Notes under the pieces: generated by a model
The model's database searches: none
The model's input: only the letters and a program-made list of their open reading frames with translations
What the model was told of the DNA's origin: nothing
Shown here: in pieces, positions 1 through 64,000 of the stretch
Position numbering within the stretch: the first letter of the stretch is position 1
Layout: every line of letters starts with the position of its first letter
Program-made: the position numbers and the translations under genes
Assembly (NCBI GenBank): GCA_046563655.1
Contig: CM102289.1
Coordinates: forward strand, 3,286,001 to 3,350,000
Direction: 5' to 3'
Length of the DNA: 64,000 bases
Source of the DNA: Yuukianura sp. NJ FZ-2021
Taxonomy: Eukaryota

Positions 1-158
1 TCCAAACATTCCGTAATTTTGGAATTCTGTGCCTGAGCATCATTATGACCAAAACTATGACGAACAACGTGGTGGCGTCTTAAAAATTTCTAAATGGTAA
101 TTCAATTCTAAAGTTGGATTGCCATTGTGAGGTGTAATAGAATTAAAGAAAAGGGAAA

Positions 159-2284
159 ATGAAGGAAACAAGCAACAAGGAAGAGGATTTTAAGACTTCG
201 GTTGAAGAAGCGATGAAAGTTGAAGACTTGTACATGGAATTAGGTATGACAAAAAATAAATGTCATTAAATAACTAAAACTAATTATAATTAGAAATTAT
301 AGTAACGCTAATTGGATAGTTTCATGAAATGTATTTCAAGTTAAACTTGCTTGGTCTATTGTTTGTTACAGGGGATTACTCGTGGTTTCAATTCCTGGTT
401 ACGGTGATACTAACCTTCCCACAAGTACCTTCTGGTATGCTTGCCGTTTCTCCTGTATTTGTCTCTACAAGCCGAGTATTATTCAGTTGCGCAGACGCCA
501 AGAATGCGACGCAAGGAAAGTTATTTCTGGGAACTGATCCAGAGCTATGTTCCAGCAATTGTTCCAACATCGTCGCCACTGGCACGCGTGACAGCTTTAC
601 GTCAATTGTTCAAGAAGTAAAATTTAACACCAAAAATGTCAATTTTGCATCATATTAAAAGGATTGAGCTGAACTTTGTTCTCACTTTAGTGGAATCTTG
701 TATGCGATGAAGCGTGGATGGCGGATGCTTTAACAAGCTTTCAAATGGTAAAATATGGGCGTTAGAATTTTTTCGTTTTAAAAAAACTCTGTTAATTTAT
801 TTATATTAGTTCGGAATGATGTCAGGGTGCGTCGTTGGATCTTTTCTTGCTGACCGGTAAAATCATTTCAGACGCATACTGAAATTTCAAACAGTGATTA
901 ATAGTTAGCGTTTGCTCTAGAAAATTAAGAGCACAATTACTCCAAATAATTGCTCCAAAAATTTTTGTCATGAAATTCTAGATTTGGGCGAAAACCGTCT
1001 TACTTTTGTACAACGTTGCTAATGGCCCTGTTTGGTATTGCGTCGGGACTGGCACCTAACGTTTACATGTACGCCCTGTGCAGATATTTCACGGGTCTGT
1101 TTTGCGGTGCGTTCTACGTTGTGTACAGCGTCTACTTAATTGAGTTTCTTACGCCGTCGTGGCGGACGATTTGTGGATGCGTAAGCATTTGGTTTTTGGG
1201 GGAAATGCTCCTGAGTTTGTCCGCGTACTTGGTGCCTCACTGGAGACTTCTAACAATAATCACAGCTTCACCAGCGCTTCTTGTGTTATTGGCGTTCTGG
1301 TAAAGGATTTAATTTATGTATAGCTGCATATCAATAGTTGATTCACTTAAACAAGCATTTTTCTGCATATTGTTTTGTAGGATACTTCCAGAAAGCCCAC
1401 GTTTCCTTCTTCACAGAGGTCAAACGGCAAAAGCGAAGGAAGTATTTGACCAAATCGCTCGCTACAACTCACGCTCTACCATAAGCATGGAAAAAATAAA
1501 AAAATTGCAGGAAACGTACCAAAGCAAAGACATTGACTCCACAGAACAAAACGTTGGATTCTTCAATTTCCTTGGCTCACTCACAGAATGGATTCGCCTT
1601 TTTATTTTCATTTGGATTTGGTTTTCAGTCGCTTTGGTTTACTACGGAATTACTTTTAACACAAAAAACTTCAGTGGAAATGCATACATGAACGTACTGT
1701 TCATGGCACTCGTAGACATGCCATCATTTCCTTCTGGCGCCGTATTCAACAACTGGTACCTCAAAAAAACTATGAAAGAAGAAATTTTTCATTTTTTGAA
1801 AATATTTTTAAACTTAGGTTGGGCCGAAAGCGAACGTTTTCCTTTTTACTTCTGTTTGGGACAATTTTTCTGGCAAGTATCCTGGTGTTGGAAGAATTTA
1901 TTCAGTTGCATAATTGGCCAACTCTGCTCACAATTCTCTGTTACGTTGGTCGATTTGGAATTGCGGGAGCGTTTGGAGTTGCATTTTGTTACACTGCTGA
2001 GTCGTTTCCAACAGCAGTTCGGTCAAGATGCTTAGGAGTTTGTCAACTAGCTGGCAATTTAGGCGGAGTGGCTGCTCCGTTCATTGCATTCTTTGGGTTG
2101 TGTAAGTAACCTATTCGCGACAAAGCGCTTGAATTTAGTATTTTGTTAACATAATATGCTTTTTTCAGGGCTTCCAACGCTTCCGTACATCATTTTCTGT
2201 GGAGTTGCAATTTTAGCAGCCGTGTTGTCCTACTTTCTGGAAGAAACGAATTCAAAACCGCTCAAAGATCTTAACAGCCATTAG
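159..2284 (+). CDS. SLC22 / organic cation transporter-like MFS protein, copy 1 (multi-exon)
   Basis: Spliced GT-AG exons give SIVQE|WNLVCD, LADR|FGRKP, LPESPRFL and AESFPTAVRS, all typical SLC22 motifs. ATG at 159, TAG at 2282-2284. Confidence 0.9.
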
Positions 2285-2666
2285 ACACATTAATAAAACT
2301 GGGCTCGTGACTAAAGTTGAGTAAATAGTTAATACTAAGCAGACTAGCAATTTTGCATGGCATTGATTCATTTTCCAATATCAATGCATTTGCAAGAACT
2401 TTGGAAATTCCTTCAACTTGTTAATGTTTCACAATTTCTTGCTGCGCATAATAAATTTATGCACAAATCAATCAGAAGACTGATTCTGTAAAATGAGCTT
2501 CGGATTCACACTTTCCATAATTTTGGAATTATATTCCTGACCATCAATATGAAAAATGCTATTCCGAACATCGTGATAGCATCTCAAAAATTTCTGAATG
2601 AGAATTCAATGTCAAGATCGGATTTCAACTTGTCAGGTATAGTAGAATTAAACAAGAACAAAAATA

Positions 2667-4779
2667 ATGGAAATAAGCAACAATGAAGAGGATTTGGAGA
2701 CTTCGGTTGAAGAATCGATTAAGGTTGAAGACTTGTACATGGAATTAGGTACAACAAGAGAATAAATACTGTTAAATAACTTAAACTAATTAACATTATA
2801 AATTATAGTTACATTAATTAGATAAGTTCATTCAATGTATTTCAAATTAAACTTGGTTGATATGATTTTGCAGGGGATTACTCGTGGTTTCAATTCTTGA
2901 TTACCGTGATACTAGGTTTCCCCGAAATACCTTCTGGAATGATTGGCGTTTCTCCTGTATTTGTCACTACAAGTCGAGTATTATTCAGTTGCGCAGACGC
3001 CCGGAATGCGACTAAAGCAACTCTATTTCTGGGAACTGATCCAGAACTATGCTCCAGCAATTGCTCCAGTATCGTCGCCAATGGCACGCGTGACAGCTTT
3101 ACGTCAATTGTTCAAGAGGTAAAATTTAATATATATAAAGAAGTCCATTTTGTATCATATTAAAAGGATTGAACTAAACTTTGTATTGTACTCACATTAG
3201 TGGAACCTCGTATGCGATCAGGCGTGGATGGCAGATGCTTTAACAAGTTTTCAAATGGTAAAATGGACTTTAGAATTTATTTTTTATTCATTAATAAAGT
3301 TTATTTAACCTATTTGGGTTAGTTCGGAATGATGACAGGGTGCGTCGTTGGATCTTTCCTTGCGGAGCGGTAAAATCACATTGTAACCTATTCAAAAAAA
3401 TGCCAATTCAAACACTACCGGTTAGCGTTAGAGTAACCGTCTTGTTCAAATTAGTGAACAATTTGTTCAAAATTTTCCTGCCATGATGACATTTTAGATT
3501 TGGGCGAAAACCGGCATATTTTTGCACAACGGTACTAATGGCCTTGTTCGGCATTGCGTCGGGAGTGGCACCTAACGTTTACATGTACGCCCTGTGCAGA
3601 TATTTCACGGGTCTTTTCTGTGGTGCGTTCTACGTTGTGTACAGCATCTACTTAATTGAGTTTCTCACGCCGTCGTGGCGTACAATTTGTGGATGCATAA
3701 GCATTTGGTTTTTGGGAGAAATACTGCTTACATTGTCTGCGTACTTGGTGCCCCACTGGAGACTTCTAACAGTAATCACAGCTTCACCAGCACTTCTCGT
3801 GTTGCTTGCGTTCTGGTAAAGATTCAAAAAATGATTTATTGCAAATAAATAAGCATCTTCCTGCTTATTGTTTTGTAGGGTACTTCCAGAAAGCCCCCGA
3901 TTTCTTCTTTGCAGAGATCAGACAGCAAAAGCAAAGGAAGTATTTGACCGAATCGCTCGCTATAACTCACGGCCTGTGATAAGCATGGAAACAATTAATA
4001 AATTGCAGGAAACGTACCAAAACAAAGACATAGATTCCGAAGAACAAAACATTGGATACTTCAATTTCCTTGGCTCTCTCACAGAATGGATTCGACTTTG
4101 TATTTTCATTTGGATTTGGTTTTCAGTCGCTTTGGTTTACTACGGAATTACTTTTAACACAAAAAACTTCAGCGGAAATCCGTACTTGAACGTACTGTAC
4201 ATGGCACTCGTGGACATGCCGTCATTTTCCTCTGGAGCATTATTCAACAACTGGTAATTCTAAAAACTATGGACGAAGAATTTTTTTTTGATAATATTTT
4301 TAAACTTAGGTTGGGCCGAAAACGAACATTTTCCTGTTTACTTCTGTTTGGCACAATTTTTCTGGCAAGTATCTTGCTGTTGGAAGAATTTATTCAGTTG
4401 CATGATTGGCCAACGCTGCTAACAATTCTCTGCTACCTTGGTCGGTTTGGAGTTGGGGGAGCGTGGGGAGTTGCATTTTGTTACACTGCCGAGTCGTTTC
4501 CAACAGTAGTTCGCTCAAGATGCTTAGGGCTTTGTCAACTAGCTAGCAATTTAGGCGGAGTAGCGGCTCCGTTTATTGCATTCTTTGGATTGTGTAAGTA
4601 ACCTGTTCATTGTAAAATACTTCAGCTTAGTATTTTGTTAACGTAATACTCTGTTTGTTTCAGGGCTTCCAACGCTTCCGTACGTCATTTTCTGTGGAGT
4701 TGCAATTTTAGCAGCCGTGTTGTCCTACTTTCTGGAAGAAACCAATTCAAAACCGCTCAAAGATCTTAACAGCCAATAG
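2667..4779 (+). CDS. SLC22 / organic cation transporter-like MFS protein, copy 2 (tandem duplicate)
   Basis: Same exon structure and near-identical protein to copy 1 (WNLVCD, FGRKP, LPESPRFL, AESFPTVVRS). Duplication unit is about 2.5 kb including flanks. Confidence 0.9.
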
Positions 4780-7700
4780 GTACCAGTATCACTTAAGTTC
4801 GGTGAAAAGTAAATACTTATTGCTGGACTATCAATTTTCGCGTTGCATTGATTTATTTTGCAATTTCAATGATTTTGTAAGAATTTTAGAAATTCTTCCA
4901 ACTTTCTTCACAAGGTTCCTTGACAACGAAAAGTTAATTTTGTTTAACTTTTCGGGAAGAGGTTAAGTACTACCTCGCTTGTTGAAAAATAAATGAAAAA
5001 AACTTGTTACCTAACATACATAATATTGTTACTTACAAGAAGCAAATTCTGTGGGCGATTTCCTCTACCATGACAAACGCGTTTCTGAATTAAGTATGTT
5101 TATTATTTTCTTTTCAGTGTACATATGTATAGTAATATTTTTATGTGACACAACTCTACATTTGAACCGAACGAACATAAACATAAACCCCAAAGTCCAC
5201 GTTCACTTTTGAAAGCTATCCCTATGTCAACTTAATGTGTGTTTAACCTTTGGTTGACTATATTCCGACAAAGTAAAGATTTCACAAAGCAAGAATTTTT
5301 TAACAAAGATGTTGTAATTTTTCAGCATATTAGCGCAATTATGCTTGTAGGCAGTTGTGATCTGAACTGTGCTAAACCTTGCCATATCTTCTGATATAAG
5401 CCTTGCTGCAAAGTTGAATTCTGGTTAATTTTGATTTTACATGAATGGTATATCACCATCTTAATTTTAAACTTAAGCTACAAGTACAAAACGTGTATTA
5501 AATCCCACATATAAGGGAGGTAAGCGACAGTCCAGCTGTCTTGTAATCCCGTAGTGTAATTAGTTTAAATTGGTTATGTAGATGTTAAGTTTATGTTATA
5601 CCGTATGCCGCCCTCTTCCCAAACAATACTTACGCAGTTACTATGATGCTTACTGAACAAAACATTCATTTGTCTAACTTTACTAGCTTTCTTGTACTTT
5701 AGCATGACAGAAGTTTCTTTTCGGCAATATAGCAAACCTTACTTGACTGCTCACATCACATTGTTACTTTAGTAATACGATAGTTTTGGTATCAACTTTA
5801 GCACCAAATCTTAGGTTCTAGCTGCTAACATTGTAGTTTGGCTTAAGAGTATATTTAAATGGTACTAGAGGAAATGGTCGATTGAATGAGCTTTATAATC
5901 GTTTGGGTCACACCAATACATTCACCTTGGAGTTTGAGTATGCCCTCACGCTTAAATTTACTTGTGCAATCATTTCAAGTGAGTTTCATTTAGTAGAAAC
6001 CTTGTATTCAGTTAAGTACATTATAGTCGATATTATATTAGTCTTAGAATATTAACTAACTGTATACAATAAATCAATTTTAGCAAACAATTTAAATAAA
6101 AAAATGGTTTGATAAAAGGATTGTTTTTCGAAACAGTTTTAGTTTAGCTAAAGTTTTAGTGAAAATAGCAAAAGACAATCTGCGGGTTATATACGAACTA
6201 TCAGTATGCAGGTGCGTTTACTAACATCAATGCTAATTTTTGTTTTGTTATGATCCACATGCTATAAGTTTCCAGTTTGTTTCAAGTACGGTTTAAGAGA
6301 AAGCGGAGAAAGTTCAAAATTTCCCTCACAGATCGCAGGTAGGTTAAAACAAAGTTCTACCAACAGGAGCACAATTACAATAAAAGACGTGTTTCAACCC
6401 AAGTTTAGAGAGGTGTTCAGAATTATTTTGCGACATTACTGAAAAGTTAGTTCAAATGTGGATATTGTGTATTGCTTTAATTTAAAAACGAAGCAAACTC
6501 TGGACTCTGTTTTGATTTCCGTAGTTCTACTTCCACAAATGATTTTAAGGCATTTTAAATGTCCCTTCGCTGCTGGAAATGGACAACGAAAAAAGTATGT
6601 TACTGTCTAGCTTATGACTGGGAATACGTCGGATAAGGATTTTTGAGCGTACCTGAGATTATTTATGATGATCAAAAGCTGCCGCATAACCTACAGGCTA
6701 CTCTGGTTTACCATTGCCAAAAACCGATAGAAAAGTTGTCCGGAAGCAATAATTATGGTTGAAAGGTAAAGTTCCGCCGGACATGCTCAACAGAAGTGAA
6801 ATATAATTCGGTTCATTTTGTAACTTTCCTTTTGATGCTAAAAACGTGATTTCTCTTTCGTTTCACGGCCTTGGCTCCCTTCCCTTGGCAAACTTTCTTC
6901 TGTTTTCCTGAATATGTGAAGAAGTGAGTCGTAACTTATCCTCGCACCGTTTAACTTTACCTTATCTCTACCTATCTCCTCTGGACAAATTTTATGGAGA
7001 AGAATATCCTGGAGACGGAAGAAAGTAGAAACTATTGGTCTTTGGAGATGGAGACAAAAACTGGAAATGTAAATGGCACTTTCACTTTTCCCGGCGGCAA
7101 AATTGAAAGCGAAAGCGGTAAATAATTCCAGAAGGGCAGTTACAGCAAAAACGTCTTTCTGACAGGAAGAAGAGGCAGAAATCGATAAATCATCTTTCAT
7201 CATAAAAAGAATCTTCTGTAATTGGATCATTCGCCCCAAAACACGCCAGAACAGATTATTGCCATTTCCGTTCTAGCCGTGTCGCCTTGTGTTTTCTTCG
7301 TTCGAGATAATCATTATGTCACTTTTGAAATAACTGCGTCCTGTAAATGGACTTTCACTCATCACAATTCCAGCCATGATCTGCCTCCTAAGTTTAGCTG
7401 TCAACTACTAAAATGAAGTTGCTTTTATACTATCCCTAGACATTGTGATACTTTTTGTCTTTCCTTTGTCCATATAAACAAATTGGAATGAAATATTATG
7501 GAAACTTTGTGACAAGTTGCTTTCTCTGGCGACCTCTGGCTCATCCAAAACCTTTACTCATGTAACTAAACTATCTCAACTCTCAACCTATTTAACACTG
7601 TTGACAGCGCGGTGTGTAACCAGAAACTTTGGCACTTAATACTTTCGAAAGTGTCGCTTTCCTCTACGTACAGGAGCAGCACCAAAACATTCCGCACTAG

Positions 7701-9810
7701 CTTTCCGAAACTACTGTGAAGTAAGAACATTCTGCCTCATATTTCATTAGGTAGCTAAGAACGTGTGCTATTCCTGCTCGTTTTTGTTTTCAAACTGCCA
7801 AACAACACAGCAACAAGATTGTCAACAAAATATACTAACTATTCGTAAAGTGCTGAGTATTGGATATACTCATTTTTGAATTTTAGTTGAAAAGAAATGT
7901 TCCTGAAAAAATTCAACTTTTGTGCTTTTTAATCCGCGTACTTTGAACCAACTATTTGTTACATAAAAACTCTACTAAATAAAAAAAGAACATGTGGGAC
8001 AGCTGTCTTTTCTTGGAAAGCCTACCGGAAAATACTTTGGATTTCCCCTTATCAAAATATATTTTCTTTTAATTTGCTTATATTCATTACCAAACCCAAC
8101 GTAACATTAATGATGAAGTGAATACGAAATGTTGAAGAAAAGAAATCTTGCCAACTCTGACTTGTGTATATGGATTCGAAAAGCAAGATTTAGAAAAACT
8201 TTTTGTGTATTACATATAATCACATTGAATAAGCATTATTGTACACTCTACATTGCCGGATTTGTGAAGTCAGAAGTACAATTTACTTGAATTCAAAGAT
8301 TCTAAAAATTTTTGTCTGGTAAGCCTCGGGTTTTCAAGTTTCACTGAAAAGATCCAGCATATTGTGTTGATTGTTACCAGCTACGAAAACAAGATTATAT
8401 TTTGGAGAAAGGAAAGAACTTTTTCTAGATTCGTGTTTTTCGTTTCTAATTCAATATTTGATCTGCGAATGTTTTTTCTCTGGAAAAATTCATTTCCTAT
8501 TCTCCACTTCCAATCACAAAAGGAAAGCATTTTGTTTGGAGCAATAAAGGTTTGTATCAAAAAGAAGAAATGATAATAAGAGAGATGTTTTTCTGTTATT
8601 TGAAGAAAGATGATTTTGTATGAAATTGTGCTGTATTTTAGAAAAAAAAATTGTTGACAGAGTCTAGCAAAATACTCAACTTTAAGATCTGGAGCGTAAT
8701 TTGTTTTCAATGTTGCCTTTTTTCTTTTGACACAAAAATGCTTTCTACGCCATTACATAAACTACAAAGATCAGGAAATTTAAGAACTGAAATTGAAAAT
8801 TAGTAAGGAAAAGCACTTGAAACCTTGGATCTAAATTCTGAAGGAATCGAGCAACAGCAAAATGAGAGCGAAATCAAATTAATATTTTTAAGTTCTAAAA
8901 AGTTGCTAAAGAAACTACTTTTTACCGCTGTGGTTAAAATGTTCACACATATTCATAAAACTATTTGTAAAACCAAAATTGATTTATACGTTCCTGCCGA
9001 AAGTGATAGAGTCCAGAGTTTGCTTCCGCAACTAAAAAGAGTTGAAGAGAAAAAGAACTTTTCTATTAAACTTTACGAAAGTGAAACTTCGATAGAAACG
9101 AAATTATAACCAAGCATTCTAGTACAATAAAATGTTTTGTGCAAACACATTGTTGTACTAATCGGAAAAACCTGACCCTACTTCACTTTTTAAAACTAAA
9201 AACAAACAAAATGCTTAAAAAGTGGCGCTTATGCCAAAAGTCAGTAATTTTTCGCAACGTTATTGTCATTTCACATCAAATTTTCGATGTGACGACTTCA
9301 GTATTAAGAATATCCTACGTTAGTTATTAATCGCCTTTCCAGAAAATCCTTTGAGTTGTTTAGTGCTTCAAACAAGTTCTTCCCCCTGAGTTGAATATAA
9401 ATATGGTGACATTATTTTAACATCCAAAGTTTATCCTATTAATTCGATGCTTATACCCTTGCATGTAAATTACATTTTTTGTTTAAAAATGAGTGTCACA
9501 GTGTCCAATTTTATGGTTTGTTAGGAAAATATGAATTTCGAAAACCATTTTTGGCTCTGCCTCGCTTAGTTCTGAATCTCAGACATTTTGGAGCAGAATA
9601 ATTTTGAGATTAGTTTTTGGCGTAAAGTGCTTAAATATCTCTGACATCGCAGTTAATTGATAATTCTGCTTTCCTCCCTTGCAGCAACGTTAGTGCAGCG
9701 GAGCTTACTGTGTTGCAGTAGTATCGCTTACTCCTAGTGCTTACGGTGCAGCATCGCTCATTTTGAATCCAATCCAAACTGAATTTAATTGATATTAGGT
9801 TCAACTCTTG

Positions 9811-12800
9811 TTATTGAACGATGATGTGCGGAGCAGAAAGGAGGACGCAAATGGTGGCTATGATTGTGAAGGAAGTGAAAACGATGAGGCAGATTCGGTC
9901 CACAACCATTGCAGCAAACTTCCAGTCACCTACAATTTCCGCATCTTCTTCTGCCTTTTTCATACGACTCGTAATGAAGCGAAGTTCGCGCAGAATTCCT
10001 TGAAGGTCTTTTTGAGCTAGTGCGCAGGAGGAAGACATTTCAGCGGCCTGATCCATCCGAAGGTAAGACGTGCTCGTCCGAATGTCATCGTCCATGTCAA
10101 GGACATTGGCCAGAAGAGACTTGGAGGAGCGTTCCCTTATGTCTTTCAATGATTTCATTTTATGGTCCATTTTTATAGTTTCCCGAGTAATTTTCTTCCC
10201 TGGACGACTCATGTGGAGAATCCATGGAAGCCATTGGAGAAAGAGCGTTTTTACCTTTGGAGTGAATCATAATGAAAAACTTCATTACAAAAGTAGTGTG
10301 GAATAGAATGAAGGATTATGTAACTTTTGACAATGCTTTGGTAATTTGGACTGTCACACCAAGGTGTCAACTTGTTGGAGATTAACATATCATGATTTGG
10401 GATCATATGTCACATGTCCGTCAGTCGGTGACTGCAAAGCACTTTAGTAAATTGTTATTTTAACAAGTCCAATCTTTTGTCTGAAATTTATTTTGAAGGC
10501 AAAGTTAAAAAAAGATATTTAAAATTAAATTAATTGCTTTAAATTGTTCTCTTTCATTTAGTTAAAAGCTCCACGGAACGACAAAACCCCATTCTACGCA
10601 TAAGCGTAACAACGATTTTTAAAGTTTGATTCTCATAATTTGGTCGCGCTTTGGCGTTAGAAAACACGAGACACGGTGAGTGGAAAAACTTCTAAAAGAT
10701 GAGTTTTTTAGTTGCCATTACAAATCTCTGAAATCAATATCAGAAACGGAGTGCTTACAATGATTTTGCATTGAACAGATTCAACTGTATATGTATTTAG
10801 TAGTAAATCTAACTTGTATTGTGTATTAAAATATAAAGTCAGTCCTAAAAATAATGTGAAATTTGACTTAAAGATTGGCACCATTTCTTCCTGTCTTTCT
10901 CTTTTTCTTCACAAATAGCAAATTGTATTTTTGGGGAAAAAAACTGCAATCGGAGCTAACTGATTTTGAGCAGTGCTGAAATTTTGGAAATGGCACTTGT
11001 CAAGCGTTTGCTACAAAGATTGACATCTTTGTTTCTGACAGCAGAACAGAAACGGTGACAGAAAGCAGACCCTTAGGAATGGAATTTATTGTTAGTGTCA
11101 CGAATCGGAAAGATACGTTGAAGAAATAGAGCCTTCCCGGCTACACCTACCCTAACAATAACCTAATCTAACACTAGGCTTGCAATCTCTAAATTTTATG
11201 AAATTGGATCCATGGGAAGAGTAGTGTGTGCGGAGTATATCACTTCAGATTGAACCACACCGGAGGCAGGAAGTAGTGTGAAGGGATTGAAAATCCTAAG
11301 AAGATCAAGTCCGTAATTTAATGCGATGCCAAACCTAGGTTAGGCTTTAGGTATGAAGGAAATAAGAAATCTGAAAATCACTTTTCACCCTTCATGGTTT
11401 GCCTCGTAGACTAGACGACACGACACTTGGGAAGAAATGCTGATCAGGGATTATAAAGGTTATCTGCAGAGAAAGTTCTCTCCATTAGGTTAGGTTAGGC
11501 TAGCCTAACCTGGTTATACCAGAGTAACAGGAATTGAGAAAATCGAGGTTTTGTGGAGAAAGCATCCCCACAGTTCATCCCATTTCCACATTTCATGCTT
11601 AGAACAGTGCTGAGATGGCATATACCTAGTGTTTTTGAGTTACCAAAAGAAGATTTTTTTTTTGAAAACTTATGTAATATAGAGTTATTTTTTAAAAATG
11701 ATATTACAATGGTATAAAGCAATAGGCACATAACCAACCAAGTCGTTTTAAGATTTTCCTCTTCAAAAGAACGCTCTCTCCCATGTGGTGCTTTCTCTCT
11801 AGGGACTTTTTAGGTTCTAGATTTTGGGCTACTCCACGAGATCTCCTAACTTTCTCTTTCAGCTAAAGTGTTTTAAATTTCTTTAAAAAAAATTTTTTTT
11901 TTGAAAGTTTGACGAAATACTTTCTCAGTACTTTAGAAACTTTTTTAACGCTCTGCAGCAGCTAATTCCCCTCGTGGCACAAATCCACTGATGTTGCTTC
12001 GATATCAAGAGAGAGAGAAAAAATTTCTCTCCAGAGAGAAAGTTTGAAATCTGCAGACGGTTTCTGGGCCATGTCAGAACCAAATTTTGGAAAGATTAAT
12101 TTTGAATTTTTGCAAACTAAAAACTCGTTAAAACAATTCTTTCTGGCAAAAATTTAAAAATGAAGTTTATAAGCGAGCCCATCCGCTCTAGCCAGATTTT
12201 GGCTCATAATTCAAGTAAGCGAACGGAACCGTTTAAATCAAGTTTAAATTTTGATTCTATGCAAACATTTGCGTAAAATTGTTTTTTCAACGCTTGCAAA
12301 GCTGACGCTGAGAAAAAAGTGTGTTGAGTCATAAAAATGCATATTCATAGCTTGAACGAGAAAAAAATGCTAAAGCAAAGCGCACCAAAATTGGAAGCTT
12401 AAATGTTCTGCCATTAATCACATTGGAGCGGACGAGAATTTTTTTTTTTGAATAATTCAAGTTTTCAGAGCTTTGTATTTTCCGGTGGCAAGCCCAACAA
12501 CACACGCAGTAAAATCCTATGCTGCAGTTCCGTTGGAAGGAATTCAATTTATTGTTTGTCCGACAATACGCGCTCTTTTTCAGACACTTAGGTTTTACAG
12601 TACCATTCTCTAGATGTGTTTGACTTGTGGAGGCGAAAGGGAAAGTCTCAGAATCTAATCCGAACTAGACCTGCTTGCTTTATCGCTCCGAAATCCAGCT
12701 TTGTTACCTTCACGACTGACATTTTGGCCATAAATTGAAACGGACAGTACAAGAAGGGTTGCAAAATACAAAAACCAAAAATTTACACAAAGCATTCAGT

Positions 12801-15800
12801 ATTATAGCATAACACATTTGCAGTAGAATGGGATGCCGCTGAATCCAACCTTGACAATTCTAGTAAGACTGCCGAATCGGTGCTTAGTTTTAGATAACTG
12901 AACTTCCTTTTGATAGATTTTGCAGATTATTTATGATGGTTTTCCCTTTGAACGTACTTTTCGTTGCTTTTAAACGAAGCTTTGAAAATGTACTTAGTAT
13001 TAAATGACCTCCTTCATAAGTTAGGTCGTTCTGTCGTCAATGTCACCGTCACGGACCTCCAAGGCTACATTTAAAAGCACCACAGCCGTCGCTTTGGTTA
13101 TAATTGAATTAGTTCTGGAACACAACGGGCCTTCAAAGACTACATTTTTAGTTGAAAGAGTCGTGTGTCAAGCATTCACTTTGTCCTGTACCCAGTATTT
13201 TATAGAGCTAATCACATCATTCCTCTTCGTGTACTTTCCTCTAGTGAAGGCTAAAGTTAGGTTCAGTTTGTAATGCTAGGTTAAGTTAACAACGGTACGT
13301 TACGTTATCGTAGGAAGGTGTATGGTGGTTGAAGTGGTCAAAGTCTTCTGAAATCCTTCTTTGAGGTAGTAGTAAGTGGGTAGTCTGAGAAAGTGGTTCA
13401 ATTTGAGAGACTAATAAACATAAATCTGGGACTTACCCAAGGAGGCATGGCGTGCATGTTGGCAGTGCGATGATGGTAGTTGAGAACCACAACGGTGAGA
13501 ACCACAGATGAGGCCACCATGAACATTATACAGTTGAAGTAAGTTCCTGGAGTTAGGCCACCATTTACGTTATGTCGAGTGGCACAAAAGAAGAGAAAAA
13601 GAGAACAATTTCCATGGTTAAAAATTCATTAGTTTAATCAACTGTAGAAGAAAAGAGAAAGTGAGAAAGAGAAAGCCGGGATGAACAGAGGTAATGACTG
13701 GCTGCAATGGATTATTCATGCCCACACAACAAAAAACATAACCAAACAAGAAGTAAAGGAATGGATCACACAGTTGCAGTGATAGACGAGCTTTGGCCAA
13801 GCAGAAGAAAACCAGAGACTATAGTTGAAAACGGTTATTGCCGTGTTGCATTACATTAGTGGCGGAAGAATATTCAAAGAGAAAGCACATTCTGAGACAA
13901 TGATGCTTTTGGACGCAGAATGGAGGAAATGAAGGAGAAAGTAAACCAGTGGCATCCTCCAGCACATGCACCGCTAACCACGACCACTACTGCCACGTCT
14001 CATTTCCTACAACTTCCAGTACTACTGACACGATAGTCTCAAACACGAACAGGACATGACAGTCGCTGGCACTGGAGGGAGTTTTGGGTAATGGAGTCAT
14101 CCAAACATGATCATCCCATCCACCTACCGCCAAAGGAAAGCGCAGATTGGAAAGTTTACGCCGAGGAAACAGCAGGAAACTAAGTTACACCGCAAGAAAA
14201 TTTGAGGAAACTGACTTTCGACTAACCATAACTTTATTATCTCAAAGTTACTTCAAAATTTTGAATTTAATTTTCAAAAAATGGCGGTATAGGAAATTAG
14301 GTTATATTTCAAATATGGCGCTAAGTCAAAGCAGAAAAAATGGAAGGAGCAATAACCTAAACAACGCAAAGGCCAAGCGTTGTAGGTTTCAATTAGTTTA
14401 GCCTGGTTGGCTTAGGAGTTCAGTCATTAGGTTCGTTCATTAGGTTCGTAAGATTGGTAGATTTTTATAAAGTAACTGACTACCGTAGTAGTTAGTAGCT
14501 TAAGCTAACGCTAGGTTAGGTTAGATTAGTCTCGTTTAAATTGTAATTACGTTACTGTGCTTAGATGTTGGTGCACTTAAATACTTGCATGATTAACTAC
14601 TAATTTTTCAGATTTTAAAATCTAAAATGAAATTAATGTTAAACTTAATCCAAATTTTGATTAGAAAATTCAAAATTCCTGTTTCGGTTTTCTGTTGGTT
14701 TTATGAAGTTAAGAAAAATATTTTTTTGAAAATTTGTAGAAAAACAAATGTTGTTGAAAAATTTAAAGCTGTAACGAGTTTCCTCAAAATTTCAGCAGAA
14801 CAGTTTAAGCGGGTTGGAAAGCACTGAATTTCAGTGTCGATTAAACGAACTGTCTACAAGGAACCCTTGTGAGCCCTGAGCATTGAAAAGATGAAGGAGA
14901 AAACATGAGAATAACCGAAATGACGGAGGAGTCGTCTGGGTTTCATAAATAATAAAAAGAAGGAAAAAGTTTTTCCAATTTTTTTTCAGTAACGTTGTGT
15001 ACTATAATGCGTAATGGTGAAAGCACAAGGAAAGTGACTTTTGCTGGGATAGAAGTGAGACTCCTGAACTTTTTTTCATTTTAATATATCATCCCTAAAA
15101 CGAAAAGTTCTCTATCTTTTCCCCCGTTCTTTTTAAGTTTCCCAAGAGAACATTCTATGGCTGATGATTGGATGATAAATTTGTTTTTGTAACTACATCA
15201 TACCCTCCCATTTTCAAAAATTTAGGTAAACGTTGTAGAACATTTAGGGTAGGACCATTATGCGTGTACCAAAAATCAATCATTCAAAAGCGCGTTGGCA
15301 AAAAAAAAATGGTTGACACAAAATTTGAAAAAAAAAGTTTCCAAAATTGACATTAATTGATTCCATACCATGCTTGCAAAAAACCTTGGTTACAAAAACG
15401 GCGTTCATGGCAAATCTAGGTCATCGCAACAAGTTCGCCAACAAACGCATTTTCACAAAAGCTTTCAAAATTATCACACAAAAATGTGCTCCTTGAATGT
15501 CCAAAATTTCGAGTCAGTCAAGGCATGGCTGCTGTGGTGTCTTATGTTGTTTGGCAATGGATCAGCAAAAAATAATGCTTATCTCATCGCTGTTTTCAAA
15601 GTCACGTCAAAAACTTTGTTTTCAAGAAAACGTCGGGAACACTTACGTCCAAAACTTGAAAACTTCTTTCTCTTGCCTTTTCCAAGGTAGAGGAAAGTAC
15701 AAAAGCCTCGCGGTAGCTCATGCGCTACCAAGTTTTTCAAAATTGTTTCAACATGAAAAGCATTTTCATCTCCACTGTTGTTGGACTCACACAAATTCAA

Positions 15801-18800
15801 ATCAGACTCTTGGGATTTTCTTTAGAAAAATTTTCATAGCGGAACATTTTTGTGGAGGGTTTTGTTGGAAATTTGAGAAAGGAAAAAACTACTTTAGGAG
15901 AAAGGGCTTGGAAATGAATAGGGAAAGAATACAAAAAAAAAATCTGCAGTGTAGTGTGTTTTCTACAAAACCAAGTTTTTTATAGCTTAAATTTAAAAAT
16001 ATGTTAATGTTGTTTGACCATTTCTCAACATAAGTTATTATTGTTTGGTGGGGTGCTTTGTGAAAATATGAATTTTTATAAAAGTGGCAAATAATTTTTT
16101 GAACTGAAAGTGAAGCTTTCAAATTTAAAGCTTTTGTTTTTAAACTTGGAGGTTGACTCTGTTTAGAACACAGTGTTTTGCCGAGGCGAAATAAAATTTA
16201 AGCTTATTATGTAATTAAGTTAGGAGTGAAATTGTGTTGATTGAATTCTGTACCTAAGAGGGGAACAGTGTCAGAGAGTTTAGGATTCTTATCGGCCACC
16301 AGAAGAGAGAAAACAGTAAGGGATAACAAAATGGTTACACCTGAAATGGAACAAAACAGAAGAGAAAATAGGGGCTTGTGCTTTCAATTCCCCCTAGTAA
16401 ATGCTTTCTCCAATTTCAAACAAAAAAGGCGGGAAACGACGAGTTTTGCGCCGGCCTTCGAAAAACTTTTTTTTAATTAATTGATAATTAATTAGTAAAT
16501 TATTTAATTAATTGGTAAATAATAATGACAATCACTATCTGAAATCTTAAAATGAGATAAGAAGAACAGAATGGAAAAACTAAGGGGAACACATGTTCTC
16601 CCTTCGTGAGAGATTACTCCTGCCGCGCAATTTCTGCGACAAAACAAATTTTCCTCCCCACCCACGGGAAAGCATTTACTGGGGGTAATTGAAGGCACTA
16701 GGAACATTGTGTGGTTACTATACGCAATGAGTAGCTCATTGTTTCAACTAAATTTGATCAAATTCAATTGCATCAACTAAATTATACTGACAGAATTGTA
16801 TCAAATCGCTCATTATGTTTTATATCTTATTCTCTTTTTACAATCCCCCCCCCCCCCTGATGCAGCAATGATTGGCACAATTGAGTTGATCCGATTTAGT
16901 TGAACCAATTTTAGTTGATCTAAAGGCATCAAACGATGGTTTGAAACCAAGTACTCAATATTATGTTCACAACATTGGAAGCATTGGTTGTTGTACTTGT
17001 TCGCCTTTCAAGTCATTCGTGTTTCTCCACCCAACAACTCACGATTCCACTGTGGAACAACCTTGCAACGATATCTGATGATGTTCTATTCTGATCTAAA
17101 TTGTAAAGAATCTACAGAAACCAGGGCAGAGGGACGGAAAATGTTTGAGGCGGAAGGAGAAGACTTTTGGCTCGCTGAATTGCGGAACGAAAGTAGAGGT
17201 ATACAGAATCACATCCGCTAAAGAAAATGCATCCCGTAGAGAAAGAGAAAACGACACAAAAAAGTAGACAAGAAGGAAATTGGAGAAAGTTGGAAAGAAA
17301 GGGTTGACAGCAGACAGGAGAGAGCAGAAGGCAAGTTAAGGAGAAAAGACATTAGTTAATTCATACGAATAAGATGAAAAAGTAGATAGAAAAAGAGATA
17401 CAATTTAGGAAATGATGAAAAACTGAGTAAAAAAGAAAAACAAACAGAGTATAAACGCTGAAACGAGTGTTTGTTTTTGGAGAAAAAAATGTTGTTTTTT
17501 GTTTTTGAAACAAGTTGTACCTAACAATGGCATCGCATCAGAGACCTGGGGAAGTTTCTCAGCAACCAAATTGAGAAACACGGTTAAAGACAGCAAAATG
17601 GTAACTCCTATAGTAAAAGGAAATATAGTAAAATTACCAATTTGTACTTGTATCAAGTTACTCGGCGAATGCGGATCCACTAAACAAAAACTGAAATGAA
17701 TACGACCAATGTCCTTAATTTTCAATTTTTACTCTACGCATACACTTCTACTTTGTTTGCTTTTCCAACCTCCAGAGCGCGTGTATTGAACAAAAAATGC
17801 TTTGAAGAAAAACCTCCTGGAAAAAAATTCGTGGAAGTAAGTGGAAACGGAAAAGAAAGTTCTATTTGGGACGTTCTACATTTCCTACTTTTGTCTTTCT
17901 CCATGGTTACAGATACTCCAGAGGTGGAAAAGGAAGTGTAGAATGGCGCTAGTTTTCTACTTTTGATTTCAAATGTCAATAGTTGCAGCAAAGAGTTTCA
18001 GTCTGGAGGGAATTTTTGAAAACATACACCCAACTTTGTCATATCTGTCGCAAAACTTTTTCCGCTTCTGCCTCTACCTGAGTTGTCCTCAGTGCTTTCT
18101 CCTTTCCTCCTTTCTCTTTTCCTTTCCGATAACTTTTGATTTGCTTCCTGCATTTTGTAGGGAAACACTGTTTTCCAGGACGAAATACCAAAATACAGGG
18201 AAATACGTTAAACTTTTTTTTAAAACGATGGCATTTTTTTTTACAAAAATTATTTTGAAACACAAATAATAAAGCAGCACATGATTTTTTTCATTTACGT
18301 CGTAACAGATTTTACGCTGCAATGGACAAAACAATTCGTATAATATTCACATCCTTTGTTGCTACTCTCGGCATTGCTCGACGTTAAATACGTAAAAACG
18401 AGAAACATCTATTTTCATCTACAGTTTTCTGTTGTCAAAGGGCCTCAGTTCCCTTTGGGTTTGAATTTGAACTTTTAAAATTTCGATTCTGTCCGGATGT
18501 AGAGAGCAAGTCAAGATGTCATTGTCACGGAGAGTTAAGGAGAAATGTGAGTTGAAAGGTTTAATATACATAGAGTCACAAGAAGAACATGGAAAGTAGA
18601 GACTTTCTCCTTCACTGTTCCAAGGGCTTTCAAGTGAAAGCCAAAAGTGAAAAGAACTTCAAGTCAAGAGTGGTGCATGTCAAAAGGGCCTAGGATGAAG
18701 AGCATCTCTGTTACTGGTGGAAACCCTTTGGGCACAAATATCCAAATGGATTTCCCTCCATTTGGTCACAGTGATCTCCTGGATATTTTTCCAACATAAG

Positions 18801-21800
18801 CCTAACTTTGGACGTGGACGTATGACACACCCTATGAAGTTTTCCCTGTTGTATATACTTTACTCTAGGGTCAGGCGTGCATGTCAAAAGGGGCTTTGGA
18901 AAGAAATACTTTGTTGTCGTTGACCTCTGAAACCCGGAAAATGGGAATTCGAACCACGCTTGTGTATGGGCAAGGAGGCTGAAGACTTATTATGGACGTT
19001 GGGATTTGAGCGCTTGGCTTTGATCCCTCTTTTTGACAAATGAAACATTCAAAGTTGTCCACTCTAGGCTGAATACAAAGTTTCAAAAAGAGGAATGCCA
19101 ACAAAGTAGAAAATTCTCGGACAAAAAAGAATATTTTCTTTGAAATTTTGCAAAATTTGACTAATCCTGACAACTATGACTACAGTGACTGGAAAATTAA
19201 ATTTGGCAAATTTCTACACTATGAAAACATAACACAAGGAAAGTGTTACATAGTGCAACTTTTGTCTAGTCGTTGTCGTAACTTGTTTGACTAAAGATAA
19301 CACATAATCCTAACTTTGCACATTCAATAAATACTAAAACTTTTGCATGTTTTGCACATAATAAAAACACTTTTTTTCAGGCACATGGCCAGCAACAGCT
19401 TATGGTATTGTCCAGTTCGTCAAAAGTCAGAAATTGTCATTGGCGTAACAAGGAGTACAACACTGGCAGATGCTTGAGCAATCATATGACTACGACCACA
19501 GTTTTTTTTAAATTACACAAGGCAGGGAAAATTTTACAGGTTTACAGGTTTTGTGTTTGAATGACGCTGGCTATATTTTTCGTAGCAGCCAAGCCTGAAA
19601 AAAAACTTGGTACTTTTCTACTGAGCGATCAGCATAAAAACAAACGTCTTTGCAAAAACCTCAAATTACCCAAACTGTATTCGAAATTTCTTGAGCAATA
19701 TAACTAATCAAATATAAAATAGTTAAAGTTAATTTAAAAATGATATTTAAAAAACCTGAAAAGTAAACAATGAAGAAAATGTGGAATCTCTGACTTTGAA
19801 AAAAGAAGTGTTATTTGAGATTCTTTCAAAAACGTTTCGTTTTTTGCTGATTGCTCAGTAGAAAAACACCAACCTTGTTTTTCAGGCTAGGCTGCTACGA
19901 ATAATAATTGGACTGTTTTTTCAAAGGTTTAACTTTGACTACGAGGATTATATGTTACATAAGAAGGTTTGTTTGGCTGTTAAGTGTACTTTGTTACGTT
20001 TTACCAATTAATGGCACAGCATCTGACGTAGAAGGCATTTTTTCTGCTACTAAGTTGAGAAAGACGGTAAGTGAGAGTAATATTGTTACGCCTGGAAATA
20101 TAAATACGGTTAAAGGAAAACACAATTTTCAAACTCAGTGGAACAGCCTTGATGCAAAGGTTTTGCTTTTTTTTATGTAAAACCTCAAAGAATCTGAAAT
20201 TTTTAGCTGTTTGAACTTTTTCCAACAAAAGAAAGTTTTGAAATTCTAAGTTATTAAATTGAAAAAAAAATCCTGTGATTTAAACCCTCTGCTCTCCATT
20301 TCATTTTTATAAAAGTACTACTTCAAAAAGTGCTTGCATTTGCAGAAAAGAATTGGCTTAGAAAACTTCTAATGCTTCAAAAATTTTTTACTTCAACCAC
20401 TTTAGGTGCACTTGTAACGAAAAAAAATCCTTTTAGTGAAGTTACTTTTATTGAAGGACGCTTAGAGTGCGAGTGGAAAAAGCTAAAGGGAAAAAGCTCA
20501 TTTGGCCTTTTCAAAATTGCGAGTCATTTCAACCCAAGTACTAATCACTGGAGCTTGGCGGTTTAATTAGAGAGATACGCCAAAACGGCTCTACCTTCAT
20601 GAGCAGTTAAGTGGAAGCGCAAATGACGATATCAGCCTCGCTTCTATTAATTACTAATCAATGTTTACTGTTGTAACTCTAGTCTCGGTAACATATCTGA
20701 TGTCGCCCTCTCAACTTTTTATGGTATTAAACGCTTCCCTGTTAAATTTGAGCACGTAAACTCAATTTGCGGTAAATATTAGAGACCTTAGGCAATTTTG
20801 CTTCGGGTTTGAATTTATCTCGAGCGAATTTGGTAGCTAAACTAAACCAAATGACGTAAAGATTTGGTTAAGTTTAGTTACCACGTGAAAGTAACTAATA
20901 TTGACTATAGTTAGACTTACCTAATGTTAATTTTTCTCCCGAATCGGGAGGGAGTGTGAAGCCCAGAAGGGCCATTGATGAGATCAGTACGCAGGGGACA
21001 ATTAAGTTAAAGAAATAGTACAAAGTTCGTCGTCTGATTTGGATGGTATAGGTTATGCTCACATATGGTTCCGGACAGCACTGTAATGAAATGTTCGAGT
21101 TACAATTTAGTTACTCCCTGCACAGAAAAAACTCTGGATCAAGCTTCTTTGACAACGGAAAGTTAATTTTGTTTAACAGGTTAGGTACTACCTGGCTTGT
21201 TGACAACAAAAATCGAAAAGTAAAAAATTAGTACCAATAATTCGTATGCAAAATTTGAAAAAAAAAGTCGTTTTATTGATATGACTGAGATGCCCTGAAA
21301 TGAAAATGAAATTTGTTTGGCAAAATCGAAAAAAACAAGAGGTATTACCCAACATGTTTAAAAAAAAGTAACAAATCAACAAATCTTACTCTGGATTTGG
21401 TTTTTTGAAGTTTGTTACAAAAATAAGTATATTAGAAAACCTACCGTGTAATGGATTACATCCCGAACACCAGGCATGCCTGCAAGAAATTAAGCGGAAA
21501 CATGTAGTTAGTCCTTGAGATTAAGATTGATTTGACACTTGGCTAAAGTGGATTGACATTGTTTGACACTGGAAAGGTTATAAATGATGGAGGGGACTTT
21601 GATTTGACATGAAAGTTCACGTCCTCTGCTTCTGCTTCTTCTATCTGTCATCATGTTTTATTATTTTCTAAGCATCTCCCGCCCTCCAGCACCACTCCGC
21701 CCAGTTACTCATTAATAATTCCACTTGAACAATGACATGATTAATTCAAAATTGTTCAAGAAAAAGTTTCACGTAAACATCACTAGTAGAATTAGAAATT

Positions 21801-24800
21801 AAGTACAGAATTATACAACAAAAGCTTTAGAAACTTTTTCTTTTCTTGAAAAAGTTTCAAGTTTCTGCCGAGACAAAATTCTTATGAATGGAAATCAAAT
21901 TCTGAAGGACTTTCTCCATTCGATTGTGCACAAAATAGGATTTCTTTTCACAAGGAGAAAAATATGTTGTCACAAATCCATAAAAATTCAAAATGTTTCC
22001 ATAAATATTTAAATATATCTTCTGTGTAGATTTGAAACACCGTTTTAAGTAAAAAACTGTTCTCTTTTTATGCTTATGCTTTCCCCTGTTCCCGTGCACA
22101 TCAGAATTTAAGTTTCCATAAAATTAGAATCAGCACAAATTTCCCATCTAGGCCAACTGGAGCCACATAGGTTTCTTCTTTGGAAAGAAAGAAAAAAGCG
22201 ATTACTTTCACCGTAGGTGATTGAATGGAAACCCAAATAAAACCTCGAAGGAACCGTAATGTTTCCCGCACTTCTTTTGTGTCTGAGGATAAAAGCTCCT
22301 TTTCATGCTTTCTCTACTACGTTTTTGAAGGTTAGGTTAGGCTTTTTTAAAGCAACTGAAGCAGAACTCTCTTCCAATAAAATATGCGCAACCCAAGCAA
22401 TTCCTTAAACTTGCACTTGAGCTTTCATCATCATCCCAATCGACTTTTGAGTTAAGATCCATCCGAGCTCTAGAAAGCCCATTCATCATGTCTCCCCTTT
22501 TGCTTTCAACGATTCCCTAACTGATTTAGTACCCACCGAGTAATGCTATCTTGGATTTCTTCAATTGGAGAAAGTCAGCGAAGCGAAGTTAAGTCCTTGG
22601 AAACCTCACAGATTCTACCAAAGTGAAAGCCTAAGTTAGGCTAGGATCTGTAAAGTTAGGTTAGACTCAATCCCTACGTTAGGTTATGAAGTGGGGCGAG
22701 AAGGCGCGGTGGTTGACCAGAAGACATGGAATTGGTTCCGTCTGAAAGGGTTATGTGGTGGAGTGCGTTTCTTTGAGAATCGTGAAACGTGCTTCCTTGC
22801 TTTCAGCAAGATGAAAAATGAAATCCATACCTAGTAATTCCCATTCACCATTGGAGATGAAGCTGGTCAAGTCCCCTCCAGCTTCGTCTTTCATTGTCAG
22901 ATCGACCTGAGAGGGAAAAAGTAGGCCAAATTTTAGTAATGCCAATCACATCACAGGGATTTTGAACTGTTCGTTTATCAAAGGCTTAATCCTAGAAATA
23001 ACCTAGGAAACCAGTAAACCTAGGGCAAAATAACTGTTGGAACAAACTAACCTGGTCCCCATCGTACGTCCAACTCCCGAACTTCATTGTGCACTCTTGA
23101 TCGTCGAACGGGAACCACGTGATATCAATTTTACATGTACTTTTGAATATCCCCGGTGGAACGTAAAGGCAACTTCCGTTGTTTCTTACCACAATGTTTG
23201 TAGGAAAGGCTCCGTCGAACCCCTCATCGGCACTGGAGAAATTAAAATTCAACAAAATTAAAAAATAAAAGGCATTTTGTAGAGTTAAAAAAAACTAAAG
23301 TTAAACTCGTGGCGAATTCAACCAAATTGTTTTATTTAATCTAAACCGCTCGTGCCAGAAACAACCCGAGGCTCAGTTTTAAATTATACTTTTTAATCCG
23401 GTTTTACTTTCTATACAATTCAAAGAAACTGAAATTTTGAATAAAATATTTCCTCCGGCCGCCAGTTTCAAACTATCTATGGCTGAATGCTGCTTTTTAT
23501 TGAAATTTGCTTTCCTTACCACAGAAACTGCTGCTTTTAACATTATAAATCTCAAATTAAGCATTCCTGTGCGTTTCGTCCCGTTTTTAGAATTTACAAA
23601 AAACTTGAAACAGTAAGTACAGGTCATTCTTTCAAATTATTTTGGTTCTCGTACATTGACGATGTCATCGTCCTTCTGCTTGACATGTGAAATGACCGTA
23701 TCCAGAAGATGTCTGAGAAGATACAGGATGAATCGTAACTGAGGAAATCTTGACATTGATGAATGATAAGAACAAAAAGTTTGTGTATTCTGGAGCAGAA
23801 GTGAAAGCAGCTTGATTGAGCCATCTGAGCAGGGAGAAAGTTCTGGACGGCTTAATTGGGATATTCCTTGTCCTTTAGTTTAATCCTCTTACTTGGCAAG
23901 TTAATATTAATGTCTCAAAGTATCAACAATCTTTTCAAGGAATTTACTGCAAGTGCGTCACTATTTTTTCAAAATGCCCGCTTTTTAAATGACAGTGAGG
24001 AAGTAGATTTAGGGCATGACAAATGGCAATTTCTAACTTTTGGATCACCAGTCTCTTGGGAATGAAAAATTGAGTGTTTCAAATTTTTTGACCCACCTTC
24101 ACTTTTAACAGATGATTGATGTGAAAGGAGAGTGTTTGTGAATATGGAATAGGATTTTTTGTATTTTCAATTTATCAAAAAAAATTAAATTTGACATAAG
24201 AAATGTCCTTACCTGTTATACATTAAAATATCTGGACGCCATAACTTAAGGGGGTTGATCCGTATGTTGTTCAAACCCTCGTATTCAGTGTCGTTCCAAA
24301 TTAAATTGTAATCATTCCATTCCTGCGTAAATTGAAGAAGAACGTATTAAAACTTTGTAAAATTCTTTGATTTTTTTTAGTATTTGAATTCTTTTGACTT
24401 TTGTTTTCATTAGATCAAATTAAGCAAATGGAAAACGTTTTGTTCAAAATCGAGCGCCTTTCTCAGATTCGAATTTCCTAAAAAGACAAGAAGTTTGTAG
24501 CTTTTGAGATGACTCTTAAATGCTTGATCGTATTTAATTTATTCATGCTTGGACTGAATGATAAAGCAGCTTCTGTTCACTTCTGGGACTCGCCAACTAT
24601 TGTTCAAAATCTTGTCTTATCAAATGAAACTTTCTCCCAGCTTTTCCTAGTTCTGAATCAAGCCTGTTGTTTTACTGCTGCTTAGAGTCCATTTGCTTAC
24701 AGTTTGAACTCAAGCAGGAACAAAACATAAAGTTGACTTGACTCCTGTGCCGGGAGCTCTTTGAAAAGACGTAAAATTAATTCCTTTCTACCATTGATTC

Positions 24801-27800
24801 AAGTACTTCCAAAGTTTGTTGTACGTTGTTTGATTAAATTCTACAAAAGAATACGGGATTCTAAACGTTATGTATGGCGCCATACGTTTTACGAAAGAGC
24901 GGGAAGAAAACATTTATTTTGAATAAAAGTCACTTTTGAACAAAAGTTAGTCTGGAACTTGATTAAAAACCAAAGACTTTGTTGGATTTAATGGAAAAAA
25001 GTATTAAATTATGCTTACCAGATTTAGCCATATATTTGTGGTTAGGATTTGATCCTTTTCGTTCTGCCGTGTGCCATGGACGAAAAAGTGTTGAAGCGAG
25101 AAGAAAGCATGGAAAGTGAAAAGAAAAAGAGAGGGAAAATGAGAGAATAATTTGAATAATTTGGAATACAAATTGCATTTTGTATGCAAGGCGAGTCCTG
25201 AGAAAAGCATCTATGGTATAGTTGCGGATAAAATGAAAGGCAAACTCTTTCTTCCTAAACCTAAATCCAACCATATACTGTTGTTAGTACATAGTACCTA
25301 AACGTAACCTAGGCTAAGCCTAACCTAAAATCTCTTGTTTAGTTAAAGTTTAGAACAAGAAGTCGCTCTCAGAGGCCCTTGCTCATAAATTTGAGGATGA
25401 AGGCTAATGGTAACCTGAGGGAAATCGTGCCTGAGATAAATGCCAGGTAGGGAAATTGGTGTGGGTGCATATGCCAGTATAGTGGCTTTAGTAACGTCAG
25501 ATGCTCCTGCTCCTGTCGCCCCATTACTTAGCTTAGGTCGCTTTCTCCTTCTTACTCCACGGCCTCTTCGTGCTTTCAGTCCAAAGAGAAAGTCTTTTTT
25601 CTTGTGGGAAGTTCAAATTTCTTTTGTGTTGCCACCTTTGGGTACAAGAGAGAGACCCACATTAACTCGGGAAGCCTAACCTAACCCCGACTTCATTTTT
25701 CACTGAAGCATAATTTAGAAAAGCAAGGGAGTCCCTTATGGAGACGTTCGGAGTCGTTTAGCTAAATCACCTCCATTTGAACCAGGAAATGAACGTCCTC
25801 AATCTCCTCATCTTTTTAAAACCAACTTCCTTTCTTTTCTTTATACTGCGTTTAGTCAGACTTAAAGTCACACAATGCCATCAGCTTTTAGTCTTCCATT
25901 GATACTTGATACACAAATTCTAAATTCATATTAACTTATCATTTTAAGCGCTAAAATTTCTAAACGTTTATCCTTATGTAAAATGCAAAAAATCAAAATA
26001 GAATTTCTTTCGGTGAAAGAAAATTGACAATTTCTGAGCAGAGCATAAAGTAATACTACGACCTTTGCTCATTGTCATACGCTTTTGAAAAGAAAATTCA
26101 TTGGTCAAACTGGTTGTCACAAATAAAATAATCAAACGAATGCCTGATAAGAGTGAATCTCTTGCCAGTTCACTGACCTAAATTCCAGAGTGTTTTTGTT
26201 TTTCTGGAAAGAAAACTTTATCTTACTGCACTTCCGTGTTTAACGTGACCTAATGCAAAGTTTTAGTTTAAATTGTTACTCCTCAGAATTCAGAGAACGG
26301 TTTAAAATTTGATAAAACAGGTCATTGGACTTCACTGTTCAAGTTATTTAGTTATACTTGTAGCGACGTTAGGAGCAATTTTGAGCTCAGCATATTCTAA
26401 TATAAAATCGGAATATTTGTGCATTTGCTCCATTTGTTGTTTATTTACTGTTAGAATGTTTCTGCAAATTTTTGCCATTTCGGTTATACTACTTTACATT
26501 TTGTGGTTCTGTTTTGAAAATTTCAGAGGGAATGTTGGAAAACCTCCGGGTATTTTGCATTTATGGCCCAAATCCATTTTCAAAACTTAAAAAAAATTTT
26601 TCTTATTTTTTTTCCGTGTACAAAGGTCCAATTCAAATTCCGCCGTTTGGAAATTTGGTTCAGATCTTTATTGAGCACAAGAATGGTCATGTTGCACTGC
26701 AGAAGCTAGCAAAAAAGTATGGAGACATCATGAGCATAAAATTGGGACTACTAGACACAGGTACATCCTAAAACGAAAATAACAAGCTAATAAACAAAAG
26801 TTAAGTTTTAGTTTTCAAATTTGAATTTTGGTTTTCATAAAACTACACATTATAGTAGTTTTTTCATCTTATGATGCGGCAAGACAAGTATTTACAAAAG
26901 AGGAAGCCGCTGGCCGAAACTGTACTGGTTTCCTTTGGGACAGGAACTTAGGGCAAACGGATATTGGTAAAGAAATTTTCAAATTTGATAAAAATGCAAC
27001 TAAGCTATATTATGTTCCAGAACCAATGTTATCACGTTACGTTGCAATGTTGTAGAAAAATCGGATGTTTTGTTTCAGGTTTGACATTATCCGAGGGAGC
27101 GCCAAATGACGAAACAAGACGCTTTTGTAGAGACACGCTCAAAAAATATGGATATGGAAATCGTGAATTTATGCGGAATATGGTTTTAGATGAACTTACA
27201 GAATTGATGAAGTTCATGGAAAATGAATCAAATTCAAATCCCGAAAACAAAGTCCACTTTGGATCTGATTTTTTCCATGGTACTTATCTAAATATAACGT
27301 CAACGTGGATGATTGGCAAACGATTCAACTATGATGACCCGGTATATCAAAATCTTCTCGCCGCTGAACATGAGTTTGCTAAGAATGGAGTTATTGGTGT
27401 TGGAATCATGACTGCCTACCCGTTTCTTAGACACATTTTTCCAAAAGCATTGGGATATGATGTGCAAATTAGAGGAATACGTGGGTTTCAGGACATTGGA
27501 TTGGTAACTAAGTAGTATATTTAATTTAAGAAAACATTTCAAATATTTTGTCTGAATTTAGTTAGTATTAAAATACTGCGTAAAATTAATTCACAGAGTT
27601 TTTATTTTTGTTTAATTGGAACTTTAGAGGCTTTTGCGAGAAAGGAAAAAAGGAGACTACAGAAACGAGCCAAGCTGTTTTACAGATGATTTTCTGCAGA
27701 AAATGGATGAAAATTCTCTGAAATCAAATCAACTGTATACAGGTGAGCTCTATGTGGCGATGTAATATGTTTTGTCTAAATTCCACATTTACAAAATATT

Positions 27801-30800
27801 TTAAAACTTTTATTGATATTTGTCAGAGGCGCATTATGTGGTTTTGTTTGCTGATCTTCTACAAGGTGGAACGGATACTGCTAGCAATGTTATAAATTTT
27901 ATTCTGCTGCATCTTGTTGCAAACGAAAAAATTCAAGAGAAAGTGTACCAAGAAATCTCAACTGTAATCGGTTCATTTAGACTACCACAAATTGAAGATA
28001 AACTCCAGTACTACGCACTAACGATTTTTATAACTTGGGTTGTCCACCACTGTCTTGTTTGATTTTTTTCTTAGAATGAAGTACACGCATGCTGTAATTT
28101 TAGAAGGCCTTCGTTGGTCCCGTGTTCTTGTCATGGGTGGACCAAGAAAAGCAATGAAAGATTTTTCCTACCGGGGCTACGTTTTCAAAAAAGTAAGAAA
28201 CATATATAGCCAGCCAATACAGGCAAAAAATTAACCAAACTGAATTCCCGAATACATTAGAACTATATTTTAACTAATTTGAAGTATATTTCATTATTTT
28301 AGAACACTGTTTTGATGTTCAATACTCAAAGCATATTCTTTGATGAAGAGACATGGGGTGACCCACAGGTTTTTCGACCTGAGCGGTTCATTGACCTCCA
28401 AGGAAACATCGACTCCAAAAAGCAGGAAATCGTTTCTGTCGCTTTTGGAACAGGTCAGTATAGCATATATTACTGATATTGCACAATTTTCAACAAAACA
28501 TATCTCGTTTCTTAAGTTATGCTTTTTTTTTCATAGGAAAACGAATGTGTTTTGGTGAAGGCTTTGCTCGTGACAGTTTGTTCATTTTCATCACAACTTT
28601 GATTCAGAAATTCAAATTCCGGCTTCCGCCTGGAGCCAAGCCAAATTTAGAACCCCGAGTTGGAATAAGTTTATTTGCTGACCCCTACGATGCTATCGTC
28701 ACTCTACGCGAAAAATAAAAATCACTTTGAATTCGTTAACTAATTAAAAGCAACGGCCTCCTTATGGAGAGTCTCCGAGAAGTTTAGCCAAATCACCTCC
28801 ATTTGAACCAGGAAATGAACGTCCTCAATCTCCTCATCTTTTTAAAACCAACTTCCTTTCTTTTCTTTATACTGCGATTAGTCAGACTTAAAGCCACACA
28901 ATGCCACCATCTTTTAGTCTTCCGTTGATACTTGATACACAAAATCCAAATTCGAATTAACTCGTCATTTTAAATAGTATTTTTGAGTAAGTTTATCGAT
29001 GTGTTAAAATACAAAAATCGAAATAGAATTCCTGCGGTGAAAGAGAATTTACAATTTCTGAGCATAGCATTAAGTAATATTACGACCTTTGCTCATTGTC
29101 ATACGCCTTTGAAAAGAAAATTCAGTGGTCAAACTGGTTGTCAAAAATAAAAATAATAGCTATAAAAACCAGTTATATTTGTGGCGACGTTAAGAGCAAT
29201 TTTGATCTCAGCAAATTCTAATATAAAATAGGAATATTTCTGCATTTGGTCCAATTATTCTTTGTTATCTGTCGCAATGCTTTTACAAATCATTGCCATT
29301 TCTGCAATACTACTTTACATTTTGTGGTTCTGTTTTGAAAATTTCAAAGGGAACGTTGGAAAACCTCCGGGTATTTTTCATTCATGTCTCAAATCAATTT
29401 CCAAAACTTTTTTTTTCTTATTTTTTTTTCTGTACAAAGGTCCAATTCGAATTCCGCCGTTCGGAAATTTGATTCAGATTTTTATAGAGCACAAGGATGG
29501 CCATATTGCATTGCAGAAGCTAGCAAGGAAGTATGGAGACATCATGAGCATAAAATTAGGGCTGCTAGACACAGGTACATCCTAAAACCAACTTAACAAA
29601 GTGATATGCCAAAGTCAAGTTTTGGTTTCAAAAATTGAATTTTGGTTTTTAACTGCACATTATAGTTGTATTTTCATCCTATGAGGCCGCAAAACAAGTA
29701 TTTACAAAAGAGGAAGCTGCTGGCCGAAACTGTACTGGTTTCCTTTGGGACAGGAACTTAGGGCAACCGGATATTGGTAAAGAAATCCTCAAATTTTAAA
29801 AAATGTAGCTACATTTTGTTCAAGAACGAAAGTTATAAAGTTGTAATGTTGCAGAAGAATCGGATGTTTTGTTTCAGGTTTGACATTATCCGAGGGAGTG
29901 CCAAATGACGAAACAAGACGCTTTTGTAGAGATACGCTCAAAAAATATGGATATGGAAATCGTGAATTTATGCGAAATATGATTTTAGATGAACTTACAG
30001 AATTCATGAAGTTTATAGAATATGAGTTAAAATCAAATCCCGAAAACAAAGTACACTTTGGATCTGAGTTTTTCAATGGTCCTTATCTAAATATAACGTC
30101 AACGTGGATGATTGGCAAACGATTCAACTATGATGACCCAGAATATCAAAATCTTCTTGCTGCTGAGTATGACTTTGCTAAGAATGGAGTAATGGGTGTT
30201 GGAATTATGACTGCCTACCCGTTTCTTAGACATATTTTCCCAAAGGCATTGGGATACGATGTGCAAATTAGAGGAATACGTGGCTTCCAAAGCATTGGAG
30301 TGGTAACTAAGTAGTATATTTAATTTAAGAAAACATTTGAAATATTTTTTTCTGAATTTATATTAACCTTTTTAATATAATTTTAATAAAAGGTTAATAT
30401 TAATATTAACCTTTTTCTCTGAATTTAATTAGTATTAAAATACTGCGTAAAATTAATACACATCGTTTTTATTTTTGTTTCATTGGAACTTTAGGGGCTT
30501 TTGCGAGAAAGGAAAAAAGGAGACTACAGAAACGAGCCAAGCTGTTTCACAGATGATTTTCTGCAGAAAATGGATGAGGATTCTCAAAAAGCAAATCCAC
30601 TGTATACAGGTGACTTATTTGTTGCGATTAATCTGATTGATCTAAATTTTACATTTGCAAAATATTTGAAAGCTGTTAATGATTTTTTTGTCAGAGGCGC
30701 ATTATGTGGTTTTGTTTGCTGATCTTCTACAAGGTGGAACGGATACTGCTAGCAATGTTATAAATTTTATTCTTCTGCATCTTGTTGCAAACGAAAAAAT

Positions 30801-33800
30801 TCAAGAGAAAGTATACCAAGAAATCTCAACTGTAGTGGGTTCATTTAGACTACCACAAATTGAAGATAAACTTCAGTAACGCATTAACAATTTTTACAAC
30901 TTGACTTTTCCAGCTGCGTTTAAATTTCTGTTTGATTTTTTAGAATGAAGTACACACATGCAGTAATTTTAGAAGGCCTTCGTTGGGCCCGTGTTCTTGT
31001 TATGGGCGGACCAAGAAAAGCAATGAAAGACTTTTCCTACCGAGGCTTCGTTTTCAAAAAAGTAAGATAAATACTTTGGGATCATATTTCAACTACTAAT
31101 TTGAAACATTTGAATATTTTAGAATACTGTTATGATGTTCAATACCCAAAGCATATTCTTTGATGAAAAGACATGGGGTGACCCACACGTCTTTCGACCT
31201 GAACGGTTCATTGACCTCCAAGGAAATATTGACACCAAAAAGCAAGAAATCGTTTCTCTCGCTTTTGGAACAGGTCAGCGCTCAATGATATTACGGATAC
31301 AATTTTAAACAAAACATATATCTATCTCCTTTTTTAATTGTCTAGTTTTTTTTCTCATAGGAAAACGAATGTGTTTTGGTGAAGCGTTTGCTCGTGACAG
31401 TTTGTTCATTTTCATCACAACTTTGATTCAGAAATTCAAATTTCGGCTACCGCCTGGAGCCAAACCAAACTTGGAACCACGAGTTGGAGTGACTTTTTTG
31501 CTGACCCTTACGATGCTATCGTTACTCTACGCGAAAAATGAAATCCATTGAGTTACCTAATTAAAAGCAACGGCCTCCTTATGGGACTTTCCGAGAAGTT
31601 TAGCTAAATCACGTCCATTTGAACCAGGAAATGAACGTACACATTCTGTTCATCTTTTTAAAACCAAATTCCTTTCTTCTTTTTATACTGCGTTTAGTCA
31701 GACTTAAAGCCACACAATTCCACCAGCTTTTACTCTTCCATTGATACTTTTGATACACAAATTCTAAATTCAGATTTTAAACTCATCATTTTAAACAGTG
31801 AAATTTCTAAGGGTGTTTAACCATGTGTAAACAAGAAAATTAAAAAAGTAATCCTTCGATGCAAGAGAAGTTTCAATTTCTGCGCATGGCAATGAATAAT
31901 ATTACGACGTAATTTCATTGCCAAACGCTTTTGAGAAAAAAATCATACCAGTTGTGAACGCCTACTAATGCGACTGAATTTTTTGCAACTGACCTAACAC
32001 GCTAGAGAGTTTTTGTTTTTGCATACACAAAGCCCTCTCTTAAAGCAACGCCATGTTATTGGTCCATTTTAGCTACACCTAGTGCAAAGTTTTAGCTGCA
32101 GTTGTGAAATCTGCATTGCAACTAACAGAATGCACAGAATGGTTTAGAATATGATAAAACAGGTTTTTAGCAACCGCAGACTGAAGCGATTTCACTCTCT
32201 ACGTTTTGCAGTTATCCTTGTAGCGACCTTTGAAACACATTTAACTCAACTTATTTGTTTGCAGTTTAAATATTTTTGCATTGGATTCATTTGTACTTTG
32301 TAATCTGTCACAATGTGTTTCCAAATCTTTGCCATTTCTGTAATACTGCTTTATATAGTGTGGTTCTATTTTGAAAATTTTAAAGGGAACACTGGAAAAC
32401 CTCCAGGTATTGTTTTATTCAAATGACAAAGTATCACTCAGAAAACATTTTTATTTTTTCTGTGTATAAAGGTCCAATTCGAATTCCGCCGTTTGGAAAT
32501 TTGATTCAGATCTTTCTGGAGCGCAAGGTAGGTCATGTGGCCTTGCAGAACTTGGCAAAAAAGTATGGAGACATCATGAGCATAAAAATGGGGCTAGTGG
32601 AAACAGGTATGCCCTAAGCAATATGCCAAAGTTAAGTTTTGGTTTTTAAATTTTAATTTTGGTTTACATTTGGGAACTGCGCATTAGTTGTATTTTCATC
32701 TTATGAGGCCGTAAAACAAGTTTTTACAAAGGAGGAAGCTTCTGGCCGAGACTGTGCTGGTTTTTTGCTGGATAGAAATTTTGGGCAGAGTGATGTTGGT
32801 AAATCTAATATGTATAACTTATAAAATGTAACCTTATACAGTGAGGGGCACGAAAACCTGCACACCCGAAATTTGTTTCTATGGTAACATCTAAAACTGT
32901 GGAGGCGAAAACGTAACTTTTTCGTTGGAAACTTAAAATTTGATGCAAATCTCTCATTTTGGTTTTTTTTCGTGAACCGATTTGCCCCCAAAATTATTTC
33001 TAAACTAACGTTATAACGTAATGCTGTTATGTTGCAATGTTCTATAAGAATCGGATATTTTGTCTCAGGTTTAATATTTTCCGAAGGAGCTCCAAATGAC
33101 GAAACACGACGCTTTTGTCGAGAAACTCTCAAAAAGTACGGATATGGAAATCGTGAATTTATGCAGAATATAGTTTTAGATGAACTTACAGAACTAATGA
33201 AGTTTATAGAAAATGAGTCCAAATCAAATCACGAAAACAAAGTTTACTTTGGATCTGAATTTTTTCATGGTGCTTATCTAAACATAATGTTGACATGGAT
33301 GGTTGGCAAACGATTCAACTATGATGACCCGGTATATCAAACTATTCTCGCAAATGAACATGACTTTGCTAAGAATGGAGTACTCGGTGTTGGAATTATG
33401 ACTGCCTACCCGTTTCTTAGACATATTTTTCCAAAAGCATTGGGATACGACTTGCAAATGAAAGGAATACGCGCCTTTCAGGAAAGTGGAGTGGTAAGTT
33501 ACCACTGGTAACTATATAGAAGCATATTTCGAAAAACGTTTCAAATTTTTTTTATGTAAAAACAATAAAGCTGTTTTTTTAATTGGAACTTTAGAAGATT
33601 TTGCGTGACAGAAAAAAAGGAGACTACAGCAACAATCCGTCATGTTTTACAGATGATTTTTTGCAGAAAATGGATGAGGATTCTCACAAAGCAAAACCAT
33701 TATATACTGGTGAATTTCTTGTTGTGGTGTAATTTTTTTTGTATAAATTTGGTTTTGGAAAATGAAATATAGCGTTCCTGATTTATATTTTTTAGAAATG

Positions 33801-34964
33801 CACTATTCGGTTGTTTTTACTGATCTTGTACAAGGTGGAACGGACACGGCTAGCAATGTGCTCAACTTTATTCTGCTGCATCTTGTTGTAAACGAAAGAA
33901 TTCAAGAGAAAGTTTACCAAGAAATCTCAAGTGTAATCGGCCACTATCGACTACCACAAATTGAAGATAAATTGCAGTGGGCATTAAGAATTTTTTTTAC
34001 CTTGACTTTTCAAACTGAGTGAAAATTTTTGTTTGATTTATTTTAGAATGCCATACACACATGCTACAATTTTAGAAGGTATTCGTTGGGCTCGTGTTCT
34101 TGTTGTGGGCGGACCCCGAAAAGCATTGAAAGATTTTTCCTACCGAGGCCTCGTTTTCAAAAAAGTTAGAGGAATATATAGCAAAGTGAATTCCCGAATA
34201 TTTTAGAACAACATTTTTACTAACTTGAAGTATATATTTCAAAATTTTAGAACACGGTTCTGATGTTCAATACCCAAAGCATATTCTTTGATGAAAAAAC
34301 ATGGGGTGACCCGCATGTCTTTCGACCTGAGCGGTTCATTGACATCCAAGGAAACATTGACGCCAAAAAGCAAGAAATCGTTTCTGTCGCTTTTGGAACA
34401 GGTCAGTATATTACTAATTTTGTACAATTTAAAAAAATACAGGTATGTATCATCTTTTGTTCAAGGCAAGACGTATTTTTTTGTCATAGGAAAACGAATG
34501 TGTTTTGGTGAAGCTTTAGGTCGAGACAGTTTGTTCATTTTCATCACAACTTTGATTCAGAAATTCAAATTTCGGCTCCCGCCTGGAGCCAAACCGAAGT
34601 TGGAACCCCAAGTTGGAGTATCTTTATTTCCTGAACCTTACGAAGCTATCGTCACCCTACGCGAGAAATAAAATTCACTTTTCAATTGTTAACTAAAAAT
34701 TATAATGCATTTCACTAACTTTAAATACTAAATTCTATGGTGCTTTTTTAAAACATTGGAAGCCTGCCCGAAAAACCTAGGATGTAGGACAAGTTTATTT
34801 GAAAAGTGACGCTCTTACCACATCGATGATCTGCATAAGTGTTAACCCGAAACTGACCCTAAGTGCTTCGCTTTCAATGGCGACAGGCCTCTCGAGTATA
34901 TTGTACCTCTTGACTTGAAGCAAAAATTCCAGAAGGCTTTTTTCCATCTCCCCTCCATTGACAC
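9811..34964 (-). CDS. nAChRalpha6: Nicotinic acetylcholine receptor alpha subunit, alpha6-type (alpha7-like group); signal-peptide exon 1 not located
   Basis: Exons: 34819-34964 (YNILERPVA...LTLMQIIDV), 25019-25063 ([15 protein letters not shown]), 24213-24322 ([11 protein letters not shown]), 23052-23232 (Cys-loop [15 protein letters not shown]), 22831-22906, 21445-21479, 20921-21080 (loop C YT|CCPEPY, TM1), one exon 8, 13437-13546 (TM3), 9811-10254 (TM4, APHIIVQ*). All phases are compatible. Vicinal Cys indicates an alpha subunit; triplicated exon 8 is characteristic of insect alpha6. Confidence 0.92.
16254..16340 (-). CDS. nAChRalpha6: nAChR alpha6 alternative exon 8c
   Basis: 87 nt, AG/GT flanked, encodes [30 protein letters not shown] (VFSLLV signature of the c variant). 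Confidence 0.88.
17521..17607 (-). CDS. nAChRalpha6: nAChR alpha6 alternative exon 8b
   Basis: 87 nt, AG/GT flanked, encodes [30 protein letters not shown]. Confidence 0.9.
19579..19901. mobile_element. MITE-like foldback element with about 90-bp imperfect inverted arms
   Basis: TTCGTAGCAGCCAAGCCTGAAAAA...CTACTGAGCGATCAGCA at left mirrors TGCTGATTGCTCAGTAG...TTTTTCAGGCTAGGCTGCTACGAA at right; non-coding. Confidence 0.65.
20005..20091 (-). CDS. nAChRalpha6: nAChR alpha6 alternative exon 8a (TM2 and TM2-TM3 loop)
   Basis: 87 nt, AG/GT flanked, encodes [30 protein letters not shown]. Confidence 0.9.
26456..28718 (+). CDS. Cytochrome P450, CYP2 clan, copy 1 (nested antisense in nAChR intron)
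   Basis: N-terminal anchor, PPG|P hinge, I-helix [10 protein letters not shown], ExxR (EGLR), FRPERF, heme motif [11 protein letters not shown]; multi-exon. Confidence 0.92.
29277..31551 (+). CDS. Cytochrome P450, CYP2 clan, copy 2 (apparent 1-nt deletion near C-terminus)
   Basis: Near-identical to copy 1 with the same motifs. The T run at 31494-31499 is 1 nt short relative to copies 1 and 3, shifting the last ~14 codons; the corrected stop would be 31539-31541. Confidence 0.88.
32313..34671 (+). CDS. Cytochrome P450, CYP2 clan, copy 3 (more diverged)
   Basis: [31 protein letters not shown]; same intron positions as copies 1 and 2. Confidence 0.92.
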
Positions 34965-36607
34965 CTAAAAATTTAAAAAAAAAAGAATTGTTTGAGCGAA
35001 TACCAAAATTATTGTTTTAGGAAGAACAAAACTGACACAATTTGACACTAAATGTTAAATGTGAATGAATTTTGCTCATCAGAACACGAATTTCTAGCGC
35101 TTTGACATTGAAGTGGCCAGTGCATATTTTTGCCGAGAATTAAACTTATGGCAACAGAAAGTTATTGCGTTCCATTAGAGACAATGAAATATTTATTTGA
35201 GAGTCAATTTGTAATTAGCGAGACTGTAAGTTTGAGTGAATCTGTCCAATGTGGAACCCCTGTAGGTTAACTTTCACTTTAAAAGTGTCGAATGTCGTAA
35301 ACAAGAAGTGCCCACTTCTGTGGGATTTTGGGCTCGAGGAAGTGACTTTGACACTTTCCTGTTAATGTTTCAGTAGTGGGTGCACTGTAACACTTTTGAA
35401 GTTGCCTAACCTAACGTAACCAACTTTGTCGCCTTTGTTTCCATCGTATGAATTCTGAACGAGGACCGGGAATCACCGGGGGATATCATTTGGTATTAGA
35501 ACAAATGTTGCGATTTCGGAGACTGCCCTTTCTCCCGCACTTCCTAGGACGCACGTAATTGGATAATAAAATTATATGAGACAAAGTGAGAGAAGCAGAA
35601 AGCCAGAAGTAACGAACAGCTCATTACAGAGCACGTTTGTTGTTGCTTCAATTGTGGCGCAACATTCCATCCTTTCATATTGCTCTGCATCTGCTTTTGT
35701 GGTGGAATTAAAGCGCCGTGTTATTCAATTTGATACTGGACATCTTCTACGCGTTGAAGTGAAAAGATGTAGTGAAACCATTTTGTTCTGTCGACACGTA
35801 TTAGTAGGCAATTTTAAAGAACAAAGTCCAAACATGTCTAGAATTGAAACTTTCTTGTTATTCTGACAGAAAGAACTGGAAAATTAGCTTAGAGGCGTTT
35901 TAGTCACATCACATTCGTCAATCCTCGGGGACGAACCACGACTTCCTTAGAAAATGGCAAAATAAATTCAAAAACTTCATACACTCAAGTGCAAGTTCAT
36001 GTTCATGGACCAATACGTTTACTTTCATTTTGAGTTGGAAATATTTTAGTGTCGGAAAGTCTCATAGGGAATATGCCGCCAGCGTCAAGTTGACAAATTG
36101 TGGTTTTACACAATTTCAAATAAAGCAGCAACTAGCCGCGTACTCCTTTCATTTTTCTTTCCAGAAATCTATTAGAGTGTCCCTTGACATGAAACGTCAA
36201 TTGTTGGTTTCAGTTGATGGGGCATGTGCAAATATTTTGTGGTGAGGACATGTAATGCACTTCTTTTTTTGAGTTTTGAAATTGGAAAACTGAAACTAAC
36301 AAAATTTGGTATTTTAAGACACAGCAATGTGTTTGTATTTTGCAAAATAACAAGTTAGTACTGTTCGAATAAAAAAAATAGTTTTACGCCTGTCGCTCAA
36401 TCAATTTCAACCAACTATTAAAGTCATATTTGTATTTATTTCACTCCAAGTACCCTGCATGCAGGCCATTACACTTGAGTTCAAGTAAAGGAAAGATGTG
36501 AACTTTAGTTAATTAGTAGGTCAATGAAAACAAACATTTAAAAACACGAGGTACATAATTTAAAAAGAGTTACATTGGCAAAATTAAGATTAAAAGTTAA
36601 AATTACT

Positions 36608-39499
36608 TCAGACAAAAGAATTACTTAGCGTAGAGTCAAGACAGGGCATATTTGCTAGGTTAGAACTTTTTGTAGTCGTCAAGATTTGTAAATTTAGAAA
36701 ATGTTTCTGAAGCGCATTCCGGAAGTGTGCAAGTGGTTTTCCAATTCCAAGATCCTGAAGTTCAGTCGGTAGGGCGCAAATTATTTTAGCAATTGCAGGA
36801 ATGAAGGCCTTTGAATGGAAATGTTTGTCATTCACAAAAACGTAGGATCCGCTCCGTGTCGATTTCCTTTGTCGTAGGCAGCTTTCAATCTGTAAGATGG
36901 TCTCCTGGAAGTATGGAACTTTGTGAAACTTCAACTTGGCAAAGACTTGAACCAGTTCAAAAAGATTGAGATGAGTGGGAAGTAACCATTCAAGTTCGTT
37001 GTTCAGTTTCTCCATGACGCAGTCGCGCTTTCTTAATTGAAAGATGAATCGAACACTTTTGCGAAAGATTTTGTTGATGCACTGAAACTGTGTTGTTTTG
37101 CAGTTGGCCCAAATGATCAACATGTATCGCAAGATCGGTTGAATGTAGGATGTCACCAATAATTTTCTGTGTTTTTCGGACAAAAGCTTTTGTAGCGGGT
37201 AGAGTGACCAAAGAATTGTGTTGCATCTTCTGATGACGGAGATGTGCTGCTCACACCATGACAGCGTGTTATCGATGATGAGTCCAAGTGACTTGAACGA
37301 GGTAACACTTGTGACGCTAGTGCTTCCTACCTTTAGTTGAATTTGACCAATTGTTTTGATTGTAGTTTTTTTTCCAATTAGTAAAACTTTGGTTTTTTCA
37401 ATATTAAGGGCCATGTGATTATTTCTCATCCATTTGTCTATTTTTTCAATTAGATCTTCCGCTCTCTTAATTAGTAATTTGATGTGTTCCGGTTGAGCCG
37501 CAAGGACAATGTTGTTGTCGTCTGCAAATAATATTGCAGACGCTTCATTAATTATTTCCATTAGGTCGTTAATCATAATGGCGAATAGTAGAGGGCCAAG
37601 TACAGAGCCTTGAGGAACAGACAAAATGGTTTCCCGAGATGTTGAGCGTGTGTTGTTGACTTCGACATGCTGTGTCCTGTTGTTAAGGTATGATTCAAAC
37701 CATTTAGTGGAGATGTTATACCACTTTAGTTTGTCTATCAGAAAACCTTTGTTCACAGTATCAAACGCTTTTTTTAAGTCCAACGAAATCACAAGGCACA
37801 CTTCACTTTGATTAAGATGCGAATATATTATGTTGGTCAAAGCCAGTTGAGCTAATGTAGTTGAATGATTTTGCCTAAACCCAAATTGGGCCCTATGTAA
37901 TATTGAATTGCGGTCCAAAAACTCCGTCAACTGATGATGAGCAAATTTCTCTAAGAGTTTGCCAAGTACTGGTTGAAGCGATATTGGTCGTGTGTCGGAA
38001 GGATGTTGTGGCACTTTCACTTTGGACAATGGAATGACCTTGGAATTTTGGAGTAATGCAGGAAAAACTTCAGTTTCAAAACTTTTGTTAATAAGGTGTA
38101 ACAATTGTGTTTTAATGTTAGGTGCACTTTCACTATGTGAGACAATCCAGTTTGAAATTCCGAATTGATCTTTACTTCGTGATTGTCTGTTGTTCACATT
38201 TCTCCAGATTTTGTAAAATTGATGAGATGTAACAGGCTTGAGTACAAAAGTTTCAGCAGGTGTCTTAAGTGAAGTAGGTTTCGATGGGCAGAGTGTTGAT
38301 ACAAATTGAGGTGTTGTGATGGATGTAAAGTATTGATTGATTTGATTTGCACTGAACGGAAGTTGAGTTGTCTTTGACTTTGATCTTGACCAGATTTTAG
38401 AAATAGCTTTAAAAGGGCCAAGCTTTTCAATGTCAAGATTTAAAGTGTCTTTTTTGTCTCGTAGCACAAACGATTTCACTTTTTTTTTAATACTTTTCAG
38501 TTGGGTAAGGAAGCCTGGATCTGTAGATTTAGTAGTTGCAAGTTGGTCCCTCAGTACAATCAATTTCTTTGTTTCTTCTGAAAGAGTAAGTGGCACTGGT
38601 CTTGGAACAAAAGAAACACTTTTTGTTTTTGCAGTATCGTCAAAGTTTGATTTGATTTTCTGCATGAATTCTTGGAATTCGAGGTTGATATCTTTTACAT
38701 TAGTCTGGAATGTAGTGTAAATGTTCTTGAGGCCGAATTCTTCAAAGTCAAAATTCTTGTAGTCGACATATTTGAACTGTACCCGTGGAACTTGTGGTTT
38801 CATCAAGTTGACTTTTACTAACGTCATCGCATGGTCAGACAGATGAGGATCGATGACGGAATGATCAACTACGATTTCCGGAGCGTTTGTGAATATTAAA
38901 TCAAGTATTGATTCGCCCCTTGTTGGTAGTTGCACTAACTGATGAAATGTAGATGTTGTTTTTTTGACAAGTTGGCGACATTTTGGTGGAATGTACTTCT
39001 GGTTCAAGTTGAAGTCGCCTAGAATGAAAGATTTCTTTTTGTGCAGGCTCAGTTCGTTGAAAAGTTTGTTCATAGATTCTAAATCTTGGGTGAGTATGTC
39101 AGTTGTGTAGTTGGGAATTCGGTAAGCACTTGAAACAATGACGGTTTTGTTATGGTTTAGTTGAATCGAAAGAGTTATGACTTCAAAGTTGCAGTTCTGA
39201 GGTAAATCGATTATTTCAACTTTTGACTTGAGCGTAGAACGGACTAGAATGCCTACTCCACCTTTTGCTTGCCATTCCCTATCCAAATGTAGGAAATCAT
39301 AACCTTCAATTAATCTGGGTGGATTGTTGATCTTGAGATGAGTTTCTGTGATACACAAAACATCGAGATCATAAGAGTCAATCATCATTTTTATTGAGTC
39401 ACATTTTGTGTTGAAGCCACAAACATTTAGTCCAGCTATTTTCAATAGTTTACAGGAAGTCGACGTAGTAGATTGAACAGTAGATGAATTATGGCCTAG
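36608..39499 (-). CDS. LINE ORF2: apurinic-type endonuclease plus reverse transcriptase
   Basis: GLNVCG, ITETHL, GDFN, LDLIF and SDH (APE); QFGFR, LDLKKAFDTV, PQGSVLGP and FADD (RT). Reading frame is open from the ORF1 stop onward. Confidence 0.95.
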   Translation of the reverse strand, partial: LGHNSSTVQSTTSTSCKLLKIAGLNVCGFNTKCDSIKMMIDSYDLDVLCITETHLKINNPPRLIEGYDFLHLDREWQAKGGVGILVRSTLKSKVEIIDLPQNCNFEVITLSIQLNHNKTVIVSSAYRIPNYTTDILTQDLESMNKLFNELSLHKKKSFILGDFNLNQKYIPPKCRQLVKKTTSTFHQLVQLPTRGESILDLIFTNAPEIVVDHSVIDPHLSDHAMTLVKVNLMKPQVPRVQFKYVDYKNFDFEEFGLKNIYTTFQTNVKDINLEFQEFMQKIKSNFDDTAKTKSVSFVPRPVPLTLSEETKKLIVLRDQLATTKSTDPGFLTQLKSIKKKVKSFVLRDKKDTLNLDIEKLGPFKAISKIWSRSKSKTTQLPFSANQINQYFTSITTPQFVSTLCPSKPTSLKTPAETFVLKPVTSHQFYKIWRNVNNRQSRSKDQFGISNWIVSHSESAPNIKTQLLHLINKSFETEVFPALLQNSKVIPLSKVKVPQHPSDTRPISLQPVLGKLLEKFAHHQLTEFLDRNSILHRAQFGFRQNHSTTLAQLALTNIIYSHLNQSEVCLVISLDLKKAFDTVNKGFLIDKLKWYNISTKWFESYLNNRTQHVEVNNTRSTSRETILSVPQGSVLGPLLFAIMINDLMEIINEASAILFADDNNIVLAAQPEHIKLLIKRAEDLIEKIDKWMRNNHMALNIEKTKVLLIGKKTTIKTIGQIQLKVGSTSVTSVTSFKSLGLIIDNTLSWCEQHISVIRRCNTILWSLYPLQKLLSEKHRKLLVTSYIQPILRYMLIIWANCKTTQFQCINKIFRKSVRFIFQLRKRDCVMEKLNNELEWLLPTHLNLFELVQVFAKLKFHKVPYFQETILQIESCLRQRKSTRSGSYVFVNDKHFHSKAFIPAIAKIICALPTELQDLGIGKPLAHFRNALQKHFLNLQILTTTKSSNLANMPCLDSTLSNSFV

Positions 39500-40270
39500 T
39501 CATTTCTGATTGGTGTTAGCAGTTTGAGATTGAGACATGGTAGCAGGGTTATTGGATCGTTTAATTGCTCGGTTGATTCTCGTAGCTTTAGGAACGTCAT
39601 CTTTAAGTATGAGTCTGTCTCCAGATTGAGAGGTCGGCATGTCGAACCGTTTTCCCCAGACAATGTTTCTTTCCTTTCTGGATCTGAAAACAATTTTCAC
39701 TGGAGGAATTCTTGTGCCATTGAAGTTTCCAAGACGTGAGACAGCGGAGGTGAAGATTATGTCTTTTGTTCCAGTCGTTTGCAAGCAAAGTTTTTCGATG
39801 TAGTCGGTAAGAAGAGATTCAGATTCATTTGCCAATTTGTTAAGTCCGTGGAGGATGAGATTAGATTTCCCAAGTTCGATTTGGATCTGCTCAATTTCCT
39901 TGTCATGTACTGAAAGTTTGATCCCGTCTGCATCTTGTCTAGATTCTACAATTGATACTCGATTTTGAAGAGAAGTGATCTGGGTTGAGAGGTCAGTAAT
40001 TTGCTGTGAAAGTTTGAGATTGTCTTTTTGAAGATCAATTCGAAGCTGGTTGATAGCTGCCACAATGGTTTCGTTTGTCATTTTTTGTTTTTTTGGGCCT
40101 AAGGACGTAGAGGTATCGTCAATTGACGGAGTTGCCTTCCGTTTCGCACTTCTCGTGTTCGCTTGATTAGCGGTTGGTACCGGAGGAATTTTAGTAGGTT
40201 CGATTTGCGTGTCGATATCAGAAGTAGTGTCACTGGTTGATGAATTCATTGGAGTTGTTTGTGGTAACAT
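39500..40270 (-). CDS. LINE ORF1 (coiled coil plus RRM-like nucleic-acid-binding protein)
   Basis: 256 aa; heptad region LSQQITDLSTQITSLQNRV followed by NLILHGL...RLG...PVKIVF, typical of LINE ORF1 RRM; lies upstream of ORF2. Confidence 0.8.
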   Translation of the reverse strand: MLPQTTPMNSSTSDTTSDIDTQIEPTKIPPVPTANQANTRSAKRKATPSIDDTSTSLGPKKQKMTNETIVAAINQLRIDLQKDNLKLSQQITDLSTQITSLQNRVSIVESRQDADGIKLSVHDKEIEQIQIELGKSNLILHGLNKLANESESLLTDYIEKLCLQTTGTKDIIFTSAVSRLGNFNGTRIPPVKIVFRSRKERNIVWGKRFDMPTSQSGDRLILKDDVPKATRINRAIKRSNNPATMSQSQTANTNQK

Positions 40271-43009
40271 ATAACATTGGTTCCATGTCAGTTTCCTGAA
40301 AAATTTGCAGTATCTCTTTAGCGGTATACCAGTCAGCTGTTTTCGTAGATTGATAATATTATTAAGGTGGTTGCTTATCTTAGTTTAGCAGATGAACAGG
40401 ATTAGCAGGAACAAGGATTGACTATGCAATCAGTCAAACAATTGTTCCCGTCACGAAGTAATGTTGTCCAGTAACCAGTGTTATCCAGTGGAAGAGGTAC
40501 TTGACCACGTCATTATTAAACTAGCTAATGATTCAAAAATTAAAATTATTACTTTTCAACACGCATCTAAATCTTGTTTCAAACTTTTTGTCAACTTAAC
40601 AGTTCAATAGGATGTACGTTACAAATTCAAAATTTACTTAGAGTTTAGTTTTTCTCATTTTCTTTAATAATATTGAACAAATTTGGAAATACTTATTTCC
40701 AGAAAAATGAAAAATATATTTTTCATTCTAAAATCCTCTGTGACACTTTGCTTCAGAAGCTTAAGCTTGAAGCAAAGTGTCATGTATGATTCTGGAAATT
40801 CCAGACTGGAATGACCCTCATGGGCAAGCAGCGAAATCGAATGTGAGTATTTGGAAAGAAGAAACCGGAATGACTACCGGAAATAATCCAAAATGATAGG
40901 CTATGTGAAGCCCCATGTGTTTCTGGATACTACTGGAATTGTTTTTTGTTTGGCCTGGAATGATGCGGTGTGGAAAACTAAAGTTATTTTGACTGGTGTG
41001 CCTCATCTTTTCAGTTTCACTACAACTTCATCTCTGAAGAAAAAAAATCGTGATCATTTTTCGCCTTCCTTTCGAAATGCTTTTCACGTCACGTCATTCA
41101 TCTCACTTTTTTCTAGATTCAGACTCGGAGCTTCAGCTTCTGAGACACCGGAACAGTAAAACACTTCGCACTACTGCAATTCATCACTTGCCCTTTCTTC
41201 ATCTTCTTCGTCTAGTATTCGATTTTTCACATAAATTTCAGTATCTTCCTCTATACTTGTAATTTATTTGAGCAGCTTTACTTTTCTGTTCAGCGTAATG
41301 TTCAATTCCGTAAGAGTTCAATAAGCTTCAATAATCATTGGAAAAATCGGGAATTTAGTAAAATGACATAGTGTTATCTTTGGTTTCAACTCCATTCTGA
41401 AATAGTAGTTGCAGGAAAAAGCTGAATATGAAATGGAACATGTTGGAAAATTTTTGTTTAGTCAGCTATATGTTGCCAACCAAATGTCAAACATGGCGTT
41501 CATTCTTGTTTATTTCCAGATATGGCCACAAGGCTTTTGTCGGAATCCACTTTCCATTAGTTACATAAAACCATATTTTGCCCGGAAACTTTCATTTCGA
41601 ATTTCAAAGCCCGTCGTGTATTAATATGAGTTCCAAAATGAAAAAGCAGGATATGTCTTAGTTTTTACGTTCGCTTTTTATATTGCATTTACTTTACTAA
41701 ATTATATTATTCATGTATGTACTTCTAGTTTATGTACTTTTCAATGTTCAGTTTACGCGTTGAGCATTTTAAGTTACTGAATTGATTGCTATTGCATTTG
41801 GAAAATGAATGGGAATGGAGCTGTACTAGCTTTTGAATTCAGCAAGCATTAGACGAGGAAGGAATTTGAGAATGTGAACAAATCGTTTTGGTTCTAAATG
41901 AGGCGTGGAACAAGGCATTTGTCTCTGAATTAGCATTTGACTTTATTTAGGCAACTAGCTAAATTAGGAGCTTCTCCAATGTCATGAATCGATACTTGGC
42001 ACCACCTACAGTGAAGTCTTACATCCGCTGGATGCCTCCATCTCCTCCTCAGATCTTCAAATCTCTGTTCTTCCTGCATAGCATCACTTTCCATTTTCAG
42101 AAATCACCAAACACATTCTGAATCCTGAGCAGAATTGGAATTGGACTGATGGAATTCCAATCCAGGCGGAAGTATGTTCTTCTCCCGTCATGTGGAAGTT
42201 TTCTTCCTATGAAAATATTTTCTATCCCAACGGAACGCCTGCTTGCCATTCAGTCGGAGCTTTACCCGTGTCCATTTTCCTACAAAGGCGGCTGCTTTTG
42301 ACTCTCAGAGTGAAAGTGGACGTATAGCATAGTTTTTTTTTCTAGAAGGAATCAGATACACTAGAAGGGCGGAGGGGAAACGTGAGAACAAGTAAGAAGG
42401 GCTTGTTTATCCAAGTGATTTCTAGTGTAGAGGGAAGTAGAGTACTGAAGGGGTAACCACAGCCAGTGGTCGGCTAAAACTGAGAAAACTTGGGAAGAAA
42501 GTGGATTCAAAGAGCCCGCTTTCTTCGAAGGCCTCTGCAGAACTTATTGATTTTTTTTCTATCCGTCTTCTTAATGATTCGAGGGCAAACAAAAGCTTGA
42601 CCAAATACGAGGGAACGGAAAAAAAGAAGACAAACTGCTCTTGCTTTTCATCATCATTTGTTTCCTTTTCTGCCGCACTTGAGGAGAGAGGAAGACAGAT
42701 TGAGACTGTACGAAAGCAGTATTGTGCTGCTGGACGTTTTCACTGGGATATGAGCGCAGAACACGAACAGGGTTCACTGTAAGGCTCCTTCTCTAATGAC
42801 AGCCATCATCATCAACTGAATGCCGGCAAAACTCTTCATTTCTGATTCAAAGTTAAAGCATAGCTTCTTCAACCCAACTGTTTTAATAACCTACATTACA
42901 AAAAAATGCAATTTTTTTGATACTTTGCAAAGGGTATTTAAGGAGGTTTACATGAAACAAAATATTTGCAGCCTTTTCTATTATTTTCACTTACTGTAAC
43001 TAGTTCGTC

Positions 43010-43276
43010 GTTACAACCAAGGTTTGGCAACAAGAAAAAACTTTTTCTTCAACAGGTTAGGCAATAGCTCAAACTTTTTAAATTTTGTTAAAAAATAGCA
43101 AAACGTGGGTCACCCTGCCTTCGTATGGTAATGAAAATGATTTATGAATAATCAAATGGAATTGGAGGAAAATTGGAAGAAAAAATTGTTTACGGCGAGA
43201 TTTTTCGACAACAGGACTTATTCCTTAACCTGTTAAAGGATATCTATTTCGTTGCAGTAGGAACCTTGGTTGCAAC
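43010..43276. mobile_element. MITE-like element with imperfect inverted ends; related fragments near 4910-4985 and 21140-21205
   Basis: GTTACAACCAAGGTT...AACAGGTTAGG mirrored by CCTTAACCTGTT...AACCTTGGTTGCAAC; similar CAAG...TTGACAACG...TTAAC...GGTTA string found twice elsewhere. Confidence 0.5.
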
Positions 43277-46200
43277 CTAAGGAATTCTGGTTTATTTCAA
43301 CCAACATTTTTCAAAACGATGCGTGACATCATATTTTTCATTTACGCATGATGTGATGTAGGCCATGCGTGTCTGGTGTCGATTTTTCTTCGTAATCAAC
43401 CTCCATAGAACGAGCGTTTTGATTTGAAAAGTTTTGGACCGACATTTTCTTCTGTACAGAAACTAACATACAGGAAGGCACTACATGGAGGCAGATGTAG
43501 AACTTTATATGTAGTGAAAGTGAGTGTCAAATCACATTAAGCAAAGGAAGTGTGACATGAAACATATATGATCTTTTTGCCCTCCTTCTCCGAATCTTCT
43601 TTCCTAGGAACGAAGAAGAGAAAACTTGTTGAATTTAGACACTTCTGAACTGCTGCTGCTCTTCCATTGGTTGGAATTTAGCGCTTGAAGCTAAAAGCCA
43701 TTTTGTTTCCCATTTAAGCACTACAACGTGTACAAATCAAGAAAAATGATATTTTTTTTTTCTTAGAAAAACTTTCTATTCTTTGATTTCACTCTACATC
43801 GATTTTCCATTTTGATTTTTGAGGAACTCATGCTGTGTTGATATGATCAACTAAAAGATCGAATCTGAGATCCATTTCCTCTACTTTGTTCCGCTCCCGG
43901 CACAATTCCCACTTTTCTTCTAGCCGTATGCTCATGTTCCTTATATTTTCATGGCTTTCTCCATATGCTTTCTCTTGAAAAGGTTATGTTAGGTTAGGTA
44001 TAGAACGTATGTACTAGACAAAACGTGTTTCTATTGTGTGGTAGCGTGGACTTTAGACTGCTCCACCCGATACCGAAACCAGCCGCGTTGTCGTCCTCCC
44101 TTCTGCGAATGTGTGATTTATTAGAGAAGCAGCAATTGGTGGAGACGCATATCGATCCCACGGTTCTCTATTCCAATAATTCTTTAGCAGAATCCATGGA
44201 TCCAAAAACTGCCGCTTTTGGAACCGACTAGGTTAGGCTACCAACCTAATGTTAGGAGCTTCAACAACCAAAATGAGCCTTGAGCTTCAAACCAGTCTAC
44301 CAAAGAAGGTTCCTTTGACGAGCAATGTGGAGCATCACATTGTGGCTTTTGAGCACGTTGCGGCAAACGAGCATCTCAAAGTAGTTAGTAAAGGCACATT
44401 TAATGTGCCTAAGGAGAAAGTATTATACATTTTCCATTAAATTTCTCCGTCTTTCGATAGCTTCCTTTTTGACAAGGCTTGAGTCGGGAGTGAATGGGAC
44501 GAAAGAAGACGGAGTGCCGTCCTAGTGCCTGCTTATTCCATTACTTGTCGAATTAGAGATACATGATTTAGCAGGGAATGTTGCCAAGGAGAGGATTCTA
44601 TTATAAGGGGATTCTGGCGGGAAACAGGCGGCGCAAGGAGAAAGTCGAGCAGCACAAGCATAAGCCTCAAAAGTTCCATTCATTCTCAAGTGCTGGCAGT
44701 ATTATCTGTATGGATCCCAGTTTACTGCCAATCAATTCCCAAACCACTTTTCCGAGACACAAAATCCTTTTTGTTGAGGTATCAATTAGAGTGATTAGGT
44801 TTTGTTTTCTACACGGTCAAGGAAAAGCTAACTTTCACCACGAGTAAACAAAAGATGACTTGTAAAGGCAGTAACTAGATACTTAGTATAAACAATAACA
44901 TGTGGACCATTAGTTCTGTAGACTTCCTAACTTTGTTAGGTTATTTAGAATCACATGTTAGGTTTTGAGCATACATCAACGGTATGGCTCGAACTTCTAT
45001 AATGCAAGTCCTGGAACCCCAAAAACTCAATTGCTCAATCTATTGTTCCAATTCCATTGGAGAAACAAAAGGACTTTCGAAACCAGAAAATTAACATTTG
45101 TAACAATTTCGGGTTCGGAATAAAACAAAAGTGCCTACAACAGCAGAAAATGTTTGATACTAAAAGTTAAGAGTCAAACCAATAGGAATTGTGCAAATAC
45201 AAGACAATTAGTTTGAATTGTTTGAATTGAGTCTAACGGATGAGGGGCGTGAACTCTTTGTTAGCACGAGGCTTTTGATGTGCTAACATAAGTGGAGTTT
45301 GTAATTAAACTGGAAACACCTCTTTAACTTTAGACTAATTAATATTTAATTGTGCTTTAGGGTCGTAGTGCTTCAAAAAATGTTCGATTAACCTCCCAGC
45401 CTAAAGTGTTGACTAAATTACATTTCGACTTTCTTATATATTCTAGTGGGAACTTTCAAAAAGTAAAAGAAAAGGAAGAAAGAACTTTGGATTTCTCTGA
45501 TCTTGAAGTGGAGGAAGAGGAAGTGGATGGTTAAATGAGAGAAGTTGCTCCTGGTCTTTTGGTGCGTATAATTAATGAGTAAGTTGGAGTTTTTAGCACC
45601 TCACCCAAAGGCTAAGAAAAGAAAGTTAGGTTAAAATTCCGGAAGTATGCCAACTTCCATGAGAAACCGCTTTTGAATAATTTTTATATTAAAACTTTTT
45701 AAATTTGGAAACGGAGAGAACTTTCGGAGGAGAGTTCTATTAATTTGTAATGTAAAGACAGTTGAAGTGGAAGTGAGTAGAAAACCAACTATTACTTTTA
45801 ACTTCCTTCTTTGAATTTTAATAAATTGTTAGCGGTTAGTTCTAATACACACTATGCAACTTTGGCTAAGGAGGAAGACGTTTTTCAGTAAAAATGAGAA
45901 AAATTTGTATCTTAATGTTTTCATTTTTCATAAGTTTTTTGGCTTCCTAGTGGCATGCTGGCTTATCTATTAGACTTTAACGGATTTAACTTCGTCAACA
46001 CTTTGTTTAACAAGGCTTGAGGTAGGTTTTAATACTTTTTCCCAGGCATTTTTTAATCAAAACCCACCACATGAACCGTATCCAAAAAAAACTCCCACAT
46101 AGGTGTGAATTTATTACTCAAGTCCAAAAAAAAGTTAATGCTCTGTTACTAATATTTCCTAAACAGGCGGATTCTTTGCCAGCATAAATTATTGCTGTCA

Positions 46201-46326
46201 TGCTTACAGAACTTTCTCCAAGCCTAGGTGTGATAAATATCAGACGTTCGATCATGCCTCTGCTGTAAAAAAAATGCTTTTTAGTAAAATCAAAGTAAAC
46301 AATTTCAAATTGCCGATAAAAATTCC

Positions 46327-46418
46327 AGTAGTGAGTAAGTTGGGACAACAGCACCCTCCTGTTTTTAGTACATCCACGGGGGTTAGTCGGTCGCAATATT
46401 GGGGAGGGAAAAAACTCA
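46327..46418 (+). repeat. Left terminal inverted repeat of the Polinton
   Basis: AGTAGTGAGTAAGTTGGGACAACAGC...AAAAAACTCA; reverse complement of 63327-63418 except one base (46391). Confidence 0.97.
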
Positions 46419-46420
46419 CA

Positions 46421-46533
46421 ACAAAAAAAAATGTCGTCAACAAAAAAGTCGACAACAAAAAATGTCGACAAAAAAAGATCGAAAACAAAAATGTCGACAA
46501 AAAATATCGATAACAAAAAAGTCGACAAAAAAA
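46421..46533. repeat. Subterminal array of seven RTCGAY-like cores separated by A-tracts (~15-bp period)
   Basis: Cores at 46433, 46448, 46464, 46478, 46493, 46506 and 46521 (four exact GTCGAC). Confidence 0.85.
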
Positions 46534-46564
46534 CAAGTAGTGAAATTTTTGTATATAAAATTCG

Positions 46565-46704
46565 AACATTGACTCTAGCCTAGTGTCTAAGTGCTTGTAA
46601 CTACTTCTCTACGGCCGCTGGTTCGAATACCACACGGGTCAACGCTTGTGGTTAAGAAGTTACAAGTACTTAGATACAAGACTGGGGTCAATGTTATTAT
46701 TTTT
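46565..46704 (+). ncRNA. Candidate Pol III (A-box/B-box) hairpin RNA, tRNA-derived / VA-RNA-like
   Basis: A-box-like TAGCCTAGTGT (46576), B-box-like GGTTCGAATACC (46620), 38-nt complementary arms 46565-46602 and 46658-46695, T5 terminator at 46700-46704. Confidence 0.55.
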
Positions 46705-46917
46705 ATTTTAAGTTAAGGATTGAGTTCTTGGAAAAATATCTTTTCTCAAGAAAAACGTTTTTTTTTTCTTGAAAAGTTCTCAAAATAACATTTCTTTAGA
46801 AAAAACGTTTTTGAAAAAATTTCAAAATAGCATTTCAAACGTTGTCCAAGTAGTACTTAAACAGCGAGTTTTGAGACTAGCAATCATCAGTTCAGAAACC
46901 AGTCTCAAACTATAAGC

Positions 46918-47769
46918 ATGCGGGGATTCAGGTCATACATGGAAGTTTCGGAACCGTTTATTGACATGGAAGATGTCATCGCAGTCAAGATTTCTGGACA
47001 TTCGATTCTTCTGACAGCAGAGGAACTGCCAACCGTGGTGGAAAAGCTAGTAAAAGCATACATAGCCGCAGGGGAAATGATGAAGGATTTACCACACTTT
47101 GAAACAATCATGGCAACTAACCGCAAGAATGGATTCCTAAAGTTATTTCGTCAACAGTCACCAGCAGAGTTTCAAACACTCAAAGAAAAGCTGGAGCGAC
47201 CGCTTCTTCCTATCCACTGCATCACAGGCAATGTGAATCGGGTGTTTCTCATACGTAGCGGTCGTCCACTTCCCATCGAAATCATGGACATTCCACTTCT
47301 GGTGGAATCACTTCTAAAGTGTGGCTGCTTTCCGACCTCATATACAGAAAAGTATCTGGATGAGCTCATTCATGAGTCAAAACGTGAATACATGAGAAAG
47401 CTACGCGATAAAATTCTCAACACTCGTGCCAACAGAATTAAAGAAACACTTGGCAAGGCTGCCGGTTTAAAGACGAACAAGAAAGTTCATCCATACAAAA
47501 AACCAAACGTGTTTCACCGATTTGCCTGCTATTTATCTCCAGAGTCTTTCATTTTAAATCCAGCCTACTCGAAGCATGTTCTGGACGTTACCAAACATCA
47601 ACAAATTCAAATTAACAACCAAAGACGTACTCCAAACCATGACTTTAACGAGCACTTTAGACTGGTCCATCTTAACATGTATCGTCAATCGTCATACTCT
47701 GATGATACAGTTCTCAACATTATTTTTTATGGTGTTAAGCAAATTTCAGCTTTTGACATTTTTTGTTAA
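46918..47769 (+). CDS. Polinton hypothetical protein, 283 aa, with two copies of an uncharacterised motif
   Basis: Clean ORF with TATA-like box and TCAGT upstream and AATAAA downstream; motif shared with ORF 48256-48672. Confidence 0.75.
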   Translation: MRGFRSYMEVSEPFIDMEDVIAVKISGHSILLTAEELPTVVEKLVKAYIAAGEMMKDLPHFETIMATNRKNGFLKLFRQQSPAEFQTLKEKLERPLLPIHCITGNVNRVFLIRSGRPLPIEIMDIPLLVESLLKCGCFPTSYTEKYLDELIHESKREYMRKLRDKILNTRANRIKETLGKAAGLKTNKKVHPYKKPNVFHRFACYLSPESFILNPAYSKHVLDVTKHQQIQINNQRRTPNHDFNEHFRLVHLNMYRQSSYSDDTVLNIIFYGVKQISAFDIFC

Positions 47770-47956
47770 ATTGTATAATCTACTTTAGTAGCAGTTTTTG
47801 TATTTGAATAAATTCAAACTTGTACATTTTCAAATTTTTTGTTGTTTGGGTTATTTTATTTTGAGAATGTCGTTTGAGAGTCGTTGAACTTTTAGTCCTT
47901 TCTATTTTTAGACAAAGTCGAAAAAACGTTTATTTTTCCTAGAATTAGGAAAAGAC

Positions 47957-48140
47957 TCGTTTCTGTTGAAAAACGTTTCGAGTTGTTCGTTTAATCCTTT
48001 TTCCAAGAAATTTAAGTTGTTGGAATTGCTAAATATAGAAAAAAGGGTCGTTTCTGTTGAAAAACGTTTCGAGTTGTTCGTTTAATCCTTTTTCCAAGAA
48101 ATTTAAGTTGTTGGAATTGCTAAAAATAGAAAAAAGGGTC
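47957..48140 (+). repeat. Tandem direct repeat, 91-bp unit x2
   Basis: TCGTTTCTGTTGAAAAACGTTTCGAG...AAAAAGGG starts at 47957 and 48048; one mismatch. Confidence 0.9.
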
Positions 48141-48255
48141 AAACTTCTACCTGAAAATTTGGGATAAAAAGGCTGCTCGTTTGCTCAACAAACCATCAGT
48201 CTCATTTCAGCTTCAGTTGAAACTTCTCCTCAAAAACTACTCCTCAAGTACTACA

Positions 48256-48672
48256 ATGGTTGAAGCATACGCTGCAGGATTCGTGAGCAAGACTCTTGAA
48301 GATCGTGTCAAATGCTGGTGGAAGGTAGAAGATGGAGAATACAAAGTCTTTATCAAGAAGGATCGCTACTACACAACAATCGAAATGAAGGAAATTCCAT
48401 TTCTGGTTTCAAAGCTGATTCTCTTCTTTCTCTCGACGGGAAATCCAATAAGCGAGCTACCCAACTTTGAACTATTGCTGTTGGAATGTAAGGAGCGCTA
48501 CGCTGATAAGGGTCAACAAGCAAAGAAGCCGAAAATGGACATTGTGGCTGAAGCGATGAGCAAAGCTGTCTGGAACCGTAAATCTCTCAAGCCCCGCTTG
48601 AATACAATTCCTGAAGAAGACTCTGACGAAGTCGAGGGAAAATACTGGATCGCCGAAGATACTAAATTTTAA
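48256..48672 (+). CDS. Polinton hypothetical protein (138 aa), paralogous motif to ORF 46918
   Basis: First ATG after TATA-like/TCAGT is at 48256; contains KEIPFLVSKL...G...ELPNFE. Confidence 0.7.
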   Translation: MVEAYAAGFVSKTLEDRVKCWWKVEDGEYKVFIKKDRYYTTIEMKEIPFLVSKLILFFLSTGNPISELPNFELLLLECKERYADKGQQAKKPKMDIVAEAMSKAVWNRKSLKPRLNTIPEEDSDEVEGKYWIAEDTKF

Positions 48673-48806
48673 GCAATTTTAAATATTTCTGTTTTGTAAA
48701 AAATTGATAGTTTTAAGAATTCTAAAAAAATAAATTTTTGACTTCCACCAAAAGGTATTTAAACGCTCGTTCTTCATTTTAAATGTTTAGTCTAAAACTA
48801 GCAGCC

Positions 48807-49508
48807 ATGGGAGACTTTTACGTGACTCTGCAGAGTGATTCTTCGTCAAATCATTATCCAGAGAACACAATTACAAATTTTAGAAATCATTTTGCAGAGA
48901 CAATTCGATTAGAAGGTGTAAAGTACGAGGTGGCGCTCGTGGAGTGTACATATGTTCATCATGAATATTTGCTACATAAAGAAGGATGGCTTAGACAAGT
49001 TGATAATTCTTATTTTAATTTGGGTATAATAAACTCGGGTGATGTTACCTTGATTCGTACTGCAGAGGAACTTGCACAACGTATATCTGACAATCTCGTG
49101 GAAGTTGAAATTAAAAACTCGAAAGCTAGTTTTAAAAAGAAACCTGCAAACACAGTTGTCAAGCTTAATGAGGAGGCAGCTAGAATTCTCGGATATGATG
49201 AGGGAAAACAGAGCTTTGAGTACGAGGTTTTTGAGCCGAGTGGACACACACAACTTTTCATTTACTGTAGTATAATTGAAAACCAACGCGTCGGCGGTGA
49301 CCTTGCCCCACTATTGAGAAAAATTTCAAATACGGGCGAACACAAGAAGGTCGTGACCCGATCATTTCAACATCTTCAATACGTGGACGTTGTATTTGAT
49401 GATATTGATCATATTTGGATGTACATCATGACTGAATCTGGCGATCCACCATTATTCACGGTTGGAACTTTTTCTGCCACTCTACACTTTCGACGGAAGC
49501 GATACTGA
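48807..49508 (+). CDS. Minor capsid protein (penton-like, Polinton PX)
   Basis: FYVTLQSDSS..YPENT..NF...IRL...YEVAL N-terminus, LFIYCSII...VGG..APLLR, and TLHFR C-terminus match the Polinton minor capsid pattern as recalled. Alternative ATG at 48783. Confidence 0.8.
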   Translation: MGDFYVTLQSDSSSNHYPENTITNFRNHFAETIRLEGVKYEVALVECTYVHHEYLLHKEGWLRQVDNSYFNLGIINSGDVTLIRTAEELAQRISDNLVEVEIKNSKASFKKKPANTVVKLNEEAARILGYDEGKQSFEYEVFEPSGHTQLFIYCSIIENQRVGGDLAPLLRKISNTGEHKKVVTRSFQHLQYVDVVFDDIDHIWMYIMTESGDPPLFTVGTFSATLHFRRKRY

Positions 49509-49573
49509 GGAGTATAAAAACAGCGCTCAAAAAAATTATCAATCATTAACTTTTCAAACGTCAAACTGTCAAC

Positions 49574-50002
49574 ATGTACAAATGCAACTTGAGCGAGGAC
49601 GATTTCTTTAGAATTTATAATCCCCAGCGTGGAGGAGCTGTTGGCTCGGACGGAGCCGTATTCTTCAAAGCCAATCAGTTTCGTCAGCGTGGTCATGGAA
49701 TTGGCGGGATCTTTGGTTCAATTTTTCGAAAAGTTTTACCATATGTGACCAAATATTTAATGCCTCATGCTAAAACTGCCGTTGCTGGTATAGCTTCTGA
49801 TGTGATTGGCGGGAAAAAATCTGTGAAAGAGGCTATTTCTGAACACGGCTCAACCGCTTGGAAGGGAGTACTTAAAGGCGTTGCAGACGGGATTCTTTCT
49901 ACTCAGTCTGGATCTGGACGTTCAAGGAAGAGGAAGCAAAAACGGAAAGCAAGAGCCGCTCCCAAGAAAAAGAAGCCAAGAAATATATTTGAAGAACAAT
50001 GA
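49574..50002 (+). CDS. Putative virion core / membrane-active protein with protease-cleavage-like Q-x-G-[G/x-G] sites
   Basis: QRGG, QRGHGIGGIFGSIFRKVLP amphipathic segment, QSGSG and a highly basic tail; lies between minor and major capsid genes. Confidence 0.7.
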   Translation: MYKCNLSEDDFFRIYNPQRGGAVGSDGAVFFKANQFRQRGHGIGGIFGSIFRKVLPYVTKYLMPHAKTAVAGIASDVIGGKKSVKEAISEHGSTAWKGVLKGVADGILSTQSGSGRSRKRKQKRKARAAPKKKKPRNIFEEQ

Positions 50003-51300
50003 GTTCCAAACACGCCCCTCACCCAGAAGTAGTTAGAAGTGAAACCGACATATTTAGTGAACCAGAAATGGACGTTAGTCTTCAAAGTAGTGGAATGTTT
50101 GAGTACCATCCATTGTCAGCATTAAATGAAAATGGAGGTCCAATTTCTTTTCAAATCAAAGGAAATGACGTTCACTATGTCGATTTAAGTGAAACTTTGT
50201 TATACGTCCGCTGCAATATTTCAAAAGCAAATAGTGATAAAATGGACGAGAGAGCCACCATGCGAATCGCTCCAGTCAACAACTTTTTACATTCCTTGTT
50301 TCAGCAGTGCTCTGTGTTTCTAAATGAAACACAAATTACTCCAACCATGTCACTCTATCCGTATCGGGCCTATATTGAGACTGTGCTTGCATATGGAGGA
50401 GATTACAAAGATACCCAAGCAGTTACTGCTCTTTACTTGAGAGAGGAAGAGAATTTGAGTGACACTGACACTTCCCACAAAAAGAGACAAGAATTAGCAG
50501 CCAAGGGCTTGGACATGATTGGACGACCGTTTGCTGACATCTTTGCACAAACTCGCTACTTGCTTCCTGGAATCGACATTAGAGTTACTTTCAACCGCTC
50601 CACCGAAGAATTTGCACTCCACTCTCAGGCAGACAATACAAATCGCTACAAAATCAATATTACTGAAGCCAGACTTTTAGTTAAAAAACATACTCTGTTA
50701 CCGAATATTTTGAATTGTCATTTGAAAATGTGGGCTAATGGACAGCCGGCATGCTACCCAATGAGACGGATTGAGATGAAAACGTACAGTTTACCCCTTG
50801 GCACTGTGTCAAATGTGAATGAAAACTTGATTAATGGACTACTTCCTGACAGAATTATACTTTGCCTAGTTCAAAGTGAAAAAATGAACGGAACTCTGAC
50901 TACAAATCCATTTGACTTTAATCCTCCAGAATTGAGACAAATTTCCGTCACAGCAAACGGAGAACAACTTTATCATCAGGTTTACCAGTACAACAGTGAT
51001 GGCGATGTTCGAGTTTCTGAAGCATACTATGGAATGTTTAGCGGTCTTGGACTGTGTGCTAGCAATGAAGGACCTGCTATTAGCCTTTCCGAGTTTACAA
51101 ATGGAAAGGCGTTTTTCATTTTTAACCTCAGAAACATGAATCAAGGCTACTGTCCCCCAAGACACGGAAGTATAAAAATCGTCGTTCAGTTTGCAAAACC
51201 TACCACTGAGGCTTGGAACGTTGTCTGTCACGCTGACTTTCAATCTACTCTGTATATTGACGAAGGAAAGAACGTGTTTTTCAAAGACTATTCACACTAA
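49999..51300 (+). CDS. Major capsid protein (double jelly-roll, Polinton PY / hexon-like)
   Basis: 433 aa, beta-rich; PVNNFLHSLF, YPYRAYIETVL, QTRYLLPGIDIRV, LPDRIILCLV and NPFDF match Polinton MCP as recalled; directly upstream of the protease. Confidence 0.88.
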   Translation: MSSKHAPHPEVVRSETDIFSEPEMDVSLQSSGMFEYHPLSALNENGGPISFQIKGNDVHYVDLSETLLYVRCNISKANSDKMDERATMRIAPVNNFLHSLFQQCSVFLNETQITPTMSLYPYRAYIETVLAYGGDYKDTQAVTALYLREEENLSDTDTSHKKRQELAAKGLDMIGRPFADIFAQTRYLLPGIDIRVTFNRSTEEFALHSQADNTNRYKINITEARLLVKKHTLLPNILNCHLKMWANGQPACYPMRRIEMKTYSLPLGTVSNVNENLINGLLPDRIILCLVQSEKMNGTLTTNPFDFNPPELRQISVTANGEQLYHQVYQYNSDGDVRVSEAYYGMFSGLGLCASNEGPAISLSEFTNGKAFFIFNLRNMNQGYCPPRHGSIKIVVQFAKPTTEAWNVVCHADFQSTLYIDEGKNVFFKDYSH

Positions 51301-51824
51301 TGGACACCACTCAAATTTACAAGTTTTTGTCAAATATGGCTCGCGGAACAAGAGCATATTTCAATGTCATTCCATGCGATCTACTCGGAAAGCTAACAAT
51401 CGCCCGCTTTCCAGCCTATTTGGTTGTAAATAACAAGCCTTCTGATCATCCTGGAGAACATTGGGTGGCAATCTACATTGGAGGCAGAACTGGACCAATC
51501 ATCTTCTTTTGCTCTTATGGACTTGGACTGGATTTTTACCCTATTGACTTTAGAAATTTTGTAAATAAGTTTTCTTGTAAAATTTTGGAAAATACTAGAC
51601 CATTGCAGGCTCTTGACTCTAATGTTTGTGGGCAATATGCAATCTACTTTTTGTATAAAATGATGCATGGCTGTTGTATTCTATCTACTTACTGTCACTT
51701 TTCTCCCAACAAACAATTAAATGATAAAAAAGTACGCAAATTTGTAATATTGAAAAATCCTTTATTGAATTCAAATTGTAAATTTAAACACAAAATAATA
51801 AATCAATGTTGTACAAAATTGTAA
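51300..51824 (+). CDS. Adenain-like (C5, clan CE) maturation cysteine protease
   Basis: VVNN.....PGEHWVA (His), FFCSYG, LQ....NVCGQYA (Gln, Cys); start overlaps the MCP stop (TAATG). Confidence 0.92.
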   Translation: MDTTQIYKFLSNMARGTRAYFNVIPCDLLGKLTIARFPAYLVVNNKPSDHPGEHWVAIYIGGRTGPIIFFCSYGLGLDFYPIDFRNFVNKFSCKILENTRPLQALDSNVCGQYAIYFLYKMMHGCCILSTYCHFSPNKQLNDKKVRKFVILKNPLLNSNCKFKHKIINQCCTKL

Positions 51825-51846
51825 ATTTTGTTGTTGTAATTTAAAC

Positions 51847-52503
51847 TTATTTCCAATTCGGTGGGGTCTTCCATTCGTCCAGAAAGCTGTCATCCACTCG
51901 AGCTCGTTTCCGAGATTTGCGTATGCTTTTTCGATTTTTTCCAGGAGTAGTCACGTCAGAGTCTTCTTCCGTAAAGAGATGGAGGTGTGTTTTGGGTAGG
52001 ATAGACAATGGAAATCTTTTTGAGGTTAAAAAGTTTTTTATAGGTTCGAGTTCATCCTTTGAAATTTTGCATCTTCCATTTGACAGTCTTTTAAGTATTG
52101 AATCAAATGTAGAAATTGGTAGTGATCCACCGTCAAAGTTTACAATTCCTGAGGCTAGTGTGGTTCCATTGTCAATAAAAAATTGCAAAAGATGAACTCC
52201 AAGTCTTGTACGACCACCAAAGTCAAATTTCTCAACTGGCGATGGACTGGGCGGGGTGTCCACTGATGACACGGACGGCTCAGGCACGGATTTAACAATA
52301 CTTTCTGTTTTTTCACGTTTTTTCTTTTCCGCCAATCGTCGTAAAACGTCTTGAAGTAACTTGTTTTGAATTTCTTCCGAATCTTTAATATTGAGCAACT
52401 GATTTTTTTCACTCTCGAGTCTGCCGATTTCAGTTGGTTTAGAAGTTTGAGTCATTAGGCGCTCAAAGTCTTCATCACTAATAACTTTGTATTTTGTAGG
52501 CAT
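51847..52503 (-). CDS. Polinton hypothetical protein, 218 aa
   Basis: Clean ORF (KYKVISDEDFERL N-terminus, coiled coil, basic Trp-containing C-terminus), 2 nt downstream of the pX-like gene. Confidence 0.7.
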   Translation of the reverse strand: MPTKYKVISDEDFERLMTQTSKPTEIGRLESEKNQLLNIKDSEEIQNKLLQDVLRRLAEKKKREKTESIVKSVPEPSVSSVDTPPSPSPVEKFDFGGRTRLGVHLLQFFIDNGTTLASGIVNFDGGSLPISTFDSILKRLSNGRCKISKDELEPIKNFLTSKRFPLSILPKTHLHLFTEEDSDVTTPGKNRKSIRKSRKRARVDDSFLDEWKTPPNWK

Positions 52504-52505
52504 GT

Positions 52506-52841
52506 TTATAAAAGTTTGCCTAAAAGTTCTCCTAATACTGGAATTGCTGCGCCAAGTAGCAACGGTAGAAATCCACCCTGTTGGACAAGAAGACGACGCT
52601 TATGATCTGCTTTTCCTCTGCGTGCAATCAGACGTCTGATGTGATCTTTGTGAGGAATGAGTCGTTTTATAGCTTTTGGTGGAATCACTAAACGTCCATT
52701 GTACACGTTGTGTGCACATTCGCAAATAGCTCGAATTTGTTCTGGACTCGCACTATTTAAATGCAAAGTTCGTTTCTTTTCAGAGCGAGAATTCAAGTTT
52801 TTGAGAAAATCAAGATGCTTGTTGATTTTGCTTCCGGCCAT
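52506..52841 (-). CDS. Adenovirus pX-like core protein precursor
   Basis: Basic body followed by QQGG|FLPLLLGAAIPVLG, resembling the adenoviral pX C-terminus (GG-[FI]LPLL cleavage site plus hydrophobic tail). Confidence 0.75.
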   Translation of the reverse strand: MAGSKINKHLDFLKNLNSRSEKKRTLHLNSASPEQIRAICECAHNVYNGRLVIPPKAIKRLIPHKDHIRRLIARRGKADHKRRLLVQQGGFLPLLLGAAIPVLGELLGKLL

Positions 52842-52906
52842 TTTGATTGCTAGAGACTGAATGATACAAATTGACATGTGCAGCGTCCTTTTATTTCATT
52901 TCCACC

Positions 52907-53927
52907 ATGGACACCGATCTGAAACAACGATGGTTAAACACTTTACTACCTGGAAGTTTTTCTGGAGCAATTGGGTTTCAAAAAGATTCAAACACTAAGG
53001 TGTCTCCACACCGCGTCGGGAAAATTTTGAAGCAAATCCCAAGTTATCAACTACATCGACCAGTTCGATATCGGTTTCCACGTCGGAGAGTTTACGTTGG
53101 AGGCATGCACGAACAGTATTGTGCAGACTTGAAGGACATTCAAAACATGTCGGGAGTCAATAATAAAAAAAGGTTAGGTTAGGTTGGGTTAGGTTAGGTT
53201 AGGTTAGGTTAGGTTACGTTGGGTTATGTGGGTTAGGGTTTTTAAAAACTCGAATTTGTTTTCTAGGTATTTGTTGGTGGTTATTGACGCTTTTTCAAAA
53301 CAAGGCTGGATCGAGGCAACTCCAAACAAGACAGGACCAGTAGTTCTTTCAGCATTTAAAAAAATTTTAGCGCGCAGTGGTGGAAAGCCAAAGAGAGTGC
53401 AAGTTGACAAAGGTTCTGAATTTCTTAATCAACACATGAAGACGTATCTGAAGCATGAAGACATCAAACTATTCTGGACACATTCTCCATTAAAATGTGT
53501 GATTGTGGAACGTTTCATCCGCACACTATTCATGAAAATTCAGCGCTACTTGACACATAACAGAACCAAAAAGTTTGTTGATAAATTGACAGATTTTGAA
53601 AATCTGTACAATCATGCATATCATCGAAGTATTAAAATGGCGCCGTGCAAAGTTACTGAAAGGAATGAGGATGAAGTACGACGCAACTTGTACCCGGAAG
53701 TTGCAGTGGACTATAAAAAGCCTAAACTCAACGTAAACGACCTCGTCCTTGTCGCCAGAATTAAAAAAACGTTTGAAAAGGGCTACTCAACAAACTATAT
53801 TGACGAAGTTTATCGAATTGTGAGAGTTATAGCAACTAATCCATACGTTTACAAGTTAGAAGACCTTGAGGGTACCCCTATTTTGGGTAGTTTTTATGAC
53901 AAGCAACTACTGAAATTGGATCAGTAA
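52907..53927 (+). CDS. Retroviral-like (rve, DDE) integrase, two exons (52907-53172, 53267-53927), 308 aa
   Basis: Splicing gives YCADL...NNKKR|YLLVVIDAFSK, QVDKGSEF and VERFIRT (D-D-E). ATG in CCACCATGG context. SH3-like C-terminus; no chromodomain seen. Confidence 0.93.
53173..53266 (+). repeat. 94-nt intron largely made of (TTAGG)n-type repeats
   Basis: AG|GTTAGGTTAGGTTGGGTTAGG... about 14 pentamers degenerating toward the 3' end, then TTTGTTTTCTAG|G; removal restores the integrase frame. Confidence 0.85.
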
Positions 53928-53951
53928 CTCTACAGAACTCGACCGGAAAAC

Positions 53952-54128
53952 ATGTGTTTTTTCAAACTTTGTGAATACTTTTTAACCAAGATGTTTGCAG
54001 GCAAAGAAGATCCCACCATCTCCGTCTGTGACGAAAACAAGATAAGCTGCATGTGCTGTTCAACCACCGCAAGACGAGGCTCAACCAAGAAACAACATAC
54101 TAAAACTATTTTAGTTACTGAATTGTAA
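53952..54128 (+). CDS. Small hypothetical protein, 58 aa (below ORF-track cutoff)
   Basis: MCFFKLCEYFLTKMFAGKEDPTISVCDENKISCMCCSTTARRGSTKKQHTKTILVTEL*; fills the gap between integrase and ATPase; AATAAA follows. Confidence 0.45.
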   Translation: MCFFKLCEYFLTKMFAGKEDPTISVCDENKISCMCCSTTARRGSTKKQHTKTILVTEL

Positions 54129-54199
54129 AATACACTTTATTTAAAAAAATTTTTGAATAAATCAACTCGAAATACAGAACATTTTGTTTTGAATTTTAT

Positions 54200-55081
54200 T
54201 TATTCATTGACATAAACATAACAATTTTCGGGAAAAATGCTACTTCTAATTCGATAGTCGTCCTTTTGTGATTGAGTCAGATCAATTAAAAGATAGCCGT
54301 AGGGCTTTGCCATGCTCTCCTTGTATGCCAAGTCCATTGTCGCGTTCTTTTTTCCTCCATTCATTTGTCGTCCAAGGCATGAAACAAAAGCAGAGTCTCG
54401 TGGATTCTTCATCAGGACCAAGTATTGACAGTTGAGTGTGATTTCTCTCAAGTTTTTATGGAAAAAGTTTTGAACCAGAATAATCAGAGACACATTTCTG
54501 TGATGAGAAGTTCTCGTGAAGGCTGCTCCAACCTCTCCCTTCTTCCCTGCTTCATGCATCAAGTCATCCAGAACCATAATTGACGGTCTGTCAGTACCAT
54601 CATGCCATTTCTCGGGCAGTCCATGAACAAACTGAATTCCAGGGATTTTTGTTTTTAGTTCTCCAAATAGCCCAGACTGCCATTCCGTGTAACAATAAGT
54701 TACATTTGCAATTCCACTTGAAGTTTTTACAACTTCGTTTCTTCGAATCAAAATTTCCTTGACAAGCGTGCTTTTGCCTGTGTTTGTCATTCCGCTCACA
54801 CACATTGTAAACGGTGCCACAAGTTGCAAGTCAATATCGTCTCCCGACCGTGGATGCTGAAGTAGAGTGGCGGCGGCGGTAAGGGCGGCGGCGGGGGCGG
54901 GGGCGGCGGCGGCGGTGGAACTCCCTCCATCGGTGGGGCCCGCCCCACCGCTGGCTGGAACCACCCAGGATGTGGCGGCGGTGGTGGGAGAGATGGAGAA
55001 ACATTTGAAACATGTCTTCTCGTGACGCTTTGCAACGTCAGAACGCGAAAATAATTTACCACAGCGAGAGGAGACCTGCAT
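54200..55081 (-). CDS. A32/FtsK-like DNA packaging ATPase
   Basis: PFTMCVSGMTNTGKS (Walker A), IMVLDD (Walker B), SHHRNVSLIILVQN and YGYLLID. Confidence 0.93.
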   Translation of the reverse strand: MQVSSRCGKLFSRSDVAKRHEKTCFKCFSISPTTAATSWVVPASGGAGPTDGGSSTAAAAPAPAAALTAAATLLQHPRSGDDIDLQLVAPFTMCVSGMTNTGKSTLVKEILIRRNEVVKTSSGIANVTYCYTEWQSGLFGELKTKIPGIQFVHGLPEKWHDGTDRPSIMVLDDLMHEAGKKGEVGAAFTRTSHHRNVSLIILVQNFFHKNLREITLNCQYLVLMKNPRDSAFVSCLGRQMNGGKKNATMDLAYKESMAKPYGYLLIDLTQSQKDDYRIRSSIFPENCYVYVNE

Positions 55082-55299
55082 GGTTCAAAGAACTAATGAC
55101 GACTAAAATCAATTTCAGAAATTTTTTCTTTATTTATATACAAATATTTTAATTTTAAATTAAAATTAAAATTAAATTAAAATTTAAATTAAAATAAAAT
55201 TAGAAACTAAAAAATAAAATTAACTTGAATAATTTAATAAATTAAATATTGAATATTTTAAAAAATATGTTAAAAATTAAAAAAATTTGCACAATTGTA

Positions 55300-58200
55300 T
55301 TAGGCTGGAATATCTTTATGTCCAAAAGCTAAAGTGTTTACATTATCTACAGCGTATCTCTTGGTGTCCAATCCGTTGAGAGCCCTCTTCATGGTTACTT
55401 CTGTGAAAATTCGGTGTTCGACGCTTCTGAAACCGCGCATGGTAACCATAGTCTGCACATTCTCCTTGAGGACTCGCTCATAGTCTTCATACTTGACCTG
55501 ACCGTTAACCGCTGTTTTTGTAATTCCCTTTGCCTTCTTGGTATACTCATCCTTTAACAGCCATGAACCGTCCGACTTCTTCTGATAAATAGTTCTTCCG
55601 GAGAGGTCACACTTGGCGGTCTGGATTTTGAGACTTCGAATGGTGTACATCTTCGGTCTTGGACAGTACACATGCGTGATAACGGCACCAGCAGCCTCAT
55701 CCTTGAATTTTCCCAGAACTTTTTTGTTGACAGGGTCGTGAAACTTTCCGAATTGTGGATGATCGGCTGGATACTCGCTCATATCGTACAATTCCTTGTT
55801 TTCGAACATGTCCTGGTACACATCCTCGGTTTGAATGTGATAAATGAATGAATCTGCAAGGAAAAAATTGTTTTTACATTTAGCGTAAAAAATTTTGACA
55901 AAAACTAAAAGTAGTTTATACTTACCAGTATCGGTGTATATTAAGCGGCACTTGTCTCCATATTTTGCCTGCATGCCAACCCTGTGATGATGATACATGA
56001 TGCTCTTGGCTAGCTCAAGTACCGTGACTCCTGTGAAGATTGGCTTGGATAGTGTCACTTGAAGTTTCTTCATCATAAAGACACAAGTCGTTTCATTTAT
56101 TGGAATCACGTTCTGGACTGTAGGTTTCTTATTGTAGTAAAGCGCCTTCTCAACCGTTGTGACAATGCGAACATTCTGACGATTACGGACTTGCTCGATT
56201 GTCTTTCCAAATGCGGAGTTGTTCAGCAGCTTCCAAAAGTCCTTGGCAAAGTCACTGGTGGCTTTTTTTTCTCATTTCCGTATTGAAGTCAATAAAGTCC
56301 TTCATCCAAGCGTGCTGTGTGAAGGAGATACCTCTGTGAATTTTTGTGACTTTAACCCCCATTGCCAAGTATTCCTTGAGAATGGCGTGATGAAGGATGT
56401 AGCTTTTTTTGTTGTTCAAATCTGCAACAAGTTTTTTCACTTTGAACAATCCGGGTCCAGACTTGAGGTCTTCCATGAGTTGATGCTGATGAGCAGAGAG
56501 CTCGTCCAGTGTGACAGTTCTTGCAGTAGGAGCTGGAGGATAATCATTAAGCCGATCATGGAGTTCGGGGTCAATTTCCAGGTCAACCTCTAGTAAATAT
56601 CCAGTATCCTTCACCCTGTCCGTTTCTGCAATGAATCCGTCAATATCTCCCAAAATTTTATCTATTTGAGCCTGAGTCAGCCAACGAAAATCTCCAACGG
56701 GAAGCGCTAGACTCATTGCTTTTCCCTAAAAAATATAATAAAATTAATTTCTGACATATTTTCATTAAATGAAATAAATTATGAACATATAAGTTACTAA
56801 CGTATAAATTATTCGCGTCAATGTAAATGATATAATAGTTGGGCTCCTCCGGGTTATACTCGTCGCCCATGTAAGGATGGTTTGCAGTTGCAGAACGTCG
56901 AGATCCCACACACACGAATCCGCCTAAATTAAAAAGAAGTGGCTAGTTTATACCAATTTCAATTATTTTCAATATAATTTCTATATAATTTCTTACCTCT
57001 GATCGCATGCTCTAAGAAACAATGCATCGTAGGGTCGCTGATTAATTGCAGAACAACTCCAGACTTTTTTAGAGCACAATCAATGGCCATCATTGGAAGA
57101 GAGTAGTAATGACCCAGTTCCAGACCGTAACTGTCCATCATAAGCTTCCGAACGCCTTCCATAACGTCAGCTAGAAGGGAGACATCCAGGCGAACGTAGA
57201 GGTCATGCCACTCACCCATGTTTTTGATTTTGAAGCTTTCCCAAACCTTCTGGGCATGTTCGTAAACTGTATCTTGAATTGGTGTTTCGGTCATGTCATT
57301 GAAGAAGGCTTCTTTTGGAGGTAAACTTGTCATTTCAAAGTCTTCACAGGATTTCATAAGTGAGTATGGGTAGGCGCCTTTCTGGAAGAGAAGATCGATG
57401 TTGGCGCCACTGTCGACTTCCTGTTGGAATTCTTGTCGGGTGACTGGAAAGGTGGCATTTGGGTCTTGACGCATTACCTTAACCAAGCCGTCTAGGGATT
57501 TGAGTGTGAAGCCGAGACTGTCTGTAAATCGTAGTTTGTACTTTTCACGTCTTCTAGCATTCCCGACAATGTCTTCGTCGTCTTCTTCTTCTTCTGCTTC
57601 TCCCGAATACTCTGGAGTTACTGTTACACACAAGTACTTCTCGCTACTCTTTGGAATAACGTCAACTTTCTTGATGATTTTGTCTTCTGTGAGCTTCCCC
57701 ATTGATTGTATCAGGAAGTGAACGTCGTAGGAGGATAAGTTGTGCAGGAATACTGGAAATTCCTTTTTGATCTGAGCTTCAAGATTGCAAAATTGATGTG
57801 CCATACCAATGTAATTGAAAGGTGGAAGGTGTGTATGGTGTCGCACTCTTGTTTCACCGAAACAAAATGCTTTTTCACAAAAACAGCATTTTGTTTCGCG
57901 TTCTGAGGCTTCACACTGTTCTCGGGTCATGTTTTGATCCAGCATTCTCGGAGCAATCTTCTCATATTCGTCAACTTCTTTTTGAAGAAATTTGGAGTAT
58001 CTGAGAATGCTCTCAACGAAGTGTGCAGCTACGTCTTCATCATCGTCTGTCATGTGATAGCACTCTCCATAGCGACGGTTACCGTTAAAGTCAACGCAAA
58101 CCCATGCATATCCACATGGCTTGTGGATATTAACACGACCGGTGTTTTCCTTGACTTCTTTTTATTTTGATCCAGTCATTTTTGCTTTGTGCCGTTGGCG

Positions 58201-59748
58201 GCAGACTTCGTGTTCACATGTAGAGTCAAACTTGTTGAGAAACGCTTCAAAATCAGCGTAGAAGCGAAATGGAATGGGCTGAGTTCTAGCCCATTTGTCA
58301 AATTTCAACTTGCACTTATCCCCCTCTGGGTATTTGACTTTTTGAAGCCCCAATGCAGCACAGTATGGAATATGTTCTTTTAGCGTTTTTGCAAGTGTAA
58401 AGTTTGAAAGACAATTTCGACAAATGTGCAACGTGTGGTGAACATTCGGAGGCTTCATCAGCGCTTCAAGATTTCGAATTAGAAGAAAGTGAGCGTTGTT
58501 GCCTTTCATCAGGCACATCAAGTCCATGTGAATTTGTTTGGATTCTTTCGAATTGTAGAGAATTGAAATATTTTCCTGCATACATTTGAACAAGTCGAGG
58601 TCTTCCTTTTGGGTGGCCTTTGACCTTTGACGAGTAGTCTCGTTTTTTCGCGGTGGAGGGGCTGGAGCATCCATGTCATAGCCGAGAACTGTTAGTGAGA
58701 TGTTTGGATTGAGTTGCTCGAAGCGTGGCAGTTGCTGTAGGGACATTGGCCAGTGTAAACCTTGAGTGTTTACCTTTGACGCGTGGGGGGCGTAAGTTTT
58801 GACCTTCTTGTCCACTTTGTAACGATTTCTTCCAAGAGTCGCTCCGACTATTTTATCATGAGCGAGCACTGCCCAAAGGAAGCACTTATTTTGAGAGTTT
58901 GACGGTGTTACTTCACTATTGTCAATGTTTAGCAATGTTTTGTTGTGTTCGGAAAGAGGGAATGGCGTTTCAATAAAAGTTCCAATTTTGGTAAATTGGT
59001 ATTTGGCGGTGACGAATTTAAACTCGGAAATATAGGCCAAGTCCCACCCACTTCCCTCATTTGTAAAATTTTCAATTTGGTTTGACATCTGATGACCCAT
59101 AATATTCCACACCTTTGGAATACTTTCATCAGTGTAAACAAGATGACGAAAAGACGTGAAACAGCCGCGGTTGGTCTCGACGGTGCCGTTAATGTAAGAC
59201 TTTGTGAAATTACATACCATTGAGAAGAATACTTTGACGTTCTTCCATTTCTTTCTGTCTTGCTTGATACATGCTGCAGATGAATCGTAGACACACTTTA
59301 AAAAATCGCGTTCATCGACACCATTTTCACATTTAAAGTCTTCAAATACCGCCCTGTATTGTGTCACCGTGTTTAGCGATGTGAAAAGTGGTTCTACGGT
59401 TATTGGCTCCAAATTTGTTGGAAGTCGACCTCCATCTTGCGTCAGATCAGAGAAAAAATCTGGATGAACTTCGTAAAAATGTTTTTGCATTTCATCGCGA
59501 CACGGAAATGTCAGATTGCATGGTGGACATTTCATTTCACGGTACATGGAAAGAACGCCTGGGCCATCTGTTGGCATCTGTGGAAGTTGTTGTGTTGCTT
59601 CGCTCACAGTCTCGTCCTCTTCATGCTGAATGTGAATGTGAATGAGCAGCTGATTTGCGCATGGAAACTTCTCGTTGCAGATTTCGCATGTGTGGCACCC
59701 GCGCTTAGATGATGGACCCGGAGCGGGAGATGCAGATCTTTTCGCCAT
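55300..59748 (-). CDS. polB: Protein-primed family B DNA polymerase, about 1408 aa after splicing; this copy has an in-frame stop and a +1 frameshift
   Basis: YADFE (ExoI), HNLSSYD (ExoII), KGAYPY, IR|GG, DANNLY|G, KLLNNSAFGK, YTDT|DS, PKMY. Introns at 56924-56996, 56726-56801 and 55854-55925; TAA at 58162-58164; extra A in the run at 56263-56270. Confidence 0.95.
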
Positions 59749-59812
59749 GTTTTCAAAGCTGTGAATTTATGTAAAATGCATTTGTGAATTTCCAAAATAA
59801 TGTTATTTAGTG

Positions 59813-60070
59813 AATGTTAGTTATATAGCTATAAATAATTAAATAATCAGAATAAACAAGCTCCAAAATGTGAAATCGAATTTTATTAAAAATTTCCTTT
59901 GAGAAATCACTGAAAAATCACTAAAAAATGGGATCATAGCTAATGTTAGTTAATAAATAATCAAATAATCAGAATAAACAAGCTCCAAAATGTGTAATCG
60001 AATTTTATTAAAAATTTCCCTTGAAAAATTTCCTCTGAAAAAGCACTGAAAAATCACTGAAAAATTAATA
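59813..60070. repeat. Imperfect direct repeat (~129-bp period) with CACTGAAAAA motifs upstream of polB
   Basis: AATGTTAG...AAATAATCAGAATAAACAAGCTCCAAAATGTG.AATCGAATTTTATTAAAAATTTCC begins at 59813 and 59942. Confidence 0.8.
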
Positions 60071-60485
60071 AAAAATGAAAGCATTGTTAATAATAGTTAA
60101 AAAAGTGTCAATGAAATGTTAAGAAGCCGTTTTATAGGTCAGTTGTTTTTATAATTTATTTATGTTTCCAGCATCCATTTTGAAAAGTCACTGAAAAATC
60201 GGTTTTTCTGTTGTAACTTTTTTCAGAGAAGCGTTAAATGAAAACTAAAACCAGCGCTCGATTCCCCATCAAATTCTGTGTTGGAGAGTAACCTTTATGA
60301 CTCTTTAAATTATGAAAAGCATAAGCCACATGCAAAAAACGTTCAAATTAGTGTTAAAATTAAGCGCTACTTTAAGTGGCTGTAACTTTTAAGGCATTAA
60401 GTTTATGTGAAAACAAATTGCACCAGCGGATTCGCCAGGCAAATGTGTATTGAAATCAGTACTTTAAGCACTGATTAGTGACAAA

Positions 60486-61983
60486 ATGGAAAAAACTGAA
60501 AATTTTTAAAAGTACCAGTGCAGAATCAGCCCCTTCAAGAACTCCTGCGCAAAGCCAGTGAAAATCAACAGTTTGTCGACGCCATTGCTGCGGAACAGCC
60601 TCTTCCAGCGTACTTTTACGACCACTGGGAAGAAATCATGGAAGTGTTGCTCCTCGACATGAGAGGGAAACCTCTCGGAGTTCCTCGGGAGATTCGCGCC
60701 GATTACTCGGCAGTCGTCGACAAATTTTTGGCAATCAGGTAAGTTTTCAATCATTAAAAACTTTATTACCCAAATTAAAAACAGTTAATTTAAATTTTAA
60801 AAACAGTTAATTTCAATTTTAAAAACAGTTTAAACACGACAATTTGTTAACTTTATTTCAAAATTTCAGAAACACAACCACTGATCGCGACGAGCTCATC
60901 AATATGGTCAACGGAATTGTTCGTACACAGCGCGGACTCCAGGAAGTACATTCGTACTTCATGCTCAAGAATATCCTTCCGGAACATCGCGCAGACTGGA
61001 CGGTTTCAGTCAGCTACACACCTCTTCCGGACACTGCTCAAATTAAAACGGAAATCCCCGCTGCAGATTTGTACTGGGCAAGGGAATTCCCACTCAAGTG
61101 CAAAGAAGTTTACTACGATCACGGCATCGTTAAGGTGGCGAAATCTCACGTAGACGAACTTCGGAAAAACCCAGCAAGTGGAACCTTCCCTACTGTTTTC
61201 ATCGCGTTCATGACGGTTAGTTGCGTTATATTTTACATATTTACTATTTATTAAATTTACTAATTCAGGAAATTTACTAATCATAAATTTGTTCTGTTTT
61301 TGTGTAGAAACTCATGGAAGATGTCAGAACTTCAGGGAAAAAAATTCACTACGTCCCGACGGAGCAAGCATGGCGTTGTGTGAAGTGGAACGTGTCGGAA
61401 GATATCCAGCCGGCTTTGGGCTGTCCCTACTACGACCTAAGAGCGACATCGTTTATGAGCCCGACAATGGACGTGTTGGGCATTATTGATGTGCCGTTTT
61501 TGGCCATGCCATCGGACACTGAGATCCTGCTGGTTAGCGTGAAAATTCCAGGACATATCCTACTAGTAGCCGTTGACATCAAAAATTGGTAAGTTTTCAT
61601 TTATTATGTTACTTTACTTCATTGTGGGTTTGCATGTGCTTAATACTGTTGTTTTATTTTTTAGGTGTGGCTACTTTTATGACTCATTTGCGCCAGCGAG
61701 GCTCTTCAATGTGAGAATTCAACTGGACAGAGTTCTCCGCCACAAATTCAACATGCCTTATTCCATTCGATGGGACTACGCCAACTTTAATCGCAACATA
61801 TTCTACTCATCATTGGGACCGGCCAACAACTGCGGCAGACTTGCTTGTCATGCTGCGCGAATGGTTGTTGAACATGGAAATGCTGATGTCCATAACAACA
61901 TCGACCTTGCTGGAATGCGGCGGACATATAATCTTATTATCAAGTATGCTAGGAATGCCCGCATCTGTAAGGGTGACAAGTAA
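60486..61983 (+). CDS. Ulp1/SENP-like (clan CE) cysteine protease-fold protein, four exons; start uncertain
   Basis: Introns 60739-60869, 61216-61307 and 61589-61664 join four ORF-track pieces in frame, giving ILLVSVKIPGHILLVAVDIKNW|CGYFYDSF...NNCGRLAC (His-Asp-Cys order). ATG 60486 needs one extra base to join the frame. Confidence 0.7.
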
Positions 61984-62287
61984 ACCGTCAGGAAAAAACG
62001 TTAATCAGTCTTAAAGTTATTTTGTTTGATTTGATTTTTCTTTTATTCAACTTTTTTTAACTTAACAACTTATAAATTTTGTTTTTTAAATAATACAATT
62101 TACTTTATATTTTTTAAATTTTTAAATTTTTACTATTTTATTAAACTTTTTAACTTTATAACTTCTTAATTTATTATAAAGAATACAATTTACTTTATAT
62201 TTAAAACTTTTTTAAATTTTTTACTTTTAACATTTATTACAACATTATAAATAATCTAATTATTTCAAAAATTTATTGTCGTTTTAT

Positions 62288-63061
62288 TTAGTTACGTTTG
62301 CTCAAACGCTGAAGAGCTAAGCGACGACGATATATGTTTAGCTTAAAAAAAGCAGCAGATTGTTTCAATTCCTTCCGACGACGAATCCATCGTTGGAACT
62401 TTTCTTTGCGCAAACGTTGCAATTTTTCTTCGCGCATTTTTAATTGATATTTTCGATGAGATTCTTCCAACTCTTTGTCAAATTCAATGGATGACTCCAG
62501 AAGTAGCCGCCGGAGTTCCTGATTTCTCTCCCCACGATGTCGTGCGTCTTCAATACTTCCAAGGGCTTGATACGTTTCGTATCTGCATCCGTACGTCTCG
62601 TATCTGCAGCTGTAGCGATGAGGCGTGATGTTGATTACAGTGTCATCCCGAAAAATGCCGCGCTCAAAGTCGAATTTTTCGGTGAGGGGTAGTAGCTCTT
62701 CGATGGAACAATTTTTGAATAGTGAAACTTCGACTGACGTCCTGAGTGGTGCAATCGCCGTCACAAAGTTTTTCGCCGTAAGGACGCGTCCAATCGGAAA
62801 ACTTTTTAGAGCCGCCAGCACAACTCTAAACATTTGTTTCTTCTTGAATTCAAGATGGACGATATGTGTCTCACCAACACTTATCATAAATGGGGTGTAC
62901 TCTGCAACTTTGGCAGCCATCTTGTCAAGCATTGGCTTGAGTATGGCTAAGGAATCTGGAAATACTTTAGCCAGTTGCAAAGCGCTAGACCTGTCCAAAT
63001 TTGAAAATATTTCTAATTGGCACAGGTATGGGAGCTGCTCGAAATCGAATTTATATGCCAT
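62288..63061 (-). CDS. F-box-containing protein with basic coiled-coil C-terminus
   Basis: N-terminal FEQLPYLCQLEIFSNLDRSSALQLAKVFP fits the F-box consensus L..LP.E....IF..L....L..L..V; first ATG at 63061. Confidence 0.7.
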   Translation of the reverse strand: MAYKFDFEQLPYLCQLEIFSNLDRSSALQLAKVFPDSLAILKPMLDKMAAKVAEYTPFMISVGETHIVHLEFKKKQMFRVVLAALKSFPIGRVLTAKNFVTAIAPLRTSVEVSLFKNCSIEELLPLTEKFDFERGIFRDDTVINITPHRYSCRYETYGCRYETYQALGSIEDARHRGERNQELRRLLLESSIEFDKELEESHRKYQLKMREEKLQRLRKEKFQRWIRRRKELKQSAAFFKLNIYRRRLALQRLSKRN

Positions 63062-63326
63062 TTCGACAATAACAAATTTACTTTGCAATTACTGTTTTTA
63101 AAAAGTTTTTTTCAGTTGTTGACGCGGCAAGAGAGAAGCTGAAAATGAACAACTTTTTAACTTTGTAATACACAAAAATAAAAAAGTATTTGTTTTTGCT
63201 CCGGGCGTTGGAGAATTCAAGGAATTGACAAGTTCAAACAAGAACTTTCGTTTAAAAGTTCTTGGAATTTGTTAGGCCTCGGGTGTTGGAAAATTCTAGG
63301 AATTGTCAAGTTCAAACAAGAACTTT

Positions 63327-63418
63327 TGAGTTTTTTCCCTCCCCAATATTGCGGCCGACTAACCCCCGTGGATGTACTAAAAACAGGAGGGTGCTGTTGT
63401 CCCAACTTACTCACTACT
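63327..63418 (-). repeat. Right terminal inverted repeat of the Polinton
   Basis: Reverse complement of 46327-46418 (91/92 identical). Confidence 0.97.
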
Positions 63419-64000
63419 ATTCCAAAATAATGTTAAAAGCAATTCCTAGTTCAATATAATTTATAACTATTTACTGCATTTCTTCAAAAATTCTGCGATT
63501 TAACAATTTATCCTGAATAGCGAATTTAAAGTTCCTTACTAAATGCCAAATTTGGTGACTAAATTTTACTTAATCAATAAATAAACCTGCGTTTTATTAC
63601 TGAGCTAACGTAAGTTTGGTTAATGTTGTGTCACTTTTCTAGAATCTTCAATTCCTGAATTTCATAAGTGCCAAATCCGTTTTTGATCTAAGAGATCGGA
63701 TTCATAAGTCCTGGAGTTAGCTACGACTGCAACTTTCTTGCCAAAGCTGCGTAAATACTTCATAAGCAATGATGACGGACGTGCCCAGAATACAGAGAAA
63801 TTGTATCCAACATTTACCACGGTCACGGCGCTTCGACATGTTTTGGTTGCAACATCAACTTTTGCCTCTCTTCTAAGTGTTGCCGTTCTCAACATGTACA
63901 CGTTTTTTCAAAAATTGTGGAAAATTTAATAACAAAAAGTCTAAATTGGTACTTCGCTAACGAGCCCGTTAACGGGCTCAAATTACTTGTATTGTTCAAA

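Follow-up and report, generated by a model that had tools for sequence, protein, structure and literature searches.

A hairpin with RNA polymerase III-type motifs inside the left end of an animal Polinton: a candidate non-coding RNA gene

The window, by which we mean the whole 64-kb stretch of DNA that was analysed, carries a 17.1-kb Polinton in an animal genome. The element has terminal inverted repeats (TIRs) flanked by a target-site duplication, an rve integrase, a protein-primed family B polymerase (pPolB) and a capsid protein whose named relatives are the 'F54H12.2-like' protein or 'major capsid protein' of springtail, scale insect and scallop (Table 1); the earlier note, which had spoken of a Polinton here, is borne out. 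A match to a packaging ATPase in the element was weak (Pfam). The host is recognisable as an animal from the flanking DNA, where partial coding sequences for a Cys-loop receptor channel, a sugar transporter and a LINE-type reverse transcriptase were identified. Polintons belong to a virus lineage considered a relative of adenoviruses. They are viewed as both transposons and viruses, and to our knowledge almost nothing is known of their expression or of how they handle host silencing.

The polymerase region (55300-59748, minus strand) consists of four ORFs 108-242 nt apart, split by introns or breaks, and its N-terminal ORF weakly matches C2H2 zinc fingers. Neither the first ORF of the element nor another at 48256-48672 matched a Pfam family; their N-terminal parts are alike by eye, and tblastn revealed no relatives of these two left-end ORFs in 80 metagenome Polinton loci. 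Adjoining the right TIR, an ORF of 257 aa (62288-63061, minus strand) has a weak F-box match (E 0.0057, below the Pfam cut-off) and, from its sequence, may be a Polinton cargo gene. In the host flank, the ORF of a non-LTR retrotransposon (36608-40384, minus strand) has endonuclease and reverse-transcriptase domains.

Table 1. Positions of the features of the Polinton and of its left end, in window coordinates.
Feature	Position	Strand	Details
Left target-site duplication ATTCC	46322-46326	.	5 bp; same bases at 63419-63423 after the right TIR
Left TIR, begins AGTAGTG	46327-46421	.	95 nt, 98% complementary to the right arm
Subterminal tandem array	46427-46533	.	15-nt unit, 7.3 copies (Tandem Repeats Finder); left end only
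Imperfect palindrome, putative hairpin RNA body	46565-46695	+	131 nt; pair table and fold
A-box-like TAGCCTAGTGT	46576-46586	+	7 of 8 specified consensus positions; 11 nt inside 5' hairpin base
B-box-like GGTTCGAATACC	46620-46631	+	8 of 9 specified consensus positions; 5' side of apical stem
T5-A-T4 tract, possible Pol III terminator	46700-46709	+	begins 4 nt past 3' hairpin base
First ORF	46918-47769	+	283 aa, without Pfam family; 223 nt downstream of hairpin, same strand
Capsid protein ORF	49999-51300		318 relatives in protein collection
rve integrase	53226-53927		Pfam
pPolB	56959-58053		Pfam
Right TIR	63324-63418	.	95 nt; no hairpin copy beside it

Read inward, the left end is composed of the TIR, the 15-nt tandem array, an imperfect palindrome (hereafter the hairpin), an AT-rich spacer of 223 nt and the first ORF. 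The hairpin starts 238 nt from the terminus, which puts it 144 nt inward of the left TIR, in agreement with its earlier placement adjoining that repeat. With a GC content of 40%, it forms a compositionally distinct unit within an AT-rich spacer. It matched only itself in the window, where no second copy was found, the right end included, and other matches to its arms in the window did not exceed 11 nt, the T-rich tail excepted. At the right end, two copies of a different unit of ~60 nt were seen by eye at about 63195-63325, and the ends of the element are asymmetric inside the TIRs. Repeats beside only one TIR are reminiscent of the packaging repeats at the left end of adenoviruses.

A script listing every pair showed that the palindrome is ungapped, with its centre at 46630. 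Its outer 38 columns hold 32 Watson-Crick pairs, four G-U pairs and two others, exactly as counted in the earlier note; the inverted-repeat arms have 35 Watson-Crick pairs in the outer 42 columns, and the full set of 65 columns comprises 45 Watson-Crick pairs, 10 G-U pairs on the plus strand, four C-A oppositions (G-U on the minus strand) and six mismatches. Folding as RNA, which had been proposed as a check, gave a strong hairpin on the plus strand, at -66.2 kcal/mol as compared with -31.8 +/- 3.4 kcal/mol for shuffled sequences (z -10.0; 0 of 200 shuffles as good). The minus strand folded at -47.6 kcal/mol (z -5.9). Both the minimum free energy (MFE) and the centroid fold are a single unbranched hairpin, and the MFE fold of the plus strand contains 54 pairs, 44 of them Watson-Crick and 10 G-U. 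When all 64 kb were scanned in pieces of 150 nt, the energy of the hairpin ranked second-lowest of 1597 scan windows. The one stretch of lower energy, 54801-55030, is GC-rich and coding, and its z of 0.16 indicates a composition effect; because this sole competitor folds no better than its shuffles, 46565-46695 is the only significant hairpin in the window.

It had been argued that G-U pairs compatible with one strand betray selection on an RNA. The bias proved to be weak evidence of this kind, with 10 G-U pairs on the plus strand against four on the minus strand (one-sided binomial p 0.09), or four against one in the outer 38 columns, and a strand-biased mutation (transition) process could give the same picture. 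The gap in folding energy between the two strands is real, but the case for selection at the RNA level is weak.

The motifs reported earlier, an A box and a B box 44 nt apart followed by TTTTT, were all present on the plus strand of the hairpin or just behind it (Table 1). Their start-to-start spacing is tRNA-like. The B-box-like motif has nine canonical bases, after which the final CC is shifted by one base, so that it departs from the consensus at its 3' end. The A- and B-box patterns were generic consensus sequences, the allowed spacing was 30-60 nt and the thresholds were set after the motifs had been seen; at these thresholds neither strand of the window has any pair other than that at 46576/46620. 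Chance pairs arose at a mean of 0.1 per window in 40 block shuffles, and five pairs occurred in the 338 kb of the 80 metagenome Polinton loci. The rate in these loci predicts ~0.002 A/B pairs per 131-nt stretch, both strands counted, a generous figure given that the thresholds were post hoc. The only A/B pair of the window lies within its only significant hairpin. No T4 run interrupts the hairpin, and the TTTTT of the 3' tract occupies 46700-46704. The minus strand likewise meets a T4 run just beyond the hairpin, T runs flanking both strands of the AT-rich spacer, and the T run therefore does not set the strand. From the sequence, the geometry of the motifs fits a type-2 Pol III unit with a predicted start at the hairpin base and a predicted stop shortly beyond it, and the motif set is coherent on one strand and unlikely to have come about by chance. 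A TATA-like TATATAAA at 46552-46559 was set aside, since 53-100% of the depth in four DNA runs belongs to the variant 46556 T>G.

As the best explanation of these features we suggest that the hairpin is a family-specific, type-2 Pol III hairpin RNA gene owned by the Polinton family, a reading that we hold tentatively and regard as somewhat more apt to prove wrong than right. In such a gene, the internal A and B boxes would serve as binding sites for TFIIIC, transcription would begin at the hairpin base (~46565), some 11 nt before the A box, and it would end in the T5 run. The predicted product, an RNA of ~135-140 nt with both ends paired in a ~42-bp stem with few defects, could be a substrate or a competitor for host dsRNA processing, as an siRNA- or miRNA-like precursor or as a decoy. 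We infer from the DNA each of these properties, namely transcription, Pol III dependence, the RNA ends, processing and an effect on RNAi. In favour of a Pol III gene are the highly non-random hairpin, which folds better on the plus strand (-66.2 against -47.6 kcal/mol), and the sole A/B pair in 64 kb with its apparently coherent geometry on one strand. Against it are the B box that is off consensus at its 3' end, the T runs that flank both strands, a G-U bias of only p 0.09 and the post hoc thresholds.

Searches for known RNA families also count against a Pol III gene, since they gave no cloverleaf above noise and no Rfam match. A tRNA-like GACTC/GGGTC pairing, described in the earlier note, does exist but is not above chance. 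ARAGORN at default settings found no tRNA in the window, and a tRNA-like cloverleaf reached only the level of noise: with the threshold relaxed to 80% one was returned at 46570-46643, among 37 such structures in the window as compared with 20-34 in shuffles. A cmscan search of the whole window against 4227 Rfam families, the type of covariance-model check that had been proposed, gave no match at gathering score, VA RNA included. In E-value mode on 46400-46900, MIR821, MIR2646 and RUF6-5 aligned to the hairpin at 28-37 bits, far under their cut-offs of 70-249; these are generic long-hairpin models. The tRNA model had no match in this run, in which E-values were scaled to 4227 families and a very weak match could escape.

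A kinship with adenovirus VA RNA had been proposed, and it was not supported, as there was no Rfam match and the hairpin is unbranched, without a central domain of the VA type. The internal A and B boxes of a VA RNA are found here at the level of motifs; its succession of terminal stem, central domain and apical stem is not. The two are alike in that the boxes stand at tRNA-like spacing, the ends pair in a terminal stem that is followed by a T-run terminator, and the predicted length (135-140 nt) is of the same order as that of VA RNA, which is roughly 160 nt long. They are unlike in that the hairpin has no covariance-model match and no central domain, and lies 144 nt inside a TIR, whereas VA RNA genes are located mid-genome. 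With tRNA genes and the heads of tRNA-derived SINEs the hairpin shares an A/B pair at 44-nt spacing, but it has neither a cloverleaf above noise nor a match to the tRNA model.

A second group of viral genes offers a comparison. In bovine leukaemia virus (BLV) and foamy viruses, the genes for Pol III-transcribed pre-miRNAs consist of a stem-loop with A/B-like elements and a terminator at its 3' base, placed in the terminal-repeat region (PMC3993851, PMC7693620). The miRNA genes of the foamy-virus LTR were predicted from A and B boxes together with a stem-loop with a 3' terminator, and the predictions were confirmed by northern blot and by mutation of promoter and terminator (PMC3993851). The stem-loop, the A/B-like elements and the T run at the 3' base are all found in the hairpin, which has the same feature set and is likewise located in the terminal-repeat region of an integrating virus. 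By analogy, the fact that this feature set predicted retroviral Pol III miRNA genes that were then confirmed (PMC3993851) argues for a Pol III gene. The retroviral products differ in being short pre-miRNAs or dumbbell pri-miRNAs in vertebrate retroviruses, whereas the present case is a single 131-nt hairpin in an invertebrate-type DNA element. The design of the hairpin resembles that of VA RNA and of the BLV and foamy-virus Pol III pre-miRNA genes, by analogy and not as a sequence or structure homolog of VA RNA.

Other copies of the family were sought in public DNA runs. Five runs hold parts of 46300-47300, four from one 'organism A' sample and one from 'organism B'. Comparison of four runs (X1-X4) over 46200-47100 at a likeness of at least 80% returned 212, 159, 52 and 65 contigs, respectively, and their spread over all identity classes indicates that the family has many variants. 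Among the pieces listed, the hairpin was joined to its upstream flank in a contig covering 46500-46699 (32 differences, seven gaps) and in another covering 46528-46644 (15 differences), and to its downstream flank in one covering 46616-46762 (24 differences, four gaps); a further contig covered 46564-46680 with seven differences. In most of the listed pieces the hairpin was connected with flanking Polinton sequence. These links to the flanks show that the hairpin belongs to subfamilies that differ by ~15%. The hairpin therefore recurs, linked to Polinton flanks, in a multi-variant repeat family under two organism labels. We conclude that it belongs, as a fixed component, to the left subterminal region of a single multi-copy family of animal Polintons, and its linkage to these flanks in diverged copies is consistent with a Pol III gene of the element.

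The T tract was also followed in these runs. In X2, TTTTTA is inserted behind 46701 (depth 2730 of 2789), and the variant 46710 A>T accounts for a depth of 2958 of 2958 in X2, 2058 of 2086 in X1, 785 of 883 in X4 and 0 of 11.3 in X3. Among the 40 of 138 variants listed, none of which lies within 46557-46701, the tract 3' of the hairpin is kept or longer in other copies, and within that scope this supports a Pol III gene.

Two contigs from the same sample, of 794 nt (X1) and 1023 nt (X2), matched only 46563-46696, at 86% identity with 19 differences and no gaps, and continued into unlike sequence on both sides; this was the only hairpin-only context among the pieces listed. It represents a conserved island within a Polinton that has diverged further, which would fit a Pol III gene between diverged flanks, or else a free-standing copy. 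These two contigs are the best argument for a different origin, in which a foldback or MITE-like repeat, possibly a SINE-like one bearing a Pol III promoter, inserted into the spacer of an ancestor and has since hitchhiked without a role in the Polinton. The hairpin is a discrete unit of 40% GC in an AT-rich spacer, with inverted-repeat arms; it is short and non-coding, as MITEs and foldback elements are, and these are able to sit inside other transposons. A and B boxes are a hallmark of tRNA-derived SINEs, and more distant Polintons lack the hairpin (see below). We nevertheless consider such an insertion unlikely. By eye, no target-site duplication surrounds the hairpin (TTCG lies to the left of 46565 and ATTA to the right of 46695), no cloverleaf remnant or 3' tail of a tRNA-derived SINE was found at the hairpin in the window, and the hairpin differs from MITEs and foldback elements in its set of Pol III motifs on one strand.

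Sequencing depth bears on the same question. Summed word depth is not a copy number, as the tool itself warns. In the host flank it was 135-270 in X1, 255-261 in X2, 9 in X3 and 68-71 in X4, and in the subterminal repeats (46479-46571) it rose to 10.8-13.0 thousand in X1 and 8.7-12.8 thousand in X2. The hairpin bins stood at 7.9-10.9 thousand, 7.3-12.6 thousand, 140-208 and 1.5-2.0 thousand in X1 to X4, respectively, and the next bin downstream (30 bases) at 3.0 thousand, 3.0 thousand, 15 and 1.1 thousand. The depth of the hairpin thus exceeds that of the next 30 bases downstream, and in X1 and X2 it is similar to, and not above, that of the adjacent upstream subterminal repeats of the Polinton. 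A large pool of independent copies is therefore not indicated. The earlier note had held that many dispersed copies outside Polintons would point to a host insertion; at least one copy does lie between unlike flanks, but the hairpin shows no depth excess over Polinton flanks.

More distant Polintons were retrieved with a capsid alignment, which gave 80 metagenome loci and a single IMG/VR locus (L081), 81 loci altogether; in IMG/VR the motif pattern gave no matches and the capsid protein alone no relatives. Few of these loci reach the left end, and the closest relatives (L001, L002 and L033, with capsids 70-74% identical) are short contigs that end ahead of it, as does the contig of P0001, in the same range of identity. 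In the 80 metagenome loci blastn gave only chance-level matches to the hairpin (E 0.3 or worse), and a single-sequence covariance model, run on 82 sources with speed filters on, found the hairpin itself and one match of E 6.1. The idea that sister elements should carry the hairpin was thus upheld for copies of the same family and not for the more distant loci (0 of 81), and the lack of a homolog in the latter counts against a Pol III gene. Three relatives delimited by TIRs appear to be complete, namely L011 (6018-21174, TIR 173 nt), L041 (2-10483, TIR 86 nt) and L081 (1-12321, TIR 135 nt), with capsid proteins 33-46% identical to that of the window. In none of the three did the terminal 1 kb at either end contain a single hairpin of this kind, a further point against a Pol III gene; the left end of L041 (120-330) was rejected as one because its fold is branched, with z -3.1 on the plus strand and -1.5 on the minus strand.

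One of the distant loci, L020 (capsid 44% identical), has a near-perfect palindrome of 215 nt (146-358) that is unrelated in sequence to the hairpin and lies 90 nt ahead of the first ORF in the same (capsid) gene block. It folds at -125.2 kcal/mol on the plus strand (z -16.6) and -112.0 kcal/mol on the minus strand, and no second copy was found among the loci. Since it is near-perfect, contains T4-T5 runs and lacks an A/B pair, it looks like a feature of the DNA level, and as a positional analogue it weighs against a Pol III gene in the window. It is also the best argument for reading the hairpin as a cis element of the Polinton left end that acts as double-stranded or cruciform DNA. Such an element could be a symmetric protein-binding site or a promoter or insulator module before the first gene, or it could, with the 15-nt repeats, contribute to packaging or replication signals; the promoter or insulator variant could include TFIIIC at the B box without productive transcription. 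The hairpin is found at the left end only, with the TIR and its subterminal repeats on one side and the first ORF on the other, and this agrees with a role of this kind, as do the significant fold on both strands and the retention of the hairpin with its flanks in diverged family copies.

Palindromic DNA is also tied to the ends of other elements of the Polinton class. A preprint describes 52-nt palindromes at the TIR tips of endogenous virophages and a Polinton-like virus (PLV) from a halophilic protist, and proposes that they prime replication (bioRxiv 10.64898/2026.07.28.741278). This lends some support to a cis element, but those palindromes adjoin the target duplication and are mostly in elements without pPolB; the one in the window is found at a single end of an element with pPolB, starting 238 nt from the terminus. 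The hairpin is thus neither at the extremity of a TIR nor adjoining a target duplication, as a terminal palindrome would be. A cis element would, moreover, leave unexplained the A/B pair on one strand at canonical spacing and the flush T run, three TIR-delimited relatives lack such a palindrome, and L020 is a single example that may itself be an insertion. We regard a purely DNA-level role, like a hitchhiking repeat, as improbable.

If the hairpin is a Pol III gene, as we tentatively prefer, a wider claim can be drawn from the sequence, and we consider it doubtful: that an animal Polinton family may carry at its left end a long-hairpin RNA gene of its own, transcribed by Pol III, a convergent counterpart of the VA RNAs and the retroviral Pol III pre-miRNAs and the first non-coding RNA gene described in a Polinton, which would blunt or redirect the small-RNA defence of the host or regulate the element. 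Our literature search found no Polinton non-coding RNA of such kind and nothing that pairs Polinton with VA RNA; papers pairing Polinton with RNA polymerase III were, to judge from titles and abstracts, general transposon reviews. A hairpin RNA transcribed by Pol III in a Polinton would provide a concrete and testable handle on the interplay between Polintons and RNAi, and would extend to Polintons a strategy known from adenoviruses, herpesviruses and retroviruses. Were the hairpin a DNA palindrome or a nested foldback repeat instead, it would be ordinary.

Motifs of the same type in other distant loci were examined and set aside. L036 has GC-rich stem-loops and an A/B-like pair at 1345-1620, between the ATPase and penton-like genes, which have no Rfam match and are unrelated to the hairpin, and the A/B-like motifs of L075 and L079 lie within the capsid gene.

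The public DNA runs also provided a view of the left terminus. One contig crosses the junction between flank and TIR (46200-46356, one difference), and others, of 357, 1124 and 30505 nt, follow the flank no further than 46324, with 5-6 differences, before continuing into non-element sequence. These may represent an empty-site allele or a paralogous site, and an insertion polymorphism is possible. The outer 30 nt of the TIR have a flank-like depth in X1 (175), X3 and X4, and in X2 a depth of 705 as compared with ~260 in the flank, about 2.7 times higher. Over the whole stretch, depth peaks in the inner TIR bin 46386-46416 (30 thousand in X1), and several different loose contig ends are found before 46362-46377. 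The subfamilies seem to share the inner TIR and to differ at the tips.

Follow-up and report, generated by a model that had tools for sequence, protein, structure and literature searches.

A candidate telomere-repeat intron in the integrase gene of an arthropod Polinton

In the window (the whole 64-kb stretch of DNA analysed here), the integrase gene of a Polinton/Maverick element is interrupted by an insert of 94 nt, which starts with 65 nt of (AGGTT)n and whose ends have the form of a GT..AG intron. We tentatively propose that this insert is a young spliceosomal intron, born in one step from a telomere-type insertion at a break, and we give this proposal as a whole somewhat less than an even chance. 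Judged from the sequence, the insert is probably spliced at least in part and, if it is, a one-step origin by telomere-type insertion would be rather likely.

The integrase gene, its insert and the element

Exon 1 of the predicted integrase gene (52907..53172, + strand) is a single frame from the ATG at 52907. It comprises 88 codons plus the AG of a split Arg codon, contains the first catalytic Asp (..CADLKD..) and has the 3' end ..AAT AAT AAA AAA AG. Exon 2 (53267..53927, +) begins G TAT TTG.. in a frame shifted by one with respect to exon 1. Its first G completes the split codon, and 219 codons and a stop at 53925-53927 follow; the second catalytic Asp (in VDKGSEF) and the Glu (in ERFIRT) are encoded here. 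The insert between them (53173..53266, +) is a putative phase-2 intron with GT at 53173-53174 and AG at 53265-53266, the donor reading AAG|GTTAGG and the acceptor TTTGTTTTCTAG|G. A direct repeat of 4 nt, AGGT, marks both ends: the left copy (53171..53174, +) is a proto-splice site whose AGG shares the register of the repeat array, and the right copy lies at 53265..53268 (+). An earlier note on this DNA had described an integrase split at AG|G by a 94-nt GT-AG insert, with AG|GT at both junctions, and both statements can be read directly from the letters at these positions.

Upstream of the acceptor lies the pyrimidine tract TTTGTTTTCT, such that the insert ends in an 11-nt pyrimidine-rich tract plus AG. 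No clear branch-site consensus was seen in the insert (no host-specific model was applied), and Rfam gave no match anywhere in the window. Of the 102 positions in the Pfam rve profile, exon 2 matches only 25-95 (E 9.8e-10), in keeping with a first strand and first catalytic Asp encoded by exon 1. Both integrase frames are open apart from the insert, with D, D and E all present, and the predicted spliced integrase is 308 aa long, the same length as its closest relative, with a junction reading ..NNKK-R-YLLVVID... The predicted RNA fold of 53150-53290 (z -2.3, matched by 5/200 shuffles) is uninformative. In this fold, nine bases of exon 1 (53156-53164) pair across the insert with a complementary stretch of exon 2 (53279-53287); this is probably a coincidence, both stretches coding for conserved residues.

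The element spans 17,092 bp (46327..63418) between terminal inverted repeats at 46327-46421 and 63324-63418 (95 nt, 98% complementary, starting AGTAGTGAG..), with a target duplication ATTCC(A) on both flanks. The hallmarks of a Polinton/Maverick are thus present: terminal inverted repeats, a 5-6 bp duplication, an rve integrase and a type-B polymerase. The latter scores 25.5 bits against DNA_pol_B_2, just below the cut-off of 25.8, and has 8589 relatives, the long ones being colinear over the gene. One ORF has a weak match to Pox_A32, the poxvirus A32 packaging ATPase (E 0.0049, below the cut-off), while Pfam returned nothing for the element's other ORFs; an adenain-like motif was recognised by eye only. 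The ATPase-like ORF contains a GGC x15.7 repeat (54869-54915, -), which codes for an Ala/Gly/Pro-rich stretch near the N-terminus. Two further repeats were noted in the element: an A-rich tandem array of 15/28-nt units with GTCGAC-like cores just inside the left inverted repeat (46423-46533), and a 91-nt unit present 2.1 times at 97% identity (47950-48140).

The polymerase gene (55306-59556, -), with weak C2H2 zinc-finger matches in its N-terminal part, is itself interrupted. Its introns were defined by nine long relatives (1179-1405 aa), for which the alignment blocks break alike in 9/9. Intron 1 (56924..56996, -; 73 nt) reads AG|GTAAGA..TTTAG|G. Intron 2 (56726..56801, -; 76 nt) reads TAC|GTTAGT..TTTTTTAG|G, with the GTTAG type of donor also found in the integrase insert. 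Intron 3 (55854..55925, -; 72 nt) reads G|GTAAGT..TTGCAG|A and splits the motif YTDT|DS, excision restoring YTDTDS. On this evidence the element's genes are predicted to be interrupted by short host-style introns. At 94 nt the integrase insert is longer than the polymerase introns (72-76 nt), and its A+T content is 62% against 76-86% in the element's other introns, the lower value being due to the G-rich repeat.

Two defects were noted in this polymerase gene: an in-frame stop occurs at 58162-58164, and the frame shifts within an A-run near 56262-56270. Both may be genuine lesions, or the assembly may contain homopolymer errors here. In the former case the copy is non-autonomous, and the intactness of the integrase becomes a weaker argument. 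This copy may then be decaying and the integrase insert may be one more lesion: an unspliced telomere-like or microsatellite insertion that inactivates the gene, with GT and AG as by-products of the repeat and an A/T-rich filler. We regard such an inactivating insertion as unlikely, although not far-fetched. It would agree with the stop and frameshift in the polymerase of the same copy and with a composition unlike that of the element's other introns, but the element has three other interruptions of the same kind, and both integrase frames are otherwise intact. Nor would a mere lesion lead one to expect AGGT at both ends of the insert, or a right end made of a unique, non-repeat, pyrimidine-rich tail plus AG that restores the split codon exactly.

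Uninterrupted relatives and the derived state of the insert

A protein search with exon 2 returned 41 relatives, many of them single ORFs of 307-310 aa, the best of which (P0001) has 66% identity. When 11 homologues were compared with the window by tblastn, the N-terminal match stopped at 53173 in 11/11; the C-terminal match started exactly at 53265 in 4/11 and extended poorly into the insert in the other seven. P0001 aligns in two blocks, residues 1-88 at 52907-53173 and residues 88-305 at 53265-53918. Residue 88 (Arg) aligns on both sides because AGG can be read at each copy of AGGT, the second at 53265-53267. In a multiple alignment of the homologues (A1), exactly one column, occupied by R or K, separates the two exon pieces, so that excision of the 94 nt neither adds nor loses a residue. 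By these alignments, the insert sits exactly where an intron would have to. In a distant integrase relative (P0027, 39% identity), the ORF starts with MLIFLFLIFYT right before VVIDAFSK, which could represent read-through of a pyrimidine tract, i.e. an interruption near the same site.

We scanned metagenomes with a second integrase alignment (A2) and obtained 68 related loci, all of them distant (52% identity or less). Both halves of the integrase were matched in 13; at 11 of these the halves adjoin in a single frame, with 0 extra nt between them, whereas the remaining two (L033 and L035) are distant partial matches and uninformative on the insert site, leaving 11/11 informative loci empty. At a further 43 loci the match begins at the junction: 34 of these are open for at least 60 codons upstream and contain the first-Asp motif, five run off the contig and four have shorter frames (L010, L017, L034 and L040), with the first-Asp motif still adjoining the junction in L010 and L017 despite the short frames. 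L040 and its neighbours of the same sample series were considered as intron carriers and rejected as stop-ridden pseudogenes. A search of viral contigs with alignment A2 found no relative.

Close relatives were available as Logan contigs of four DNA runs, from two studies and under two organism codes. These contigs break at the repeat (53160-53230 is uncovered), and the empty sites are related loci rather than orthologous alleles; no joint was reported in the contigs of the four runs. The 3' 36 nt of the insert are joined to exon 2 in contigs under both organism codes (X2 record 9 and X3 record 19). The X3 contig has 6 differences in 481 nt (~99% identity) and continues for 20 further letters into the repeat. 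Insert-bearing contigs thus occur in two studies, at a depth close to that of the neighbouring exons (depth is not copy number), which speaks against a simple inactivating insertion. One X2 contig is aligned from 53265 on and is preceded by 12 loose letters that encode Asn-Asn-Lys-Lys in frame with AGG TAT, and these differ from the exon 1 end of the window at three third-codon positions only. It appears to be an insert-free, synonymously diverged copy, as read from this single 12-letter end.

The four runs contain 138, 109, 31 and 237 contigs at 88-99% identity, and the family is therefore multi-copy. Among the 40 of 200 differences listed, the integrase coding sequence accounts for 17, of which 11 are synonymous and 6 are not, so the family as a whole has been under constraint. 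The listed differences that separate the insert-bearing contig of organism B from the window comprise three non-synonymous codons and two synonymous sites; there is no sign of selection after gain of the insert. Among the contigs of run X3, organism B's main one parts from the window after 53711 and a second one returns to it at 54151, so that the integrase 3' end and spacer are replaced or deleted in that copy.

The earlier note had proposed comparing the site in related Polintons. That comparison finds 11/11 informative metagenome loci uninterrupted, with a short or non-repetitive intron in none of them, and by it the insert is the derived state. This bears directly on another account of the repeat, in which a short, non-repetitive intron beginning GTTAGG.. 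came first and AGGTT then expanded from the donor region by replication slippage. A GTTAG seed at a donor would be natural here, as polymerase intron 2 starts GTTAGT; the motif seems prone to arise or persist, with (TTAGG)2-3 present at six other loci in the 64 kb; and the units decay towards one side, as they do in ageing microsatellites. The predicted precursor is, however, seen neither at the 11/11 informative loci nor in the one insert-free contig, and removal of the repeats would leave ~30-60 nt, at or below the 72-76 nt of the element's introns. We consider a secondary expansion within an older intron rather improbable.

The TTAGG array, the host telomere motif and donor choice

Tandem Repeats Finder delimits the array as (AGGTT)13.6, equivalent to (TTAGG)n, at 53171..53237 (+), with 80% matches and a score of 92; the G-rich strand is the sense strand. 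The first nine units are near perfect, and the variants TTGGG, TTACG, TTATG and TTAGGG come later, which bears out the earlier description of a 5' part of ~70 nt that decays towards the 3' end. The window contains 12 matches to TTAGGTTAGG against 0.13 expected, a count reached in 0/100 shuffles, and the array is not due to chance. Five of the 12 lie in the integrase array and the other seven at six loci with just 2-3 units, such that the integrase array is the only long TTAGG array in the window. The caveat, raised in the same note, that short GGTTA runs are common here was well founded. The six loci lie beyond the Polinton (11485-11512, 22332, 25319, 25675, 35405 and 43989) and in 5/6 the run is followed by C. 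The run at 11485 falls within a perfect 20-nt palindrome (AGGTTAGGCT|AGCCTAACCT).

The non-repeat tail (53239..53266, +; 28 nt) is A/T-rich and provides the acceptor with its pyrimidine tract and AG. No second copy was found in the 64-kb window when up to 3 mismatches were allowed. As possible templates for a filler, exact matches of 13 nt and 12 nt at 49111 and 52730 were considered and set aside as too weak (E 0.02 and 0.08). The tail also bears on whether the insert is a copy of a mobile intron-generating element, such as an introner-like transposon or the tail of a truncated retroelement, that brought its own splice sites and duplicated AGGT. Introners do populate Maverick-Polinton proviruses in dinoflagellates, according to the available portion of PMC11957031, and a 4-nt flanking duplication would suit such an event. 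The insert, however, is without terminal inverted repeats, its tail is single-copy in the window and the rest is simple repeat; we hold a mobile element to be very improbable.

The host was placed from its own genes in the window, where G+C is 35-41%. A nicotinic receptor gene of the alpha6/alpha7 type with kilobase introns occupies 9817-25063 (-), and its last exon has Folsomia candida as the best named match (78%), the next full-coverage arthropod proteins reaching 59-68%. On these matches the host is an arthropod nearest a springtail. Taxon hints from the Atlas pointed to Arthropoda for the P450 exon and to Nematoda for the channel exon; the nematode hint was discarded in view of named matches that are all arthropod, while a search with the P450 exon yielded no hit. 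Three alternative copies of one receptor exon (20003-20092, 17516-17617 and 16240-16341) resemble the mutually exclusive exons of insect alpha6 genes. Elsewhere in the window, a ~2.8-3.1 kb unit with P450 exons occurs as a tandem triplet (25700-34700; 63-97% identity between segments) and a ~2.5 kb unit with MFS/sugar-transporter exons as a tandem pair (1-5000). There is also a non-LTR retrotransposon (LINE; 36608-40384, -) whose 963-aa ORF encodes reverse transcriptase and endonuclease domains and is immediately preceded, in frame with it, by an ORF of 294 aa. Staining has revealed (TTAGG)n in Collembola, with confirmation in F. candida, as stated in the available part of PMC8977481. Judged from these reports on springtails, the insert repeat would be the host-type telomere motif.

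The repeat has consequences for donor choice. Among 15 GT positions in or next to the insert, only that at 53173 keeps the frame. Tandem decoy donors follow at intervals of 5 nt (53178..53213, +), with AG|GTTAGG at 53178, 53193, 53198, 53203 and 53208 (the first four of these sharing the longer form TAG|GTTAGG) and degenerate versions in addition. Use of the donor at 53178 gives a frameshift, while all later donors include the in-frame TAG at 53180-53182. Unspliced RNA is predicted to stop at this same TAG, three codons into the insert, and translation would yield just a short N-terminal piece that lacks the catalytic core. At -3 the first donor has A and the decoys T. By the donor consensus, A at -3 confers a small advantage, and T at +3, as in the insert, is an uncommon choice. 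As only the first donor is productive and five identical ones lie downstream, much of any splicing may yield dead transcripts. The earlier suggestion that tandem donors limit integrase output stands as arithmetic, donors other than the first leading to a frameshift or to TAG; the reduced output itself is a prediction. A weak donor facing five identical decoys is also what an unspliced, inactivating insertion could look like.

Origin of the insert and comparison with known systems

Under the proposed origin as a young intron, the coding sequence would have been broken at ..AAAAAAAGG^T.., an AGGT proto-splice site. Repair would have added ~13 TTAGG units, with the exposed AGG as an in-register primer, and ~28 nt of filler, and would have duplicated the 4 nt of AGGT as at a staggered break. 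As the units read AG|GT and the filler happened to finish with a pyrimidine tract and AG, the donor would fall at the first base of the insert and the acceptor at the last, and the host spliceosome would remove the insert exactly to restore the uninterrupted reading frame across the junction. Synthesis outward from the left end, followed by messy joining, might explain why the perfect units lie by the exonic primer and the degenerate units by the filler; the same gradient fits slippage in an older array equally well. We infer telomerase or telomere-like synthesis as the source of the repeats. The earlier note had offered, besides slippage, healing of a broken linear viral genome as a possible route. 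Nothing speaks for this idea in particular: an internal insert needs both ends rejoined, and ordinary break repair fits equally.

Three marks of a break insertion are seen here, namely AGG in register, the 28-nt unique tail and the 4-nt AGGT duplication. Set against the intron reading are the T at donor +3, the five identical rival donors, the 62% A+T and the broken polymerase. We consider it doubtful, though by no means negligible, that the full sequence of events took place, in which telomerase or telomere-templated healing of an exon break made a functional intron in a single event and the decoy donors now throttle integrase output.

Zhuo et al. 2007 reportedly described introns that arose from tandem arrays with splice-site-like units, with longer units than here, in human genes and often with alternative splicing. 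Such arrays would share with the integrase insert a donor-like motif in the repeat unit, which gives rise to splice sites and to many alternative donors. They would differ in that the unit here is a 5-nt telomere repeat and one donor alone keeps the frame.

Short interstitial telomeric sequences inserted at double-strand breaks have been described in primates, rodents and horse, according to the available portions of PMC7215372 and PMC2246262. For the mammalian insertions, the available text of PMC7215372 states that 35% of loci have at least 3 in-register nucleotides (no more than 1.6% expected), that 18% have random filler and that 4.5% have a target duplication. The integrase insert resembles what these extracts describe in being a short telomere-type run at a non-terminal site, with in-register nucleotides, filler, a target duplication and an empty ancestral site. 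The mammalian repeat is the hexamer TTAGGG, whereas here we find the pentamer TTAGG, in a coding exon of a virus-like element and apparently itself an intron. Human telomeric insertions are stated, in the same portion of PMC7215372, to lie in introns and intergenic DNA and never in exons, where they would be disruptive; this counts towards an inactivating insertion in the present gene.

As a model for the precise gain of introns, the available part of PMC3443670 names insertion into AGGT that duplicates the site, and it also attributes intron gain in Daphnia and others to break repair with short flanking direct repeats. In agreement with gains of this kind, as described there, the insert has AGGT on both sides, junctions of the form AG|GT..AG|G and a coding sequence unchanged once spliced, and is young, lineage-specific and short. 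It departs from them in that telomere-type repeats are legible, where the inserted DNA was mostly of unidentified origin (one mitochondrial) in that account, and in that a mobile-element gene is affected. Dinoflagellate introners, so far as the available portion of PMC11957031 describes them, likewise provide new introns in genes of integrated Polinton-like elements. They are multi-copy transposons with a family consensus, in contrast to a simple repeat with a unique tail, in an animal host and single-copy in the window. Within the literature searched, in which subscription journals are thinly covered, no intron made of telomere repeats was found, including in the available parts of PMC6759080 and PMC6726248. 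Introns in Polinton-like elements, telomeric insertions at breaks and intron gain with AGGT duplication are thus known separately, and we found no report that joins them as here.

How new spliceosomal introns are born is still argued, and break-repair insertions at AGGT usually consist of anonymous DNA; the DNA in this insert is readable, in an integrase that can be compared with many intron-free relatives. With sequence as its sole evidence, the case is neat and its mechanism legible. Should the insert be spliced, it would link telomeric insertion at breaks to intron gain, and would make the element an example of an integrated virus-like element that accumulates host-style introns, with four in this copy. 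It would also be a natural case of a productive donor in competition with identical unproductive ones. If the proposed origin is true, telomere addition would be a previously undescribed source of introns, in which each TTAGG unit is an AG|GT donor and a telomeric patch on an exonic AGG can be spliced from its first base once the filler gives an acceptor. The break-repair model of intron gain would then have a case in which the origin of the DNA can be read.
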